Of a stretch of DNA of 64,000 nt, positions 1 through 64,000 are shown in pieces (position 1 is the stretch's first letter; the number at the start of each line of letters is the position of its first letter). The position numbers and the translations under genes were made by a program. The stretch is taken from positions 56,823 through 120,822 of the forward strand of contig DASVCL010000012.1 of assembly GCA_036381615.1 (NCBI GenBank), in the 5' to 3' direction. The notes below the pieces were generated by a model. That model worked only from the letters and a program-made list of their open reading frames with translations. It ran no database searches and had not been told where the DNA came from. This DNA comes from Alphaproteobacteria bacterium. Lineage in GTDB: Bacteria; Pseudomonadota; Alphaproteobacteria; CACIAM-22H2.

Positions 1-147
1 TATGAGGATCACACGGAGATGGCTTCGATTACGTTGAACAAAGCGGGCGGCTCAACCGCGACCACTGACGATCGAAGCTGCGCAGTTCGTCGCAGCATTG
101 CGAATTAACTCTCCCGCACGAGTTCATTCGGGAGCCCGGCTCGATAT

Positions 148-927
148 ATGGCAACGCAGGACAAAATCTCAGAGCGAAGCGAGGGATTCTCCTTGGCGTT
201 TCCAGCTTGGCAGTGGCGGATATTCAAGCGGGCAGTCGGGCGAAAGAACCGCTTCAAGCCGTTCAGCCGTGCATTCGGAAGCGAGCGCGGACGTCCGATC
301 GATCGATTCTATATCGACCGCTTCATCGAGGCTGAGTCCGCGGCGATCTGCGGGCGCGTTCTTGAAATCGGCGACGACAATTACACGCGGCGCTTCGGCG
401 GGACGCGCGTCACGCGGTCGGACGTTCTGTTCCCGACACCAGGCAATCCCGCCGCAACGATCGTCGCCGATCTATGCGATGCCCGTAACATTCCGGATCG
501 AAGCTTCGACTGCATCATCCTGACCCAGGTCTTGCAGTACATCTACGATCACCATGCCGCCGTGCGAACGCTCCACCGGATACTCAAGCCCGGCGGCACG
601 GTGCTTGCAACCCTCCCCTTCATCTCCGCGTTCAGCGGCAAGGATCATCAGCTTTGGGGAGAGCACTGGCGGTACACGTCAAAGGCTGCCCGCCGAATGT
701 TCGTGGATGTGTTCGGCGACGACAACGTGCACGTGAGGAGCTACGGCAACCTGCTTACGGTCACCGCCTTCCTGCACGGCTTCGCCGTCGAGGACCTCGA
801 CCCCGACGACTTCACGTACGACGATCCGCTGATCGAGATGATCTCCACCGTGAAGGCGTCGAAGCCAATGCCGCGGATCCAGCCGGCACACATGCCGGGG
901 ACGGAGATGGCCGGCACGGAAGCATAG
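148..927 (+). CDS. class I SAM-dependent methyltransferase (type often found beside glycosyltransferase loci)
   Basis: 259 aa ORF; VLEIGD motif-I-like segment and FDCIILTQVLQY...LKPGG post-motif pattern. Confidence 0.75.
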   Translation: MATQDKISERSEGFSLAFPAWQWRIFKRAVGRKNRFKPFSRAFGSERGRPIDRFYIDRFIEAESAAICGRVLEIGDDNYTRRFGGTRVTRSDVLFPTPGNPAATIVADLCDARNIPDRSFDCIILTQVLQYIYDHHAAVRTLHRILKPGGTVLATLPFISAFSGKDHQLWGEHWRYTSKAARRMFVDVFGDDNVHVRSYGNLLTVTAFLHGFAVEDLDPDDFTYDDPLIEMISTVKASKPMPRIQPAHMPGTEMAGTEA

Positions 928-937
928 GACGGGCCGG

Positions 938-1924
938 CTACTTCGGGTCCGGCGTCCGCTGCCTCTCCGTCTCGCGAAAGAGCTGGACGTTACGATTGTG
1001 CTCTGCCAGCGTGCGCGCGAACAGGTGCCGGCCAGAGCCGTCCGCGACGAAGTAGAGTTCGTCGGTCTGGAGAGGATTGAGCACGGCTGCCAGCGCGGCA
1101 CGCCCCGGATTTGCAATCGGCGTGGGCGGCAGCCCGGAAATGACATACGTATTCCAAGGATGCGGCGTCTCGAGATCCGCGCGCGTCAGCGCCCGGTCGA
1201 GCGGCCCCTGCCCGTTCGTGAGGCCATAGATCACGGTCGGATCCGCCTGGAGGCGCATCCCCCGTCGCAAACGGTTGATGAACACGGCGGCGATCCGCGG
1301 ACGTTCGTCGGGTACCGCCGTTTCCTTCTCGACGATCGAAGCGAGAATGACGGCCTGCGCGGGCGTCGCAAGCGGAAGGTTCGGGGCGCGATTGGCCCAG
1401 AGCTCGGCGAGCGTCTCGCGCATGGCGCGGCGCTGACGTTCGAGCATCCGTTCGCGCGAATCGCCCCAGCTGTAGAAGTAGGTATCCGGCAGCAATTCTC
1501 CCTCGCCGGGAACCGATCCGATCTGGCCGTGGAGCCCCTCTGCCGATTCGAGAAGGGCGATCGCCTGTCTGGTCGTGAAGCCTTCGGGCAACGTCAACCG
1601 GCGCACGACCGTTCGACCGCTTGCGATCAGCCTGGCGGCGGCGCGAGGCGAAACGGCCGCCGGGAAGGCGTACTCGCCGGCCTTAAGCTCCCGCCAGGTA
1701 CCGTCCAGGCGGCTCCCCACCCTAAAGGGAATCGGCCCGGCGATTACCCCACGCTCGGTCAGCAATCGCGCGATCTGGTCGGTGCCGGCACCGCGTGGAA
1801 TCACGACGTTGACCGGCGCGACGAGCGGCCCGGGGGCCTGATAGCGGTACCAGATCCAGCCGATGGCGCCGACGGCGACCAGCGCGAGCGCGACAATTGC
1901 GGCGAGACGTAGGGACCTAGTCAG
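938..1924 (-). CDS. mltG: endolytic murein transglycosylase MltG (YceG family)
   Basis: LASIVEKET, RL...MRLQADPT, SPWNTY-like and GLPPTPIANPG motifs. Frame stays open upstream of the tracked GTG (1804) through a TM helix (LAAIVALALVAVGAIGWIWY); probable start CTG at 1924 overlapping fabF TGA. Confidence 0.9.
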   Translation of the reverse strand: MTRSLRLAAIVALALVAVGAIGWIWYRYQAPGPLVAPVNVVIPRGAGTDQIARLLTERGVIAGPIPFRVGSRLDGTWRELKAGEYAFPAAVSPRAAARLIASGRTVVRRLTLPEGFTTRQAIALLESAEGLHGQIGSVPGEGELLPDTYFYSWGDSRERMLERQRRAMRETLAELWANRAPNLPLATPAQAVILASIVEKETAVPDERPRIAAVFINRLRRGMRLQADPTVIYGLTNGQGPLDRALTRADLETPHPWNTYVISGLPPTPIANPGRAALAAVLNPLQTDELYFVADGSGRHLFARTLAEHNRNVQLFRETERQRTPDPK

Positions 1925-3183
1925 TGCAGCGCCGAGAAAATGAGCGAGGCGTTGGTTCCGCCGAAGCCGAACGAGTTCGACAGCGCATAGCGAACCGGCC
2001 GCTCCTTGGCCTGATGCGGAACCAGATCGATGTCGCAGCCTGGCGACGGATTGTCGAGATTACGCGTCGGCGGCACGACCTGATCACGGATCGCGAGGAT
2101 GGAGAAAATCGCCTCCACGCTACCGGCCGCGCCCAGGAGGTGGCCGATCGCCGATTTCGTCGACGACATCGACAGCTTGTTGGCATGGTCGCCGAACAGC
2201 CGCTTTACGGCACCGAGCTCGATTTCGTCGCCCAGCGGCGTCGAGGTACCATGCGCATTGATGTAGTCGATCGCTTCCGGGTTGAGCTTGGCACGCTTGA
2301 GAGCGTTCCGCATCGCCCGGTACGCGCCGTCACCGTTCTCCGCCGGCGCCGTGATATGATACGCATCGCCGGAAAGCCCGTAACCGACGACTTCCGCGTA
2401 GATCTTCGCGCCGCGCTTCTTCGCGTGCTCGTACTCCTCGAGCACCACCACGCCGGCCCCCTCGCCCATTACGAATCCGTCCCGGTCCCTGTCCCAAGGG
2501 CGCGAGGCGCGTGGCGGGTCGTCGTTGAAGTTCGTCGACAAGGCGCGCGCGGCAGCGAAACCGGCAATGCCCAGCCGGCAAACGGCCGCTTCCGCCCCGC
2601 CGGCGATCATGACATCCGCATCGTCGAGTTGGATCAACCGTGCCGCATCACCGATCGCATGGGCGCCGGTCGAGCACGCCGTCACGACGGAGTGGTTCGG
2701 TCCCTTGAAGCCGTATTTGATCGAGACGTGACCTGAAGCCAGATTGATGAGCGCCGACGGGATGAAGAAGGGACTGATGCGGCGCGGCCCCTTCTCCTTC
2801 AGGGTGATCGAACCGTCGTAGATCGAGGGAAGACCGCCGATACCCGAGCCGATCATCACGCCGGTGCGTTCGCGGGCATCGTCCGTCTCCGGCTTCCAGC
2901 CGGAATCCTCGATGGCCTGGGTCGCGGCGGCGATCGCAAAGATGATGAACTCGTCCATCTTGCGCTGTTCCTTGGGCGGCACCCAATCGTCCGCATTGAA
3001 CAGCCCCGATGCCGTGTCGCCTCGCGGCACCTGCCCGGCAACCTTGGCCGGCAGATCGGAGACGTCGAAGGATTGAATTCCACGCAATCCCGATTCGCCA
3101 GCGATCAACCGCTTCCAGGTAGCTTCCACGCCGCAACCGAGCGGCGTGACCAATCCAAGCCCCGTGACGACAACCCGTCTCAT
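1921..3183 (-). CDS. fabF: beta-ketoacyl-ACP synthase II
   Basis: MRRVVVTGLG start with GGAG SD; catalytic TAC, AHGTST and GHLLGAAG motifs; NSFGFGGTN C-terminus. Confidence 0.97.
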   Translation of the reverse strand: MRRVVVTGLGLVTPLGCGVEATWKRLIAGESGLRGIQSFDVSDLPAKVAGQVPRGDTASGLFNADDWVPPKEQRKMDEFIIFAIAAATQAIEDSGWKPETDDARERTGVMIGSGIGGLPSIYDGSITLKEKGPRRISPFFIPSALINLASGHVSIKYGFKGPNHSVVTACSTGAHAIGDAARLIQLDDADVMIAGGAEAAVCRLGIAGFAAARALSTNFNDDPPRASRPWDRDRDGFVMGEGAGVVVLEEYEHAKKRGAKIYAEVVGYGLSGDAYHITAPAENGDGAYRAMRNALKRAKLNPEAIDYINAHGTSTPLGDEIELGAVKRLFGDHANKLSMSSTKSAIGHLLGAAGSVEAIFSILAIRDQVVPPTRNLDNPSPGCDIDLVPHQAKERPVRYALSNSFGFGGTNASLIFSALH

Positions 3184-3260
3184 CATCGTTCTCCGTCGCG
3201 AAGGCTCACGCCTTCGGGGATCCACCGCATCGAGCTGCGGCACTCACGCGCCGGATCCCT

Positions 3261-3494
3261 CTATTTGTGCTGCTCGATGTAGGCGATCGCGTCCTTGACG
3301 GTCGTGATCTTCTCGGCGGCGTCGTCGGGGATCTCGCAGCCGAACTCTTCCTCGAATGCCATCACAAGCTCGACCGTATCGAGGCTGTCGGCCCCCAGGT
3401 CATCGACAAAGCTTGCGTTCTCCGTAACCTTCGACTCGTCTACCCCCAGATGCTCGACCACGATCTTTTTGACCCGCTCTGCGACGTCGCTCAT
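3261..3494 (-). CDS. acpP: acyl carrier protein
   Basis: 77 aa acidic protein with [12 protein letters not shown] phosphopantetheine site. Confidence 0.98.
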
Positions 3495-3665
3495 CGCCTT
3501 TCACCTTTCGCTCTTTGCGGCTGTAAAGTTTTGAATTTGGTTGTCCGCCCCAAGCCCGGCGAGATCGGCCGGACGGCGCGAGGCGCGGTTTGGTAACACA
3601 AACGAGGTGCCTTGACCAGCGTCGCGAGGGGGCACGGCGGACACCGGATCATCCAGTAAAAACAA

Positions 3666-4403
3666 TCATATCATGGCCATTCCGCCGTTAACGTGCAAGG
3701 TCTGGCCCGTCACGTAGGCGGCAGCGTCGCTGGCAAGGTAGACAACGGCCCCCGCGATGTCAGCCGGATCCCCCAGGCGGCCCGCCGGGATCGCCGCCTT
3801 GAGGCGCTCGACCTGTTCCGCCGGCAGCACATCGGTCATGGCCGTCGTAATGAACCCTGGCGCAACGCAATTCACGGTAATTCCGCGCGACGCAACTTCC
3901 TGGGCGAGTGCCTTCGACATCCCGATCATCCCGGCTTTGGCCGCCGCATAGTTGGCCTGACCGGGATTGCCTGTCACGCCGACGATCGAGGTGATGCCGA
4001 TCACCCGCCCCCAACGGCGCTTCATCATGCCGCGGAGCGAGGCCCGTGCCAGCCGGAAAGCTGCCGTGAGATTGACGTCGAGAACCGCCTGCCAATCCTC
4101 GTCCTTCATCCGGATCGCCAGGCCGTCGCGCGTAAGCCCGGCATTGTTGACGAGAATATCGATCTGACCGAATGCCGCCTCGGCATCCTTGAACAAGGTA
4201 TCGACACGATCCAGCTGCCCGAGATCGCCCGAAACGACGGCCGTTCGCTCGCCGAGTTCGCGGGCCAAAGCCTCCAGCGAGTCGGTGCGCCGGCCGGACA
4301 GCACGACCTTGGCCCCGGCCTTATGCAACGCGCGGGCAATCGCCCCGCCAATGCCGCCCGAAGCTCCGGTCACGAGCGCATGCTTCCCGGTCAGATCGAA
4401 CAT
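3666..4403 (-). CDS. fabG: 3-oxoacyl-ACP reductase
   Basis: TGASGGIG, NNAG and YAAAK motifs; position between fabD and acpP. Confidence 0.96.
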   Translation of the reverse strand: MFDLTGKHALVTGASGGIGGAIARALHKAGAKVVLSGRRTDSLEALARELGERTAVVSGDLGQLDRVDTLFKDAEAAFGQIDILVNNAGLTRDGLAIRMKDEDWQAVLDVNLTAAFRLARASLRGMMKRRWGRVIGITSIVGVTGNPGQANYAAAKAGMIGMSKALAQEVASRGITVNCVAPGFITTAMTDVLPAEQVERLKAAIPAGRLGDPADIAGAVVYLASDAAAYVTGQTLHVNGGMAMI

Positions 4404-4467
4404 GTGGTCCCCCACGTTGCAACAGCGTTGTTGGCGTCGCGTCCGGTCGACGACGTTCCCGAAACGG

Positions 4468-5409
4468 TCAAATCGTCTTGAGGAAGGCCTCGATATCTGC
4501 CGGCCCCTGGACGGAGATTCCCGTGAGCTCGGGATCGATTCGGCGCACGAGACCGGTCAACACCTTGCCCGCGCCGATTTCGACCAAGGTCGAGACTCCC
4601 TGTCCCTTCATGTAGATGACGCTTTCGCGCCAGCGAACCAGGCCGGTAACCTGCTGGACGAGCAGCTTGCGTATCGTCTCTGGGTCGCTGACGGCCGACG
4701 CGGTCACGTTCGCCACGATCGGCACGCGCGGCGGCGCGATGGTGATCCCCGCCAGCGCCTCCGCCATGACATCTGCAGCAGGTTTCATCAAGGCGCAATG
4801 GAACGGCGCGCTGACGGGCAGCATGATGGCGCGCTTGCCGCCCCTCGCCTTGGCAATTTCCACCGCCCGTTCAACCGCTGCACGCGCGCCGCTGACCACC
4901 ACCTGTCCCGGCGCATTGTCGTTTGCCGCGTCGCAGACGTCGCCCTGCCGCGCCTCTTCGGCCACCGCCATAGCCGTCTCGAGGTCCAGCCCGAGCAGAG
5001 CCGCCATCGCCCCCTCACCGACCGGAACCGCCTGCTGCATCGCCTCGCCACGCCGTCGCAGGAGCCGTGCGGCATCTGCGAGCGGAATGGCACCGGCGGC
5101 GGCGAGCGCCGTGTACTCACCGAGCGAATGCCCCGCGACGAACGAGGCAACCTTCGGAAGATCCACCCCTCCCTCGCGCTCCAGCACACGCAGAACGGCA
5201 ATGCTTACGGCCATCAGGGCCGGTTGAGCATTGGCCGTCAGCGTCAGGTCGGACTCGGGACCTTCGAACATCAATTTCGAGAGCCGCTGCTTCAGCGCAT
5301 CATCGACTTCTTCGAAAACCTCGCGTGCCGGTGCGAACGCTGCGGCAAGGTCACGCCCCATCCCGACAGCCTGCGACCCCTGACCCGGAAATGTGAATGC
5401 GCGTGCCAT
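4468..5409 (-). CDS. fabD: malonyl-CoA:ACP transacylase
   Basis: FPGQGSQ, GHSLGEY (catalytic Ser) and VSAPFH motifs; start could be 5418. Confidence 0.97.
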   Translation of the reverse strand: MARAFTFPGQGSQAVGMGRDLAAAFAPAREVFEEVDDALKQRLSKLMFEGPESDLTLTANAQPALMAVSIAVLRVLEREGGVDLPKVASFVAGHSLGEYTALAAAGAIPLADAARLLRRRGEAMQQAVPVGEGAMAALLGLDLETAMAVAEEARQGDVCDAANDNAPGQVVVSGARAAVERAVEIAKARGGKRAIMLPVSAPFHCALMKPAADVMAEALAGITIAPPRVPIVANVTASAVSDPETIRKLLVQQVTGLVRWRESVIYMKGQGVSTLVEIGAGKVLTGLVRRIDPELTGISVQGPADIEAFLKTI

Positions 5410-5552
5410 TGGCGGCATAATCCCATGGTGGTAAAGCGGGGCTCACGTACTGGGGCTGAGCGGCGAAGTCAAGCCAGCGTGCGACCCGGGGCCGATACCG
5501 GCAACCGGTAATGTCGCGCGAATTTTCAGGTGCGGTAGATGGGGGATTGGAG

Positions 5553-6116
5553 ATGGCATCTGAAACGGGCAGGCTCGTCTACGTCATGGGACCATCCGGC
5601 GCCGGCAAGGACTCGGTCCTGCGCGAGGCGAGAAGCCGTATCGACGGGCGCTATCCGGTCGCCTTCGCGCATCGCTACATTACGCGGCCGCCGACTGCCG
5701 GCGACGAAAATCACGTCGCGGTAACCGTCGCCGAATTCGAACTGCGCCGCGCCCGGGGGCTTTTCGCCATGTCGTGGAAGGCGCACGGCCTGCTTTATGG
5801 CATCGGCATCGAAGTCGAGCAGTGGCAAAGGGCCGGCCTGGTCGTCGTCGTCAGCGGATCGCGTCAGCATTTTCAGGAGAATCTGACGACCGCCTGCGAC
5901 GTGGTACCAGTGCTCATTACGGCCGATACGGCCACGCTGGCGCGCCGGCTTTCAGCCCGTGGCCGGGAGAGCGATCAGGCGGTGACGGATCGCCTAAGTC
6001 GCGGTGCTTCCTTCAAAGTCACACATCCGAACTTGGTCACGATCGACAATTCAGGTGCGCTCGAACATGCCGGACAGCGGCTCGCCGATTTGATCGTCTC
6101 GTTGATATCCCGTTAG
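5553..6116 (+). CDS. phnN: ribose 1,5-bisphosphokinase (guanylate-kinase fold)
   Basis: GPSGAGKDS P-loop, AHRYITRP, ENH and W.AHGL.YGIG motifs; GGAG SD before ATG 5553. Confidence 0.9.
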   Translation: MASETGRLVYVMGPSGAGKDSVLREARSRIDGRYPVAFAHRYITRPPTAGDENHVAVTVAEFELRRARGLFAMSWKAHGLLYGIGIEVEQWQRAGLVVVVSGSRQHFQENLTTACDVVPVLITADTATLARRLSARGRESDQAVTDRLSRGASFKVTHPNLVTIDNSGALEHAGQRLADLIVSLISR

Positions 6117-6381
6117 ACCCTCGTCCTGCTCATCGCATCTCGGTCGGTGGACGGCAAGGCGTGCGCGACGCTCAGGTTTAAGGCGCCGCAATGGGTCCGG
6201 ATCGCTCGCCTCGCAACGCGCGGTCGGCATCTCCTCCGTATTCGAGACGCGCAAAGGCCTCCAGCCGTCGGCGGGTCGTACCCCCGACACCATCCACGTC
6301 ACAGACCACTGCTCCCTCGGCTGACGCGCCGCGGAGGTCATGGGCCCGGAGGATCGACGGATCGACCGGCAGGTGCCCCGC

Positions 6382-6978
6382 TCAGTCGTCGAACACCTCG
6401 TTGATGCGAATGACCCTCGGCCCGTACGAGTCGACCGATACCGTGCTCACGGATGCCGGATCGATCTGCAGTCGCTGAAAGAGGTCGAGAGGCATCCCGA
6501 GATAGTAAGCAAGGGCGGCCCGGATCACGTCACCATGGCTGACGGCCAGGATACGGCCGTCGGGCCACTTGCGACGAACCTCATCGAGAAACCCGACGAT
6601 CCGGAGCTGCGCCTCGGGCATCAGTTCCCCACCGGGAATCCGGGTGCCGCTCCGAAACGAGTTGTAGGCTGCCCAAAGCTCGTCTCGCCGCAGATCATCG
6701 AAATCGCGCCCGGCCCACAGGCCGTAATCGATTTCGCTGATCGCTTCCACAACCTCGAAAGGAAGGTCGAGCCGCTGCGCGATCGGTCTCGCCGTTTCCT
6801 GGGCCCGATCGAGCGGACTGCTGAATATGCGGTCGATGGGTCGCAGGCAGAGGCGCTCAGCCAAACGCTTCGCCTGCGCCAATCCCTCCGCACTCAGATG
6901 GACCCCCGACGTGCGACCGAGAATACGCTCGCCGAATGCGGCGTGCTTGGCGTGACGGACGAGGACAAAGGTGGTCAC
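6382..6978 (-). CDS. histidine phosphatase superfamily protein (phosphoglycerate-mutase-like)
   Basis: LVRHA (RHG variant), SSPL.RA.ETA and VSHGD motifs; GTG start overlaps ino1 TGA. Confidence 0.85.
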
Positions 6979-8054
6979 GCCTCACCACGGATAAATGCCT
7001 CCGTGCGCAGCCGCGCTTCCCCGTCCGTAAGCTGACGAGGCGGCGACTTCATGAAGTAGCTGCACGGGCCGTAAAGCGCCCCGCCGATGCCGCGGTCGAG
7101 CGCAAGCTTGGCGCAACGGATGGCATCAATCACAACCCCGGCGGAATTCGGCGAGTCCCATACCTCGAGCTTCAGCTCGCAGTTCAATGGAACGCTGCCG
7201 AACGCGGTCCCCTCCATGCGGATATAGCACCATTTGCGATCACCCAGCCACGGCACGAAATCGCTCGGGCCGACATGGGCCTGCCCCGGCGACAGCGTGT
7301 AGTCGAGCTGGCTGGTGACGGCACGGGTCTTGGAGAGCTTCTTCGACTCAAGGCGCTCGCGCTCGAGCATGTTCAGGAAATCGGTGTTGCCGCCGAAATT
7401 GAGCTGGTAGGCCCGATCCACCCGAACCCCTCGCTCGCGAAACAGGCTCGTCAACACGCGATGGACGATCGTCGCGCCGATCTGCGACTTCACGTCATCG
7501 CCGATGAGCGGCAGGCCCCGTTCCTCGAACCGGCGGCGCCAGTTCTCTCGCGACGCGATAAACACCGGGATGCAATTGATGAAGGCGCAGCCCGCGGAAA
7601 GCGCCTGCTCCGCATACCACTCGGTTGCCTTCTCCGATCCGACCGGCAGGTACGAAACGACGATTTCCGTCCGTGTTTCCCTCAGCGCGGCGGCCACATC
7701 CACCGGCTGCTCTTCCGCCTCCCGAATTTCGTCGCGCAGATACTTGCCGATTCCGTCGTGCGTTACGCCGCGATGGACCACAACGCCAAGACGGGGAACC
7801 TCGGCGAACCTGCAGGTGTTGTTCGGCGCCGCGAACACGGCTTCGGAAAGATCCTTGCCGACCTTGGTGGCATTGATGTCGAAAGCCGCGGAAAACTCGA
7901 TATCTCGGACGTGGTATCCGCCAAGATCCACATGCATCAGGCCGGGGACGAAATCGGCCGCGTCAGCATTGCCATAGAACTGGATGCCCTGCACCAGCGC
8001 GGATGCGCAGTTTCCGACCCCGACGATCGCCACCCGGGCCTTTCCCGACGTCAT
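6975..8054 (-). CDS. ino1: inositol-3-phosphate (myo-inositol-1-phosphate) synthase
   Basis: [38 protein letters not shown] and WDSPNSAG motifs; GAGGGG SD before ATG 8054. Confidence 0.93.
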
Positions 8055-8143
8055 ATCCCCTCGTGCATGGTGCCCACCAAAATCGCCATGACCCGCAGCT
8101 CGCTTCGCAAGCGACAGCGCGGTACCCGTACCGATCTCCACAA

Positions 8144-8168
8144 AACGGCCAAGCCAATGCCTGGTTCC
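8144..8168 (-). promoter_or_regulatory. sigma-EcfG-type promoter for ino1-phosphatase (GGAAC-N16-CGTT)
   Basis: + strand AACG at 8144-8147 and GTTCC at 8164-8168, 16-nt spacer; ~90 nt upstream of ino1. Confidence 0.8.
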
Positions 8169-8217
8169 TTGCGGGATGTGCGTGCGGGAAACGCGACGAC
8201 GGAATACTCGCCGCTCA

Positions 8218-8242
8218 GGAACTCAAAGCGGCACAGTACGTT
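8218..8242 (+). promoter_or_regulatory. sigma-EcfG-type promoter for the glycosyltransferase operon (GGAAC-N16-CGTT)
   Basis: GGAAC 8218-8222 and CGTT 8239-8242; upstream of ATG 8359. Confidence 0.8.
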
Positions 8243-8358
8243 GAACCGGCCATGCGGCGCTGCATCCGCGCATTTCCGCAAGCTCTCTCCTGCGCTGCCC
8301 CTGTTTCGGCGCAAGACGCATCCCGATCACAACGACAGACGCCTTGCCGTCATAAACG

Positions 8359-9471
8359 ATGAAGTTCGTCATTTTCGGCCTCACGATAAGTTCGTCCTGG
8401 GGCAATGGCCACGCGACGCTCTGGCGCGGACTGTTCAACGCACTCAGACGTCGCGATCACCACGTGGTCTTCTTCGAACGCGACGTTCCCTACTATGCCG
8501 CCCACCGCGACTTGGATCAGCTGGATGGCGGCAACCTCATCCTCTATCCTGACTGGGACAGCATCACGCCGGCGGCAATACGGCATCTGGACGACGCAGA
8601 CGTCGCAATCGTCACCTCGTACTGCCCCGATGGAATTGCCGCATCGGATCTCGTGCTTTCGTCACCGCGCCCCGTCCACCTGTTCTACGATCTTGACACC
8701 CCGGTTACGCTCGCGCGGATCGAGGCCGGGGAGCCGACCGGATACATCGGCCCGCGCGGCTTGCGCGACTTCGATCTGGTGCTGAGCTATACCGGCGGCG
8801 ATGCCCTCAGGCAGTTGAGTACGCGGCTGGAAGCACGACGTGTCGCTGCTCTCTATGGTTGCGTCGATCCGGAGGTGCACCGCCCGGCACCGGTGGTGCC
8901 GGCGTATCGTGCCGATCTGTCCTATCTCGGCACCTATGCCCGCGATCGGCAGGATGTGCTCGAAGCGCTGTTCGTCGAACCTGCGCGTATGAGGTCGGCG
9001 CGCCGCTTCGTCCTGGGAGGTGCCGAGTATCCGTACGCATTTCCCTGGACCGAGAACATCTATTTTGTTCGTCACCTGCCGCCGGGAGAGCATGCGGCAT
9101 TCTTCAGTTCGTCGCGCGTGACACTGAACGTGACCCGCACGGCGATGGCCCGTTTAGGCTACTGCCCTTCGGGCAGATTGTTCGAGGCCGCCGCCTGCGG
9201 CACGCCGATCCTGACGGATTGGTGGGACGGGCTCGACGAGTTTTTCCGACCCGGCGAAGAGATTCTGGTCGCAGGCAAGACCGCTGACAGCATCGCCGCA
9301 ATCGAGGCCGATGACGCCGAACTCGCACGAATTGCGCGACTGGCGCGCGAGCGCACACTTGACGAACACACGGCAGACCGCCGCGCGCTCGAACTCGAAC
9401 AGATTCTCGATACCCTTTCGGCGGAACCAAAGGCCGTGCGTACGTCACAGATGAACCCGGTCCCGAGCTGA
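8359..9471 (+). CDS. CgeB-like GT-B glycosyltransferase
   Basis: MKFVIFGLTISSSWGNGHAT N-terminus; C-terminal SGRLFEAAACG.PI motif typical of CgeB/Glyco_trans_1_2 proteins (recalled). Confidence 0.8.
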   Translation: MKFVIFGLTISSSWGNGHATLWRGLFNALRRRDHHVVFFERDVPYYAAHRDLDQLDGGNLILYPDWDSITPAAIRHLDDADVAIVTSYCPDGIAASDLVLSSPRPVHLFYDLDTPVTLARIEAGEPTGYIGPRGLRDFDLVLSYTGGDALRQLSTRLEARRVAALYGCVDPEVHRPAPVVPAYRADLSYLGTYARDRQDVLEALFVEPARMRSARRFVLGGAEYPYAFPWTENIYFVRHLPPGEHAAFFSSSRVTLNVTRTAMARLGYCPSGRLFEAAACGTPILTDWWDGLDEFFRPGEEILVAGKTADSIAAIEADDAELARIARLARERTLDEHTADRRALELEQILDTLSAEPKAVRTSQMNPVPS

Positions 9472-9478
9472 GAGCACC

Positions 9479-10252
9479 ATGTGGGGAATCATCCCAGCCG
9501 CCGGGAGCGGCACGCGCATTCAGCCACTTGCGTTCTCGAAGGAGCTGTTACCGGTCGGAAGCCGCCGTGATGGCCAGACCGAACGCCCCAGGGCCGTGAG
9601 CGAGTACCTGGTCGAGCGGATGGTCGCGGCAGGAGCGGACAAGATCTGCTTCGTCATCTCACCCGGAAAATCGGACATTCTGGAATATTTCGGTGCAGGC
9701 GTCGGCGCGGCCGATTTCGCCTATGTGGTCCAGCAACGACCGCTCGGCCTGTGCGATGCCATCTTCCGGGCCGTGCCGCTGATTCGCGCTGACGAGCCGG
9801 TCATGATCGGGCTTCCGGACACGATCTGGTTCCCGGCAGACGGCCTGAGACATCTTCCCGACGATACATTGTCATTTCTTCTGTTTCCGGTTGCGCAGCC
9901 GGAGCTCTTCGATGCGGTCATCACGGACCGCTCAGGTCGCGTCATGCAGATCCAGGTCAAATGCCCGAATCCGCAATCGTCCTGGATCTGGGGGGCCTTC
10001 AAACTCCCCGGCGCGATCTTGCATGAACTGTTCCGTCTTTGGTGCGAGCGCGGCAGACGGGACGAGTATATCGGAACGCTCGTCAATCATTATGTCGCGA
10101 TGGGCGGTACGGCGATCGGTTTTCCCGCCGGCCGCGCGTATGTCGACGTCGGCACCGTGCACGGCTATCGCGAGGCCATCCGTCTGCTTTCGGAATCCGC
10201 AGCAGAGCCGACGCATGCCGCCGATCTTACGGTAATCACGAGCGATGCCTGA
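9479..10252 (+). CDS. sugar-phosphate nucleotidyltransferase family protein
   Basis: GIIPAAGSGTRIQPL...KELLP signature; QQRPLGL..A and DVGT motifs. Confidence 0.85.
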   Translation: MWGIIPAAGSGTRIQPLAFSKELLPVGSRRDGQTERPRAVSEYLVERMVAAGADKICFVISPGKSDILEYFGAGVGAADFAYVVQQRPLGLCDAIFRAVPLIRADEPVMIGLPDTIWFPADGLRHLPDDTLSFLLFPVAQPELFDAVITDRSGRVMQIQVKCPNPQSSWIWGAFKLPGAILHELFRLWCERGRRDEYIGTLVNHYVAMGGTAIGFPAGRAYVDVGTVHGYREAIRLLSESAAEPTHAADLTVITSDA

Positions 10253-10258
10253 CCAACC

Positions 10259-11038
10259 ATGAATTCACGTGCCGAAATGACCCCGGCCGACATCGAGGCG
10301 CGCGTGCGCGCCCTTGGTACCTGGTTTCACAACATCGACCTGAAAGGCGTCAAAACGGCGCCAAACCACTTCCTCGGCGACTATCCGGCCATCAAGTGGC
10401 GCCACTTCGCCGACGCCCTGCCGACGGACGTCAGTGGCAGGACGGTGCTCGATATCGGCTGCAATGCCGGCTTCTACTCCATCGAAATGAAGCGGCGTGG
10501 CGCCGCACGGGTCGTGGGGATCGAGCCGGCAGAGGAATATCTGGAGCAGGCACGGTTTGCCGCAGAGATGTGCGAAGTCGACATCGAACTCCACCGACTT
10601 TCGGTCTATGACGTCGCGAAGCTCGGCGAGAAGTTCGACATCATCCTGTTCATGGGCGTCTTTTATCACCTGCGTCATCCGCTGCTGGCGCTCGACCTCA
10701 TACACGACCACGTCGCCAAGGACATACTGGTCTTCCAGTCCATGCTGCGCGGCAGCGATATCGTCGAGCCGATCGATGAGAACTATCCGTTTCGGGAGCG
10801 CGGCATCTTCGAACGTCCGGGTTTCCCGCGCATGAGCTTCATCGAGCAGCGTTACGCCGATGACGAGACAAACTGGTGGATTCCCAATCGTGCCTGTGCC
10901 GAGGCCGTGCTTCGGAGTTCCGGCTTCGAAATCGTGAACCATCCGGAAGAGGAAGTGTTCATTTGCCGCCGCATCAATCTACCTGATCCGCCAGAAGGAC
11001 CGAGAGCGGTCTACCCAGCAAAGGGCGCACAGGAATGA
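10259..11038 (+). CDS. SAM-dependent methyltransferase, resembles TIGR04290 family (CmoB-related fold)
   Basis: WFHNIDL, VLDIGCNAGFYS, GVFYHLRHPLL and TNWWIPN motifs; family name from recall. Confidence 0.75.
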   Translation: MNSRAEMTPADIEARVRALGTWFHNIDLKGVKTAPNHFLGDYPAIKWRHFADALPTDVSGRTVLDIGCNAGFYSIEMKRRGAARVVGIEPAEEYLEQARFAAEMCEVDIELHRLSVYDVAKLGEKFDIILFMGVFYHLRHPLLALDLIHDHVAKDILVFQSMLRGSDIVEPIDENYPFRERGIFERPGFPRMSFIEQRYADDETNWWIPNRACAEAVLRSSGFEIVNHPEEEVFICRRINLPDPPEGPRAVYPAKGAQE

Positions 11039-11988
11039 TCGAAGCAGCCATGATCTGGAACGAACCCAACAACAAGTCGCATTGGGATTTCCAGATCGAC
11101 CCCGAGTGGCGGGCCTTCGCTGAAATGGCGAAACTCGCGGGCCAGGCGATCAAGGCGGAGAATCCCAAACTTACGCGCGTTCTGGGCGGCATTTCGCCGA
11201 TCGACCCGGCTTTCATCGAGAATATGGCCCGACTTGGCGTTCTCGATCACATGGACGCCATTGCGGTGCACGGCTTCCCGCTCGATTGGAACCACTGGAT
11301 GCTGGACGATTGGCCGCAGAAGCTGAAGGAAATCCAGGCCGTGACACACCTGCCGGTCTGGGTAACGGAGGTCGGCGTATCAACCTTCGGCGCTGAAGAA
11401 GTACAGGCATTCGGTCTGAGACGTACCGCGGACCTGCTCATCGGCCGTGCACCGCGTATACACTGGTACAGCCTTTATGACCTGCCCAAGGCCTGGGTGG
11501 CGACGACGCGCCATCGCGAGGCCGAAGGTTCGGCCTACTATCGACACTACTACATGGGCCTGTTGCGGGAAGACGGCTCGCCCAAGATGGCGGTCGAATC
11601 CTTCTACGACATCGCCCCCGAATTCGGTATCTGTCAGTGGTTCCATTTCGAGGACCACAGGCTGGAAGACGCCGTATCGTGGCTACGACGGCTCGGCGTC
11701 AGCTATGTGCGTACGGGACTCAGTTGGGCCGACAGCTACCGACCGAATGCGCAAGCTTGGTTCGACCGTCAGATGGCCTCCCTCGAGGATTTCGCCGTCA
11801 CGGTAACCTTCTGTTTTACGCCGGAACATCGGGGTATCGTGCCGCATCACACAAGTCCGCCACACGATCCCCGTGAATTCGCGGAGTTTTGCGGCCGTAT
11901 GGTGCGCCGGTACGCCGCCGACTCTGACGGCACACGACTCGCAATCGCCCCCGCCGATGTGCTGTGCGCCGACGATCACGCCGACTGA
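11035..11988 (+). CDS. clan GH-A glycoside hydrolase ('beta-xylosidase'-like), apparently circularly permuted
   Basis: WNEP acid/base at residues 8-11, VTEVG nucleophile mid-protein, and the usual N-terminal strands (LGVSYVRTGLSW, PP.D...FAEF...RY) at the C-terminus; ATGA overlap with upstream gene. Confidence 0.75.
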   Translation: MIEAAMIWNEPNNKSHWDFQIDPEWRAFAEMAKLAGQAIKAENPKLTRVLGGISPIDPAFIENMARLGVLDHMDAIAVHGFPLDWNHWMLDDWPQKLKEIQAVTHLPVWVTEVGVSTFGAEEVQAFGLRRTADLLIGRAPRIHWYSLYDLPKAWVATTRHREAEGSAYYRHYYMGLLREDGSPKMAVESFYDIAPEFGICQWFHFEDHRLEDAVSWLRRLGVSYVRTGLSWADSYRPNAQAWFDRQMASLEDFAVTVTFCFTPEHRGIVPHHTSPPHDPREFAEFCGRMVRRYAADSDGTRLAIAPADVLCADDHAD

Positions 11989-12025
11989 GGCCGGGGCGCC
12001 GGCTCCCGATCGGTCGCGGGACACA

Positions 12026-12302
12026 ATCCCGGTCGTCGTGGTCGGTGAACCGGTTGACCCCGCCCACCCGGGACTTGAAGCGCCGAATGGCCAAATGCCA
12101 CAGGATCCAGGCACGAGCTCTCGCCCAGCTTCCCGTCGGGATCGAGCGATACCGGCGCGCGCCAACCTATGACGGTCGTCATCCTCCCCATCCAGAGCCG
12201 CTCTTCTACGAGTCTTTTTTCTGGAGGATGACGGGTGCGCGATGGTGCGTGCTGGCCAGCACGGCACATGGCGAGCTGGGGCGGGACGGATCATGTCTCT
12301 GA
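12026..12302 (+). pseudogene. probable 3' remnant of a deleted gene (glycosyltransferase-like), with one frameshift near 12072
   Basis: IPVVVVGEPVDPAHP continues after a 1-nt shift as LKRRMAKCHRIQARALAQLP...PLFYE...MTGARW; stop overlaps the next gene start; no plausible 5' part. Confidence 0.4.
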
Positions 12303-13357
12303 CGGTTCTTAGCGTTGCCTACCCATTCGCCCCCGTAAGCCTGGATGCGGTCGGCGGTGCAGAACAGGTCGTCGCGACATTGGATGATGCACTCGTCGCC
12401 GCAGGTCACCGCTCCATCGTACTGGCCCGTGCAGACTCGGACGTCCGGGGCCTGCTCGTCGGCGTGCCGACACCGCGGGGCGAGATCGACGATGCCGTTC
12501 GTGCCGCAACGTACGGTCGTTACAGGCAGGCAATCCGGCGAGTGCTTCGGGAACGGGACGTCGACGTCGTCCATATGCACGGCATCGACTTTCATGCCTA
12601 CCTCCCCCCGACCGGGTCACCGGTTCTGGTCACCTTGCACCTGCCGTTGAACTGGTATCCGCCGAACGCGCTTTCGGCGCGGCCGGGAGTCGCCTTCAAC
12701 TGCGTTTCCGCCGCACAAAGGCGGACCGCAGCGCCGAACCTGCAGTTGCTGCCGGACATCGAAAACGGGGTACCGGACGCGTTATTCGATATCCGCTTGA
12801 AAAAACGTCGATATGCACTGGCGCTCGGTCGAATCTGCCCCGAGAAGGGTTTCCACCTCGCCCTCGAGGCGGCGCGTGGGGCGGATATACCGTTGCTGGT
12901 TGCAGGTGAGGTCTTTCCATATGCAGCCCATCGTGCCTATTTCGAAGAGGCGATCCGGCCACGCCTGGATTCGCAGCGCCGTTTCGTCGGCGCGGTCGGC
13001 TTCACGCGGAAACGCCGACTTCTCGCTGCCGCGCAATGCGTCGTCGTTCCAAGCCTCGCACCGGAGACGGCATCGCTGACTGCCGTCGAAGCGCTGGCGA
13101 GCGGGACACCGGTCGTTGCTTTTCCGAGCGGTGCGCTCGCCGATCTGATTCAGCACGGACGAACCGGATTCCTGGTCGGCGATGTCGATGAGATGGCGGC
13201 GGCGATCGTGCTGGCCGGTACGCTGCGGCCGGAAGACTGCCGGGCCGCCGTCGCGCATATGCGAGTGGCGCGCATGACTTTCGGATATGTCGAGCAGTAC
13301 CACCGTCTCATTCATGAGATGCGGAGCACGCTCCATGGAACGCTTGCGGTTTCGTAG
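12293..13357 (+). CDS. glycosyltransferase family 4
   Basis: GGAEQV N-terminal motif, GRICPEKG and ET.SL.AVEALASGTPVV motifs. Confidence 0.88.
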   Translation: MSLTVLSVAYPFAPVSLDAVGGAEQVVATLDDALVAAGHRSIVLARADSDVRGLLVGVPTPRGEIDDAVRAATYGRYRQAIRRVLRERDVDVVHMHGIDFHAYLPPTGSPVLVTLHLPLNWYPPNALSARPGVAFNCVSAAQRRTAAPNLQLLPDIENGVPDALFDIRLKKRRYALALGRICPEKGFHLALEAARGADIPLLVAGEVFPYAAHRAYFEEAIRPRLDSQRRFVGAVGFTRKRRLLAAAQCVVVPSLAPETASLTAVEALASGTPVVAFPSGALADLIQHGRTGFLVGDVDEMAAAIVLAGTLRPEDCRAAVAHMRVARMTFGYVEQYHRLIHEMRSTLHGTLAVS

Positions 13358-14372
13358 CATCCACACCAACGCCGATTTCGAGGCGTTGACCCCAGCATGG
13401 CGGGCGTTGTGGGCGCGGGACAGCCGCGCGACGCTGTTTCAGACGCCCGGCTGGACGTTGGCGTGGTGGCGACATATCGGCTGCGGCCGGCTGCTGGTAT
13501 TTGCCGTCTCAATCGAGGATCGGCTCGTCGGCCTCGCGCCATTCTTCGTCGACGAAACGGCTGCGGGGCCCCGGATCGGGTTGATCGGCGAAGGCATCAG
13601 CGACTACATCGATGTCCTGCTCGACGATACGCTTCCCGCCGATATCGTGCGCGCCGGTCTTCGCGCGCAGCTTCTCAACGCCGGATTCGTCGAAATCCAT
13701 CTCCGTGACCTGCCGTCAGCATCTCCCCTGATTGCGGACGCCATTGGCTGGCAATGCGATCCGCATCCCGGCATGCCTTGTCCGGTCCTGCGCCTTCCGG
13801 ACAGGATTGCAGACCTTTCGTCGCCGATCCCGCGCCCGATGCTTCAGAAGCTTGCCTATCATCGGCGGCTCGCCGACCGGCACGGCGGTATCCGTGTCGA
13901 GCACGCGGACAGAAGCAGCTTTGAGCGCCTTTTCGAGACCCTGATGCGTCTTCACACCGCCCGCTGGTCGACCCACGGGCAGCCGGGCGTACTTGCGGAT
14001 CCATCCATCGGCGCTCTCAATCGCGAGGCCGCGTTCGCATTTCTGGCCGACGGTCTGCTGCGGCTCTATGCGCTCCATATCGGAAACCGGATCGCCAGCG
14101 TCTTCTACGGCATGCGATCCAAAGGGGCGTTCTACTATTACCTGGGGGGCTTCGATCCGGAGCTGGCACGTTTCAGTCCCGGAACCTTGATCATCGGCCA
14201 TGCGATTGAAGAAGCAGTACGGGAGAATGCGACGGAGTTTCACTTCCTTCGCGGGGGCGAAGCGTACAAGTACCGATGGGGAGCAACGGACCGCCTGAAC
14301 GTCGACTGTGCGATCCGGCTCCATTACTCCACCGGCACGGAGGTGCAGTGTGAGCCAGGCCTTACGGCTTGA
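13335..14372 (+). CDS. GNAT-fold protein, CelD/BcsL (Acetyltransf_6)-like
   Basis: LFQTPGW..AWW, YYYLGGFDP..ARFSPG and FLRGGEAYKYRWGA motifs. Confidence 0.8.
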   Translation: MERLRFRSIHTNADFEALTPAWRALWARDSRATLFQTPGWTLAWWRHIGCGRLLVFAVSIEDRLVGLAPFFVDETAAGPRIGLIGEGISDYIDVLLDDTLPADIVRAGLRAQLLNAGFVEIHLRDLPSASPLIADAIGWQCDPHPGMPCPVLRLPDRIADLSSPIPRPMLQKLAYHRRLADRHGGIRVEHADRSSFERLFETLMRLHTARWSTHGQPGVLADPSIGALNREAAFAFLADGLLRLYALHIGNRIASVFYGMRSKGAFYYYLGGFDPELARFSPGTLIIGHAIEEAVRENATEFHFLRGGEAYKYRWGATDRLNVDCAIRLHYSTGTEVQCEPGLTA

Positions 14373-14871
14373 CCGATCGGTTCCCGACGGCTGCTCGATT
14401 CGGCTGTGCCGACGGGCGGATCTGGCCAGACTGGAGTGGGCCGGCATGTTCTCCGATCACCGGCATATCATCCGTGCAGCCTTTGAGCGGCAGAAGCGCG
14501 GAGAAAACGTCATGCTCGTGGCGCTTGCGGATGGCTTTCCGGCAGGACAAGCCTGGATCGATCTGGTGAAGAAGCGCCATGAGAAGATCGCCGTCATCTG
14601 GGCGGTTCGTGTGCATCCGACCCGGCAGCGACTCGGCATCGGACAGTGCCTGATGACAAAAGCCGAGCAGATCGCCGCTGCGAACGCCTTCCGATTCACC
14701 GAAATCGGTGTCGAGCGAGACAATGCGGGCGTGATCCCCTTCTATCGACGTCTTGGCTATCACTTGCAGGGAAGCGAGGCCGAACTGTTCCGTTACGAGA
14801 CCCCTGACGGCCGCACCGTCGAGCGCGTCATCGACCAGTGGCTGTTCCGCAAGCCGGTCGGGGCACCGTAA
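14350..14871 (+). CDS. GNAT family N-acetyltransferase
   Basis: V.VHPTRQRLGIG acetyl-CoA motif A and FY.RLGY; GGAGGT SD before GTG 14350. Confidence 0.8.
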   Translation: MSQALRLDRSVPDGCSIRLCRRADLARLEWAGMFSDHRHIIRAAFERQKRGENVMLVALADGFPAGQAWIDLVKKRHEKIAVIWAVRVHPTRQRLGIGQCLMTKAEQIAAANAFRFTEIGVERDNAGVIPFYRRLGYHLQGSEAELFRYETPDGRTVERVIDQWLFRKPVGAP

Positions 14872-15705
14872 ATGCCGTATCCGCGACATGATATCGGCAT
14901 TCGATGGACGATCGGCGATGTCAGCGCCCCCGGGTTCGAAGCGTTGCGGCTGTCGATCTGGGGGGCACGGCGCCTATTCGGTTCCGATGCCACCTACGTG
15001 GTCTGCGTCAATACATTGTCCCCCGACGAGGCGCGGCGGCGCACCGGCAAAGTCCCCGCGGATGTCGTCTGGCGCGCATCGGAGGGGGATTTGCCGCAAT
15101 TTCTCGGCGCATATCTAAGTGCAGAAATGGCCGAGGGTGTTGCGTGGAAGCTTGCGCCTCTCCGCCTGTTCCCGAGCCGCTACGAGCTCTCGCTCGACAA
15201 CGACTGCATCCTTTGGGCCATGCCGGTAGCCATTGCGCAGTGGCTAGAGTCTGGCGACAGGAACACATGCGTGCTTGCCGCCGACATAAAGACATGTTTC
15301 GGCAAGTTTGCCGACCTATGCGGCCCCGAGCCCGGTAACACCGGAATTCGCGGCTTCAGTCCCGGGTTCGATCTTGCGCACGTCCTTGAAAGGATGCTCC
15401 GCGACAGGCCGGTACGGCTCGAGAGCGAGCTCGACGAGCAAGGGCTCCAGGTGGCGGCACTCCGCCGCTACGCAAGACCGCTCGTCGTCACGACCGACGA
15501 GGTAACGATCTGTTCGCCCTTCTGGCCTCATCAATCCCATATCGGGCGATGCGGCGCGCATTTCGTGGGGCTCAATGCCCACGCCTTGCCTTGGACGTAC
15601 TATGACCGGCCCGCAACGGCGTGCGTCATCGAGCACTGGGAACGGCACAAGCCGCAACTCTACGAGGCCGTTGGTCTCCATTACCCTGCAGCTGTTGCCG
15701 AGTGA
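14872..15705 (+). CDS. hypothetical protein, possible GT-A-like (DxD) enzyme
   Basis: 277 aa ORF abutting the upstream stop; SLDNDC DxD-like motif after a beta strand; no family recognised. Confidence 0.6.
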   Translation: MPYPRHDIGIRWTIGDVSAPGFEALRLSIWGARRLFGSDATYVVCVNTLSPDEARRRTGKVPADVVWRASEGDLPQFLGAYLSAEMAEGVAWKLAPLRLFPSRYELSLDNDCILWAMPVAIAQWLESGDRNTCVLAADIKTCFGKFADLCGPEPGNTGIRGFSPGFDLAHVLERMLRDRPVRLESELDEQGLQVAALRRYARPLVVTTDEVTICSPFWPHQSHIGRCGAHFVGLNAHALPWTYYDRPATACVIEHWERHKPQLYEAVGLHYPAAVAE

Positions 15706-15709
15706 TGCC

Positions 15710-18217
15710 TCATTCGGCCGGAGCGAGCGACCGCTCGGATTCGACGCGTTCCCGCAGCACGCCGTCACCGATCGCCGCCCGAACAGCCTCCTCGACCCGT
15801 TCGACCCAGATGAAGTGTACGCTGCGGCGAACTTCATCCGGAATATCCTCCAGGTCCTTCTGGTTCCGCGATGGCAGCAAGACGGTCGTGATCCCCGCAC
15901 GAACGGCCGCAACGACCTTTTCCTTGATCCCGCCCACCGGCAGCACGAGCCCCCGCAAGCTGATTTCGCCGGTCATCGCGACGTCGCTGCGTACCGTCCG
16001 ACCCGATACCAGAGACGCGAGCGCCACGAACATCGCGATGCCGGCACTGGGCCCGTCCTTCGGTATCGCGCCCGCCGGTACGTGCACATGGATGTCCTGC
16101 TTCTCGAAGAAGTCGGTCGGCAGCCCAAGGTCGCGAACGCGCGACTTGATCAGGCTCAGCGCGATCTGCGCGCTTTCCTTCATCACGTCGCCGAGATGGC
16201 CGGTAAGGGTCAGTCGTCCGCTGCCCGGGACCCGAGTGGCTTCTATGAACAGAATATCGCCGCCGACCGGTGTCCAGGCCAGCCCCGTCGCCACACCGGG
16301 AACACTCGTCCGCATGGCAAGCTCGCTTTCGAACCTGCGCGGGCCGAGAATTCCGCTCAGATCCTCGGGCCCGACGACGGTCTTGCCCGTACGCCCCTCG
16401 GCGATACGCATTGCGACATGACGGAAAACCCCACCGATCTCGCGCTCGAGGTTCCGGACCCCGGCCTCGCGCGTGTAGTCGCGAATGATCGTCCGCAAGG
16501 CGTCATCGGTGATCTCGCACTGATCGATGGAGAGGCCGTTTGCCTCCAGCTGCCGGCGCACGAGATAGCGGCGTGCGATCTGAACCTTTTCCTCCTCCGT
16601 GTAACCCGTCAGCGGAATGACCTCCATGCGGTCCCGGAGCGGTCCGGGAATTGTGTCCAACATGTTGGCCGTGGCGATGAACATCGTCTTGCTCAGGTCG
16701 AACGGTACGCCGAGATAGTTGTCGCGGAACGTATTGTTCTGCTCCGGATCCAGGACCTCGAGAAGCGCCGAAGCCGGATCCCCGTGGAAGCCGCCGGCGC
16801 CGAGCTTATCGATCTCGTCCAGCATCATGACCGGATTGCGTGTGCCCGCCTTGCGGATCGCCTGGATAATGTTCCCAGGCAGCGAACCGATGTAGGTGCG
16901 CCGGTGACCGCGGATCTCCGCTTCGTCGTGAACGCCGCCAAGGCTGACCCGCACGAATTTCCGGCCGGTTGCCCGCGCGATGCTCTGTCCCAGCGACGTC
17001 TTCCCGACGCCCGGCGGCCCCACGAAGCACAGGATCGGGCTCTTGCCGCCCGGATTGAGCTTGCGGATGGCGAGGAACTCGAGGATGCGGCGCTTGATCT
17101 TCTCCAGCCCGTAGTGATCCTCGTCAAGAATGCGTCGTGCCTCGGCGATGTCGATCCCTTCTTCACTGAGAACCGACCAGGGTAGCGCAATCAGCCAGTC
17201 GAGATACGCACGGATCATCGAATACTCGGCGGCTGCCTCCGGCATACGCTCCAGTCGCGACAATTCCTTTCGCGCCTGCTGTTCGACCTCCTGCGGCATC
17301 CCGGCATCGGCAATTGCCTTCGACAGGTCGGCGATCTCGGCGGACTTGTCGTCGGCTTCGCCGAGCTCTTTCTGAATCGCCTTGAGTTGCTCCCGAAGCA
17401 GATACTCGCGCTGGCGCGCCTCCATAGCGTCACGCGTCTGCTGGCCGATATCGCGCGACAGGCGCAGGACCTCGATCCGATAGGCGAGCAGCCACAACAC
17501 CCGGTCCAGTCGCGCACGGATATCGAGCGTCTCCAGGACCTCCTGCTTCTCACTGGGTTTCAGATCCATGAAGCTCGCGACGAGATCGGCAAGCCCGGAC
17601 GCTGACGTAATCGACTGGACCGCCTGGGTCAGTTCCGCAGGCGCATTCGGCAACAGGCCGATCGCCTCGATCGCACGTTGCTTCAGCTGGTGCACGCGGG
17701 CTTCGACCTCCGCCGTCGCCACGTCCGGGTCTTCGATCAGCTCGACGCGCGCCGCAAGAAACGGGTAGCCATCGAGAAACTCACGCACGCGGAACCGTTG
17801 CTGTCCCTGGCAGACGACATGGTGCGTACCGTCCGGCGCGGTCAGGTAACGCAGGATGGCGGCCGACGTGCCGATTTCGTGCAGATCTGACGGCTTGGGA
17901 TCAACGACGTCGGGATTGCGCTGAAGCAGCAGTCCGATCGATCTTTCGTTACGCGCCGCCTCCTGCGCCGCCGCGACCGAACGCTCGCGGCCCAGTGATA
18001 CGGGTAGCACCATCCCTGGGAACAAGACCAAGTTGCGGACCGGGATGATGACGAGCGCATCGTCCGGCAGCGGCGGGAGCACCTTGCGTTCCGGAGTCGG
18101 TTGCGGCGGGACAGCATTGCGCGTGGTCCCGCTGTCGTCCGGTTGGTCGCGTGTCTCGTGCGCAATCATGTCGTGACCATTCGCTAGAGGAGCTTCCGCA
18201 GACTCAGCGTCAGACAT
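15710..18217 (-). CDS. lon: ATP-dependent Lon protease (Hsp20-associated type)
   Basis: GPPGVGKT Walker A, LLDEIDK-like Walker B, PKDGPSAG catalytic Ser and GGIKEK; start overlaps hsp20 (alternative 18169). Confidence 0.95.
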   Translation of the reverse strand: MSDAESAEAPLANGHDMIAHETRDQPDDSGTTRNAVPPQPTPERKVLPPLPDDALVIIPVRNLVLFPGMVLPVSLGRERSVAAAQEAARNERSIGLLLQRNPDVVDPKPSDLHEIGTSAAILRYLTAPDGTHHVVCQGQQRFRVREFLDGYPFLAARVELIEDPDVATAEVEARVHQLKQRAIEAIGLLPNAPAELTQAVQSITSASGLADLVASFMDLKPSEKQEVLETLDIRARLDRVLWLLAYRIEVLRLSRDIGQQTRDAMEARQREYLLREQLKAIQKELGEADDKSAEIADLSKAIADAGMPQEVEQQARKELSRLERMPEAAAEYSMIRAYLDWLIALPWSVLSEEGIDIAEARRILDEDHYGLEKIKRRILEFLAIRKLNPGGKSPILCFVGPPGVGKTSLGQSIARATGRKFVRVSLGGVHDEAEIRGHRRTYIGSLPGNIIQAIRKAGTRNPVMMLDEIDKLGAGGFHGDPASALLEVLDPEQNNTFRDNYLGVPFDLSKTMFIATANMLDTIPGPLRDRMEVIPLTGYTEEEKVQIARRYLVRRQLEANGLSIDQCEITDDALRTIIRDYTREAGVRNLEREIGGVFRHVAMRIAEGRTGKTVVGPEDLSGILGPRRFESELAMRTSVPGVATGLAWTPVGGDILFIEATRVPGSGRLTLTGHLGDVMKESAQIALSLIKSRVRDLGLPTDFFEKQDIHVHVPAGAIPKDGPSAGIAMFVALASLVSGRTVRSDVAMTGEISLRGLVLPVGGIKEKVVAAVRAGITTVLLPSRNQKDLEDIPDEVRRSVHFIWVERVEEAVRAAIGDGVLRERVESERSLAPAE

Positions 18218-18588
18218 CCGTTGACCAGTGCATGGTCATCGAGCTCAAAGCGACCGGCCGGAAGTCTGATCCGACGTTCAAACCGGCCATGCGGAATTTC
18301 AACCCGGTGAATGACGCCAGTGCGCGCCTCGATCGGCAGCGGCCGCTCGCCGGTAACGATCAGCGTGCCGTCCGCGACGACGATCTTGACCTGATCGGGT
18401 GCGACACCTGGAAGCGCGACCAGGATCCACAAGGCCTCGTCCGTCTCGTAAACGTCCACCGGCGGCTCCCAGGCCGGTCGGCTTGCGGCGCCACCAAGTT
18501 GAAAGAATCGGCGCTGTAGCCGGTCCGCCTGCTCAAGGAGTTCGCAGGCTTCGGCCCACATCCAGGCGCGGGGATCACCGTGTCGCAT
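18184..18588 (-). CDS. Hsp20/alpha-crystallin small heat-shock protein
   Basis: P.VDVYET, LPGV, L.V.GER, EI..GRFERRI.LP and NG.L motifs. Confidence 0.9.
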   Translation of the reverse strand: MRHGDPRAWMWAEACELLEQADRLQRRFFQLGGAASRPAWEPPVDVYETDEALWILVALPGVAPDQVKIVVADGTLIVTGERPLPIEARTGVIHRVEIPHGRFERRIRLPAGRFELDDHALVNGCLTLSLRKLL

Positions 18589-19037
18589 CAGCAGAATCCA
18601 TCCGGTTTGCGGCCCCGATCATCGCCGATCGAGGACCGCGGGCAGGCGCTGCACTTTCGACCAAGGAAACGCTGCGTTCCCGTATTTGGTCTTCCCGAGC
18701 ACCGATTCAAGATGGCCAGGCTTGCCTCCCGGCGCCGCTTCACCAGATCGTGGAGCGGGCAAAGTACGGTTCAGACGGTCGTTGATACGAGGGCCCTCTT
18801 GACCGTCGCCCTGTCGCCATGCGCCTTGGCCGTGGCGGTCGACGCTACACCACGGCGCCATGAATCACGCCGACGCATCGATATGACGTCTTGGTCGCCG
18901 GCACGGCGGCGTCTCCTTCCGTCCGGTATCTGCCGCTGTGACGACAGGTTCAACTAGCGACAGGCACTCCCCGAATGGAAAGTGATCCCGGATTCAGGAT
19001 TTCAAGATGATGTCGGCGCTGAGCCGCATCGACGCAG

Positions 19038-19304
19038 ATGCTTGACGAGGCGCGGGCCGTCCTCCCGGACGCACAGACCCTATTCGACCGCGAGGACAAG
19101 ATCCGCAAGATGCCACCTGAGTACCACCGGATGCCCGACCTGCCGCGACTCTCGATTACGCCATCGTCCACATGGGTGAAACTGCCGTGGCCGGACATTT
19201 CGCCAACCGTCAAGACCATCCTTGGACCGCGATTCCACGCCGAGGTCGCCGATCGTCTCAGTGCCCACACTGCCGTCCCCGCGGCTTTCCGGCAGGAAAC
19301 TTGA
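19038..19304 (+). CDS. hypothetical small protein or decayed gene fragment
   Basis: First ~36 codons are strongly GC3-biased, then the bias appears to shift frame; no family recognised. Confidence 0.3.
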   Translation: MLDEARAVLPDAQTLFDREDKIRKMPPEYHRMPDLPRLSITPSSTWVKLPWPDISPTVKTILGPRFHAEVADRLSAHTAVPAAFRQET

Positions 19305-19329
19305 TTGCATCCGCCGGGCACTCACGAAT

Positions 19330-19354
19330 GGAACCCACCATGCGGCGTGAAGTT
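19330..19354 (+). promoter_or_regulatory. sigma-EcfG-type promoter variant for pcm fusion (GGAAC-N16-AGTT)
   Basis: GGAAC 19330-19334 and AGTT 19351-19354, ~90 nt upstream of ATG 19442. Confidence 0.6.
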
Positions 19355-19441
19355 TCGAGATCAAAGCGGGCAAAGTCCCGTCGCCAGTGAAGCGCCCTGA
19401 TACGTGCCGACACGGCCGGCGCTCGCGATGCAGGGATTGGC

Positions 19442-21514
19442 ATGATGGCTGACGTTTCTGCGGAGCAAGAACGTCCACGGTCTGAAGCTGCACCGCGTCT
19501 CGCGGAAGCTCGGGACCGGATGGTCACACGTCAACTGGCCGGGCGCGGCATCATCGAGCCGCGCGTCCTCAGCGCCATGCGACGCGTACCGCGCGAATTG
19601 TTCGTTCCGGACCGACTGCGGGAATTCGCCTACGACGATACGCCGCTACCGATTGGCGAGGGACAGACAATCTCGCAGCCGTATATCGTCGCGCTGATGC
19701 TGGAAGCGGCGATGATCAGCCCGGGCGATCGCGTCCTGGAGATCGGAACTGGCCTCGGCTATGCCGCTGCCGCCGCAAGTCATCTTGCGGCGGCGGTATA
19801 CACCGTCGAACGCATAAAAACCCTTGCCGACAGCGCACGTGCGCGCCTCGCTGCCGCCGGTGTGGACAATGTGCATGTGATGCACGGCGACGGAACGCGT
19901 GGCTGGCCGGAGTTTGCGCCGTTTGACGCGATCATCGTGGCTGCCGCCAGTCCCGAGGTCCCCCGCAGCCTGCGGGACCAGCTCCGCGTGGGGGGAAGAC
20001 TGATCATTCCGACCGGTGAAGGACCGCATCTGCAACGGTTGAAACGCATCACCCGGCGCGGCACGCATGATTACGAGGAGGAGGATCTCGGTTCCGTCGC
20101 ATTCGTTCCGCTGGTCGGAACCGAGGGCTGGCCGCCGGATGATACCGGGCAGCACAACCGCGGTTGGGGCGTCTGGCGCCGCTCACGGGGCGGCGCTGCG
20201 CATACCGAGCGCAGCGATAATGCCATCGAACTGATCAAGCGCCATGCCGAACCGCTGCCCCAACTCGAATCCGAAAGTTTCGGCGAAGCATTCGACCGGT
20301 TCGGCACGTATCGGATGGTCCTCCTCGGCGAGTCGACGCACGGCACGTCAGAATTCTATCGTGCTCGCGCACGGCTCACACGGCACCTCGTCGAGCACCA
20401 CGGATTCAACATCGTGGCGATCGAGGCTGACTGGCCGGATGCTGCCCTGGTCGACGCCCTCATCCGCGATCGTCCGCGTCGTCTGACGGATGAGCGACCC
20501 TTCACCCGCTTCCCGGTCTGGATGTGGCGGAACACCGATTTCAGCGAGCTTGTCCGATGGGCACGCAGCTACAACGAGAACGTCACGGATGACGCCCGAA
20601 AAGTGAGCTTGCACGGCCTTGATCTCTACAGCCTCTACGCGTCTACGGACGCGGTCATCAAGTACCTCGACAAGGTCGACCCGGAAGCGGCGCGGATCGC
20701 GCGGGAACGATACGGATGTCTCACACCCTGGCAGTCCGATCCCGCCACTTACGGACGAGCGGCCCTCAACACCGGCTATGCGCTGTGCGAGGCCGGTGCG
20801 ATGGAGATTCTGCGAGATCTGCTGGCGAAACGGATCGAATACATAGGGCGCGACAGTGACGCCTATTTCGACGCCGCGCAGAATGCCCGCCTCGTTGCCG
20901 CCGCCGAACGCTATTACCGGATCATGTATTACGGCTCAGCCGAGTCCTGGAATCTTCGGGACAAGCACATGTTCGAGACTTTGCAGGCGATCCTTGCGGC
21001 ACGTGGACCGTCGGCAAAGGCCGTGGTCTGGGCGCACAACTCGCATATCGGCAATGCCGCCGCGACGCAGATGGGAGCGCACGGCGAACTGAATATCGGT
21101 CAGCTTTGTCGCGCGGAATTCGGGCCGGAGGCGGCCCTTATCGGGTTCAGCACCGACCGGGGCAACGTCGCCGCCGCCTCCGACTGGGGCGGCCCGATGG
21201 AAGTCAAACAGGTTCGACCGTCGCGTCCCGACAGCTACGAATACCTCTGCCGCGAGTCGGTGGACGCACCGTTCCTGCTCGATCTGCGCCCGGATGGGCG
21301 ACGAGACCTGTTGCGAACCTTGTTCCGGAATCGGCTGGAACGTGCGATCGGCGTGATCTATCGGCCGGAGACCGAGCGGATGAGCCACTATTTCGACGCT
21401 GTCCTGCCGCGACAGTTCGATGCGTGGGTCTGGTTCCCCGAGACGCGCGCCGTAACGCCGCTGCCTGTGCCTCAAACGGAAGGCACGCGCGACACGTATC
21501 CGTTCGGTCTATAG
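19442..21514 (+). CDS. pcm: protein-L-isoaspartate O-methyltransferase fused to erythromycin-esterase-like domain
   Basis: N-terminal QTISQP, VLEIGTG.GY and PFDAIIVAA PIMT motifs; C-terminal LLGESTHG, EADWPD and WAHNSH EreA/B-family motifs. Confidence 0.9.
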   Translation: MMADVSAEQERPRSEAAPRLAEARDRMVTRQLAGRGIIEPRVLSAMRRVPRELFVPDRLREFAYDDTPLPIGEGQTISQPYIVALMLEAAMISPGDRVLEIGTGLGYAAAAASHLAAAVYTVERIKTLADSARARLAAAGVDNVHVMHGDGTRGWPEFAPFDAIIVAAASPEVPRSLRDQLRVGGRLIIPTGEGPHLQRLKRITRRGTHDYEEEDLGSVAFVPLVGTEGWPPDDTGQHNRGWGVWRRSRGGAAHTERSDNAIELIKRHAEPLPQLESESFGEAFDRFGTYRMVLLGESTHGTSEFYRARARLTRHLVEHHGFNIVAIEADWPDAALVDALIRDRPRRLTDERPFTRFPVWMWRNTDFSELVRWARSYNENVTDDARKVSLHGLDLYSLYASTDAVIKYLDKVDPEAARIARERYGCLTPWQSDPATYGRAALNTGYALCEAGAMEILRDLLAKRIEYIGRDSDAYFDAAQNARLVAAAERYYRIMYYGSAESWNLRDKHMFETLQAILAARGPSAKAVVWAHNSHIGNAAATQMGAHGELNIGQLCRAEFGPEAALIGFSTDRGNVAAASDWGGPMEVKQVRPSRPDSYEYLCRESVDAPFLLDLRPDGRRDLLRTLFRNRLERAIGVIYRPETERMSHYFDAVLPRQFDAWVWFPETRAVTPLPVPQTEGTRDTYPFGL

Positions 21515-21528
21515 CGACGACACCCGGC

Positions 21529-22344
21529 CTAGACGTATTTCAACGTGATGCCGCCATCGACAGGAAGGCTGACGCCGGTGATGTATTTGGCTTCGTCCGA
21601 TGCGAGGAACAGCGCGGCGTAGGCGACGTCCCATGCGTCGCCCATCTTGCCGGTCGGGCATTGCGCATCACGCACGGCAATCATCCGATCCACGTCGCCG
21701 CCACCGTAAGCGCCGGCAAGCCCCTGGTGGACCATGGGTGTGTTCATCAAGCCGGGAAGAATGCAGTTGCATCGAATGCCCTTGGCGGCGTACTGCAGGG
21801 CGATCGTCCGCGTGAACGGTATCACCGCTCCTTTCGTCGTCGAGTAGCCGATATACGGCACGCCGGTCCACCGGATACCGGCAATCGACCCGATATTGAC
21901 GATGGCGCCACCCCGGCCCTCTGCCTCAAACTGGCGGACCATTTGTGGCAGGATGTTCTTGCATGTAAGGAACATGCTCTTGAGGTTGACCCGGACGACT
22001 CGGTCCCAGGTCTCCTCGCTTTCCTCGACGGGGCCTCCGGCGTCGAGGATGCCGACGTTGTTATGCAGGATGTCGATGCGGCCGAAAGCGTCCAGACACC
22101 GCTGGACCATCGCCCTGACTTCCTCCCCGTGCGAGACATCCGCGGCGTAGATCTCGCAGATGCCTCCCTCGCGGTCGATGATCGACTTTGTTTCCGCGGC
22201 GGCCTCGCCGTTCACATCGACGGCGAAAACGCGGGCCCCCTCCCGTGCAAACAGCACCGCGGTCGCCTTGCCGTTCCCCCAGCCGGGACCGATCGAGCCC
22301 GCCCCCGTAACGATCGCGACCTTCCCCTCCAAGCGCCGGGCCAT
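21529..22344 (-). CDS. SDR family oxidoreductase
   Basis: TGAG...G.G glycine motif, HNNVG and YSTTK catalytic motif. Confidence 0.9.
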   Translation of the reverse strand: MARRLEGKVAIVTGAGSIGPGWGNGKATAVLFAREGARVFAVDVNGEAAAETKSIIDREGGICEIYAADVSHGEEVRAMVQRCLDAFGRIDILHNNVGILDAGGPVEESEETWDRVVRVNLKSMFLTCKNILPQMVRQFEAEGRGGAIVNIGSIAGIRWTGVPYIGYSTTKGAVIPFTRTIALQYAAKGIRCNCILPGLMNTPMVHQGLAGAYGGGDVDRMIAVRDAQCPTGKMGDAWDVAYAALFLASDEAKYITGVSLPVDGGITLKYV

Positions 22345-22368
22345 GGCTTCTCCCCCTTTTTGTCGTCG

Positions 22369-23916
22369 TTATGCCGCGCTCGGCGGCCGTTTCGCCCATT
22401 CACGCAGCTCGGTCTTCAGGATCTTTCCGTAGTTGTTTTTCGGCAGCGCGGAAACAAAGCGATATTCCTTCGGGCGCTTGAAGCGCGCAATGTTCGCCAG
22501 GCAGAGCCGTTCGAGCTCCGCCGCCTCGACGCCGGCGCCGCCTGCGCGCGCCACGACAAAGGCGACGACGCGCTCGCCCCACTCCGGATCCGGGACGCCG
22601 ACGACCGAGACTTCGGCCACGCCCGGATGGGTCAGCAGAATCTCTTCGATTTCGCGCGGGTAAATGTTGCTGCCGCCCGAAATGATCAGGTCCTTTGAAC
22701 GGTCCTTGAGCGTCAGGAACCCGGCCTCGTCGAACGCACCGACATCCCCCGTATGCAACCAGCCGCCGCGCAGCGTCTGTGCGCTCGCTTCCGGATTCCG
22801 CCAGTAACCCTTCATGACCGAATCGCCGCGGACGAGAATTTCGCCGACCTCGCCCACCGGTAGTGCGCGATCCTCCGCGTCGGCGACGCGCACCTGTACG
22901 ACGCTCTGCGGTACGCCGGCCGACCCCAGGCGGTCATCGCGTCCTTCGCGATAAGCCTGCTCAATCATGGCACGGGTCATGCCCGTGATCGTCATCGGCG
23001 ATTCACCTTGTCCGTAGAGCTGAGCGAACTTGAACCCGAATCGGGTGATGGCGGCCTTGAGATCCGCCACGTACATCGGCGCCCCGCCGAAGATGACGGC
23101 ACGGAGATTTGCCGTATCGGCATGCGCGGCCGCAGGATGATCGACGAGCCGCTTCACCATGGTCGGGGCGGCGAACATGCTGACCTGTGGCCACTTGCGG
23201 ACCAGGTCCAGAATTTCCCCCGGATCGAAATGCCCGCTCGCCGGAATCACTTGCGTGTTCGCCTGCGCGACGTGCGGGAGCATGTACAGGCCGGAGCCGT
23301 GCGACATGGGCGCGGCGTGAATGATCGATCCGCCGGGACATGGCGGATCGATATCGATGAAGTAGCTCATCGTCATCGCCAGCAGGTTCCGATGCGACAG
23401 CATCGCGCCTTTCGGGCGCCCGGTCGTACCGCTCGTGTAGAAGAGCCAGGCGAGATCGTCGGCGGCCGTTTCGGCCATCGGCGCAGGGGCACCCTCGCCC
23501 AGCCGGGCGAATTCGGGGGATTCGACGTCGACGATCGGCAACGAGATGCCGGCCTCGCGCACGGCGATGGCGGCGACCTCGGCCAGTTCGGGGGTCACGA
23601 AGACGACCTTTGCCTGCGCGTGATCGATGATGTAGGCGAGTTCCTTCGGATGCAGTTTGGAATTCGCGGGAACCGCCGCAAATCCGCCATGCCAGCAGCC
23701 GTAGAGGAGTGCCGCATATGCCGGTCCGTTCGCCATGATCAACGCCACCCGGTCTCCGGGCGAGAGCGAATACGGGGGCCGTCCCAGACCCGCCGCGATG
23801 CGTGCCGCCTGGCCGTACATCTGCGACCATGTCGCGACCACCCGGTCGGCGACCGCAAGTGCCGGCCGGTCAGGATGGATCAACGCTGCGCGGTGAAGGT
23901 GCTGGGCAATGTTCAC
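22369..23916 (-). CDS. AMP-binding acyl-CoA synthetase (long-chain fatty acid-CoA ligase-like)
   Basis: YTSGTTGRPKG, YGQGE, TGD and R.KDLIISGG motifs; start GTG 23916 after GGGGGA. Confidence 0.92.
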   Translation of the reverse strand: MNIAQHLHRAALIHPDRPALAVADRVVATWSQMYGQAARIAAGLGRPPYSLSPGDRVALIMANGPAYAALLYGCWHGGFAAVPANSKLHPKELAYIIDHAQAKVVFVTPELAEVAAIAVREAGISLPIVDVESPEFARLGEGAPAPMAETAADDLAWLFYTSGTTGRPKGAMLSHRNLLAMTMSYFIDIDPPCPGGSIIHAAPMSHGSGLYMLPHVAQANTQVIPASGHFDPGEILDLVRKWPQVSMFAAPTMVKRLVDHPAAAHADTANLRAVIFGGAPMYVADLKAAITRFGFKFAQLYGQGESPMTITGMTRAMIEQAYREGRDDRLGSAGVPQSVVQVRVADAEDRALPVGEVGEILVRGDSVMKGYWRNPEASAQTLRGGWLHTGDVGAFDEAGFLTLKDRSKDLIISGGSNIYPREIEEILLTHPGVAEVSVVGVPDPEWGERVVAFVVARAGGAGVEAAELERLCLANIARFKRPKEYRFVSALPKNNYGKILKTELREWAKRPPSAA

Positions 23917-23971
23917 GTGCGTCCCCCGATCTGCGTCTGCCCAGGCAGTTTGGCGGCTTGACGATCCGGTT

Positions 23972-24409
23972 TCAATCAGCCGGCTTGCCGGGCACGGGCC
24001 CGAGTATGGCGTAGGTCGTGGTGACATGTGCAACCAGGTCGGCGCTGGACGCGGCGCGCATCGTCACCTCGCCAAACGCCAATGTCTTCCCAAGCTTGAG
24101 GACCCGGGCGTCTGCCAACACATCCGAATTCGATACGGCACGCAGGAAGCTGGTCGTCTGGCCGACCGTCGTCATCGGACGAAAGCCGCCGGATGCGGAC
24201 GAGATGGCAAGCACCATCGCCGTGTCGGCCAGCGACATCAGCGCCTGCCCGCAGATCGTCCCTCCGATTCTGGTCAGGCGTTCGCTGAAAGCAAGGCGAA
24301 GGCGGACGAGCGGGCCGTCGACGCTCTCGACAGTCAAGCCCAGATCAAGAACCCACGGTGCGAAATTTTCCCGCAGAACTGCCTGTGCCTGACCGAGACC
24401 GAATCCCAT
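23972..24409 (-). CDS. PaaI-family (hotdog) thioesterase
   Basis: GGTICGQALMSLADTAM motif; GGAGG SD before ATG 24409. Confidence 0.85.
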   Translation of the reverse strand: MGFGLGQAQAVLRENFAPWVLDLGLTVESVDGPLVRLRLAFSERLTRIGGTICGQALMSLADTAMVLAISSASGGFRPMTTVGQTTSFLRAVSNSDVLADARVLKLGKTLAFGEVTMRAASSADLVAHVTTTYAILGPVPGKPAD

Positions 24410-24626
24410 CGCCCAACCTCCCGCCATGGTGCAGCGGAGTATTAAGCGAAATCTGCACCGGCGCCAACGGTCAAGCTCGGCGAAGCAGCATCCTCTCGCA
24501 CTGCCGGGCGAGCCCCCGTCAGCGAAAGGACGCATGCGGCGGAACGGTTTGGTCCCGTCCCGCCATCATCCGCGACAAATTGAGTTGGATACGACGAACT
24601 GAGCGTAGGCTTCGCGTTCGGTCTGC

Positions 24627-25142
24627 CTACCGCATCTCTTGAGCAGCCGCGCTCCCTGTGCGCTGTGGTGCCTGCATACCGCCGATCATAACTCGCGTTG
24701 CCATATTGAACACGTTCGTCGCATGTCGAAGCGATTTCTCCATGCTCGAACGCATCAGCCCGATTTGAACCCCGTAAGCGTCTCCGACAGTGCGACACTG
24801 GGCCAGTGAGCGGACCGCATTGATGTTGTCGTCGAGCTGCTCCCGGCTCCACGTCGCGAGTTCCATGTTCATCTCGAGAACGCGACGCATCGCCTCGTTG
24901 CTCGAACGCATCCATGCTTCGAATGCCCGCTCGCTCATGGCGGCGAACTCGCGGGCGCCTTCCTGCAGTCCCGCTTGGGCCTCGCGTCCTACACTTTGCA
25001 CGCGCTCCCCCATACGTTCGGCCATCCGGGCGGCCTGCTCACCGTCCGGCCCATTCTCGCTGCCTGCACGATGCCGAGCCGAGGTCTCGTGCTCGGTCGA
25101 TCCGCGTGTCTCTCTTTCACGGTGCCGTTCTTGTCGAGCCAT
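24627..25142 (-). CDS. phasin-like (PHA granule-associated) protein with charged N-terminal extension
   Basis: Amphipathic helical sequence with W.R..L...I.AVR.LAQCRT..D...VQ pattern; GGAGGG SD. Confidence 0.65.
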   Translation of the reverse strand: MARQERHRERETRGSTEHETSARHRAGSENGPDGEQAARMAERMGERVQSVGREAQAGLQEGAREFAAMSERAFEAWMRSSNEAMRRVLEMNMELATWSREQLDDNINAVRSLAQCRTVGDAYGVQIGLMRSSMEKSLRHATNVFNMATRVMIGGMQAPQRTGSAAAQEMR

Positions 25143-25179
25143 GTTTGTTGCCCTCCTGTGCTCTACTGTCACAGCAACA

Positions 25180-25205
25180 AACTCGACGGACTGAACGCCG
25201 GTTCC
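25180..25205 (-). promoter_or_regulatory. sigma-EcfG-type promoter variant for phasin-like gene (GGAAC-N17-AGTT)
   Basis: + strand AACT 25180-25183 and GTTCC 25201-25205. Confidence 0.6.
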
Positions 25206-25471
25206 ATAATTCCGCTGGTGAATCCATCTATCGGGCGCGAAAGGATGGATGTACTGCCATGCCGGCTCGCTGCGCGTGGTGCTCAGGAAGACAGCCAACC
25301 CAGCGGAGCGGCCCGATGAGAAACGGCGATCAATGCCCCGGCCCCGGCATAGGCAACCAGGCCAAACGCCGAGCCGATCAAGATCACCTTCAGATGTAAT
25401 GCGATCTTCGACCTGAACTTCGATGATACGTCACGCCGACGCTCCGCAGCCCGGCGCCGCCCGGTCTTAAA

Positions 25472-25654
25472 TCAGCGCTTCGGGCGGTCCTGCCTGAGGA
25501 GCTGAAGCATGTCGTCGGGGATCGGCTCATGCAATGCCGATTCGTACATCGACTTAAGCCGGTGATCGAGCCACTCGTCAAAGGCTGGATCAGATTCGGT
25601 CGCGGGCGTCTCTCTTGCCGTTGGCTTGCGTTTGCGTGCGTTGGCCCGTTCCAC
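25472..25654 (-). CDS. NepR-like anti-sigma factor (second, orphan copy)
   Basis: FDEWLDHRLKSMYESALHEPIPDDMLQLL matches the NepR core and the copy at 50415-50654; GAGGG SD before GTG. Confidence 0.8.
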   Translation of the reverse strand: MERANARKRKPTARETPATESDPAFDEWLDHRLKSMYESALHEPIPDDMLQLLRQDRPKR

Positions 25655-26170
25655 GACTATGCCCTCGATACCAAGTCACCGAATTGGTGCAGCTTGCCCC
25701 CGTCCGGCCGCCCGTAAGACGCAGGGCAGGTCGCTAATTATCAACCGGACGGTGCAAAGTCCACTGTGATTCCGTCGTAGCACTTCAACTTTCCGGCGGC
25801 CCGGGTTTAACACAAGTTAAGCGCCCCGGTGGAACCACACACCCGAAGCCTGTCCGGCAGCGCCGCCGGCAAAACCTGGACACGATGCCGCAATATCAGA
25901 ATTCCATTTGGAGTTGCTCGGCCGCGCCATCTGTATCCAAAACGATAAGACGGAAGGATCGGGACCAAACAGGTTGAGACGCCGGATCAAATCTTGATCG
26001 AGAGTTGCTGGCCGCGACGAAACACCGTGAAATCCAGGAACACTCCATAGTCTCCACAACGAGAAAGTTTCGACGCCCGACACGGCATCTTCGGCTGCCC
26101 GGCCAGATTCCGTCCTGTAATTGCGCAGGACGGGATTTGTCCCCGGCTGGACAATGGCGGCAAGACGTCC

Positions 26171-26196
26171 GGAACCTTTGCCGCGTCCCGAACGTT
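26171..26196 (+). promoter_or_regulatory. sigma-EcfG-type promoter (GGAAC-N17-CGTT)
   Basis: GGAAC 26171-26175 and CGTT 26193-26196, just before ATG 26214. Confidence 0.75.
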
Positions 26197-26213
26197 GGCC
26201 GTCTGCGAATACC

Positions 26214-27116
26214 ATGCGGGTCATCCTTCTCGCCATCGTCGGGAGTTTCCTGGTTGCGGCACTCACCCAGGCCGCAGGCGCAAATTGCCCGCAGGATCTC
26301 AACGAGCTGAACGCGATCCTCGAACGCGAGCGGACTTCGCAGAGCGGACGTGCCGCTGCCGAACTCCGGAATCTGCGCGAGGTCGCGCAGCGGCTCCAAT
26401 CGAACAACGACGTCGTCGGATGCACGCGTGTGGCGCAGCAGGGTCTTGCGCTTTGGCGTCGGATGAGCACCGTCGAGCTCGCTCCCACGCAGGAACTGAT
26501 CGGGCGCGACGTCGTCGACACCACGGGTCAGAAGATCGGATCGATCCGCGGCCTGATCGTCGACATTACAGGGGGCCAAATCGCCTTCGCCATCGTACGG
26601 ATGGGCGGATTTCTCGGCATCGGCACCAGAGAGCACGCCGTACCCTGGAGAACGGTCACGCGGACCCCGAACGACCAGAGCTTGACGTTGTCCATACCGC
26701 GCGCGCGGCTTGAAACCGCACCGCGCTTCGATATCGACGCATGGAACGATGTCGTACCGATCGAATGGGCGACCTCGATCTTCACCTATTTCGGCGTAGA
26801 GCCGTACTGGGAGGCGGCCGCGCGCGAGGTCCCCTTGGAGCCGCGCGATGCCGCAAGCATCGTGTCGACGCGTCTCGACGCACTGGCCAAGGACATTCAG
26901 GACATGAGGGGTGAGCTCGCGCAGGCGCGCGAGGCAAGCCGCGAACCGATATCCCAGATCGTCAATCGGCTCGACGCTCTCTCGAAGCAGATCGACCAGA
27001 TCGAACAAAACCGGCCCGTCAGCAGTGGATCATCGTCACCAACGCCTGGGGCTTCACCGGAAACGTCGTCGGGCGCTCCCTCCGCACCGGAGGGCCAGAG
27101 CCCGGCGCCGCAATGA
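26214..27116 (+). CDS. exported PRC-barrel protein with helical N-domain, coiled-coil and S/P-rich tail
   Basis: Signal peptide (MRVILLAIVGSFLVAALTQAAGA); G.KIG.I..L.VD...G.I.FAIV..GGFLG PRC motif. Confidence 0.8.
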   Translation: MRVILLAIVGSFLVAALTQAAGANCPQDLNELNAILERERTSQSGRAAAELRNLREVAQRLQSNNDVVGCTRVAQQGLALWRRMSTVELAPTQELIGRDVVDTTGQKIGSIRGLIVDITGGQIAFAIVRMGGFLGIGTREHAVPWRTVTRTPNDQSLTLSIPRARLETAPRFDIDAWNDVVPIEWATSIFTYFGVEPYWEAAAREVPLEPRDAASIVSTRLDALAKDIQDMRGELAQAREASREPISQIVNRLDALSKQIDQIEQNRPVSSGSSSPTPGASPETSSGAPSAPEGQSPAPQ

Positions 27117-27167
27117 ACGAATGCTTGCATATGGAGGCCTGGAGGGAGACTGACGTGGAGAACCACG

Positions 27168-27326
27168 ATGACCCTGGGCACCATCCTGCTGATCATCCTC
27201 ATTCTCGTACTGCTCGGGGCCGTGCCGGCCTGGCCGTACAGCCGGGGCTGGAGCTATTACCCGTCCGGCATCGTCGGCGTAATCCTGGTGGTCGTTCTGA
27301 TACTCGTTCTGCTTGAGCGGATCTGA
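27168..27326 (+). CDS. small membrane protein, DUF3309-like (absent from ORF track)
   Basis: Own translation: MTLGTILLIILILVLLGAVPAWPYSRGWSYYPSGIVGVILVVVLILVLLERI; GGAG SD. Confidence 0.88.
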   Translation: MTLGTILLIILILVLLGAVPAWPYSRGWSYYPSGIVGVILVVVLILVLLERI

Positions 27327-27615
27327 GCCGATTTTGGGGCGACGCTGCACCGCCACCCGCTGGGCGCACGAACCCATGTCCGCCTGACGCCAGGCGGCCC
27401 GCCGGATCGCCGTCCTCGCGACCGGTACATCGCTTGCAACCCCCATTGCGTTCAGCGCCCGAAGCCTCATGACGTTCGCGGATCACCGCTCGCATGGATC
27501 GTATCCGATGTCAGGGTGCGTGTTCGGTAACTGGTCGCGGTAAGCTAATCGCTGCTCGTAACGGACCTGCCGGACTTCTGCTGCCGGCGCGTCGTTTGAC
27601 CATCCGCCGTGACCC

Positions 27616-27641
27616 GGAACCGTGCCTTTCGGCGATACGTT
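27616..27641 (+). promoter_or_regulatory. sigma-EcfG-type promoter (GGAAC-N17-CGTT)
   Basis: GGAAC 27616-27620 and CGTT 27638-27641, upstream of ATG 27685. Confidence 0.8.
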
Positions 27642-27684
27642 CTGAGTGCGCTATGTGCCTCGTTTACTCTCAAGAGGCCCCGCC

Positions 27685-28542
27685 ATGCCCGAGTTGAAGA
27701 CGCCGCCCGCCCAACGTCAGGATCAGCAACCCGGCCTCGAGTCCCGGATGGCCCCGCGACCGGAAAGCACGGCACGATGGTACCGTGCCGCAGACAAGCT
27801 GCGCGGTAAGGCGGCGCTCGTCACCGGAGGAGACAGCGGAATTGGACGCGCGACGGCACTCGCCTTCGCCAAGGAGGGCGCGGATGTCGCGATCGTCTAC
27901 CTGAATGAACATGAGGACGCCGCCGAAACCAGGCGGTTGGTCGAGAACGAAGGCGTCCGTTGCCTTACACTCGCCGGAGATATCGGCGATGAGGAGTTCT
28001 GCCGAGAGGCCGTTGATCGAACCGTAAGAACCTTCGGGCGGCTCGACATTCTCATCAACAACGCCGGCGAGCAGCACCCCCAGCAAAGTATCGAGGACAT
28101 CAACCGCGAGCAGCTCGAGCGCACGTTTCGAACGAACATCTTCGCGATGTTCTATCTGACCAAGGCGGCGATGCCGCATCTGAAGCCGGGTGCCGCGATC
28201 GTCAACACGGCGTCCGTGACGGCATTTCAGGGCAATCCGCAGCTGCTCGATTACGCCTCGACGAAGGGCGCAATCGTCGCCTTCACGCGATCTCTGTCGC
28301 GGGCCATTGCCGAAAAGGGCATTCGCGTCAACGCCGTCGCGCCGGGTCCGATCTGGACGCCGCTCATTCCCTCGACATTCGATGAAAAACACGTCGAAAA
28401 GTTTGGCGGCGGCACGCCGCTCGGTCGCGTCGGCCAGCCGGACGAGATCGCCCCTTGTTTCGTGTTCCTCGCGTCCGAAGACTCGTCGTACATGACCGGC
28501 GAGACACTGCATCCGAATGGCGGCGAATGGGTCGGCTCGTAA
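27685..28542 (+). CDS. general-stress SDR oxidoreductase (YdaD/YghA-like)
   Basis: P.Q.Q..PG.E..M.P.P N-terminus, TGGDSGIG, DYASTKG and GP.WTPL motifs. Confidence 0.9.
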   Translation: MPELKTPPAQRQDQQPGLESRMAPRPESTARWYRAADKLRGKAALVTGGDSGIGRATALAFAKEGADVAIVYLNEHEDAAETRRLVENEGVRCLTLAGDIGDEEFCREAVDRTVRTFGRLDILINNAGEQHPQQSIEDINREQLERTFRTNIFAMFYLTKAAMPHLKPGAAIVNTASVTAFQGNPQLLDYASTKGAIVAFTRSLSRAIAEKGIRVNAVAPGPIWTPLIPSTFDEKHVEKFGGGTPLGRVGQPDEIAPCFVFLASEDSSYMTGETLHPNGGEWVGS

Positions 28543-28550
28543 CCCCGACC

Positions 28551-28733
28551 ATGCGCCGCGAACACGCGGTCGGGCTGCTTCGGCGCGGAAGATCGCTTCG
28601 GGTCGCCTTCGTTCTCGGATCTGTCTTCGCTCTTACGGCCTGTGACATCCCGCCCGCCGTACCTGAAGCAGGTGCTGGCGCACAGCCGAACTCGTCTCCC
28701 GGCGAGACATCTAAGCAGATCCCGGACCGCTAA
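28551..28733 (+). CDS. putative small lipoprotein (60 aa)
   Basis: Basic n-region, hydrophobic h-region and LTA-C lipobox, then a Pro/Ala/Ser-rich tail; starts 8 nt after the SDR stop. Confidence 0.5.
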   Translation: MRREHAVGLLRRGRSLRVAFVLGSVFALTACDIPPAVPEAGAGAQPNSSPGETSKQIPDR

Positions 28734-28737
28734 GCCG

Positions 28738-29676
28738 TCACGGAAGCGCCAGCCGGGCGTGCGCTTTCGCCGTAATCTTTTGACGCAGGCGAGGTAAATC
28801 TGCCCACGGGTCGGCGTCGCGGGTCCGCAGACGTTCGGGAACCGTCAGAACGTTGAGTTCGGCCGGACGTAGCTGCGGGCCGAGTTCGGCCCACGCGAGC
28901 GGCGTTGCAACCGGGGCACCTGCTCGAGCCCGCGCCGAGAAAGGTGCAACGGCCGTGGCGCCGCGATCATTGCGAAGATAGTCGATGAAAATACGACCGG
29001 CGCGTTCAGACTTGGGCAGTGCCGTGGTATACGTATCGGGCGAATCTCTCTCCATGGCGACGGCAAGCGCCTTCGCGAACGCCTTCAGCGTCGACCAGTC
29101 ACCAATCGGCGCGATCGGCACGACGACGTGAAGTCCCTTCCCGCCCGTCGTCTTGACGAAGCTCTCGAGACGCATCTGGCGCAAACGCTCTCTCAGCTCG
29201 GCAGCGGCTTCGATCACCTTTGTCCATGCCACGCCCGGTCCCGGATCGACATCGAACACGATGCGATCGGGATGCTCCAAATCATCGGCACGTGACCCCC
29301 AAAGATGGATCTCGAGTACCCCGATCTGAACAAGCGAGATCAGGTCGCGTACATTTTTGACGAGAAGGTAATCATGCGTTCCGGACTTCTCCTCGATTGT
29401 GACCCGCTTCAGCGTGTCCGGAACCGCAGAACCGGGGTGCTTCTGATAGAAACATTTGTCTTCCTGCCCTAACGGACACCGGACCATCGTAATCGGGCGC
29501 CCGACCACATGAGGCAACGTTGCGTCTGCCACCTGCACGTAATAGGTCGCGAGATCGCGCTTGGTGAGGCCCTGATCGGCAAACAGGATTCGGTCGGGAT
29601 GCGTCAGTTCGACCCCGGCCACCTCGACGGAACCCGCGCGCGGACGCCCGGCAACAGCAGAACGTCTGACCACCAT
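28738..29676 (-). CDS. stand-alone LigD polymerase (AEP primase-polymerase) domain
   Basis: LTHPDRIL, R.P.G, DRIVFDVDPG, KTTGGKGLHV and IFIDYLRN motifs; AAGGAGGAG SD before ATG 29676. Confidence 0.85.
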   Translation of the reverse strand: MVVRRSAVAGRPRAGSVEVAGVELTHPDRILFADQGLTKRDLATYYVQVADATLPHVVGRPITMVRCPLGQEDKCFYQKHPGSAVPDTLKRVTIEEKSGTHDYLLVKNVRDLISLVQIGVLEIHLWGSRADDLEHPDRIVFDVDPGPGVAWTKVIEAAAELRERLRQMRLESFVKTTGGKGLHVVVPIAPIGDWSTLKAFAKALAVAMERDSPDTYTTALPKSERAGRIFIDYLRNDRGATAVAPFSARARAGAPVATPLAWAELGPQLRPAELNVLTVPERLRTRDADPWADLPRLRQKITAKAHARLALP

Positions 29677-29910
29677 CGGCTCCTCCTTCGTCGCTGTCTC
29701 GGGCGGCTTGTCGGACCGGAATCCCTGAAACGACGGATGCCGCAAAAGATTATCGCCCGCCCAGCCTGCATACGCGAATCTCGGCGACCAGGTGCGGCTC
29801 CAACCGCCGCGTTCTCTTGCGGACCGGCGCGGGGATGGACTTGAACGGCGATCGGACCCGGCGCCGGCGCCCCTAGGTCAGACCACAGCTTCCGCGGCAT
29901 CTCGGTCGTG
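29677..29910 (-). pseudogene. ligD: decayed 3' end of LigD ligase (OB-fold) domain
   Basis: Three frames join to TTEM.RKLWSDL / RSPF...LEPHLVAEI / AYAGWAGDNLLRHPSFQGFRSDK, the ligase C-terminal consensus; two frameshifts and no adenylation domain. Confidence 0.7.
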
Positions 29911-30006
29911 ATGCGACCGTCGATGTACTCGCCCTGCGCAACGCGTCTCCCTGAACTTCGTCGGATAAGCGCTGCTAGTGGATTTCCTACCGGCCATGCT
30001 CGCCCG

Positions 30007-30031
30007 AACGACCGGGACCGTTTTCGGTTCC
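30007..30031 (-). promoter_or_regulatory. sigma-EcfG-type promoter facing the ligD remnant and polymerase (GGAAC-N16-CGTT)
   Basis: + strand AACG 30007-30010 and GTTCC 30027-30031. Confidence 0.75.
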
Positions 30032-30088
30032 AAGGTGCCCCCGTCCGGCTGCGACAACACGAGATGCGAAAGGACGAGCCTGTTTCGT

Positions 30089-30113
30089 GCAACCAAAGCT
30101 CAAAGGCGGCGTT
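30089..30113 (+). promoter_or_regulatory. sigma-EcfG-type promoter variant (GCAAC-N16-CGTT)
   Basis: GCAAC 30089-30093 and CGTT 30110-30113, upstream of ATG 30160. Confidence 0.6.
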
Positions 30114-30159
30114 TAGTCGCGCATCGGAGGCTTATGACCAACACAGGAGTTGCAGACAC

Positions 30160-30621
30160 ATGCGTAAGTTAATCTTTTCCAGCGCACTCGGCATGGCTCT
30201 GGCGGTTTCTGGCGCCGCCTTTGCGCAGACCACCGGTCAACCTGGACCGGGCGGCGGGCCTCCGACGACACAACCAGCACCGTCGGGAGCGCGTGGCACG
30301 ACGGCGGAGGAACGCTCGGGGACGGCAACTCAACGTGGGTCCGTCTTTACCCCCAGCGGTGAGGTTCTGCTGAGCAATCTGATCGGCATGGACGTCAAAA
30401 ATGCCGAGGGCGACAACATCGGTGAAATCGACGAGATACTGATGGGCAAGGATGGAAAGGTGTCGCATGCGATCCTGTCCGTCGGCGGCTTTCTCGGCGT
30501 CGGCGAGCGGCACGTCCAGGTGCCGTTCAGCGAGATTCAGATTCAGCCCGATGGCCGCCAGGTGACTTACAACACCACGAAGGACGCCCTCAAGCAGCAG
30601 CCCGAATACAAGATCAGATGA
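30160..30621 (+). CDS. exported PRC-barrel domain protein
   Basis: Signal peptide ending AFA; LIGMDV.N..G..IGEI..I...DG.V..AILSVGGFLG motif; AGGAG SD. Confidence 0.88.
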   Translation: MRKLIFSSALGMALAVSGAAFAQTTGQPGPGGGPPTTQPAPSGARGTTAEERSGTATQRGSVFTPSGEVLLSNLIGMDVKNAEGDNIGEIDEILMGKDGKVSHAILSVGGFLGVGERHVQVPFSEIQIQPDGRQVTYNTTKDALKQQPEYKIR

Positions 30622-30671
30622 TGCCGGGACCGGGCGGTGGGTCTGATGCCCATCGCCCGGCGTAAACCCAA

Positions 30672-30696
30672 GGAACCCTGCGGCCACGGTTGCGTT
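30672..30696 (+). promoter_or_regulatory. sigma-EcfG-type promoter (GGAAC-N16-CGTT)
   Basis: GGAAC 30672-30676 and CGTT 30693-30696. Confidence 0.8.
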
Positions 30697-30746
30697 TATT
30701 GCAAAGGCGTGCCCGACGGAGATGACCCTATTCCAAGAGGTGCATC

Positions 30747-30917
30747 ATGCTTTATTGGGCAGTGGTGTTCTTGATTATCGCGCTGGTGGCCGGTCTGTTC
30801 GGCTTTGGCGGCATTGCTTCGACCGCCGCCAGCATCGCACAGATTCTGTTTTTCCTGTTCCTCGTCTTCTTTGTCATCGCCCTGATCGTCGGGCTCGTAC
30901 GGCGCGGGCGGCCTTAG
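30747..30917 (+). CDS. small membrane protein, DUF1328/YtjA-like (absent from ORF track)
   Basis: Own translation: [56 protein letters not shown]; GAGG SD. Confidence 0.9.
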
Positions 30918-30957
30918 CCGAGCCCCCCACGTTGACATAAACTCCGGAGGAGGCGAC

Positions 30958-31320
30958 ATGCCTGCCAATGCAGAGCCGAACATGGGTCCGGAAAGCACCG
31001 GCGCTGGCGCTAACGAGCCGCAGCGGGACATTGCGATTGAAAGGCTCAAGTCCGATCTGCGTTCGCTTCGGCACGATCTCGAATCCGCTGCCCGAACCGT
31101 CAATGAACTCAGCGCGTCTGCAGCGACAGAGGCGATGAGCCAGGCTCAAGCCCAAATGGAGCAGCTCCGCGCACGACTCGATGAGCTTGCCGCCGAAGCG
31201 CGCGCGTACGGCAGCGAGACGGCCGAAGCAGTTCGGCAACACGTCCAGGAGCGGCCTTTCGCGAGCCTGGCGATCGCCATGGTGACCGGCTTCGTGCTTG
31301 CCCACCTGATGCGTCGATAG
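30958..31320 (+). CDS. DUF883 (ElaB/YqjD)-like tail-anchored protein
   Basis: Helical Ala/Glu-rich body and C-terminal V.ERP..SLAIA...GF.L TM; GGAGGAGG SD. Confidence 0.82.
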   Translation: MPANAEPNMGPESTGAGANEPQRDIAIERLKSDLRSLRHDLESAARTVNELSASAATEAMSQAQAQMEQLRARLDELAAEARAYGSETAEAVRQHVQERPFASLAIAMVTGFVLAHLMRR

Positions 31321-31337
31321 TCGGCCGCTTGAGGCGC

Positions 31338-34229
31338 TCACACCAGAACGGCCACCGGCAGCTGCGCGAACACCTCGCTGACCGCGATCCTTCCATTTCG
31401 TGCATCGATGGCACGACCCGTTATCGCATCGTGCCGGCACTGCCCCCCGACATCGTCGATTGCGATCTCCGTCGCCGCCCAACGATGTCCACCGTCAAAG
31501 ACCATGTCCGCTTCACCCCATAGCCGGGCAAAAAGCCGGCCTACCACGATCACGGCCATCCGGTCGCCGTGGCTTCGCGCGAATGCGATCGTGTGTGCGG
31601 CCGCCTGACCCTGGACTTCGATGGGGATATAGGTTCCGTACGTAAATATCTGCGGCTGACTCTGCCGGATCGCGAGGAGGCGGCGGATCAAGGCCAGCTT
31701 GATACGCCCGTCTGCCCAATTCTCCAGAAGCGGCCGCCAGTCGCGAACCGTCTCCAGCTCCGCCAACAACGATGCACGGCCGTCGAAATCGACCGGCCGG
31801 CGATTGTCAGGATCCACAAGTGAGAAGTCCCAGAGTTCGCTCCCGCGATACAGGTCCGGGATGCCGGGACACGTCAGTTTCAGCGTCGTCTGGACGAGGC
31901 TGTTCAGCATTCCGAAGAAGGCGACCTGCGCCGCAAACGGCAGAAAGTCGTCGAGAAACGGGTTCGGCCGGCCCGTATCCACCAGATCGGTCATGAAACG
32001 GGTGCAGGCGGCCTCGTACGGCTCGTTCGGGCGGCTCCAGCTCGAGCGGGTCTTGGCTTCGCGAAGCGCCTTCACCGTATACTGGCGCAAGCGGTCCTGA
32101 AACGTCTCCAGCGCAGGTCCGGGTTCCGGCTTCCGCGACAACCATTCGGCCGGCCAGGCGCCGATCAGAGCCTGATAGAATAAGTATTCGTCGTTCCGCG
32201 ACGGTGCCCGCCTGCCATCGATCTCCGACCGCCTGAACCGGTTGAGAACCGACCAGCGTTCGACTCTTTCCGCCCACGTGGCGTGCTTTTCCGGGAGTAC
32301 GTCGATACGCGCTCGTGCGTCCTCGCCGCGCTTCGTGTCATGGGTCGCCGTAGCCAGCATGGAATGCGGCCAGTTCCTCGCGCGCTCCTCATTTGCCCTG
32401 TGAAAAGCCGCGACCGAGATGCCGAACTGGCGAGGATCCCCGCCGACCTCATTCAGCGAGATCAGCCGATGGTAGCGGTAGAATGCGGTGTCTTCCAGCG
32501 ACTTCGCCGTTACGGGCCCGGTATACTGCTGGAACTTCATCGCGAAGCGCAGCAGCTCGGCGCGTCGCGGCAAACCCAGCGGCCCCTGGTGCTCGGCAAC
32601 CAGCGCCTGACGGATGAAGTCGAAGATTTCCGGGTCGGGTGCAAGCCAGCGCTTCTTTGCCTGGCTTATCGCCCAGTCGATGTCACGCGCATCCTCGGCC
32701 GTTACGCCTTGTTCGGTCACGTAGGTGCGGTAGACCGGGAAACAGGCGACAATCTCCTTGAGCGCATCCCGGAGACGGAAGCGCGTGAAATCGCGCGTCC
32801 GCCAGTCCTGTTCCGCCAGCCGGTCGAGCTGATTCGCGAGGACGGCAAGCTCGCTAGCGAGAGCCGTGTCGATGATCAGCTTTTTCGCCGTATAGAGGAT
32901 TTCGTCGAAATCGAAACGCCGCTTGACGAAACGAAAATATGCCTCGGTCATCGGCCGCTCGCCTTCCGGATCGACGAGGACACCATTGACGAGGTTCAGG
33001 AACTCGTATCCGGTCGTTCCTTGGACCGGCCATGAATCCCGTAGCCGCTCGTGACGCGCGAGAATCTTCTCGACGATGATGTAGAACAGCCCGGACCGCG
33101 AAGACATCGCGTCGGATCGATCGTCGGGTGAAATCGGTTGCGGCGCCACCTGCTGGGCAAGCCTCTGCAATGCCGCGCAATAGGCCGCAGGATCGAAAAG
33201 GCCGTCGATGTGATCGAGGCGCAACCCGTGTATGCAACCGTCCGCAATGAGGCGGCCGATCAACCGGTGCATCTCGGCAAACAATCTCGGATTTTCCGGG
33301 CGGATTCCGGCGAGATCGTTGATCTCGAAGAACCGCCGGTAATTGATCTCGTCCGCGGCGGCGCGCCAGTAACAGACGCGATAGAACTGACGCTCGATCA
33401 GGTTGTGCAGGCGCACGAACGTATCAGGGCGGCCGGGCTCGCCGTTGTAGAGGTCGGCGGCCTCCACCAGCAATCGCCTGACGTCAGGTTGCTCCAAGGC
33501 CACGCGGGACAAGTCGGACTTGAGGCGCTGCACTCGGTCACGGGCCTCTCCCCGCCGGATGCGGGAGCGTGGCGTCGCGGAAAATGCGGCGAACTCGCCC
33601 GCGAACCGCTCGAGCGTCTCTCCGGCCGGCCCGGCAGGCGCAAGGCGCGCATCACTCAGGCGTCGACGGATGATCGAGGCGTAGTCGCGCGGCCGTACCG
33701 GAAACCGGTTCTCGAAATACCAGATACTGAATCCACCGTATTCGACGTCGAACCTGAGTTGCAGCTCACCGCGTTCCAGTACGACGCCGTACTGATCCCC
33801 GAGCACCGGGAGCAGTACCTTTCCCGGAAAGCTTCGTCGCAAGGCGCTCCAGTCGATGTCGAAGTAATCCGCGTAAGGCGAGGATTCGCCCCATTCGAGG
33901 ACATCGAGCCACCATGCATTGTCCGTCTTTCCTACGCCCATGTGATTCGGGATGAAATCGAGGATCTGCCCCATGCCATGCGCGTGCAGTACCCGGCAAA
34001 ATCTCGAAAAGCTCTCCGGCGAACCGATCTCGGGGTTGAGCGCGTTGTGGTCGATTATGTCGTATCCGTGTGAACTGCCGGGGCGCGCCTTGAGATACGA
34101 CGATGCATAGACATGCGTCACCCCAAGCGCCGCCAGATACGGGACGAGGGCGGCCGCGTGATCGAACGTGAACTCGCGGTTGAACTGCAATCGGTACGAG
34201 GCGAGCGGAATTCGCGGAGGCGTACCCAT
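31338..34229 (-). CDS. treY: malto-oligosyltrehalose synthase
   Basis: P.ASYRLQF, GS.HGYD, RYRRFF-like, GLRLDHIDGL, NEVGGDP, ATHDTKRGED and SLVDPDNRRPVDF motifs. Confidence 0.96.
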   Translation of the reverse strand: MGTPPRIPLASYRLQFNREFTFDHAAALVPYLAALGVTHVYASSYLKARPGSSHGYDIIDHNALNPEIGSPESFSRFCRVLHAHGMGQILDFIPNHMGVGKTDNAWWLDVLEWGESSPYADYFDIDWSALRRSFPGKVLLPVLGDQYGVVLERGELQLRFDVEYGGFSIWYFENRFPVRPRDYASIIRRRLSDARLAPAGPAGETLERFAGEFAAFSATPRSRIRRGEARDRVQRLKSDLSRVALEQPDVRRLLVEAADLYNGEPGRPDTFVRLHNLIERQFYRVCYWRAAADEINYRRFFEINDLAGIRPENPRLFAEMHRLIGRLIADGCIHGLRLDHIDGLFDPAAYCAALQRLAQQVAPQPISPDDRSDAMSSRSGLFYIIVEKILARHERLRDSWPVQGTTGYEFLNLVNGVLVDPEGERPMTEAYFRFVKRRFDFDEILYTAKKLIIDTALASELAVLANQLDRLAEQDWRTRDFTRFRLRDALKEIVACFPVYRTYVTEQGVTAEDARDIDWAISQAKKRWLAPDPEIFDFIRQALVAEHQGPLGLPRRAELLRFAMKFQQYTGPVTAKSLEDTAFYRYHRLISLNEVGGDPRQFGISVAAFHRANEERARNWPHSMLATATHDTKRGEDARARIDVLPEKHATWAERVERWSVLNRFRRSEIDGRRAPSRNDEYLFYQALIGAWPAEWLSRKPEPGPALETFQDRLRQYTVKALREAKTRSSWSRPNEPYEAACTRFMTDLVDTGRPNPFLDDFLPFAAQVAFFGMLNSLVQTTLKLTCPGIPDLYRGSELWDFSLVDPDNRRPVDFDGRASLLAELETVRDWRPLLENWADGRIKLALIRRLLAIRQSQPQIFTYGTYIPIEVQGQAAAHTIAFARSHGDRMAVIVVGRLFARLWGEADMVFDGGHRWAATEIAIDDVGGQCRHDAITGRAIDARNGRIAVSEVFAQLPVAVLV

Positions 34230-34237
34230 GCCTCTAC

Positions 34238-36424
34238 CTACGATCCGTGCGGCAACGGCCGTTCCTCGGCCAGTATCCCCACGGCGCGTCTCACCCTCTG
34301 GTCTTGCCTGATTCCACTGATGTCGACCGGCAGACGGCGCCGCCAGTTGGGATGCTCGTGAAGCGTGCCCGGCAGATTGGCCTGCTCCTTCACCCCGAGA
34401 AGATCCTCGAGTCCCACCATCAGGACCCGGCAGGGCGTACGCGCGAGGAAGCGCAAAATGGCCTCGAACGGTACCTCATTCGGGTCGCAGGCTTCATCGA
34501 GCAGTCCCGTACGTTGGAGCGTTTCGACGAGCGCCGCACGATCACGGTGCCGCGCCTGCCGTTCGTTCTCGATCGCCTCCAAACTCGCGTATGCGTTGAT
34601 GCGCACCCGTTCCTCGATGTCGACGCCGGCCCAATAGCCCCAGACCGTCGGCAGATCATGCGTCGTAATGGAAACAAGCGCATCGGGCGGATAATCGTTC
34701 GGCGGACGAAACTGTCCTTGCGAATCGCGTTCGAAGTACAGCAGACAGTACGACAGCAGGCCGGCCCGGCGCATGGCCGGTTGGAATCCTTCCGGCAGGG
34801 TGCCGAGATCCTCGCCGATGACAAGACATTGGTTCCGCCAGCTCTCGAGCGCCACGACGCCGACCATCTCGTCGAAGGGATAGGCAACGTAGGCGCCTTC
34901 CGACGGGCTTCGCCCCTCGGGAATCCAAAATAGCCGCATCAAACCGAGAACATGGTCGATGCGCAGTGCGCCGGCCCATCGCATGTTCGCACGCAACAGT
35001 TCGGCAAACGGAGCGAAGGCCTGCTGACGCAAGGCTGCGGTATTCAGCGGCGGTAATCCCCAGTTCTGCCCGTTACGGTTCCACAGATCCGGCGGCGCGC
35101 CAATCGTGGCGCCGACCGCGACGAGTTGTGGTGCCGCCCACGCGTCGCCCCCGGCCGCATCGGTCCCGACGGCCAGATCGAGATAGAGCCCGATCGGCAT
35201 GCCGCCCGTCCGCGCCGCTTCGGCACAACGCGCGAGCTGAAGCTCGGCCTGCCATTGCAGATAGATGAAGAACTCGACTTCCTCTGCCTTCTCGCGGGCG
35301 AATTCAGCGACGTCAGCGGAATCCGGCGAGTGATACTCCGGTGGCCACCGGCGCCAATCGCGCAGCCAGGTCTCGCGCTCGCCGAGCGACTCCCGCAGCG
35401 CCTGGAATACCGCGAACCGCTCCAGCGCCGGATTGCGCGACAGTCTGTATTCATCGAAAGCTCTGCGACGAACACCGTCCGCCGGCTCACGCCGCCGAAA
35501 CGAGCGATGGAGCAGCTCCAGAACGGGGCGCTTGAGTGCCGTCACGCCGCGATAGTCGACGAGCGGCGCTTCACGGACGCGGGTGAGTTCCGCCTGGAAT
35601 CCGGGAGACGCGATCAGGCGTTGGGCCTCATCGCACGCGGCAAAATCCTCTATCGCTTCGACGTCGAGGTAGAGCGGATTGAGGAAATTCCGACTCGAGG
35701 GAGAGTACGGGCTGATATGATCCGGGTCGTCCAGGAACAAGGCGTGGAGCGGGTTGACCCCGACTGCTGCCGCGCCGGCGCTTGCCGCCCACGACATGAG
35801 CTCTCGCAAATCGGAAAAATCGCCAATGCCCCAGCTTCGCGACGACCGCAGGCCGTAGAGTTGAACCGCAATACCCCATATCCGGCCGCCTTGCTCGAGT
35901 ACCGGCGGCCAGAATGCACGCTCTGGCGTCACAATGATCGTCGTGGCGCCCGTCAAACGACCGTGCGGCCCTTCGAGTACCAGGTCGAGCGCATGATAGC
36001 CGGGGGAAAGGCGCTGCGGTAAATCGAGCCGGCGGCGCTCGTAAGCCTTCTCGCCCAAAGCCATGCGTTCCGACAACGCGAGCTGAGCGACGGCAATGTC
36101 TGCAGCGTGCCGAGATCCCTGTTCCTCCGTCAATGTCCACCGGATCTGCCCGGTCACGTTCTCCTGAGAAACGATGACAGTCACGAACTTCGGCGCATCC
36201 TCGCGCAGGACGACCACCGGGTCGGCGATTGACGCTGCGGCTCTGCGGTCCAACTCCGCGAGTGCCCACTCGACATCTTTCCGACTGGCGACACGAATGC
36301 CGAATACCGACAGCAGCGCGCGCTTCGTCTGATCGGGAACGATCCGAAAGACGCCTTCCTGGTCCCAGTACGCATGGCCGATCCCGAGCCGCTCCGCCAG
36401 AGTGTCGATCGGATCGGTCGTCAC
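34238..36424 (-). CDS. malQ: 4-alpha-glucanotransferase (amylomaltase)
   Basis: QLY.LRS..SWGIGDF, SPYSPSSR, ALRIDHVLG, GEDLG, THD and Q.NLPGT..EHPNW motifs; GTG start overlaps treZ TGA. Confidence 0.95.
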   Translation of the reverse strand: MTTDPIDTLAERLGIGHAYWDQEGVFRIVPDQTKRALLSVFGIRVASRKDVEWALAELDRRAAASIADPVVVLREDAPKFVTVIVSQENVTGQIRWTLTEEQGSRHAADIAVAQLALSERMALGEKAYERRRLDLPQRLSPGYHALDLVLEGPHGRLTGATTIIVTPERAFWPPVLEQGGRIWGIAVQLYGLRSSRSWGIGDFSDLRELMSWAASAGAAAVGVNPLHALFLDDPDHISPYSPSSRNFLNPLYLDVEAIEDFAACDEAQRLIASPGFQAELTRVREAPLVDYRGVTALKRPVLELLHRSFRRREPADGVRRRAFDEYRLSRNPALERFAVFQALRESLGERETWLRDWRRWPPEYHSPDSADVAEFAREKAEEVEFFIYLQWQAELQLARCAEAARTGGMPIGLYLDLAVGTDAAGGDAWAAPQLVAVGATIGAPPDLWNRNGQNWGLPPLNTAALRQQAFAPFAELLRANMRWAGALRIDHVLGLMRLFWIPEGRSPSEGAYVAYPFDEMVGVVALESWRNQCLVIGEDLGTLPEGFQPAMRRAGLLSYCLLYFERDSQGQFRPPNDYPPDALVSITTHDLPTVWGYWAGVDIEERVRINAYASLEAIENERQARHRDRAALVETLQRTGLLDEACDPNEVPFEAILRFLARTPCRVLMVGLEDLLGVKEQANLPGTLHEHPNWRRRLPVDISGIRQDQRVRRAVGILAEERPLPHGS

Positions 36425-38268
36425 CGCCGTACACCTCTGCCGGTAATGAACCAGGCAACCGACCATGGCGGCAGCCGGACCGTGCTGCCCGCGGCCGGAA
36501 TGTCCGGATGCGTTGCGAAGACGAGGCGCCCCTGCGGGAGACTTGTCGCCGGCGGACCGGCTTCATCGGACAGCTGCGCAACCAGCTCGAGTCCGTCGCC
36601 ATCGTCCATCTGCCATCGTACATGGAGCATTCCACCGTCGCGGACGCCGTAGGTGCCGGCGCCACCCGCAATGCCCTTGAGACGCGGCACGATCTCCCGC
36701 ATGCGCAGGTCGAGCAGCCGTCTGTAGTATGCCAGCATCTCCTTATGCGGCGATCGTTCCCGCTCCGCCCAGTTCAGTCGCGCCGACAGGAACGTAGCCA
36801 ACGCCGTGGGATCGGGAATCCGATCGCGTGCGCCTGGATCCTGGAACTCCTTGAAGCGCGCGAACTCGAGCCGTCGCCCCTCCCGCACCTTTTCGGCAAG
36901 CTCGGGGCCGAAATCGCAGAAAAACGGAAACGGCGTGGATGCCGCCCATTCCTCGCCCATGAACAGAAGCGGCGGCGACGGCGCCAGGAGATAAATGGCC
37001 ACGGCCGCGCGCACCGCCTCCTGCGATGCAATCTGCGTTATTCGTGCCCCAAAGGCTGTGTTGCCGACCTGATCGTGGTTCTGCAGGAACGAAACGAATG
37101 CCGTCGGGGAAAGATGCCCGCTTGGCTCCCCTCTTCGCTTCCCGCCGCGGTGCTCGGACGGCTCGCCTTGATAGCTGAAACCTTCGGCCAGCGCACGCCC
37201 GAGCCAACGTACCGGTTTTTCCCCATAATCGGCGTAATACCCATCGCGGACGCCGGTAATCGCGACATGCAGCGCGTGATGAACATCGTCGTTCCATTGC
37301 GCATCGTAGAGGCCGCGTCGTCCTGACGCATACTGCAGGAGCGTGGCGGCGTTATTGTCGTTCTCGAGCACGAGATGCACGTGCCGGTCCGAAAAATGCC
37401 GGCGGACCGTGTCGGCCAGCTCGACGAGAATGTTCGGAGCGCTGTCGTCGATGATGGCATGGACCGCATCGAGCCGCAGGCCGTCGATATTGTATTCCTC
37501 GAGCCAGTAGAGCGCGTTGTGGATCATGAAATCGCGCACCACGCGTCTGTGTTCGCCGTCATAGTTGATTGCCGCGCCCCATGGGGTGTGATGCCGCTCG
37601 GTAAAGAACGGCTTCGCATAGGCGCCAAGGTAGTTTCCTTCCGGGCCGAAATGGTTGTAGACGACATCGAGAAACACCATCAGCCCCCGCCGGTGCGCCG
37701 CTTCGACGAGAAGCTTGAGATCGTTCGGACGTCCATATGCGCCATCGGGCGCGAAGAGATAAACGCCGTCGTATCCCCAGTTGTGCCGTCCGGGCGCCTC
37801 GGCCAACGGCATGAGTTCGATGGCCGTGACGCCGAGCCCGATCAAATGGTCGAAGTGTTCGATGGCGCCGGCGTAAGAGCCGCTTCGACTGAACGTGCCG
37901 ACATGAAGCTCATACAGAGTCGTTTCATCCCACGGACGCCCGTGCCAGTCGTCGTCCTCCCAATCGAACTCCGTTGGATCGACGACAATGCTCCAGCCGT
38001 GAACATCCCCGGCCTGATCCCGCGAGGCAGGATCGGGAACCGCCATGTTGTCGTCGATGACATACATGTAGCGGCTTCCGGGTCTGGCCGCGTCCGTCGT
38101 GAGCTCGAACCACCCCTCGCCCATGTCATGCATCGGCAAAATGCGGCCCGACCCGCCCGTGTTGAGCTGGAGGCTGACGCGCCCGGCCGACGGGGCCCAC
38201 AGCCGGAAGCGAACGGCGCCGTCGTCCAGGACGGAGGCGCCGAACGGCATCTCGTGGCGACGTTTCAT
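36421..38268 (-). CDS. treZ: malto-oligosyltrehalose trehalohydrolase
   Basis: FRLWAP, YELHVGTF, NWGYDGV, LDVVYNHFGP, GLRLDAVHAI and QNHDQVGN motifs. Confidence 0.96.
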   Translation of the reverse strand: MKRRHEMPFGASVLDDGAVRFRLWAPSAGRVSLQLNTGGSGRILPMHDMGEGWFELTTDAARPGSRYMYVIDDNMAVPDPASRDQAGDVHGWSIVVDPTEFDWEDDDWHGRPWDETTLYELHVGTFSRSGSYAGAIEHFDHLIGLGVTAIELMPLAEAPGRHNWGYDGVYLFAPDGAYGRPNDLKLLVEAAHRRGLMVFLDVVYNHFGPEGNYLGAYAKPFFTERHHTPWGAAINYDGEHRRVVRDFMIHNALYWLEEYNIDGLRLDAVHAIIDDSAPNILVELADTVRRHFSDRHVHLVLENDNNAATLLQYASGRRGLYDAQWNDDVHHALHVAITGVRDGYYADYGEKPVRWLGRALAEGFSYQGEPSEHRGGKRRGEPSGHLSPTAFVSFLQNHDQVGNTAFGARITQIASQEAVRAAVAIYLLAPSPPLLFMGEEWAASTPFPFFCDFGPELAEKVREGRRLEFARFKEFQDPGARDRIPDPTALATFLSARLNWAERERSPHKEMLAYYRRLLDLRMREIVPRLKGIAGGAGTYGVRDGGMLHVRWQMDDGDGLELVAQLSDEAGPPATSLPQGRLVFATHPDIPAAGSTVRLPPWSVAWFITGRGVRR

Positions 38269-38280
38269 CGAAAGCAGCAG

Positions 38281-40461
38281 TTAGGGAACTGAGCCGTACA
38301 CGGTACGTTCGCCCGTTCCCACCATGATGACGACCGAACGGCCCTTCACGAACGTATGTTCCCCGCGGAGAATCTCTTTTTTCCGTCCAATCCCCCTGGC
38401 TGCGGCGGTATCGAAGGCAACGGACCAGTGCGCCACAGCGGTGACGCCAGGAACCTTGAACCGCATGTCCTCGTGGTGCGCGTTGAGGATGAGGATGACC
38501 GGCGCTTCGTTGTCGATCTCGGTATCGGTCAGCCCGTGATACTGCGTGAGCTCGCCCCACAGCATCAGAGCGAGAAAGCGCGCTTCCGGAAAGCACCAGT
38601 CTTCCGGCGTCATTTCGCCGCCGTCAGGCTTCAGCCAGGTCACGTCTTTTTGCTTGCCGTGCTGTACGGGCGTACCCCTCAGAAACTTGCCGCCCCGCGG
38701 CCATTTGTACTTCTTACGAAAGGCGATCAGCATGCGGACGAAATCGAACAGCTCCCATCTCATGTGGTCATCGCTGCTGGGCCACGTGACCCAGCCGATC
38801 GGATTGTCCTGGCAATACGGGTTGTTGTTGCCCTTCTGACTGTTGCCGAACTCATCACCGGCAAGAATCATCGGCACGCCCAGCGACAGCAGCAGCGTCG
38901 CCAACATGTTCCGTTTCTGCCGTTCGCGCAGGTGAAGGACCTGTTCATCGTCCGTTTCGCCCTCCACGCCGCAGTTCCAGCTGTAATTCTCCGAAATGCC
39001 GTCCCGATTGTGCTCGCCGTTGGCCTCGTTGTGTTTGCGGTTGTAGCTGACGAGATCCTGCAACGTGAATCCGTCGTGGCACGTGACGAAATTGATGGTG
39101 GCCCACGGCCGGCGCGCCCGGCGATCGTAGAGGTCGGCCGATCCGGTGATACGCCTCGCCACCTCGCCGATCAGCCCTCCGTCGCCGCGCCAGAAGCGCC
39201 GTATCGTGTCGCGATAGCGGTCGTTCCATTCGGACCAGCCCGGCGGCAAGTGCCCCACCTGATAACCTCCGGGCCCGATGTCCCAAGGCTCCGCGACCAG
39301 CTTGACTCGGGACAGAACGGGATCCTGCCGCACCGCCTGCAGAAACGGTGCATGCTCGTCATATCCGGCGGGTCCCCGTGCGAGTGTCGTCGCGAGGTCG
39401 AACCGGAAACCGTCGACGTGCATTTCCTCGACCCAGTACCGCAGCGAGTCCATGACCAGCTGCAGAACGCGCGGGTGCCCGAGATTGAGGGCGTTGCCGC
39501 ACCCGGTGAAGTCCTCGTAGTAACGCGGGTCGCCTCCGGCGAGCCGGTAATAGCTGGCGTTATCGATCCCCCTGAAGCTCAGGGTGGGGCCAAGATGGTT
39601 GCCTTCGGCGGTATGATTGTAGACGACGTCGAGAATGACCTCGATTCCGGCGGCGTGAAGCCGGGATACCATGGTCTTGAACTCGTTGACGTTTCGGCCG
39701 GAAAGGTATCGCGGCTCCGGCGCGAAGAAGCCGATCGAGTTGTAGCCCCAGAAATTGCGCAGATCCTTCCCGAGCAGGTACCGGTCGTCGACGAATGCGT
39801 GAACCGGCAGCAACTCGACCGCCGTGATGCCGAGGCGGATCAGATACTCAATGGTTTCGGGCGCACAAAGCGCCGCAAAGGACCCGCGGATGGCAGGTGC
39901 GATGTCTCGGCGCTGCATCGTGAAACCGCGCACATGCAGCTCGTATATGATCGTGCTGGTCCATGGCGTTTGCGGCCGCCGGTCGTCGTTCCAGGAAAAT
40001 GCCGTGTCCAGAAGCACGCATTTCGGCATGCCTCGCGCATTGTCGCGCCGATCGAAGGAGAGGTCCTGCCGAGGGCTGCCGACCCGATAGCCGAAATGCG
40101 CGTCTGACCAGCGAACGCGCCCAAACAGGGCCTTCGCGTAGGGGTCCAGCAGAAGCTTGTGATGATTGAAGCGATGTCCATGTGCCGGATCGTAGGGCCC
40201 ATAGACGCGGTATCCGTAAAGCATACCTGGCCGCGCATCGGGGAGATACGCGTGCCAGATCTCGTCGGTCCGTTCCGCGAGGCGGATTCGGTCGATCTCG
40301 CGCGCCCCCGTGGCATCGAAGATCGAAAGGTCGACGCGCTCGGCATTCGCCGAAAAGAGGGCAAAATTGGCACCTTTGCCATCCCATGTCGCACCGAGCG
40401 GATATGGCCGGCCCGGTTCTACACGCTGCTGCGCTGGCCACGTCAACGGCGCCTCAGGCAT
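38281..40461 (-). CDS. glgX: glycogen debranching enzyme / isoamylase
   Basis: [39 protein letters not shown] and CHDGFTL motifs. Confidence 0.96.
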
Positions 40462-42652
40462 CGCGGACAGGCCGCAGGATCAGCACGCCGAGCGGCGGAA
40501 GCACGAGACTGAGAGAGAACGGCCGTCCCTGCCAGGGGATCGGATCAGCCTGTATGCGCCCCATATTTCCGACGTTGCTGCCGCCATACGCGCCCGAATC
40601 CGAATTGATGAGTTCGACATAGGCGCAACCTTCGGGAACGCCGACGCGATATTCGGTCCGCATCAAGGGCGTGAAGTGGCACACGACGACGACATAGTCC
40701 TGCGGTTCGGTGCCACGACGCATGAAGGCGATTACGCTCGCGGCTTCGTCGGCGCCATCTATCCACTCGAAACCTTCCGGCTGGCAGTCGCGCGTGTGCA
40801 GGGCCGGAACTGACCGGTAGAGGCGGTTGAGATCCCAAACGAGCCGCTGCACGCCTGCATGGAACGGGTCGTTGAGCAGATGCCAGTCGAGAGATGTCTG
40901 GTGACTCCATTCCCGCTCCTGTGCGAACTCGTTTCCCATGAACAGGAGCTTCTTTCCCGGATGGGCGTACATGAACACGTAGTACGCGCGCAGGTTGGCG
41001 AACTTCTGCCAGCGATCGCCGGCCATCTTTGCCAGCAGCGATCCCTTACCGTGAACGACCTCGTCGTGCGACAGCGTCAGGACGAAGTTCTCGCTGAACG
41101 CGTAGACGAAGCTGAACGTCAGCTCGTTGTGATGATAACGGCGGTACACCGGATCGCGGCCGAGATAACCCAGCGTGTCGTGCATCCAGCCAAGATTCCA
41201 CTTGTAACCGAAGCCGAGCCCTCCCGTGTCGACCGGACGGGAAACGTTCGGCCATGCGGTCGACTCCTCGGCGATGGTTATCGCGCCGGGATATTGTCCG
41301 TAGACCAGCCGGTTCAGCCGCTGAAGAAAGTCGATCGCCTCCAGGTTCTCGCGGCCGCCATATTTGTTCGGAATCCACTGACCGGGTTGCCGGCTATAGT
41401 CGCGATAAAGCATCGAGGCCACCGCATCCACGCGCAACCCGTCGACGTGGTGCTGGTCGAGCCAGAACAGCGCACTCGACAGCAGGAAATTCGCGACCTC
41501 ATTCCGGCCGTAGTTATAGATGAGCGTGTTCCAGTCGATGTGCCGGCCTTCCTCCGGATTGGCGTGCTCGTAGAGATACGTCCCGTCGAAGAAGCCAAGG
41601 CCATGAGGATCATCGGGGAAGTGGCCCGGAACCCAGTCGAGGATGACGCCGATTCCGGCCTGATGGAACGTGTCGACGAGGGCGCGAAACTCGTCGGGCG
41701 TCCCATATCGGCTGGTCGCCGCGAACATGCCGGTCGGCTGATAACCCCAAGACCCGTCGAACGGATGCTCGGTCACCGGCATGAACTCGACATGCGTGAA
41801 TCCCATGTCCTGGACATACGGGACAAGTTCCGCGGCGAGTTCGCCGTAGGTCAGGGATCGCCCGCCCTGCTCGATCTTCCGCCGCCACGACCCGAGATGT
41901 ACCTCGTAGATCGACATCGGCGCGGCGCCACTGCTGGCGCCGCTGCGCGTCTTCATCCATGCGTCGTCGTTCCATTCGTACCGGCTCAGGTCGTAAACGA
42001 TGGATGCGGTCGCCGGCGGGCGCTCCGCATAGAACGCGACCGGATCGGCCTTGAGCGGCAGCAACGCCCCGTTCCGCGCCTTGATTTCGTACTTGTACAA
42101 GGCGCCGACGCCGATCCCTGGAATGAAGATTTCCCACACGCCGCATTCATGACGCAGCCGCATCGAATGCCTGCGGCCGTCCCAGCCGTTGAACTCGCCC
42201 ACGACGCTGACGCGGCGCGCGTTCGGCGCCCACACGGCGAACCCGACGCCGGCGATGCCCTCGATCGTCATCGGATGCGCGCCGAGGCGCTCGAACGAAC
42301 GGGTATGCGTGCCCTCGGCCAGCAGATAGACGTCGAGTTCGCCCAATATGGGCGGGAACCGGTACGGATCCTCCACCTCGACGACCGACGATCCTGCATC
42401 GACTCTCAACCGATACGGAAACGGGTGCCGATGGGCGATCGACCCGGCAAACACGCCTTCGTCGTGAATGCGGCTGAGATCCCCGGCCGGTTTGCCGCTC
42501 GCGGCGTCGATCACCGTGACATGACGCGCGCCCGGCTGAAACGTCCGCACGACGACGCCGTCGTCCTGGCCATGGATGCCGAGATAGGAAAACGGGTCCG
42601 GATGATCGGCCGTGACGATCAGATGCGCCTGGTTGAGTTCTTCACGGAGCAT
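40454..42652 (-). CDS. glgB: 1,4-alpha-glucan branching enzyme
   Basis: [45 protein letters not shown] and [10 protein letters not shown] motifs. Confidence 0.97.
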
Positions 42653-45600
42653 GCCCGGCCCCCAGGGACTCGGGGAAAAGGAACGTCATTGCACCGGACA
42701 GAGGAATACCGACCCAGCTCGGCCGGTTGGCAATCTCGTAGCGAAGCTCGTAGAAAATCTTCTCGAGCATGAAAAGAACGAGAAGCTTGCGAACCGTTCC
42801 CTCGTCTTCCGGCACGCTGCGACAGCCCTGGCTTGCCTCCGTATAGCCCCGCAGGAACGCGGCACTGGCCTGATCGCGCCAGATCATGGCCTGGCGCTCG
42901 AAAAGCTCGCGGCGGTGCGGATGATCCTGGACGACGCGCGACAGGGCTGCCCAGGCGGCGTAATCGAACGAGCGCAGGAGGCCGGCGACATCCTTGAGCG
43001 GCGAATGCTTCACGCGGCGCTGCTCGAAGGCTTTGTGCGGCTCGCCCTCGAAATCGATGATGAAGAAATCCTGCTGCACGACGAGGACCTGGCCCAGATG
43101 GAAGTCGCCATGGAGGCGCGTCTTCATCGCGGCGACACGATCGGGGACCTGATCGTCGATGCGGGCAAAAATCTGATCGCGATGGGCGATCAGAAACTCC
43201 GCGTCGCGCCGTGCGTCAGGATCGAGGTTGACCAGGCGCGGCGCAAGGACCGCCAGGGCCCTTTCGGCTTCCTCGTGCGCAGCCATGCGCCATTGATCGA
43301 TATCCTGGGTCGTAACCTGCTCGGGCCGAAATGAAGGGTCTTCCGTGTCGATGGCAAGGGCCTTGTGCATCTCGGCCGTTCGGATACCGAGCTGCTGCAC
43401 TCCAGTAAGGTAAAGCGCATGCCGGTCGGGACGCGCCTCGACCTCTTCGACCGGCAGCAACGCACATTCGTCGAGGAACTGGCCAAGATAGGTCATCGCC
43501 TGCGACCACCCATCGCCTTGATTCCGGACGAAACCGTGGACGATGGCCAGCGCCGTCGGCGTACCATCGCCGCCTATATGTTCCACCGTTCCGAGCACGG
43601 GCGGCGTGTTCGCGAACTGGGCCTCGTCGGTGAGGAACCGGCCCATCTCGATCTCGGGCTGAATGCCGGCATGCACCGCGCGGTAGAGTTTAACGACGAC
43701 ATAGTCCTCGACCAGAACCGACGTGTTCGTCTGCTCGCGGCCGACGAGGCGGATGACGGGTTGTTCGGGGCGGGAAGATCGGTCGATGGCACGCGTCGGC
43801 GTGAACTTGAAGGTTCCGTTGGTCGCCGGGATCGCGCGCCCGGCGCCGATATGGTCAAGGAGATCGACGATGAACTCCTCGACCGAGGCCGCGTCCAGAA
43901 GAACCCCCTCGTTCGACCCCTGGCGCAGTTTGGCGATGATGTAAGGTTGGCTGGATGGGTTGATGGCGTTCACCGCCTTCCATTGGGCGGCAAGCGGCAG
44001 AAAGTACCGCTGAGTCGAACCGTGGTCGGACAGCCTGACCTCCACGAGCGTGAGCAGCCAGTTCTGGCCGGATGCCGGCGCGCTCGTCGTCGCGACGGCG
44101 CAGCTTTGCAGCACGGCATCCTTCCCCGAAAACCAGCGCTGCTGCGGCAAGTACGCCGGAAGCACGTCGCGCTCGATCGTCGCCCTTCCGCGACCTTCGA
44201 CCACATCGCTCCACCCGCGCGACCAGATGATGGTCACGTACTCCGGCATTACGACGGTATCGGGCGCCGCCATGAAATCGTCCCGCAGTTTCGCCGGATC
44301 AGCCAGCAGAAACCAATAGAACGCATAACCCGGACAGGTCAGCACATAGGGGCCCGCCCCGATCTGCGGAAAAAGCACACGTCCGGTCAATTCCACGGGC
44401 ACCTGCCCGCGATGGTGCGAAAGGTCGAGCTCGACCGGCTGTGGGTAGCGCGACAGGTTCGCCACGCACAGGACCGTCTCGTCCTCGTATTCCCGCAGAT
44501 AGGCAAGGATGCGCCGGTTCTTGGGGTAGATCAGCTTGAGGCTGCCGCGGCCGAATACCTTGCGCGTCTGCCGCACGGCGATCATGCGCTTGGTCCAGTT
44601 GAGGAGCGAAGACGGGCTCCGGCTCTGCGCCTCGACGTTTATCGCGTGGTAGCCATAGACGGGGTCCATCAGCGGCGGCAGGTACAGCTGGGCCGGATCT
44701 GCGCGCGAGAACCCGCCGTTCCTGTCCGGCGTCCACTGCATCGGCGTTCTGACGCCGTTGCGGTCGCCCAGGAAAATGTTGTCGCCCATGCCGATTTCGT
44801 CGCCGTAATACAGGATCGGCGTTCCGGGCATCGACAGAAGCAAGCTGTTCATCAGCTCGATCTTGCGACGATCGTTCTCCATCAGCGGCGCCAGACGGCG
44901 CCGGATGCCAAGGTTCAGTCGCGCCCGCGGGTCCGACGCGTACGTATTCCAGAGATAGTCCCGCTCCGAATCCGTCACCATCTCGAGCGTCAGCTCGTCA
45001 TGGTTCCGCAGGAAGACGCCCCACTGGCAGGTCTCCGGAATTTCCGGCGTCTGGCGCAGAATATCGGTGATTGCGTGGCGGTCTTCCCGCGCGATCGCCA
45101 TGTACATGCGCGGCATCAACGGGAAGTGATACGCCATGTGGCACTCGTCGCCGTTGCCGAAGTACTGCTGCACGTCTTCGGGCCACTGATTCGCCTCGGC
45201 GATGAACATCCGGTTCTTGTGGCGCTCGTCCAGCGCAAGGCGGAGTTTGCGAATCCGCTCATGCGTCTCGGGCAGGTTCTCGTTGTTGGTGCCTTCGCGC
45301 TCGCAGAGATACGGAATCGCATCGAGCCTCAGCCCGTCGACGCCCAGATCGAGCCAGAAACGCATAACATTGATGACCGCGCGCACGACCTGAGGGTTGT
45401 CGAAATTGAGATCCGGCTGATGCGAAAAGAAACGATGCCAGTAATACTGCTTTGCGACCGGATCCCACGCCCAGTTGGACGGCTCCGTGTCGCGGAAGAT
45501 GATGCGCGTCCCGGCGTAACGCTGATCCGTGTCGCTCCAGACGTACCAGTTCCGGTACGAGCTTCCCGGTCGGGCGCGACGCGCCCGTTGGAACCATGGG

Positions 45601-45932
45601 TGCTGATCCGAAGTGTGATTGATCACCAGCTCGGTGATCACCCGGATATTCCGACGATGCGCCTCCCGCACGAATCGCGAGAAGTCCCGCATCGTTCCGT
45701 AGGCCGGGTTGACGGCCGTGTAGTCGGCGATGTCATACCCGTCGTCACGCAGCGGCGATGGATAGAACGGCAGCACCCAGATGGCCGTGACGCCGAGATC
45801 CTGCAGATAGTCGAGCTTCTCCGTCAGACCGACAAAGTCTCCGAGGCCATCTCCGTTCGAATCGTAAAAGGCCTTGACGTGAACCTCGTAGATGATGACG
45901 TCCTTGTACCAAAGCGGGTCATCGGCAAGCAT
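42642..45932 (-). CDS. treS: trehalose synthase fused to maltokinase (TreS-Mak/Pep2)
   Basis: N-terminal GH13 TreS ([31 protein letters not shown]); C-terminal kinase ([20 protein letters not shown]). Confidence 0.95.
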
Positions 45933-45959
45933 CGAGCGCTCCGCCCGGGTGGTTCTTGA

Positions 45960-47984
45960 TTACGTACCGATCCGGAATATCGCCGCCGGCATCCTGGCCG
46001 GATCCAGCTCAACGCGCTGCTGCCGGCCGCGCCACCGGTGGCGGGAACCGGTGAGCAGCTCCTCGACCTCGAATTCCCGATCGACCCCGATTTCAAGCTC
46101 GTCCAGCGGCAGGCTGACCGTGGCGGCGTGGACCGCGAACGGGTCGAGGTTCACCGCAACGAAAATCCGATTGGAACCGTCTTTGCTGATCTTTCCATAG
46201 AATATGATGTTGTCGTCATCGGCCGGATAAAAACGCAGATTCAGGAACTCCTGCAGTGCCGCGTTGTCGCGGCGGATCATGTTCACGGCGCGAATCACGT
46301 CCTTGATATTGCCCGGACGATCCCAGTCCCAGACCTTGTACTGATACTTTTCCGAGTCCGCGTATTCCTCCGTTCCGTGAATCGCCCGGTTCTCGCACAG
46401 CTCGAAACCGTTGTAGATGCCGTAGACGCTCGACAGCGTCGCGGCCAGAATCAGCCTGATGATGAAGGCCGGGCGTCCGCCCGTCTGCAGAAACGGCGGC
46501 AGAATGTCCGGCGTGTTGGTGAAGAAGTTCGGCCGGAAATATTCCCGCATCTCGGTCTGAGTGAGCTCGGTCAGGTATTCGATCAGTTCCTGCTTGGTGT
46601 TGCGCCAGGTAAAATACGTGTAGGACTGCGTGAAGCCGACCTTCGCCAGCCGGCGCATCATTTTCGGACGGGTGAACGCTTCGGACAGGAAAATGACGTC
46701 CGGATGGTCGACCTGGATCTGTCGGATCATCCATTCCCAGAACGGCACCGGCTTCGTGTGGGGATTGTCGACGCGGAACGTCTTGACCTCCTGCTTGATC
46801 CAGAACACGACGACGTCGCGCAATTCTTCCCACAGGCCTTTCTCGTCAGGCCCGTAGAAGTTCACGTTCACGATATCCTGGTACTTCTTTGGCGGGTTCT
46901 CCGCGTGCTTGATCGTGCCATCCGGGCGAAAGGTGAACCACTCGGGGTGATCCGCGATCCACGGGTGATCCGGTGAGCACTGGATTGCGAAATCCAGCGC
47001 CACTTCCATGCCATGGCTGCGGCAGGCGCCGACAAAGCGCCTGAAATCCTCCAACGTACCGAGGTCGGGATGCACCGCCGTATGGCCGCCCTCCCGCCCC
47101 CCGATCGCATAAGGACTTCCGGGATCATCGGGTCCGGCATGCAATGTATTGTTGGGCCCCTTGCGATTGGTCTGGCCGATCGGATGGATCGGCACAAGGT
47201 AGACGACGTCGAACCCCATGTCGCGGATGGCGGGCAAACGCGCGATGCAATCCTCGAAGGTCGCGCTGCGCCCGGCCATGGTGCCCTGCGAACGCGGGAA
47301 CATCTCGTACCAGGACGCGAAACGGGCGGCTGCGCGGTCGGCCACGACCTCGAGTTCACGATCGAAGGTGGTGCGATCCTCGCGCGGACCCCAGCGCGCC
47401 ATGAGTCTTTGCATCTCCTTCGACAGCAGAATCGATGCACGATCGGATGTCTCGGCCGTGCGGTTGAATCCGCGGATCGCGTCCTCAAGCACCGGGCGAT
47501 CTTGCCGGTCGGCAACCTCGGCTGCTGCGGCGACGATTTCGCGCCCCTCGATCAGATCGATATCGACGTTCTGCCCGGCATCTATTTTTTTGATGACATC
47601 CTGGCGCCACGAGGCGAACGCATCGGTCCACGCCTCGACCGTGTAAAGATACCGCGTATTTCGTTCGAGCACGAACGCGCCCATCCACCGGTCGTTGTCG
47701 TGGTGGTGCATCGGCGCCTCATGCCACGCACCGTCATCGGCCGCACGAAACCGGATGGTCGCACCGATCACGTCATGACCATCGCGGAAGATATCGGCCC
47801 AGACATCGAAATTGTCGCCCACCACCCGCTTGACCGGGAAGCGCCCGCAATCGAGTTCGGGATAGACGTCTTCGATAATGATGCGGGCCGTCGGCGACCA
47901 CATCGGGTGCGCCTTCCGATCCTTTGCACGCGGGACGCCTTTTCGGGCGACTTTCTTTTCGTTGCTCCGTACGCCGGCCGTCAT
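45960..47984 (-). CDS. glgE: alpha-1,4-glucan:maltose-1-phosphate maltosyltransferase
   Basis: WYEMFPRS, GSPYAIG, HAENPPKKYQDI, FRVDNPHTKP, LSEAFT and NTPDIL motifs. Confidence 0.96.
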   Translation of the reverse strand: MTAGVRSNEKKVARKGVPRAKDRKAHPMWSPTARIIIEDVYPELDCGRFPVKRVVGDNFDVWADIFRDGHDVIGATIRFRAADDGAWHEAPMHHHDNDRWMGAFVLERNTRYLYTVEAWTDAFASWRQDVIKKIDAGQNVDIDLIEGREIVAAAAEVADRQDRPVLEDAIRGFNRTAETSDRASILLSKEMQRLMARWGPREDRTTFDRELEVVADRAAARFASWYEMFPRSQGTMAGRSATFEDCIARLPAIRDMGFDVVYLVPIHPIGQTNRKGPNNTLHAGPDDPGSPYAIGGREGGHTAVHPDLGTLEDFRRFVGACRSHGMEVALDFAIQCSPDHPWIADHPEWFTFRPDGTIKHAENPPKKYQDIVNVNFYGPDEKGLWEELRDVVVFWIKQEVKTFRVDNPHTKPVPFWEWMIRQIQVDHPDVIFLSEAFTRPKMMRRLAKVGFTQSYTYFTWRNTKQELIEYLTELTQTEMREYFRPNFFTNTPDILPPFLQTGGRPAFIIRLILAATLSSVYGIYNGFELCENRAIHGTEEYADSEKYQYKVWDWDRPGNIKDVIRAVNMIRRDNAALQEFLNLRFYPADDDNIIFYGKISKDGSNRIFVAVNLDPFAVHAATVSLPLDELEIGVDREFEVEELLTGSRHRWRGRQQRVELDPARMPAAIFRIGT

Positions 47985-48068
47985 GTCACGCCATCGCCTT
48001 TCACGCTGCTTCCGGGCTGATTTCCGACCCCGGATACGATGCCTTTGACCCGGTTCTTTCGGCGTCGG

Positions 48069-49478
48069 TCATGCCCCCGCAGCGAGCGGCAGATGCGCAT
48101 CGACGGCCCCCTGCGCCAGTTCGGTGACGAAACGATCATACCACTTCTCGATGTCGTTCGCGCGAAGCGCTCTGATCATTGCGCCCCAGCGCTCGCGACG
48201 CGCCGCAAGAGGCATGGAAAGCGCCTTCTCGATGCTTCGCCCAAGCTCGTCGATATCGTATGGATTGACCAACAGCGCGGCGTCGAGTTCTCGTGCCGCA
48301 CCCGCAAGCGTCGACAGAACAAGAACACCGGGATTTTCGGGGTCTTGCGCCGCGACATATTCCTTGGCGACGAGGTTCATTCCGTCGCGCAACGGCGTGA
48401 CGCACGCAACCGGACTCATCCGGTAGAGGCTCGCAAGGGTTCGCGGCGCGAAGCTCCGGTTGATGTAGCGGACCGCACTCCACTCGAGATCGCTGAAGCG
48501 ACCGTTGATCTCGCCAACCATTCTCGCAAGCTGGCGCTGCACCTGTTGATAGGCATAGACCTCGGTACGGGTCATCGGCGTGATCTGAAGAAACGTCACG
48601 CGCCCCTGCTCGTCCGGATAGAATTCGAAGAACCGCCGGTATGCCTCCAGCCGCTGAAACAACCCCTTGCTGTAGTCGAGCCGGTCGACGCCGATCACGA
48701 CCTTTGCACCCTTCAGGCTGTTCCGCAGCTGAACCGCCGATGGCGCATGGACGGCTCCCGCAGCCATCTGGGCGAACAGCTCGACATCGATGCCCACGGG
48801 AAATGCGCCAAGATGCACCGTACGGCGCCCGAACCGCAGCGTGTCTCCGGGCTCCGGGATTGCCCCCAGTTCGTGCTCTGCGTAGTCCATAAAAAAGCAC
48901 TGGTCGTCGGCCGTCTGGAAGCCGACGAGGTCATAGGCGAGCAGCGTACGGAAAAGTTCCTCGTGATGCGGCAGACAGGCAACGGTGCTCCGGCCCGGAA
49001 ACGGCGTGTGGAGAAAGAAGCCCAGTGGTCCGTCGAATCCGAAACGCCGCAGGAACTCCGCGACCATGATGAAATGATAGTCGTGCACCCAGACCATTGC
49101 GCCGCCGTCCGCCACGCGCATGATCGCCCGAGCCATGAATTCGTTGATCGCCTTGTAGCTGGCGAAGGCGTCGCCGTCGTATCTGAGCAGATCGATGCGG
49201 TTATGCAGGATCGGCCACAGGGCGCCATTGGCCATGCCGTTGTAATAGCCGCTGAAGTGGCGCTCCGGCAGGTCCACCGTGGCGACCGCTCCAGCCGCCG
49301 CCGCCGACAATGACGGCAGCAGCGGACCGCTCTCGGTGCGAGACAGATTGCCACTCCATCCCAGCCATATGGCCCCGCGCTTCTCGACGGCGCGCGACAA
49401 GGCGGCGGCCAGCCCGCCTTGCACTCCCCCCTTGTTGGTGGCAAGCGCAACGCGGTTCGAAACAAGGACGACAGTCAT
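48069..49478 (-). CDS. otsA: trehalose-6-phosphate synthase
   Basis: VSNR, GGLA, WVHDYH, FLH.PFP, DRLDYSKG and DGMNLVAKEY motifs. Confidence 0.95.
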   Translation of the reverse strand: MTVVLVSNRVALATNKGGVQGGLAAALSRAVEKRGAIWLGWSGNLSRTESGPLLPSLSAAAAGAVATVDLPERHFSGYYNGMANGALWPILHNRIDLLRYDGDAFASYKAINEFMARAIMRVADGGAMVWVHDYHFIMVAEFLRRFGFDGPLGFFLHTPFPGRSTVACLPHHEELFRTLLAYDLVGFQTADDQCFFMDYAEHELGAIPEPGDTLRFGRRTVHLGAFPVGIDVELFAQMAAGAVHAPSAVQLRNSLKGAKVVIGVDRLDYSKGLFQRLEAYRRFFEFYPDEQGRVTFLQITPMTRTEVYAYQQVQRQLARMVGEINGRFSDLEWSAVRYINRSFAPRTLASLYRMSPVACVTPLRDGMNLVAKEYVAAQDPENPGVLVLSTLAGAARELDAALLVNPYDIDELGRSIEKALSMPLAARRERWGAMIRALRANDIEKWYDRFVTELAQGAVDAHLPLAAGA

Positions 49479-49533
49479 CGACAGAGCATAGAAAAGAGTA
49501 CGGAAAAACAGACGGATGCGGGAACTCCTAAAG

Positions 49534-49558
49534 AACGCGGCTTAGCTGCGTTCGTTCC
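49534..49558 (-). promoter_or_regulatory. sigma-EcfG-type promoter for otsA and probably downstream glucan genes (GGAAC-N16-CGTT)
   Basis: + strand AACG 49534-49537 and GTTCC 49554-49558. Confidence 0.8.
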
Positions 49559-49663
49559 TGCATCCGGCCAAATTCGGCCATAACTTTGTCGGGTTCCGGT
49601 CACGGCGCGCCCGGCGGCGCCCGCCACCACCTCAGCCCGTCGCAGGACCGAGGAGAGGTGACG

Positions 49664-50209
49664 TCAGTCCGCCGCGGCGAACTCGTCTTCGACCTTGCTG
49701 TCGTCAACCTTGGGCGGCAGTCCCTGCTCGGACAGTAGACGTCGCAACTCGACGCGGGCGCGGTTGAGCCGCGACTTCACCGTGCCCACCGCGCACTTGC
49801 AGACCTCGGCTGTATCCTCGTAGCTCAGTCCTGCGGCGGCCACGAGGATCAGCACCTCGCGATGCTGCACTGACATCTTCATCAGCGCTTTCCGCAGCTC
49901 CCCGAACTCGACCGCCGAAAGCTGGCCTGGCGGTGTCGGCAGCGCCGCATCGACGAGGTCATCGACGGGCTCGACCTCGACCTTCCGCCGGCGCAGATCG
50001 CTGATGTGCTGGTTGCGCAGAATGGTGAGGAGCCACGCCTTGATATTCGTGCCCTTCTGGAACTTGTCTTCGGCCGCGAGTGCGCGAACCAGGGTGTCGT
50101 GCACAAGATCGTCGGCTCGCTCCTTGTTTCGGGTCAGCACCCGCGCGAACGCGCGCAGCTGCGGCAAGCATTCTACGATCTGTGCGCGGAAATCACTGCT
50201 GCCGTCCAT
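49664..50209 (-). CDS. ecfG: ECF sigma factor, EcfG/SigT (general stress response)
   Basis: LRAFA..L......ADDLV, WL.TILRN and GTVKSR..RAR motifs; adjacent to nepR and phyR. Confidence 0.92.
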   Translation of the reverse strand: MDGSSDFRAQIVECLPQLRAFARVLTRNKERADDLVHDTLVRALAAEDKFQKGTNIKAWLLTILRNQHISDLRRRKVEVEPVDDLVDAALPTPPGQLSAVEFGELRKALMKMSVQHREVLILVAAAGLSYEDTAEVCKCAVGTVKSRLNRARVELRRLLSEQGLPPKVDDSKVEDEFAAAD

Positions 50210-50414
50210 TCAGGCTCCTTTGTCGCGCGACTGCGTCCGCTCAACTATGTCGCCGGTTATGTCGCCGGCGACAACCGCCGGCGCCCGGACGTATACATTA
50301 TCACCCGAGGCCAGCCTCTCCCATGTATTTGTTCGGACGGGAAGTAGTTCTGAAAATCCGAAACCTTGATCCTTGACAGGAACCCCAATATTGGGTCGGT
50401 ACCGCCCGACTCGT

Positions 50415-50654
50415 TTATTTCGTTTTGTTGGGATTTTTCAAGAGGTCCAGCATCTCCGGTGGGATAGGTTCGTTGATGACGGCCCGATAGAGCAGGTGCA
50501 AACGCTGGTCGAGCCATTCATCGAACGAATCAGGAGGATCCGCCGCATTCCTGGTATACCCGGCCCCGCCGCCGGTCTTCGTCTTGACCGTAGCGGCATG
50601 GGCATTCGCCAACGTGTCGGCTTTGCCCCGGCGACCGGACTGATCGAGTTTCAT
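50415..50654 (-). CDS. nepR: anti-sigma factor NepR
   Basis: FDEWLDQRLHLLYRAVINEPIPPEMLDLL core; AGGAG SD; upstream of ecfG and divergent from phyR. Confidence 0.9.
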   Translation of the reverse strand: MKLDQSGRRGKADTLANAHAATVKTKTGGGAGYTRNAADPPDSFDEWLDQRLHLLYRAVINEPIPPEMLDLLKNPNKTK

Positions 50655-50723
50655 CAAGACAACTCCTACTGCGCGACTGCACATGCCGGCTGCAACCACC
50701 GGGTCGCCACGGCACCGAAAAGA

Positions 50724-50749
50724 AACGTCCAGCGAATTCCAAAGGTTCC
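50724..50749 (-). promoter_or_regulatory. sigma-EcfG-type autoregulatory promoter of nepR-ecfG (GGAAC-N17-CGTT)
   Basis: + strand AACG 50724-50727 and GTTCC 50745-50749. Confidence 0.82.
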
Positions 50750-51040
50750 GAGGGACTCTCGGCGAACGGGCGCAAGGCGGGGTTGCTCCAGGGCTTCCGG
50801 CGGGATGACCCGAACACTGATCCCCTCGTCACGGCCTGCCTATCGATGATTGTGCTCGTCCACCGCCCTCGACGCTTCCGGCGCAAAAACGCAGACAAGG
50901 TCATGTGCCGCGCCGGGGCATGCAAATTGACCAAATCCCGATAATCCAATCATTGCCTTCGGTTACTGCAGCTAATCTGCATGCTTGTCTTATGGCGCCT
51001 TCTCGTGCAACTCTCCGAACGACTAGACAGAGGTGCCGCC

Positions 51041-51850
51041 ATGGATCGCGTGTCACAGGAGCTGGTCAAATGGATTCCGTACCTCCGTCGTTATGCGCGA
51101 GCGCTGACCGGCTCGCAGCAGCGCGGGGATCAGTATGTCCGGGTCTGCCTTGAGACACTGCTCCAGGAGCCGCACCGGCTGAAGCCGAGTGGCGATCTCA
51201 AGCTCCAGCTTTTTGCTGTCTTCCACGATGTCTGGCGTGTAGTCGAATCGGCCGTCCCGGAGTCACGGGATGACGGCGCGACGCCGGAGATCCGGCTCCG
51301 CCATCAGTTGGCCGCACTGCCGCCAATCAATCGGCAGGTCCTTCTCCTGATTTCCCTTGAAGGGTTCTCGGTCGCGGAAGCAGGGCGGATCCTGGACATC
51401 AGCGAAGAGGAAGCCGCGGAAAGGCTCACCGAAGCGCGCGCGGAGATCCAACGGCAGACGGGCGCCCGCGTATTGATTGTCGAGGACGAGCCGGTCATCG
51501 CCATGGATATCGCGGCAATCGTGCGCTCGATCGGCCATACTGTCGTCGGCGTCGCCGCAACCAAGGACAAGGCCGTCATGCTGGCCGAGGAGCATCGACC
51601 GGGCCTGGTGCTCGCGGATATTCAGCTCAAGGACGGCGACAGCGGCATCGCGACGGTGCAGGAAATCCTGACGTCGATCGATGTGCCCGTGATTTTCGTC
51701 ACCGGTTTTCCGGAAAGGCTTCTCACCGGTGAGCATGCCGAGCCGGCGTTCCTGATCACCAAGCCGTTCGACCCCGAGACGCTCAAGGTGGCCATTGGCC
51801 AGGCGCTGTCGCTGAATCCGCCGGCCCACACGCACACGGCGCGCAACTGA
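51041..51850 (+). CDS. phyR: anti-anti-sigma response regulator PhyR
   Basis: N-terminal sigma-like domain (PYLRRYARALTGSQ..GD) plus receiver domain (IVEDE, LADIQL.DG, TG, LITKPF). Confidence 0.95.
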   Translation: MDRVSQELVKWIPYLRRYARALTGSQQRGDQYVRVCLETLLQEPHRLKPSGDLKLQLFAVFHDVWRVVESAVPESRDDGATPEIRLRHQLAALPPINRQVLLLISLEGFSVAEAGRILDISEEEAAERLTEARAEIQRQTGARVLIVEDEPVIAMDIAAIVRSIGHTVVGVAATKDKAVMLAEEHRPGLVLADIQLKDGDSGIATVQEILTSIDVPVIFVTGFPERLLTGEHAEPAFLITKPFDPETLKVAIGQALSLNPPAHTHTARN

Positions 51851-51901
51851 CGGCAAACCGTCCGCCGTCAGCCGCACAAGCAACCAGCCGCACGGGGTAA
51901 G

Positions 51902-51933
51902 AGGTCCTGGCGCCGATCACGGCGCCAGGACCT
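51902..51933. terminator. hairpin between convergent phyR and sodB
   Basis: 13-bp perfect stem AGGTCCTGGCGCC / GGCGCCAGGACCT, 6-nt loop; second 8-bp stem at 51847-51871. Confidence 0.7.
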
Positions 51934-51979
51934 TCTTGGCATCCTTGGCCGAACGGAGGACTGGTCCGGGACGGTACCG

Positions 51980-52603
51980 TCAGGCGAATTCGCGCAACGC
52001 CGCTGTCGGCTCGCGCAGCCGTTCCTGCACGTAATCCCAGTTCACGACATGATCCAGAAAGGCGTCGACATAGTCGCCACGCCGATTCTGATAATCGAGG
52101 TAATAGGCATGCTCCCAAACGTCGCAGGCAAGTAGAACATCCTTGCCGTCGACGAACGGCGGATCGGCATTCTGCGTCGATATTACCTCGAGCCCGTCGG
52201 CGTCCATCACCAGCCACGCGTAGCCGCTGCCGAAGCGGCCGACCGCGGCCTCCTTGAACTTCTTCTTGAAGCCGTCGAAGTCGCCGAATGCCTGCGCGAT
52301 TCGGCTGGCGATGTCGCGCGGTGGCCTTCCGCCCCCGCCCGGCTTCATGCAGTTCCATTGGACGGTGTGATTCCACACCTGGCTCGCATTGTTGAAGATC
52401 TGCTGGTGCTGCGGCTGGCGGGCGGCCTGCCGGATGATCTGTTCGAGAGATGCTCTCTCGAAGTCGGTACCCGCAATCAGCTCGTTCAACTTGTCGACAT
52501 ATGCCTTGTGATGCTTGTCGTGATGGAAGCGTAGCGTGTCGGCCGAGATGTAAGGCGCGAGAGCCTCGTAGTCGTAAGGTAGCGGCGGAAGTTCGAAGGC
52601 CAT
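51980..52603 (-). CDS. sodB: superoxide dismutase, Fe-type residues
   Basis: LPYDY.AL.P, HHDKHH, FNNASQVWNH and DVWEHAYY motifs; Gln before WNH and QNAD (not NQD) indicate Fe-type. Confidence 0.92.
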   Translation of the reverse strand: MAFELPPLPYDYEALAPYISADTLRFHHDKHHKAYVDKLNELIAGTDFERASLEQIIRQAARQPQHQQIFNNASQVWNHTVQWNCMKPGGGGRPPRDIASRIAQAFGDFDGFKKKFKEAAVGRFGSGYAWLVMDADGLEVISTQNADPPFVDGKDVLLACDVWEHAYYLDYQNRRGDYVDAFLDHVVNWDYVQERLREPTAALREFA

Positions 52604-52673
52604 GACCGTCCTCCTCCTCCTTGCGTCGATCGGCGTCGCGGCGGGCGTCGCCCGTGCCTGTAACGGCTTGTCG

Positions 52674-52698
52674 AACGTGATCAATTGACGACCGTTCC
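52674..52698 (-). promoter_or_regulatory. sigma-EcfG-type promoter for sodB (GGAAC-N16-CGTT)
   Basis: + strand AACG 52674-52677 and GTTCC 52694-52698. Confidence 0.8.
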
Positions 52699-52734
52699 AG
52701 CGGAACGATCGCAAAGGCCGGCAGGCACTGAACC

Positions 52735-52759
52735 GGAACCGGAAGGAATCGGCCGCGTT
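52735..52759 (+). promoter_or_regulatory. sigma-EcfG-type promoter for PRC-hemerythrin genes (GGAAC-N16-CGTT)
   Basis: GGAAC 52735-52739 and CGTT 52756-52759. Confidence 0.8.
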
Positions 52760-52787
52760 GCTACGTCACCGACTGAGGGAGGTACAG

Positions 52788-53237
52788 ATGCCGTCCAATG
52801 TTATTGCGGCTAAAAAGGTGCAGGGCACGCCGGTCACCAATCCGCAAGGCGAGAATCTGGGCGAGATCGAAGATGTCGTCATCGACAAGCTTGACGGTAC
52901 AGTCCGCTACGCGGTGCTGTCGTTCGGCGGTTTTCTCGGCATGGGCGACAAGCTTTTCGCGCTGCCCTGGGAAGTGCTGAACTACAACGAAGCGCAGGGC
53001 GCCTACGTCATCGACGTCGACAAGGACACACTGCAGAACGCGCCGGGATTCGAGGAGAACGACTGGCCCGATATGGCCGATCCGACCTGGAGCGAGCGGT
53101 TGCGGCGTCACTACAACCTGCCGGCAGACGTCAGCGCACGAGCGGAGGGCGTGACGCAGCCCGGCATCGATGACCTCTCCGGCCCTGCCGGAACCACGAC
53201 AAGCCCTGCGGCGACCCCTCGACAGCGCAGGACCTGA
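52788..53237 (+). CDS. cytoplasmic PRC-barrel domain protein
   Basis: V.GT.V.N..GE.LG.IEDVVIDK..G.V.YAVLSFGGFLG.G.K...LPW motif; no signal peptide; GGGAGG SD. Confidence 0.9.
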   Translation: MPSNVIAAKKVQGTPVTNPQGENLGEIEDVVIDKLDGTVRYAVLSFGGFLGMGDKLFALPWEVLNYNEAQGAYVIDVDKDTLQNAPGFEENDWPDMADPTWSERLRRHYNLPADVSARAEGVTQPGIDDLSGPAGTTTSPAATPRQRRT

Positions 53238-53285
53238 GGCACATCACGCCCGGCCCGTTCGATTCTGCAAAGAACGAGGTTTCCG

Positions 53286-53729
53286 ATGCAAATTTTTCAG
53301 TTGCTGAAAAGCGATCATGCCGAAGTCAAGAAGATGCTTCAGAAGATTACGGAAACCGGCGGGATGAGGACCCGCCAAAAGCTCTTCGGGACATTGAAAG
53401 AGGCGCTGATCGCGCACACCCGGGCCGAACAGCAGGTTTTCTACCGGACGCTCGAAGACTACGATGAAACCGCGGATATGGCGCTGGAAGCCGAAGTCGA
53501 ACACGAGATCGTGGACCGCCTGCTCGCCGATCTCAGCAACATGGAAATCGATCCGGAGCGGTGGTCGGCGAAGTGCAAGGTGCTTCGGGAACTCGTGGAA
53601 CATCACATCAAGGAAGAGGAAAGCGAGATGTTCCGCCTCGCCCGCAAGGTCCTCGACCGCAAGCAGATCCAGGAACTCGGCGATCGCTTCCAGTCGATCA
53701 AGAAGCAGCAGCTCGAACCGGCGGTGTGA
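53286..53729 (+). CDS. hemerythrin/HHE cation-binding domain protein
   Basis: LK.DH, H..AE..VFY, EH and HHI.EEE..MF motifs. Confidence 0.88.
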   Translation: MQIFQLLKSDHAEVKKMLQKITETGGMRTRQKLFGTLKEALIAHTRAEQQVFYRTLEDYDETADMALEAEVEHEIVDRLLADLSNMEIDPERWSAKCKVLRELVEHHIKEEESEMFRLARKVLDRKQIQELGDRFQSIKKQQLEPAV

Positions 53730-53833
53730 CCTGCTCGTCGGTCAACGACGGTTGGCACATATGCGCTGATCAGGCGCACCGGCGTTGCACAGACTCGAGA
53801 AAGTAAAGCGTGAAGACTCGCGCGGATATTATC

Positions 53834-53858
53834 GGAACCTTTCACAAAAGCCCCCGTT
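53834..53858 (+). promoter_or_regulatory. sigma-EcfG-type promoter (GGAAC-N16-CGTT)
   Basis: GGAAC 53834-53838 and CGTT 53855-53858. Confidence 0.8.
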
Positions 53859-53890
53859 TTCAAAAAACCCGAAACGTGAGGAGCTTAGTA

Positions 53891-54262
53891 ATGGCTCAAA
53901 AATCCCAAGGCACTGGGACCTCAAATCGCGGGTTCGCCTCGATGGATAAGGCCAAGCAGCGGGAGATCGCCAGCAAAGGCGGCCAAAGTGTTCCTGCGGC
54001 GAAGCGTAGCTTTTCACAGGATCGGCGGCTTGCTGCCGAGGCCGGGCGAAAGGGCGGCCAGAGCAGCCACGGAGGCGGGCGGAAGCGAGAGCAGATCGAT
54101 ACCGGCCAGGCTGCGACTGCGGCACCGAATGTCGCGCCGGCCGCAGGCGCAACCGGTCCGGGTCGGACTCCGGGCGCACGTCCGAGTGATGCCCCCGACG
54201 TTGGGGGTATGGAGAATCGGGAACACGCCCCTACAGATACCGAGAAGGTTGAATCGCATTAG
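53891..54262 (+). CDS. KGG-repeat (YciG/GsiB/Con-10-like) stress protein
   Basis: RGFASMD..KQREIASKGG and AAEAGRKGG repeats; GAGGAG SD. Confidence 0.9.
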   Translation: MAQKSQGTGTSNRGFASMDKAKQREIASKGGQSVPAAKRSFSQDRRLAAEAGRKGGQSSHGGGRKREQIDTGQAATAAPNVAPAAGATGPGRTPGARPSDAPDVGGMENREHAPTDTEKVESH

Positions 54263-54279
54263 CGGCGTCACATTCCCGA

Positions 54280-54304
54280 AAAGGGCCGCAAGGTGCGGCC
54301 CTTT
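54280..54304 (+). terminator. putative intrinsic terminator after the KGG gene
   Basis: AAAGGGCCGC-AAGGT-GCGGCCCTTT 10-bp stem, 18 nt after the stop. Confidence 0.7.
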
Positions 54305-54364
54305 CACTTGGTGCAGACGCCAAACGGGTAGTCCGGCACCTTCGGGTTACCTCTAATGTGACTC

Positions 54365-54547
54365 ATGTCAGCGACCCCAACGCCGCCCGTCCCCCCGCAG
54401 CCAAACCCGCAGCCAGCGCCGGGCCCACAGCCGGAAATTCAGCCGCCTTCACCGGTTCCTACGCCGGGTCCGCCGCCGCCGCAGCCGGAAATCCCGCCAC
54501 CGCCGACCCCTCACCCCGATCTCCCGCAGCAGCCGCCGACCGGCTAG
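54365..54547 (+). CDS. proline-rich small hypothetical protein (60 aa)
   Basis: About half Pro with repeated PQPEIxPP; fills the gap and shares a CTAG stop with convergent livF. Confidence 0.5.
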   Translation: MSATPTPPVPPQPNPQPAPGPQPEIQPPSPVPTPGPPPPQPEIPPPPTPHPDLPQQPPTG

Positions 54548-55278
54548 CCTGGTCGAGTGGCGTTCGGCTCCCCGGTGAGCAAAGCGGCGGCGATCTCCCC
54601 TTGTCCGCGAAACGCCCCCGCAGGCCCTTTCGCCACCAACTGTCCGGCGCGAAGCACACAGATTTGGTGCGCCACCGCAAGTGCGGTTCCAATGTTCTGG
54701 TCGGCCATCAATACCGCCCGGCCGGTTGAGGCGATCCTGCGGATCCGGACGAATACGTCCTGCATCAATGCCGGGGCCAGCCCGAGCGAGGGTTCATCGA
54801 GCAGGAGCAGCTTCCCACCCGACACGAGCGCCCGGCCGATCGCCAGCATCTGCTGTTGGCCGCCCGAAAGCCGCCAGCCCGGCACATCCGCGTTGGTCTC
54901 GAGCGCCGGAAAGAGCTGATACACCTCGGCAAGCCGCATGCGGGCCGCGGCACGATCTCCCCGCCAGGCGACCTCCAGGTTTTCGCGAACCGTCATGCCG
55001 GGGAAGATGCGACGCCCCTCAGGGCTATAGCCGATCCCCTGCCGGATCCGGGCCGCGGTATCGAGTTCGTCGAGCGACGTGCCGTCGAACATGATTTGCC
55101 CGGAGGATGGGCGGACCAGTCCGATGACGGTCTTCAGCAGCGTCGACTTGCCGGCCCCGTTATTGCCGACCAGAGCCACGATCTCGCCCGGACGTACCAT
55201 CACGGACACGTCGCGCAGCGCGAGCATGCGTCCGTAGTGGACCGTGACGCCATCCAGCTGAAGGAGCGGCTCCGTCAC
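54544..55278 (-). CDS. branched-chain-type ABC transporter ATPase (LivF-like)
   Basis: G.NGAGKST, LSGGQQQMLAIGRAL and LLLDEPSLGL motifs. Confidence 0.92.
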   Translation of the reverse strand: MTEPLLQLDGVTVHYGRMLALRDVSVMVRPGEIVALVGNNGAGKSTLLKTVIGLVRPSSGQIMFDGTSLDELDTAARIRQGIGYSPEGRRIFPGMTVRENLEVAWRGDRAAARMRLAEVYQLFPALETNADVPGWRLSGGQQQMLAIGRALVSGGKLLLLDEPSLGLAPALMQDVFVRIRRIASTGRAVLMADQNIGTALAVAHQICVLRAGQLVAKGPAGAFRGQGEIAAALLTGEPNATRPG

Positions 55279-57062
55279 GGCAGTCCGTCCTGCGGCTGGG
55301 CGCCGAAGTAGGCGGCAATGACGTTGCGATCGGCCCGGACATCCGACGGATTGCCGGCGGCGATCACCCGTCCGGCGTCAAGGCAGACGAGACGGTCCGC
55401 AATAGCCATCAGGAACGGCACGTTGTGCTCGATCACGATCAGCGCAAGACCGGACGTCCGTAGGTCTTTGAGGCGGAATGCCAAATCCTGCTGCTCTATT
55501 TCGTTGAGCCCGGCCGCCGGTTCGTCGAGAAGAAGCAATCGCGGCTCGAGCGCAAGCGCGCGGGCAATCTCCAACCGGCGTCTCAGTCCCTGGGCGAGAT
55601 TACCGGCCGGCTCGAAGGCGGCGTCCGACATACCGAGGCGTTCAAGAAGGTGCGCCGCCTGACGCTTGGCCAGATCGAGCGGGGCATCGACTTTCGTCGA
55701 GCCCTTCGGCCGGCCGGATCCGGTGCCCAGCCTCGTCAGTCGCGCGACCGCCACGTTTTCAAGACACGTCATATCGTCGACAAGTTCGATCAGCTGAAAC
55801 GTTCGCGCAACGCCGCACTGCGCGATCCGGAAGGCCGGATCGTGCGTTATGTCCTGCCCCATCAGCCGAACCTCGCCCGCGTCCGCGGGCGTCAGCCCGG
55901 TCACGATGTTGACGAGCGTCGTCTTTCCCGAACCGTTCGGCCCGATCAGACCGACGATTTCACCCCGGTCGACCTGGAACGAGACATTTTCGAGCGCGGT
56001 CACGCCGCCAAACCGTTTGGTTAGGCCGCTGACCGAAAGCAACGGCACCTCCGTTGCGACGTTGTCCGGTGCGGCGCTTGGGAGTGGCACCGGTGACGGC
56101 AACGTTTGCCGCGGCTTGAGTCCCAATCGAGCGCCGATCCGATCAAGCAACCCGGCGAGTCCGTCCGGTGCGACGATGATCATCGCCAGCAACGCGCCAC
56201 CATAGGCGATCAGGTAATAGTGCTCGAGAAACCGGAACCATTCCGGCAACTGCACCAGCAGGAATGCGCCGAAGAACGCGCCGATCACGCGCGTCCTGCC
56301 GCCGATCACCGCCATGGCCAAACACGTGACCATGACATGGAATTCGAGCACTTCGGGCGAGACGACCCGCAGCGTGTGGGCATGAAGCGCCCCGGCGATG
56401 CCCGCAAACGCGGCACTCAGCAGGAACGCCGAAAACCGCAGCCGCGCGGTATCGAGGCCGATCGACATCGCCGCCAGCTCGCTCGTCCGCATGAGCTGGA
56501 AGGCGCGGCCGCGGATGTCGCGCATCAACCACCACGCGACGAGCGCGCATACCCCGGCAATCCCCCACACGAATGCCAGCGTCGGATAGCCGCGCGGCAG
56601 CACCAGCCCGAAGGCGCCGATTCCCGGCACCCCGGCCAAGCCATTGGCGCCGCCGGTCACCGATTCCCACCTGATGGCGATCAGCAGCGCCACTTGGGCG
56701 ATGCCCAGCGTCGCAAGAGCGAAGTAATGCGATTCGAGGCGAAGAACCGGTACCGCCACCACGACCGCGACAAGAACCGGAACGACGATCGAGAGCGGAA
56801 ACGTCGCCGGAAAGCTCCACCCGAACCTGGCGCCGAGAATTCCGGTGACATACGCGGCGATGCCGAAGAATGCCCCCTGCGTCAAGGCCAATGCGCCGGC
56901 GTGCCCGAAGATGAACTGGTAGCCGAGAACCAGGATCGCGTAGATCCCGACCAGCGTGAACACGCGCAAGTCGTAGGGTGACGTGAAGACGAGCGGCCAC
57001 GCAACCAGACATGCCAGGCCGGCGAGCGGCATCAGCCGGGAGGTGGGTACGTGCCTGCTCAT
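55275..57062 (-). CDS. fused LivM-like permease and LivG-like ATPase
   Basis: TM region followed by GPNGSGKTT and LLLDEPAAG; ATGA overlap with livH; true start 57062, not 57917. Confidence 0.9.
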   Translation of the reverse strand: MSRHVPTSRLMPLAGLACLVAWPLVFTSPYDLRVFTLVGIYAILVLGYQFIFGHAGALALTQGAFFGIAAYVTGILGARFGWSFPATFPLSIVVPVLVAVVVAVPVLRLESHYFALATLGIAQVALLIAIRWESVTGGANGLAGVPGIGAFGLVLPRGYPTLAFVWGIAGVCALVAWWLMRDIRGRAFQLMRTSELAAMSIGLDTARLRFSAFLLSAAFAGIAGALHAHTLRVVSPEVLEFHVMVTCLAMAVIGGRTRVIGAFFGAFLLVQLPEWFRFLEHYYLIAYGGALLAMIIVAPDGLAGLLDRIGARLGLKPRQTLPSPVPLPSAAPDNVATEVPLLSVSGLTKRFGGVTALENVSFQVDRGEIVGLIGPNGSGKTTLVNIVTGLTPADAGEVRLMGQDITHDPAFRIAQCGVARTFQLIELVDDMTCLENVAVARLTRLGTGSGRPKGSTKVDAPLDLAKRQAAHLLERLGMSDAAFEPAGNLAQGLRRRLEIARALALEPRLLLLDEPAAGLNEIEQQDLAFRLKDLRTSGLALIVIEHNVPFLMAIADRLVCLDAGRVIAAGNPSDVRADRNVIAAYFGAQPQDGLP

Positions 57063-57973
57063 GCACGACGCTGCGCGATCTCGCCGAACAGGCCCTGCGG
57101 ACGAAGAAACAGCACGGCGAGCAAGGCGACGTAGAGAACGATCGATGCGGATGTCTGGGAGAACATCCCGTGTATTGCAGCCGGCAGAAACGGGACCAGC
57201 AGCGGCAATGCCGGAAACATGATTTCGAACACCGCGATGAGCATGGCCCCGGCGATCGCGCCATGCAGCCGGCCCCATCCGCCGATGGTCGCCGCGATGT
57301 AGGCTTTGAGGATGTAGTTGGTCCCGTCGGTCGGCGTGATGAAATAGGTATTGGCGAGCAGTAGTCCGGCGACCCCGGCAAGAGCGGCTGCGAGCGCGAA
57401 CGTAAGCGCGATCATCAGGTTGACGCGGATGCCGAGTGCCGCCGCCATCTCGCGGTCCTGGGCCGTCGCGCGCAGGCTCTGCCCAAGTCGGGTTCGCATG
57501 AGCAGGACGTGCTGGCCGGCGACGAGAAGTGCAGCGATCGCGACGACCGCGATGGCCTGAATGCCGATCGTAAGACCGCCGACGTCGATGTTGCCTGCTG
57601 CGAGGAGCGGCGGCGTGGCGCGCGGCTCGGGCCCGAACGTCACCATCGCGACGTTCTGGAAGATGACTCCAAGTGCGATCGTGCTGATGAAAACGGAAAC
57701 CGGCGGACGGGATTTCAACGGAAAGTACCCGATTGCGGAGAAGGCCAGCCCGAGCAGCCCGGTAAGCAGCACGACCGCCGGCAGGAGCACGAGCCCCGGT
57801 ACGGGCCAAAGATTGGCCAATCCGATCGCGACGAAGCCGCCTGCCATCACCATGTCGCCCTGCGCGAAGTTGACCGCCCCGGTCGCGTTCAACACCAGAA
57901 CGAAGCCGAGCGCACAAAGAGCGTAGGCCGCGCCCAAGGCGACGCCGTTGACGAGGAGCTGCAGGGTCAACAT
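57059..57973 (-). CDS. LivH-like ABC permease
   Basis: QLL.NG.ALGA.YAL.ALG...V......VNFAQGD motif. Confidence 0.92.
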   Translation of the reverse strand: MLTLQLLVNGVALGAAYALCALGFVLVLNATGAVNFAQGDMVMAGGFVAIGLANLWPVPGLVLLPAVVLLTGLLGLAFSAIGYFPLKSRPPVSVFISTIALGVIFQNVAMVTFGPEPRATPPLLAAGNIDVGGLTIGIQAIAVVAIAALLVAGQHVLLMRTRLGQSLRATAQDREMAAALGIRVNLMIALTFALAAALAGVAGLLLANTYFITPTDGTNYILKAYIAATIGGWGRLHGAIAGAMLIAVFEIMFPALPLLVPFLPAAIHGMFSQTSASIVLYVALLAVLFLRPQGLFGEIAQRRA

Positions 57974-58061
57974 CCCGGCTTGCCGATCAGGCCCCCAGCC
58001 GCAGCGGCCGCAATTCGTCCTTCCGAAGCGGCCCGCCCGCGGCCGCGGCGTTGCACGATCC

Positions 58062-59201
58062 TCACGGTGTCAGCGCGCCGGTGATGTTGTCGTAGCGCTT
58101 GACGACCTTGGGCACGCGCGTCCGACCATCGAAGCACATGATGACGGCCGAATGCGCCATGTTGCCGCGTCCGTCCGACTTGTACGTCATGGCGACGCCG
58201 TCGTAGCGCATACCGGCCAGCGCGCGCGCCACCTCGGCGGGCGTGCGGGCGCCCTTCGACACGGCCTCGAGGACCATCATCGTGCCGTCGTATTGACCGA
58301 GCGCGAATCCGTCGGGTTCGACGCCGAACGTCTCCCGATATTGCTGCAGAAAGCGTTCCATTTCCGGTGTCCCGCCCGAAACCGGGGACGCATTGGCTTC
58401 GGCGCAGACGCCACGCAGCTCTTCGGGTTCGAGCAGGGCGGCCGTCGGCGGCTGATGCATCGCCGAGCCTGCGACGATCGGGATGCCCACCCCCATGGCC
58501 GCAGCCTGCCGGATGAACAATGCGGTCGGACCGGAATGCAGATGAATGAGAATGCCGTCGGGATTGGCGGCCTTCGCCTTGCTCAGAACCGGCAGCATGT
58601 CCCGAACCTGCACCTCGAGCGCCTCCTCGAACACGGGCGCAAGACCGTGTTTCGCGAGATTCTCGACGATATGGCGGCGGCCGCTCTGGCCGTAAGCGGT
58701 CGTCTGGTAGACGAGCGCCAGCCGGCGCAGGCCGAGTTCTTCGACCGCGTAACGCACATGAGCGACCTTCGTGACGTCGTCGCCCGGGAAAAACCGGAAA
58801 ACGTAAGGGTTGCCCATCTCGGTGATCTGAGCGGTACCCGAGACCGTGACCAGAGGCACCTTTCGCTCCAGCACGATGGGAAGCATCGCCAGCATCTGGG
58901 TTCCGAGCATCGATGCGACAACGGCAGTCACGGAACCCCGATCCAGCGCCCGCTCCAGTGCATTGACGGCGCCTTCGGGCGAGACGCCGGTATCGACGAC
59001 GTCGTACTGGACGCGAAGATTCGGCGGGGCATTCCGGATCGCGAGCACGGCGCCATTGCGCTGGCTGGTACCTTCCAGCGACAGGAATCCGGTGATCGGC
59101 ACCAGGACCGGGATGCTCACATCGACCGGCGCGGATTGCTCCGCGTGGACTGGTGAAAGCATGAGCAATGCCATCAGCCCGGTCAGCCAACTGTATCGCA
59201 T
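58062..59201 (-). CDS. periplasmic ligand-binding protein (LivK/PBP1 type)
   Basis: Signal peptide MRYSWLTGLMALLMLSPVHA, P.TG motif and Y...AYG motif; GGAGGA SD before ATG 59201. Confidence 0.88.
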   Translation of the reverse strand: MRYSWLTGLMALLMLSPVHAEQSAPVDVSIPVLVPITGFLSLEGTSQRNGAVLAIRNAPPNLRVQYDVVDTGVSPEGAVNALERALDRGSVTAVVASMLGTQMLAMLPIVLERKVPLVTVSGTAQITEMGNPYVFRFFPGDDVTKVAHVRYAVEELGLRRLALVYQTTAYGQSGRRHIVENLAKHGLAPVFEEALEVQVRDMLPVLSKAKAANPDGILIHLHSGPTALFIRQAAAMGVGIPIVAGSAMHQPPTAALLEPEELRGVCAEANASPVSGGTPEMERFLQQYRETFGVEPDGFALGQYDGTMMVLEAVSKGARTPAEVARALAGMRYDGVAMTYKSDGRGNMAHSAVIMCFDGRTRVPKVVKRYDNITGALTP

Positions 59202-59337
59202 GCAAGATCCTCCATGACGCCTTGCCCACGGATTCGCCGGCAGGATATTGCAGCCAATACCGCCCATCGGGAAGCACCGAACCCGCGGCTGCCTCGCATG
59301 TCCCAAGTTCGACCTGATCCTGGCGGCGCCGCAGCCG

Positions 59338-59515
59338 TCAGACGAAACCTCGGCCGTGCCGCGCGCCGCTTCCCGGCCTTTGTGGGCGATCTCGTGCGTC
59401 GCGGCTCCCTGCGCCTTCACCGCCGCAGCGATCGTCGTCGCGATTTCTTTGATCTCGCCGATCGTCATGACCGGGCCCTTGGCCGCCCTTGGATCGACGC
59501 GATCTGCCGAGCGAT
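59338..59515 (-). pseudogene. fragment of a methyl-accepting chemotaxis protein signalling domain
   Basis: IARQIASIQ (59489-59515), then in another frame TIGEIKEIATTIAAAVKAQGAATHEIA...AARGTAEVS, the MCP methylation-helix pattern. Confidence 0.7.
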
Positions 59516-59688
59516 TCCAGCACTGACGGGCCGTTTACGGGCGGTCCGGGTCCCTCCATGATGATCCGGCCCCGGCGCGACAGATCCGGTGGCAGCCGGA
59601 GCCCTCGGGCGACCGGATCGGCCGGGATGGCGGCGGCTTGCGGACACCCGCCTTGGCCCGCCCGGACAGGCCGTGTAATGAAGTGGGC

Positions 59689-61131
59689 ATGACGATGCTT
59701 CCATCCGTGCGTGAAATCGTCCTGGCAGAAGCGCTCGACCGAATCCGGGCGGTCGTGGGACCGACCGGCTGGACCACCGATCCGGCCGAAATGGCGCCGC
59801 ATCTGGTCGAGGAGCGCGGCCTCTATCGCGGCCGCGCGCTGATGGTCGTTCGCCCGGCCTCGACGTCGCAGGTCGCCGATATCGTGCGCATCTGTGCCGA
59901 GGCCGAGCTCCCGATTGTGCCGCAGGGCGGCAATACGGGCCTCGTCGGCGGCGGCGTGCCGCATGAGCGGGGCGACGAAATCGTCTTGAGCCTGTCGCGG
60001 ATGAACCGCGTCCGGGCCGTCGATCCGCTTAACTATACGATTACGGTCGAGGCCGGGTGCATCCTCGCCAACGTGCAGCAGGCCGCCGAACAGGCCGATC
60101 GGCTCTTTCCCTTGAGCCTCGGCGCCGAGGGCACGTGCCAGATCGGCGGCAATCTGTCGACGAACGCGGGCGGAATTGGGGTCCTGCGCTACGGCATGGC
60201 CCGCGACCTCGTACTTGGTCTGGAGGTCGTCCTGCCGGACGGGCGGATCTGGGACGGGCTCACGGGACTGCGCAAGGACAATACCGGCTACGACCTGAAA
60301 CAGCTCTTCATCGGTGCGGAGGGAACGCTCGGCATCATCACGGCCGCCGTCCTCAAGCTGTTCCCGCGGCCGTGCAGCATCGAAACCGCCTTCATCGGTG
60401 TTCCCGATCCGGCGGCCGCGATCGAGCTGCTCGCCCGGCTGCGAGCCGGTACGGGCGACTGCGTCACCGCGTTCGAACTGATCTCGCGGACCGTGCTCGA
60501 GATGGCGCTGCGGCACATCCCCGGGACGGCCGATCCTCTTGCCGACCAGCATCCCTGGTACGTCCTCATGGAAGCGTCGTCCGGAGAGGCGACCGGCGGC
60601 CTGCGCACCAGCGTTGAAGCCGTTCTGGCCGAGGCTGCCGAGGCCGGTCTGGTGCGCGATGCAACCATCGCCGCCTCCGGCGAGCAGGCAAGGGCGCTCT
60701 GGCGGCTGCGCGAGACACTGACGGAGGCGCAGAAGCCGGAAGGCGGCAGCATCAAGCACGACGTGTCCGTACCCGTCTCGAAAGTGCCTGAGTTCATCGC
60801 ACGCGCCACCAGTGCCTGCGAGGCGGCCCTGCCCGGCATCCGGGTGGTTGCCTTCGGTCACGTCGGCGACGGCAACATCCACTTCAATCTGAGCCAGCCT
60901 GTCGGTGCCGACCGGGGCACTTACCTGGCCCGCTGGGCGGAATTCAACCGGATCGTCCACGATATCGTCGCCGAACTCGGCGGCAGCATCTCGGCCGAGC
61001 ACGGAATCGGCCGACTCAAGCGCGACGAGCTCGTCCACTACAAGTCGCCGGTGGCCATCGAACTGATGCGAACGCTCAAGCGCGCTCTCGATCCGAAAGG
61101 CATCATGAATCCAGGCAAGGTAATCGAATGA
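59689..61131 (+). CDS. FAD-linked oxidoreductase (D-2-hydroxyacid dehydrogenase, GlcD/D2HGDH-like)
   Basis: PQGGNTGLVGG, GGNLSTNAGG, RKDNTGYDL, GHVGDGNIH and SAEHGIG motifs. Confidence 0.92.
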   Translation: MTMLPSVREIVLAEALDRIRAVVGPTGWTTDPAEMAPHLVEERGLYRGRALMVVRPASTSQVADIVRICAEAELPIVPQGGNTGLVGGGVPHERGDEIVLSLSRMNRVRAVDPLNYTITVEAGCILANVQQAAEQADRLFPLSLGAEGTCQIGGNLSTNAGGIGVLRYGMARDLVLGLEVVLPDGRIWDGLTGLRKDNTGYDLKQLFIGAEGTLGIITAAVLKLFPRPCSIETAFIGVPDPAAAIELLARLRAGTGDCVTAFELISRTVLEMALRHIPGTADPLADQHPWYVLMEASSGEATGGLRTSVEAVLAEAAEAGLVRDATIAASGEQARALWRLRETLTEAQKPEGGSIKHDVSVPVSKVPEFIARATSACEAALPGIRVVAFGHVGDGNIHFNLSQPVGADRGTYLARWAEFNRIVHDIVAELGGSISAEHGIGRLKRDELVHYKSPVAIELMRTLKRALDPKGIMNPGKVIE

Positions 61132-62921
61132 CCTACGTTGCACCGCTCAAGGACATGCAGTTCGTCCTGCGCGAGCTTGCGGGACTTGAACGCATCGCCG
61201 CCCTGCCTGGGGGCGAGGCGGCGGAGCCCGAGCTCGTCGCCCAGATGCTCGAGCAGGCCGCCAAACTGGCGGAAGAGGAACTGGCGCCGCTGAATGCGTC
61301 CGGCGACCGTATCGGTTCGGTGCTGGAGAACGGCGTGGTCCGCACGCCGCCGGGCTGGCGCGACGCCTATCGCAAGTACGTCGACGGCGGTTGGAACAGC
61401 GTCCCCTTCGATCCCGAGTATGGCGGGCAAGGCGTTCCATGGGTGGTCGCCACGGCCATCCAGGAAATGTGGCAGTCAGCCAACATGTCGTTCGGCCTCT
61501 GCCCGCTCCTCAACCAAGGTGCCGTGGAATTGTTGCAGGCACATGGTTCGCCGGAGCAGAAGCGCCTGTTCCTGCCGAAGATGATTTCGGGCGAATGGAC
61601 CGGAACGATGAACCTGACCGAGCCGCAGGCGGGCTCCGACGTCGGGGCGCTGCGCACGCGGGCCGTGCCGGCCGACGGCCATTACCGGATAACCGGTCAG
61701 AAGATCTTCATCACCTATGGCGAACACGATCTCGCCGACAACATCATCCATATGGTCCTCGCGCGAACCCCGGGCGCCCCGGCCGGGACGCGCGGCATCT
61801 CGCTTTTCATCGTGCCGAAGATCCTGGTCGGCCCCGATGGCAGGCTGCAGGGCCGCAACGACCTGCGGTGCGTCTCGTTGGAACACAAACTCGGGATCAA
61901 GGCGTCGCCGACGGCCGTCATGGCTTACGGCGACAATGACGGCGCCATCGGGTTTCTCGTGGGCGAGGAGAACCGCGGCCTCGAGTACATGTTCACGATG
62001 ATGAACAATGCCCGCCTCAACGTCGGGCTTCAGGGCGTCGCGATTGCCGAGCGTGCGTACCAGCAGGCGCGCGACTATGCCAGGGCCCGGATTCAGGGGC
62101 GGGATCTTGCCGGCCGTTCCCCAGAGGCGGTCGCCATCATCAATCACCCGGACGTCCGCCGCATGTTGCTGACCATGCGGGCGGCGACAGAAGCGGGGCG
62201 TGCCCTCACCTACTACGCATTTGCCGCTCTCGACCTCGCCAGGCGCCACCCCGATGCCGGGGAACGCGCCCGCCAGCAGGCGCTCGCCGACCTGCTGACC
62301 CCGGTGGCGAAGGCATGGTGCACGGATCTCGGCGTCGAAGTCGCGTCGACCGGCGTCCAGGTGCACGGTGGCGTCGGCTTCATCGAGGAGACCGGCGCCG
62401 CGCAGCACTTGCGGGATGCGCGAATCGCCCCGATCTACGAAGGCACCAACGGCATCCAGGCAAACGACCTCGTCTTCCGGAAGATCGGCCGCGACGAAGG
62501 TGCCGCCGCGCAAGCCTTCCTCGACGAGGTGGGAGCCCTCGAGGCGAAACTGGCCACCGCCCCCGGCGAGGATCTCGCCAAAATCGGCGCCCAGCTCGCC
62601 GCCGGCGTGTCGGCGCTCCGCGACGCAACTGGATGGATCGTCGCGACCCAGCGGCAGGAGCCGCGCGCGGTCGCGGCGGGGGCGGTGCCGTATCTGCGGC
62701 TGTTTGGCACCGTCGCCGGCGGGTACCTGATGGCGAAGGCGGCGCTCGCGGCCCAGCGGGCCGTTGCCGACGGCGCCGCGGGCGACCGGGCGTTCTGCGA
62801 AACCAAGATCGCCACGGCGCGTTTCTATGCCGACCATTTCCTCAGTCAGGCGCCCATGCTGCTTCATCCCGTCACGCGCGGCGCCGACAGCATCCTCCGA
62901 GTCGCTGACGATCAGTTCTGA
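61128..62921 (+). CDS. acyl-CoA dehydrogenase (long, DmdC-like clade)
   Basis: GTMNLTEPQAGSD, G.KIFIT.GEH, EHKLGI.ASPT, HGG.GF and IYEGTNGIQ motifs; ATGA coupling. Confidence 0.93.
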   Translation: MTYVAPLKDMQFVLRELAGLERIAALPGGEAAEPELVAQMLEQAAKLAEEELAPLNASGDRIGSVLENGVVRTPPGWRDAYRKYVDGGWNSVPFDPEYGGQGVPWVVATAIQEMWQSANMSFGLCPLLNQGAVELLQAHGSPEQKRLFLPKMISGEWTGTMNLTEPQAGSDVGALRTRAVPADGHYRITGQKIFITYGEHDLADNIIHMVLARTPGAPAGTRGISLFIVPKILVGPDGRLQGRNDLRCVSLEHKLGIKASPTAVMAYGDNDGAIGFLVGEENRGLEYMFTMMNNARLNVGLQGVAIAERAYQQARDYARARIQGRDLAGRSPEAVAIINHPDVRRMLLTMRAATEAGRALTYYAFAALDLARRHPDAGERARQQALADLLTPVAKAWCTDLGVEVASTGVQVHGGVGFIEETGAAQHLRDARIAPIYEGTNGIQANDLVFRKIGRDEGAAAQAFLDEVGALEAKLATAPGEDLAKIGAQLAAGVSALRDATGWIVATQRQEPRAVAAGAVPYLRLFGTVAGGYLMAKAALAAQRAVADGAAGDRAFCETKIATARFYADHFLSQAPMLLHPVTRGADSILRVADDQF

Positions 62922-63112
62922 CTCGACCGTTCCTTCCTGAACGCGCCGCCGCCGGAAAGGCCCGAGAGCCCGCGCCGGGCGCGATATTGCCGCGCGCCGA
63001 GGGAAAATTTACGGTCGGCGCTTAGTTTTTTCTTGCATCGGGGGGGCTTTGGTCCCAAATAGCGATCCTCGTAATCCTTATCTCTTTCGGGACAGGAGGA
63101 TGATGGAAAGAG

Positions 63113-63631
63113 ATGGCGAAGGCGTCGGTCCATAAGTTGGGAGTGGTGACGGGTGGGCGGCGTGGCAGCGCCGCAGCGATGAAGGCGCAGGCGACTGTTT
63201 CGTCGGCGCAGCCACTGGCGGTTGCTCAGACTCCGGCGCAGGCCGAGCCGACTCCCGCGAAGGATTACTTCGTCGAACGCAACGGCGTGAAGTTTGCCGG
63301 CACCCACCTGCTCGTGGAGCTCTGGGGGGCCAAGAACCTTGGCGATCTTACGATCACCGACGCCATGCTGCGCGACTCGACGAGCGCGGCCGGTGCGACT
63401 CTGCTGCACGTCCACCTGCACCACTTCGGCCCGAACGCCGGCCTGTCGGGCGTGGCCGTGCTGGCGGAGAGTCACATCTCGATCCACACCTGGCCGGAAC
63501 GCGGCTACGCGGCGATCGACATCTTCATGTGCGGCGCCTGCGATCCGTACAAGGCGATCCCGGTGATCCGCCGCGCATTCGAGCCGGCCTCCGTCCAGAT
63601 CTCCGAACAGAAGCGCGGAGTGATCGCGTGA
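63113..63631 (+). CDS. speD: S-adenosylmethionine decarboxylase proenzyme (class 1B)
   Basis: [22 protein letters not shown] self-cleavage site and DIFMCG; ~50 aa Ala-rich N-terminal extension. Confidence 0.93.
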
Positions 63632-64000
63632 GCCAGCCGAAGAACGGCGACCTTGCCGACGGCTGGTTCCAGGAAAAGCTGTTCCCGCACGTACGGCAGA
63701 CGTTCCAGATCTCGCAGATCATCTATCGCGAGCGGACCGAGCACCAGGACCTGGTGATCTTCGAGACGCCGACCTACGGTCGGGTGCTTGCCCTGGACGA
63801 CGTCATCCAGGTCACGGAAAAGGACGAGTTCGTCTATCACGAGATGATGACGCACGTGCCGATCCTTGCCCACGGCAAGGCGCGCAAGGTGCTCATCATC
63901 GGTGGCGGCGACGGCGGCATTCTGCGCGAGACGCTGCGACACAAGGACGTCCAGAAGGTCACGATGGTCGAGATCGACCGCGGCGTCGTCGACATGTGCC
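63628..64000 (+). CDS. speE: spermidine synthase (truncated by window edge; absent from ORF track)
   Basis: Own translation from GTG 63628: ...[41 protein letters not shown]...[14 protein letters not shown]. Confidence 0.93.

Follow-up and report, generated by a model that had tools for sequence, protein, structure and literature searches.

A two-locus TIGR04290/TIGR04295 cassette with EcfG-type promoters in an alphaproteobacterium and its probable inositol-primed product

Introduction

Two NCBIfam/TIGRFAMs families, TIGR04290 (meth_Rta_06860) and TIGR04295 (B12_rSAM_oligo), mark a conserved gene neighbourhood that is presumably the one called the 'rhizo-twelve system'. Copies of this cassette are found on pSymB of S. 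meliloti (SMb20238-SMb20253) and in M. extorquens AM1 from META1_0139 onward. Both share with the copy described here two SDRs, a B12-radical-SAM enzyme, a GT4 and four CgeB-like glycosyltransferases, ino1, a nucleotidyltransferase, a methyltransferase, a GH-like barrel, a histidine phosphatase and control by a sigma factor of one family. For none of the cassette members has a product, an intermediate or an enzyme activity been described, and a literature search found no characterised product, in agreement with an earlier reading of this DNA made from the sequence only.

The dependence of the cassette on RpoE2/EcfG is already present in supplementary tables for both species. In a published data set, all of SMb20238-SMb20253 were up on RpoE2 overexpression in S. 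meliloti (logFC 0.8-3.0), with values of 2.24 for ino1 and 2.96 for SMb20250, the histidine phosphatase orthologue, and transcription start sites with RpoE2 motifs were mapped for SMb20249 and SMb20245. In M. extorquens, six of the eight listed genes of META1_0139-0147 (0139-0143 and 0146) were down 2.0-2.6-fold in ecfG double and sextuple mutants; META1_0147 lies outside this figure, and the EcfG effect in this species is modest (~2-2.6-fold). These data show EcfG/RpoE2 dependence for the orthologues in two model species.

The cytoplasmic pathways of the mycobacterial polymethylated polysaccharides MGLP and MMP combine a small primer made by a synthase and a histidine-phosphatase-family phosphatase (GpgS/GpgP) with soluble glycosyltransferases, SAM methyltransferases, acyltransferases and a clustered hydrolase (MmpH in MMP), and have no exporter. 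The cassette differs from them in that its primer would be inositol and not glucosylglycerate, in its B12-radical-SAM enzyme and SDR sugar-nucleotide modifiers, and in its Gram-negative hosts and EcfG control; the likeness is one of pathway logic, and no cassette protein reached the cut-off of a named NCBIfam enzyme family. A second comparison is offered by the mycothiol pathway (Ino1, MshA, MshA2, MshB, MshC and MshD), and a third by the glucosylsucrose synthase TeGSS of Thermosynechococcus, the only enzyme of that system related to the cassette. As detailed below, the product of the cassette is probably a small sugar chain, methylated and begun on inositol inside the cell.

Results

The DNA analysed, hereafter the window, is the whole 64-kb stretch, from an uncultured member of the Alphaproteobacteria. 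Its region 6382-15705 had been taken in the sequence-only reading for a candidate new system; it is instead half of a copy, divided between two loci, of the catalogued TIGR04290/TIGR04295 cassette, with proteins above the cut-offs for both marker families. The other half, which that reading missed, lies on contig C14 (20782-28800) and consists of seven genes encoding two SDRs (sugar-nucleotide epimerase/dehydratases), the TIGR04295 B12-radical-SAM enzyme, a GT4 and three CgeB-like glycosyltransferases, headed by an EcfG promoter that is conserved in the sister genus. In a set of 401 Alphaproteobacteria, 15 of 17 genomes had both marker families together (p = 3e-23), and in Acidobacteriota, Verrucomicrobiota and Nitrospirota the two halves adjoin each other. 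Compared to the known copies, that of this host lies on two contigs, which is also the case in the sister genus, has ino1 and the phosphatase gene inverted, which places the promoters back to back, has no counterpart of the Zn-dehydrogenase and Gfo/Idh/MocA oxidoreductases found in rhizobial copies, and carries an accessory module.

The plus-strand run comprises eight intact genes and one gene remnant. It begins with a CgeB-like GT-B glycosyltransferase (8359-9471; PF13524 at 4e-38), which has three paralogues elsewhere in the genome, those of C14, and orthologues of 59-71% identity at the equivalent position in many loci. It is followed by a short RmlA/GalU-like sugar-1-phosphate nucleotidyltransferase (NTP_transferase; 9479-10252; PF00483), whose top solved relatives are glucose-1-phosphate thymidylyltransferases (E 1e-11), and by the cassette marker, the SAM-dependent methyltransferase of TIGR04290 (10259-11038; 374 bits vs a cut-off of 300). 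This methyltransferase has 484 relatives in species genomes; CmoB and a sugar O-methyltransferase, EvdMO1, are among the nearest solved ones. Its constant partner (11035-11988), 73% identical to S. meliloti SMb20251, is a TIM barrel that starts at a WNEP acid/base motif; W8-N9-E10-P11 and E112 do not vary among 24 sequences drawn from several phyla. The AF2 model (pLDDT 84) has eight strand-helix units, and Foldseek retrieved generic TIM barrels only; weak matches to PF11790 and to PslG (E 1e-4, residues 3-185) tentatively suggest a member of clan GH-A. The gene content is as the sequence-only reading described it, but its tight packing is interrupted by a gap of 305 nt between the GH-like gene and the GT4 gene and by one of 73 nt before the small GNAT gene. 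The former gap holds the remnant of a PIG-L gene.

On the minus strand, ino1 (6975-8054) encodes an inositol-3-phosphate synthase of 359 aa (PF01658 at 1e-34) that matches TIGR03450 with 535 bits over positions 2-355 of 355, an Ino1 of the actinobacterial type; translation starts at the ATG at 8054, which has GAGGGG in front of it, and not at a GTG at 8141. The GTG start of the next gene (6382-6978) overlaps the ino1 stop by 4 nt; its product of 198 aa belongs to the histidine phosphatase superfamily (His_Phos_1; PF00300 at 1e-50) and scored 196 bits against TIGR03848 (MSMEG_4193-like), slightly below the cut-off of 204.

To be weighed first against an inositol-primed product is the possibility that the glycosyltransferase cassette makes something free of inositol, with ino1 and the phosphatase forming a separate, co-regulated module whose free myo-inositol would serve as a compatible solute or feed another pathway. 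The gene distribution bears on this in both directions. In the window, ino1 is transcribed divergently from the glycosyltransferase genes, on a transcript of its own, and 9 of 17 methyltransferase-positive Alphaproteobacteria, some of them with genomes 99-100% complete, lack it, as does the SDR-GT-methyltransferase operon of R. etli CIAT 652, which is also devoid of the phosphatase and GH-like genes. However, ino1 lies within the operon among the cassette genes, often translationally coupled, in many loci of several phyla, and ino1, the phosphatase, glycosyltransferase, nucleotidyltransferase, methyltransferase and GH-like genes form one operon in Azospirillum, Microvirga, Beijerinckiaceae, Xanthobacteraceae and Mesorhizobium loci. 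Moreover, most of 80 loci have the phosphatase gene beside the methyltransferase/GH pair, even when ino1 is elsewhere. Across genomes, ino1 is present in 8 of the 17 methyltransferase-positive genomes, being adjacent in six of the eight, vs 34 of 384 methyltransferase-negative ones (p = 9e-5). This enrichment and the single operon in many genomes support a functional tie of ino1 to the glycosyltransferase and methyltransferase genes. A product free of inositol seems unlikely, though it fares best among the alternatives. In Alphaproteobacteria, ino1 is a frequent but not obligatory member of the cassette and, since the gene is absent from about half of the methyltransferase-positive genomes, inositol cannot be a universal primer unless imported or otherwise made.

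Regarding location, a secreted or surface polysaccharide for desiccation tolerance (EPS, capsule or a cyst- or spore-coat-like glycan), with its exporter encoded elsewhere, would agree with the seven glycosyltransferases of the two loci, the weak likeness of the GH-like protein to an EPS hydrolase and the polysaccharide pyruvyl transferase near some loci. CgeB is, in addition, tied to the spore surface glycan of Bacillus. Against this, no initiating polyprenyl-phosphate transferase, flippase, polymerase, Wza/Wzc or ABC exporter, nor any other export, lipid or transporter gene, was found at either locus or among the neighbours conserved over 80 loci. None of the 19 proteins examined has a membrane-like segment or a signal-like N-terminus, every enzyme being soluble. 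A surface polysaccharide is therefore somewhat less probable than even a product free of inositol, and of the 'glycan, glycolipid or solute' of the sequence-only reading, the glycolipid and EPS options are disfavoured, whereas a cytoplasmic inositol-primed methylated oligosaccharide comes out as most likely from this same evidence.

The GT4 gene, the two GNAT genes and that of the 'DxD protein' of the sequence-only reading, all on the plus strand, are a separate accessory module. Upstream of them, inside an ORF at 11964-12302, the remnant of a PIG-L family deacetylase gene (12051-12281) retains only the C-terminal ~77 codons: a tblastn search with the intact PIG-L of locus L011 aligned aa 195-271 only, at 47% identity, so that the catalytic N-terminal part is missing and the accessory deacetylase is truncated here. 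No further PIG-L copy was found in this genome; intact ones occupy the equivalent position in L009, L011, L015, L018, L025, L029, L038, L073, L082, L091 and L092. The GT4 glycosyltransferase (12293-13357; PF13692/PF00534/PF13439) has TeGSS as its top solved relative (E 2e-33, full length), followed by tetrahydrobiopterin glucosyltransferase, AviGT4 and PimA. TeGSS, itself a soluble GT4, uses UDP-glucose to lengthen a free compatible solute (PDB 7fg9; PMC9909042), which fits a cytoplasmic small-molecule product. A FemAB/CelD-like GNAT follows (Acetyltransf_6; 13335-14372; PF13480 at 5e-35), for which the sequence search found no solved relative and whose gene comes after that of the GT4 in relatives as well; the small GNAT gene (14446-14871; PF00583 at 4e-14) also comes after the accessory module in Microvirga roseola. 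The last protein (14872-15705; 277 aa) matched no Pfam or NCBIfam family and has more than 1700 homologues, every one unnamed, with D109-N110-D111 invariant; its gene always comes after those of PIG-L, GT4 and Acetyltransf_6 in relatives. Its AF2 model (pLDDT 92), with LgtC, glycogenin and XXYLT1 as top Foldseek matches (prob 1.0, TM ~0.5), has a GT8-like retaining GT-A fold.

With this module, the cassette recalls a mycothiol- or bacillithiol-like pathway for a low-molecular-weight thiol, with acyl transfer to the amine, given the TIGR03450-type Ino1, a GT4 with weak MshA/BshA similarity, the PIG-L of the relatives, GNATs with weak MshD similarity and a phosphatase like the actinobacterial MSMEG_4193 family, which could by analogy play the MshA2 role. 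Such a pathway is nevertheless very improbable: the sole match to MshC, at 299 bits vs a cut-off of 485, is the cysteinyl-tRNA synthetase, the scores for MshA, MshD and BshA are far under their cut-offs, PIG-L is truncated, the module is missing in the closest relative and in many other loci, and the methyltransferase, radical-SAM enzyme, four CgeB-like glycosyltransferases and SDRs would be left unexplained.

The two divergent exact GGAAC-N16-CGTT motifs reported in the sequence-only reading were recovered by a motif scan, at 8144-8168 on the minus strand upstream of ino1 and the phosphatase gene (GGAACCAGGCATTGGCTTGGCCGTT; predicted leader ~83 nt) and at 8218-8242 on the plus strand upstream of the plus-strand operon (GGAACTCAAAGCGGCACAGTACGTT; predicted leader ~110 nt). 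The window contains 13 GGAAC-N16/17-CGTT sites vs 1.31 expected, a number reached in 0 of 100 shuffles, each with a plausible start codon downstream, and the whole genome 130 in 3.63 Mb. No sigma-70-like promoter was found across 6000-16200. When aligned to L005, a locus of the sister genus, both motifs stand out as conserved islands, unlike the flanking intergenic DNA. Of 25 alphaproteobacterial loci, 14 have an exact motif at 69-154 nt upstream of the homologous block (P ~7e-30 at a chance rate of 0.003 per locus) and five more have near-variants. The 8144-8168 motif corresponds to the promoter and start site mapped for RpoE2 at SMb20249. Hence the two motifs look functional, and both divergent units appear to bear EcfG-type promoters, kept in relatives and matching mapped S. 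meliloti RpoE2 promoters. Although ~1.3 motifs per 64 kb are expected randomly and that at 38285-38309 (plus strand) heads no credible gene, the idea that both motifs are chance matches between unrelated neighbours is effectively refuted by the L005 conservation, the 14 of 25 loci and the mapped S. meliloti promoters.

The regulators of the general stress response are encoded in the same window, ~35 kb from the cassette (PhyR-NepR-EcfG; 49664-51850): ecfG (49664-50209, minus strand; Pfam Sigma70_r2/r4_2), an EcfG motif heading nepR-ecfG (50724-50749, minus strand) with a small ORF downstream, and phyR (50981-51850, plus strand; Pfam PhyR domains). Classic targets of this response (SOD, PRC-barrel, KGG, otsA and treZ) also have an EcfG motif upstream. 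The EcfG co-regulation suggested in the sequence-only reading is supported by the conserved motifs and by the dependence of the S. meliloti and M. extorquens orthologues, and for this host it is predicted from the motifs.

Discussion

The reading that we favour, at somewhat better than even, is that the cassette is under stress-switched regulation and makes a cytoplasmic inositol-primed methylated oligosaccharide that serves as a stress protectant. The chemical steps and physiological role, as we infer them, would be the following. Ino1 would produce inositol-3-phosphate, which would be glycosylated by a glycosyltransferase and then stripped of its phosphate by the histidine phosphatase, with the two-step logic of GpgS/GpgP or MshA/MshA2. 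NDP-(deoxy)hexoses would come from the nucleotidyltransferase and the SDRs, and with these sugars the four CgeB-like enzymes and the GT4 would lengthen a short chain, to be methylated by the SAM methyltransferase and the B12-radical-SAM enzyme and trimmed or recycled by the GH-A-like barrel. The accessory module would decorate the chain with an amino sugar or an acyl group; in this genome, the deacetylase of the module is truncated.

Since EcfG promoters head the ino1-phosphatase unit, the plus-strand operon and the C14 operon, the general stress response would turn on the whole pathway together. All three units would be switched on jointly by PhyR-NepR-EcfG, and the product would most likely stay in the cytoplasm as a stress protectant.

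Gene content and the second half of the cassette

The plus-strand operon begins with a gene for a CgeB-like GT-B glycosyltransferase (8359-9471; PF13524), followed by those for a short RmlA/GalU-like nucleotidyltransferase (9479-10252), a TIGR04290 methyltransferase (10259-11038; 374 bits vs. a cut-off of 300) and a TIM-barrel protein beginning at a WNEP motif (11035-11988), the successive junctions being 7 nt, 6 nt and a 4-nt overlap. Further along the same strand lie genes for a GT4 glycosyltransferase (12293-13357), a FemAB/CelD-like GNAT (13335-14372), a small GNAT (14446-14871) and a 277-aa protein without family (14872-15705). On the minus strand, ino1 (6975-8054; TIGR03450, 535 bits) starts at the ATG at 8054, behind GAGGGG, and not at the GTG at 8141, and a gene of the histidine phosphatase superfamily (6382-6978) overlaps its stop codon by 4 nt.

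A pattern scan yielded 484 relatives of the methyltransferase in species genomes from several soil phyla; 80 of these loci were fetched and all window proteins were mapped onto them. The methyltransferase and barrel genes were direct neighbours in 76 loci of the 80, and in most loci the phosphatase gene lay beside this pair. In Bryobacteraceae, Verrucomicrobiota, Nitrospirota and a deltaproteobacterium, the pair runs directly into a companion gene set, whose order is the same in the Acidobacteriota, Verrucomicrobiota and Nitrospirota loci. In the genome analysed here, this set was found on another contig, C14 (20782-28800, minus strand; 1283-9379 of the fetched locus L086), and it encodes two SDR sugar-nucleotide epimerase/dehydratases, a B12-binding radical SAM protein, a GT4 and three CgeB-like GTs. 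Its radical SAM gene (C14:25287-26552) reached 713 bits for TIGR04295 (cut-off 400), an exact GGAAC-N16-CGTT motif lies 54 nt 5' of the first SDR gene, and otsA and otsB directly adjoin the locus (L086, approximately 11275-13696).

The cassette is thus divided between C12, the contig of the window, and C14, whereas its markers lie 5-10 kb apart in most other genomes. A genome of the sister genus has the cassette split likewise, with identical gene order and promoter, and the motif of the C14 locus is also kept there. In a presence/absence sample of 401 evenly drawn Alphaproteobacteria, TIGR04290 and TIGR04295 were found together in 15 of 17 genomes (p = 3e-23). Marker co-occurrence, the shared split and the promoters therefore indicate that the two loci belong to a single system made up of three transcription units, each headed by an EcfG motif.

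Judged by its genes, window 6382-15705 is part of a split copy of the TIGR04290/TIGR04295 cassette, a neighbourhood which we take to be the 'rhizo-twelve' system. The suggestion of a new system made in the sequence-only reading was consequently abandoned, as this cassette is catalogued, both markers score above their cut-offs and its stress control is already contained in published data sets. At its core, namely co-regulation by EcfG, linkage of ino1 and the lack of a characterised product, that reading held, but the second locus on C14, a PIG-L remnant and the modular structure had been missed.

The cassette was found in approximately 4% of the sampled alphaproteobacterial species, and it is carried by the S. 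meliloti symbiosis megaplasmid and by replicons of Azospirillum, Rhizobium, Roseomonas and Paracoccus. Rhizobial copies (R. etli CIAT 652 pC; S. meliloti) differ in having a divergent pair of genes for a Zn-dehydrogenase and a Gfo/Idh/MocA (inositol-dehydrogenase-like) protein, which is absent from this genome.

Regarding individual enzymes, EvdMO1, which methylates sugars at oxygen, is among the nearest solved relatives of the methyltransferase, and a PDB sequence search with the CgeB-like GT returned nothing usable. In the barrel protein, the W-N-E-P residues and a second Glu (E112) are invariant across phyla, and a weak match to the Psl hydrolase PslG was obtained (E 1e-4). The WNEP acid/base motif of clan GH-A enzymes normally comes after strand 4. 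The model of the barrel protein has eight strand-helix units, and Foldseek returned generic TIM barrels alone, as expected were the strand order permuted; this result and the start at WNEP are consistent with a circular permutation. As only generic barrels were matched, neither the GH-A fold nor the permutation is claimed as proven, and the protein is regarded as a candidate clan GH-A glycoside hydrolase.

EcfG-type promoters and stress control

Two exact, divergent GGAAC-N16-CGTT motifs had been proposed to drive the cluster, and both were found again: GGAACCAGGCATTGGCTTGGCCGTT on the minus strand (8144-8168), approximately 90 nt before the ino1 start codon, and GGAACTCAAAGCGGCACAGTACGTT on the plus strand (8218-8242), approximately 117 nt before that of the CgeB-like GT. 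Within window 6000-16200 no sigma-70-like promoter was detected, and a search against Rfam revealed no RNA element within 6000-16000. In the window, 13 GGAAC-N16/17-CGTT sites were counted where 1.31 would be expected; no shuffle reached the observed count, and the whole genome of 3.63 Mb holds 130. A plausible start codon lies downstream of all 13 window motifs, and the genes headed by them include nepR-ecfG, a Fe/Mn superoxide dismutase, two PRC-barrel proteins, a KGG-repeat protein, an SDR, otsA and treZ, among which are general-stress targets of the textbook type. The regulator genes ecfG (49664-50209) and phyR (50981-51850) are also in the window, the nepR-ecfG motif (50724-50749) being separated from ecfG by a small ORF. 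Given ecfG, phyR and stress genes behind the motif, the organism therefore has a PhyR-NepR-EcfG system and uses this motif.

When the ino1/GT intergenic region was aligned with that of the sister genus, the two promoters appeared as conserved islands in an otherwise diverged sequence (the proteins being 50-84% identical). Of 25 alphaproteobacterial loci that could be assessed, 14 had an exact motif, with differing spacers, 69-154 nt 5' of the gene that opens the block (chance 0.003 per locus; binomial P = 7e-30, somewhat inflated by related genomes), and near-variants were found in five more. No comparable placement was detected in loci from phyla without EcfG.

Published data sets cover two orthologous cassettes. 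In S. meliloti, whose gene content was read from strain RCAM1115, the orthologue comprises SDR, SDR, GT4, three GTs, SDR and the TIGR04290 methyltransferase, two oxidoreductases, and ino1, the histidine phosphatase and a 'beta-xylosidase'; the barrel protein is 73% identical to that of the window. Overexpression of RpoE2, the EcfG-type sigma factor of S. meliloti, raises every gene from SMb20238 to SMb20253 (logFC 0.8-3.0), with values of 2.24 for ino1, 2.96 for the phosphatase and 1.84 for the barrel gene (Data Set S1, Lang et al., 2018, PMC6180224). Transcription start sites with RpoE2 motifs have been mapped for SMb20245 and for SMb20249, the latter at 255207 with GGAACCA-N13-GGGTTT (supplementary promoter table, Schlueter et al., 2013, PMC3616915), which is the motif that we located 40 nt 5' of the S. 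meliloti ino1. The strict CGTT motif was not found upstream of the S. meliloti cassette units, the -10 element of the mapped RpoE2 promoters there being GGTT/GTT.

In M. extorquens AM1 the cassette corresponds to META1_0139-0147, with ino1 as 0140 and the radical SAM gene as 0146. Of the eight genes with values, six (META1_0139-0143 and 0146) are reduced 2.0-2.6-fold both in the double mutant ecfG1 ecfG2 and in the sextuple ecfG mutant; for META1_0144 and 0145 the decrease is only 1.4-1.6-fold and not significant (S2 Table, PMC4814048). The cassette genes are not discussed in the main texts of the S. meliloti and M. extorquens papers. EcfG-dependent transcription is thus documented for these orthologues and predicted for this organism; together with the motifs conserved in relatives, these data support the co-regulation by EcfG put forward in the sequence-only reading.

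Linkage of ino1 to the cassette

The genes ino1-hisP-GT-NTP-MT-GH form one co-directional operon in Azospirillum, Microvirga, Beijerinckiaceae, Xanthobacteraceae, Astrobacterium and Mesorhizobium. Among the 401 Alphaproteobacteria, the methyltransferase was detected in 17, ino1 in 42 and both in 8, compared to 1.8 expected (Fisher p = 9e-5; p = 4e-4 leaving out this genome), and the two genes were neighbours in six of these eight. In other phyla, where the methyltransferase locus lacked ino1, the gene was found elsewhere in 17 of 20 genomes. On the other side, ino1 is absent from nine methyltransferase-positive Alphaproteobacteria of the sample, including several genomes that are 99-100% complete, and the cassette of R. 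etli CIAT 652 contains neither ino1 nor the phosphatase and barrel genes. Therefore, ino1 is linked to the cassette, though not obligatorily, and its proposed linkage held both by its position within the operon in many genomes and by its enrichment in methyltransferase-positive genomes; a failure of ino1 to co-occur, which the sequence-only reading had named as a refutation, was thus not observed.

The cassettes without ino1 favour the most serious rival to an inositol-containing product, namely a glycan without inositol with which ino1 is co-regulated only, but the presence of ino1 within the operon in many phyla argues against it. R. etli has the Zn-dehydrogenase and Gfo/Idh/MocA pair and no ino1, a gene content which hints that some cassettes may draw on imported cyclitol.

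The accessory module

The 305-nt gap between the barrel and GT4 genes contains the remnant of a gene for a PIG-L family deacetylase (12051-12281, plus strand, within ORF 11964-12302). Its last 77 or so codons are left, and they encode a segment 47% identical to residues 195-271 of an intact protein from a relative (locus L011). Relatives have an intact PIG-L gene (270-290 aa) at exactly the same position, and no second copy was found in this genome. The genes for PIG-L, GT4, Acetyltransf_6 (the Fem-like GNAT) and the GT8-like protein, with or without the small GNAT, are a separate unit. This module follows the barrel gene in metagenomic relatives and is missing from the closest relative, where lon comes directly after the barrel gene; in Microvirga roseola (L090, 4212-8337) all five genes, for PIG-L, GT4, Acetyltransf_6, the GT8-like protein and GNAT, stand alone among PRC-barrel and other stress-type genes. 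As the deacetylase is truncated here, the accessory decoration step is probably impaired or altered in this genome.

Among solved structures, the accessory GT4 is most closely related to glucosylsucrose synthase (7fg9, E 2e-33), an enzyme that extends a free solute, and a PDB sequence search with the Fem-like GNAT gave nothing usable. The 277-aa protein has more than 1700 relatives, all unnamed and 57-70% identical across phyla, and no Pfam or NCBIfam model matches the family. Its structural model (pLDDT 92) matched LgtC, glycogenin and XXYLT1 (prob 1.0, TM ~0.5), suggesting a GT8-like retaining GT-A enzyme, and D109-N110-D111 is invariant in the family; the label 'DxD protein' used earlier for this gene was therefore apt.

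Proposed product and alternative pathways

None of the 19 cassette proteins has a membrane-like segment, and no lipid-carrier transferase, flippase, polymerase or exporter was found in either locus or among the families conserved around the 80 loci. Because the proteins appear soluble, export genes are absent and the GT4 relative acts on a solute, the pathway is read as cytoplasmic.

The pathway that we infer, in every one of its steps, would start with the formation of inositol-3-phosphate by Ino1, to which a GT would add a sugar; the histidine phosphatase would then strip the phosphate, in the manner of GpgP after GpgS or of MshA2 (enzyme unidentified) after MshA. The nucleotidyltransferase and the SDRs would provide modified NDP-hexoses, other GTs would lengthen the short chain, and the SAM and B12-radical-SAM enzymes would methylate it. 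Finally, the barrel enzyme might trim or recycle the product, as MmpH does with the mycobacterial methylmannose polysaccharide. The product may accordingly be pictured, as a possibility that we place somewhat below an even chance, as a cytoplasmic, inositol-primed, O- and C-methylated short oligosaccharide of an undescribed metabolite class, which would correspond in Gram-negative bacteria to the polymethylated polysaccharides of mycobacteria, would be deployed by the general stress response beside trehalose to protect against desiccation or osmotic stress, and would be common to soil Acidobacteriota, Verrucomicrobiota and Nitrospirota. The statement that no characterised product is known agrees with our literature searches by marker family and locus tag: TIGR04290/TIGR04295, 'rhizo-twelve', ino1 with EcfG and the SMb locus tags were not named in the main texts of the searchable literature.

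An exported polysaccharide of the Wzx/Wzy or ABC type would also employ several GTs, but the machinery that it requires is missing from the 19 proteins, which have no membrane-like segments, and from the conserved neighbour families. A minimal methyl-inositol pathway, suggested by the ino1-hisP-MT-GH arrangement of Skermanella, was dropped because the methyltransferase co-occurs almost perfectly with the radical-SAM/GT half. A di-myo-inositol-phosphate pathway (IPCT/DIPPS) was rejected, no cluster protein having a CDP-alcohol phosphatidyltransferase (DIPPS) domain, and a mycothiol-like thiol pathway was excluded, there being no MshC (best genome match 299 bits vs. a cut-off of 485), MshA and MshD reaching 41 bits vs. 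462 and 19 vs. 163, and PIG-L persisting only as a C-terminal remnant.

Genomic surroundings and significance

A trehalose/alpha-glucan block occupies window 31338-49478 (treY, malQ, treZ, glgX, glgB, treS-pep2, glgE and otsA), with EcfG motifs before treZ (38337-38362, within the 3' end of glgX) and otsA (49534-49558). The window is a general-stress island of carbohydrate protectants, and these surroundings agree with, without proving, a desiccation or osmotic role of the cassette.

A further exact motif (38285-38309, plus strand) is directed into the antisense strand of glgX and is followed on the plus strand by a single ORF (38356-40107), which matches no Pfam family. This motif is either fortuitous, approximately 1.3 being expected per window, or an antisense promoter opposite the treZ promoter. 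A second Lon protease paralogue (15710-18217, minus strand) is convergent to the cassette, at 4 nt from the final stop codon of the latter, and is not headed by an EcfG motif; its counterpart at the matching position in the sister genus is 76% identical, and the other Lon copy of this genome, on contig C70, 51%. Degradation of the Caulobacter EcfG homologue by Lon is reported in PMC10662116. Beyond lon, 19442-21514 (plus strand) encodes a 690-aa fusion of a protein-L-isoaspartate O-methyltransferase (PCMT) and an erythromycin-esterase-family domain.

The cassette is among the larger enzyme sets under general-stress control, and the locus indicates that physically split halves would stay co-regulated and shows that an accessory module can decay. 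The product of the cassette merits identification in S. meliloti or M. extorquens: this would give a new stress metabolite for rhizosphere and dry-soil biology, and would assign functions to the large unnamed families of CgeB-like GTs, TIGR04290, TIGR04295, the permuted-looking barrel and the GT8-like proteins.
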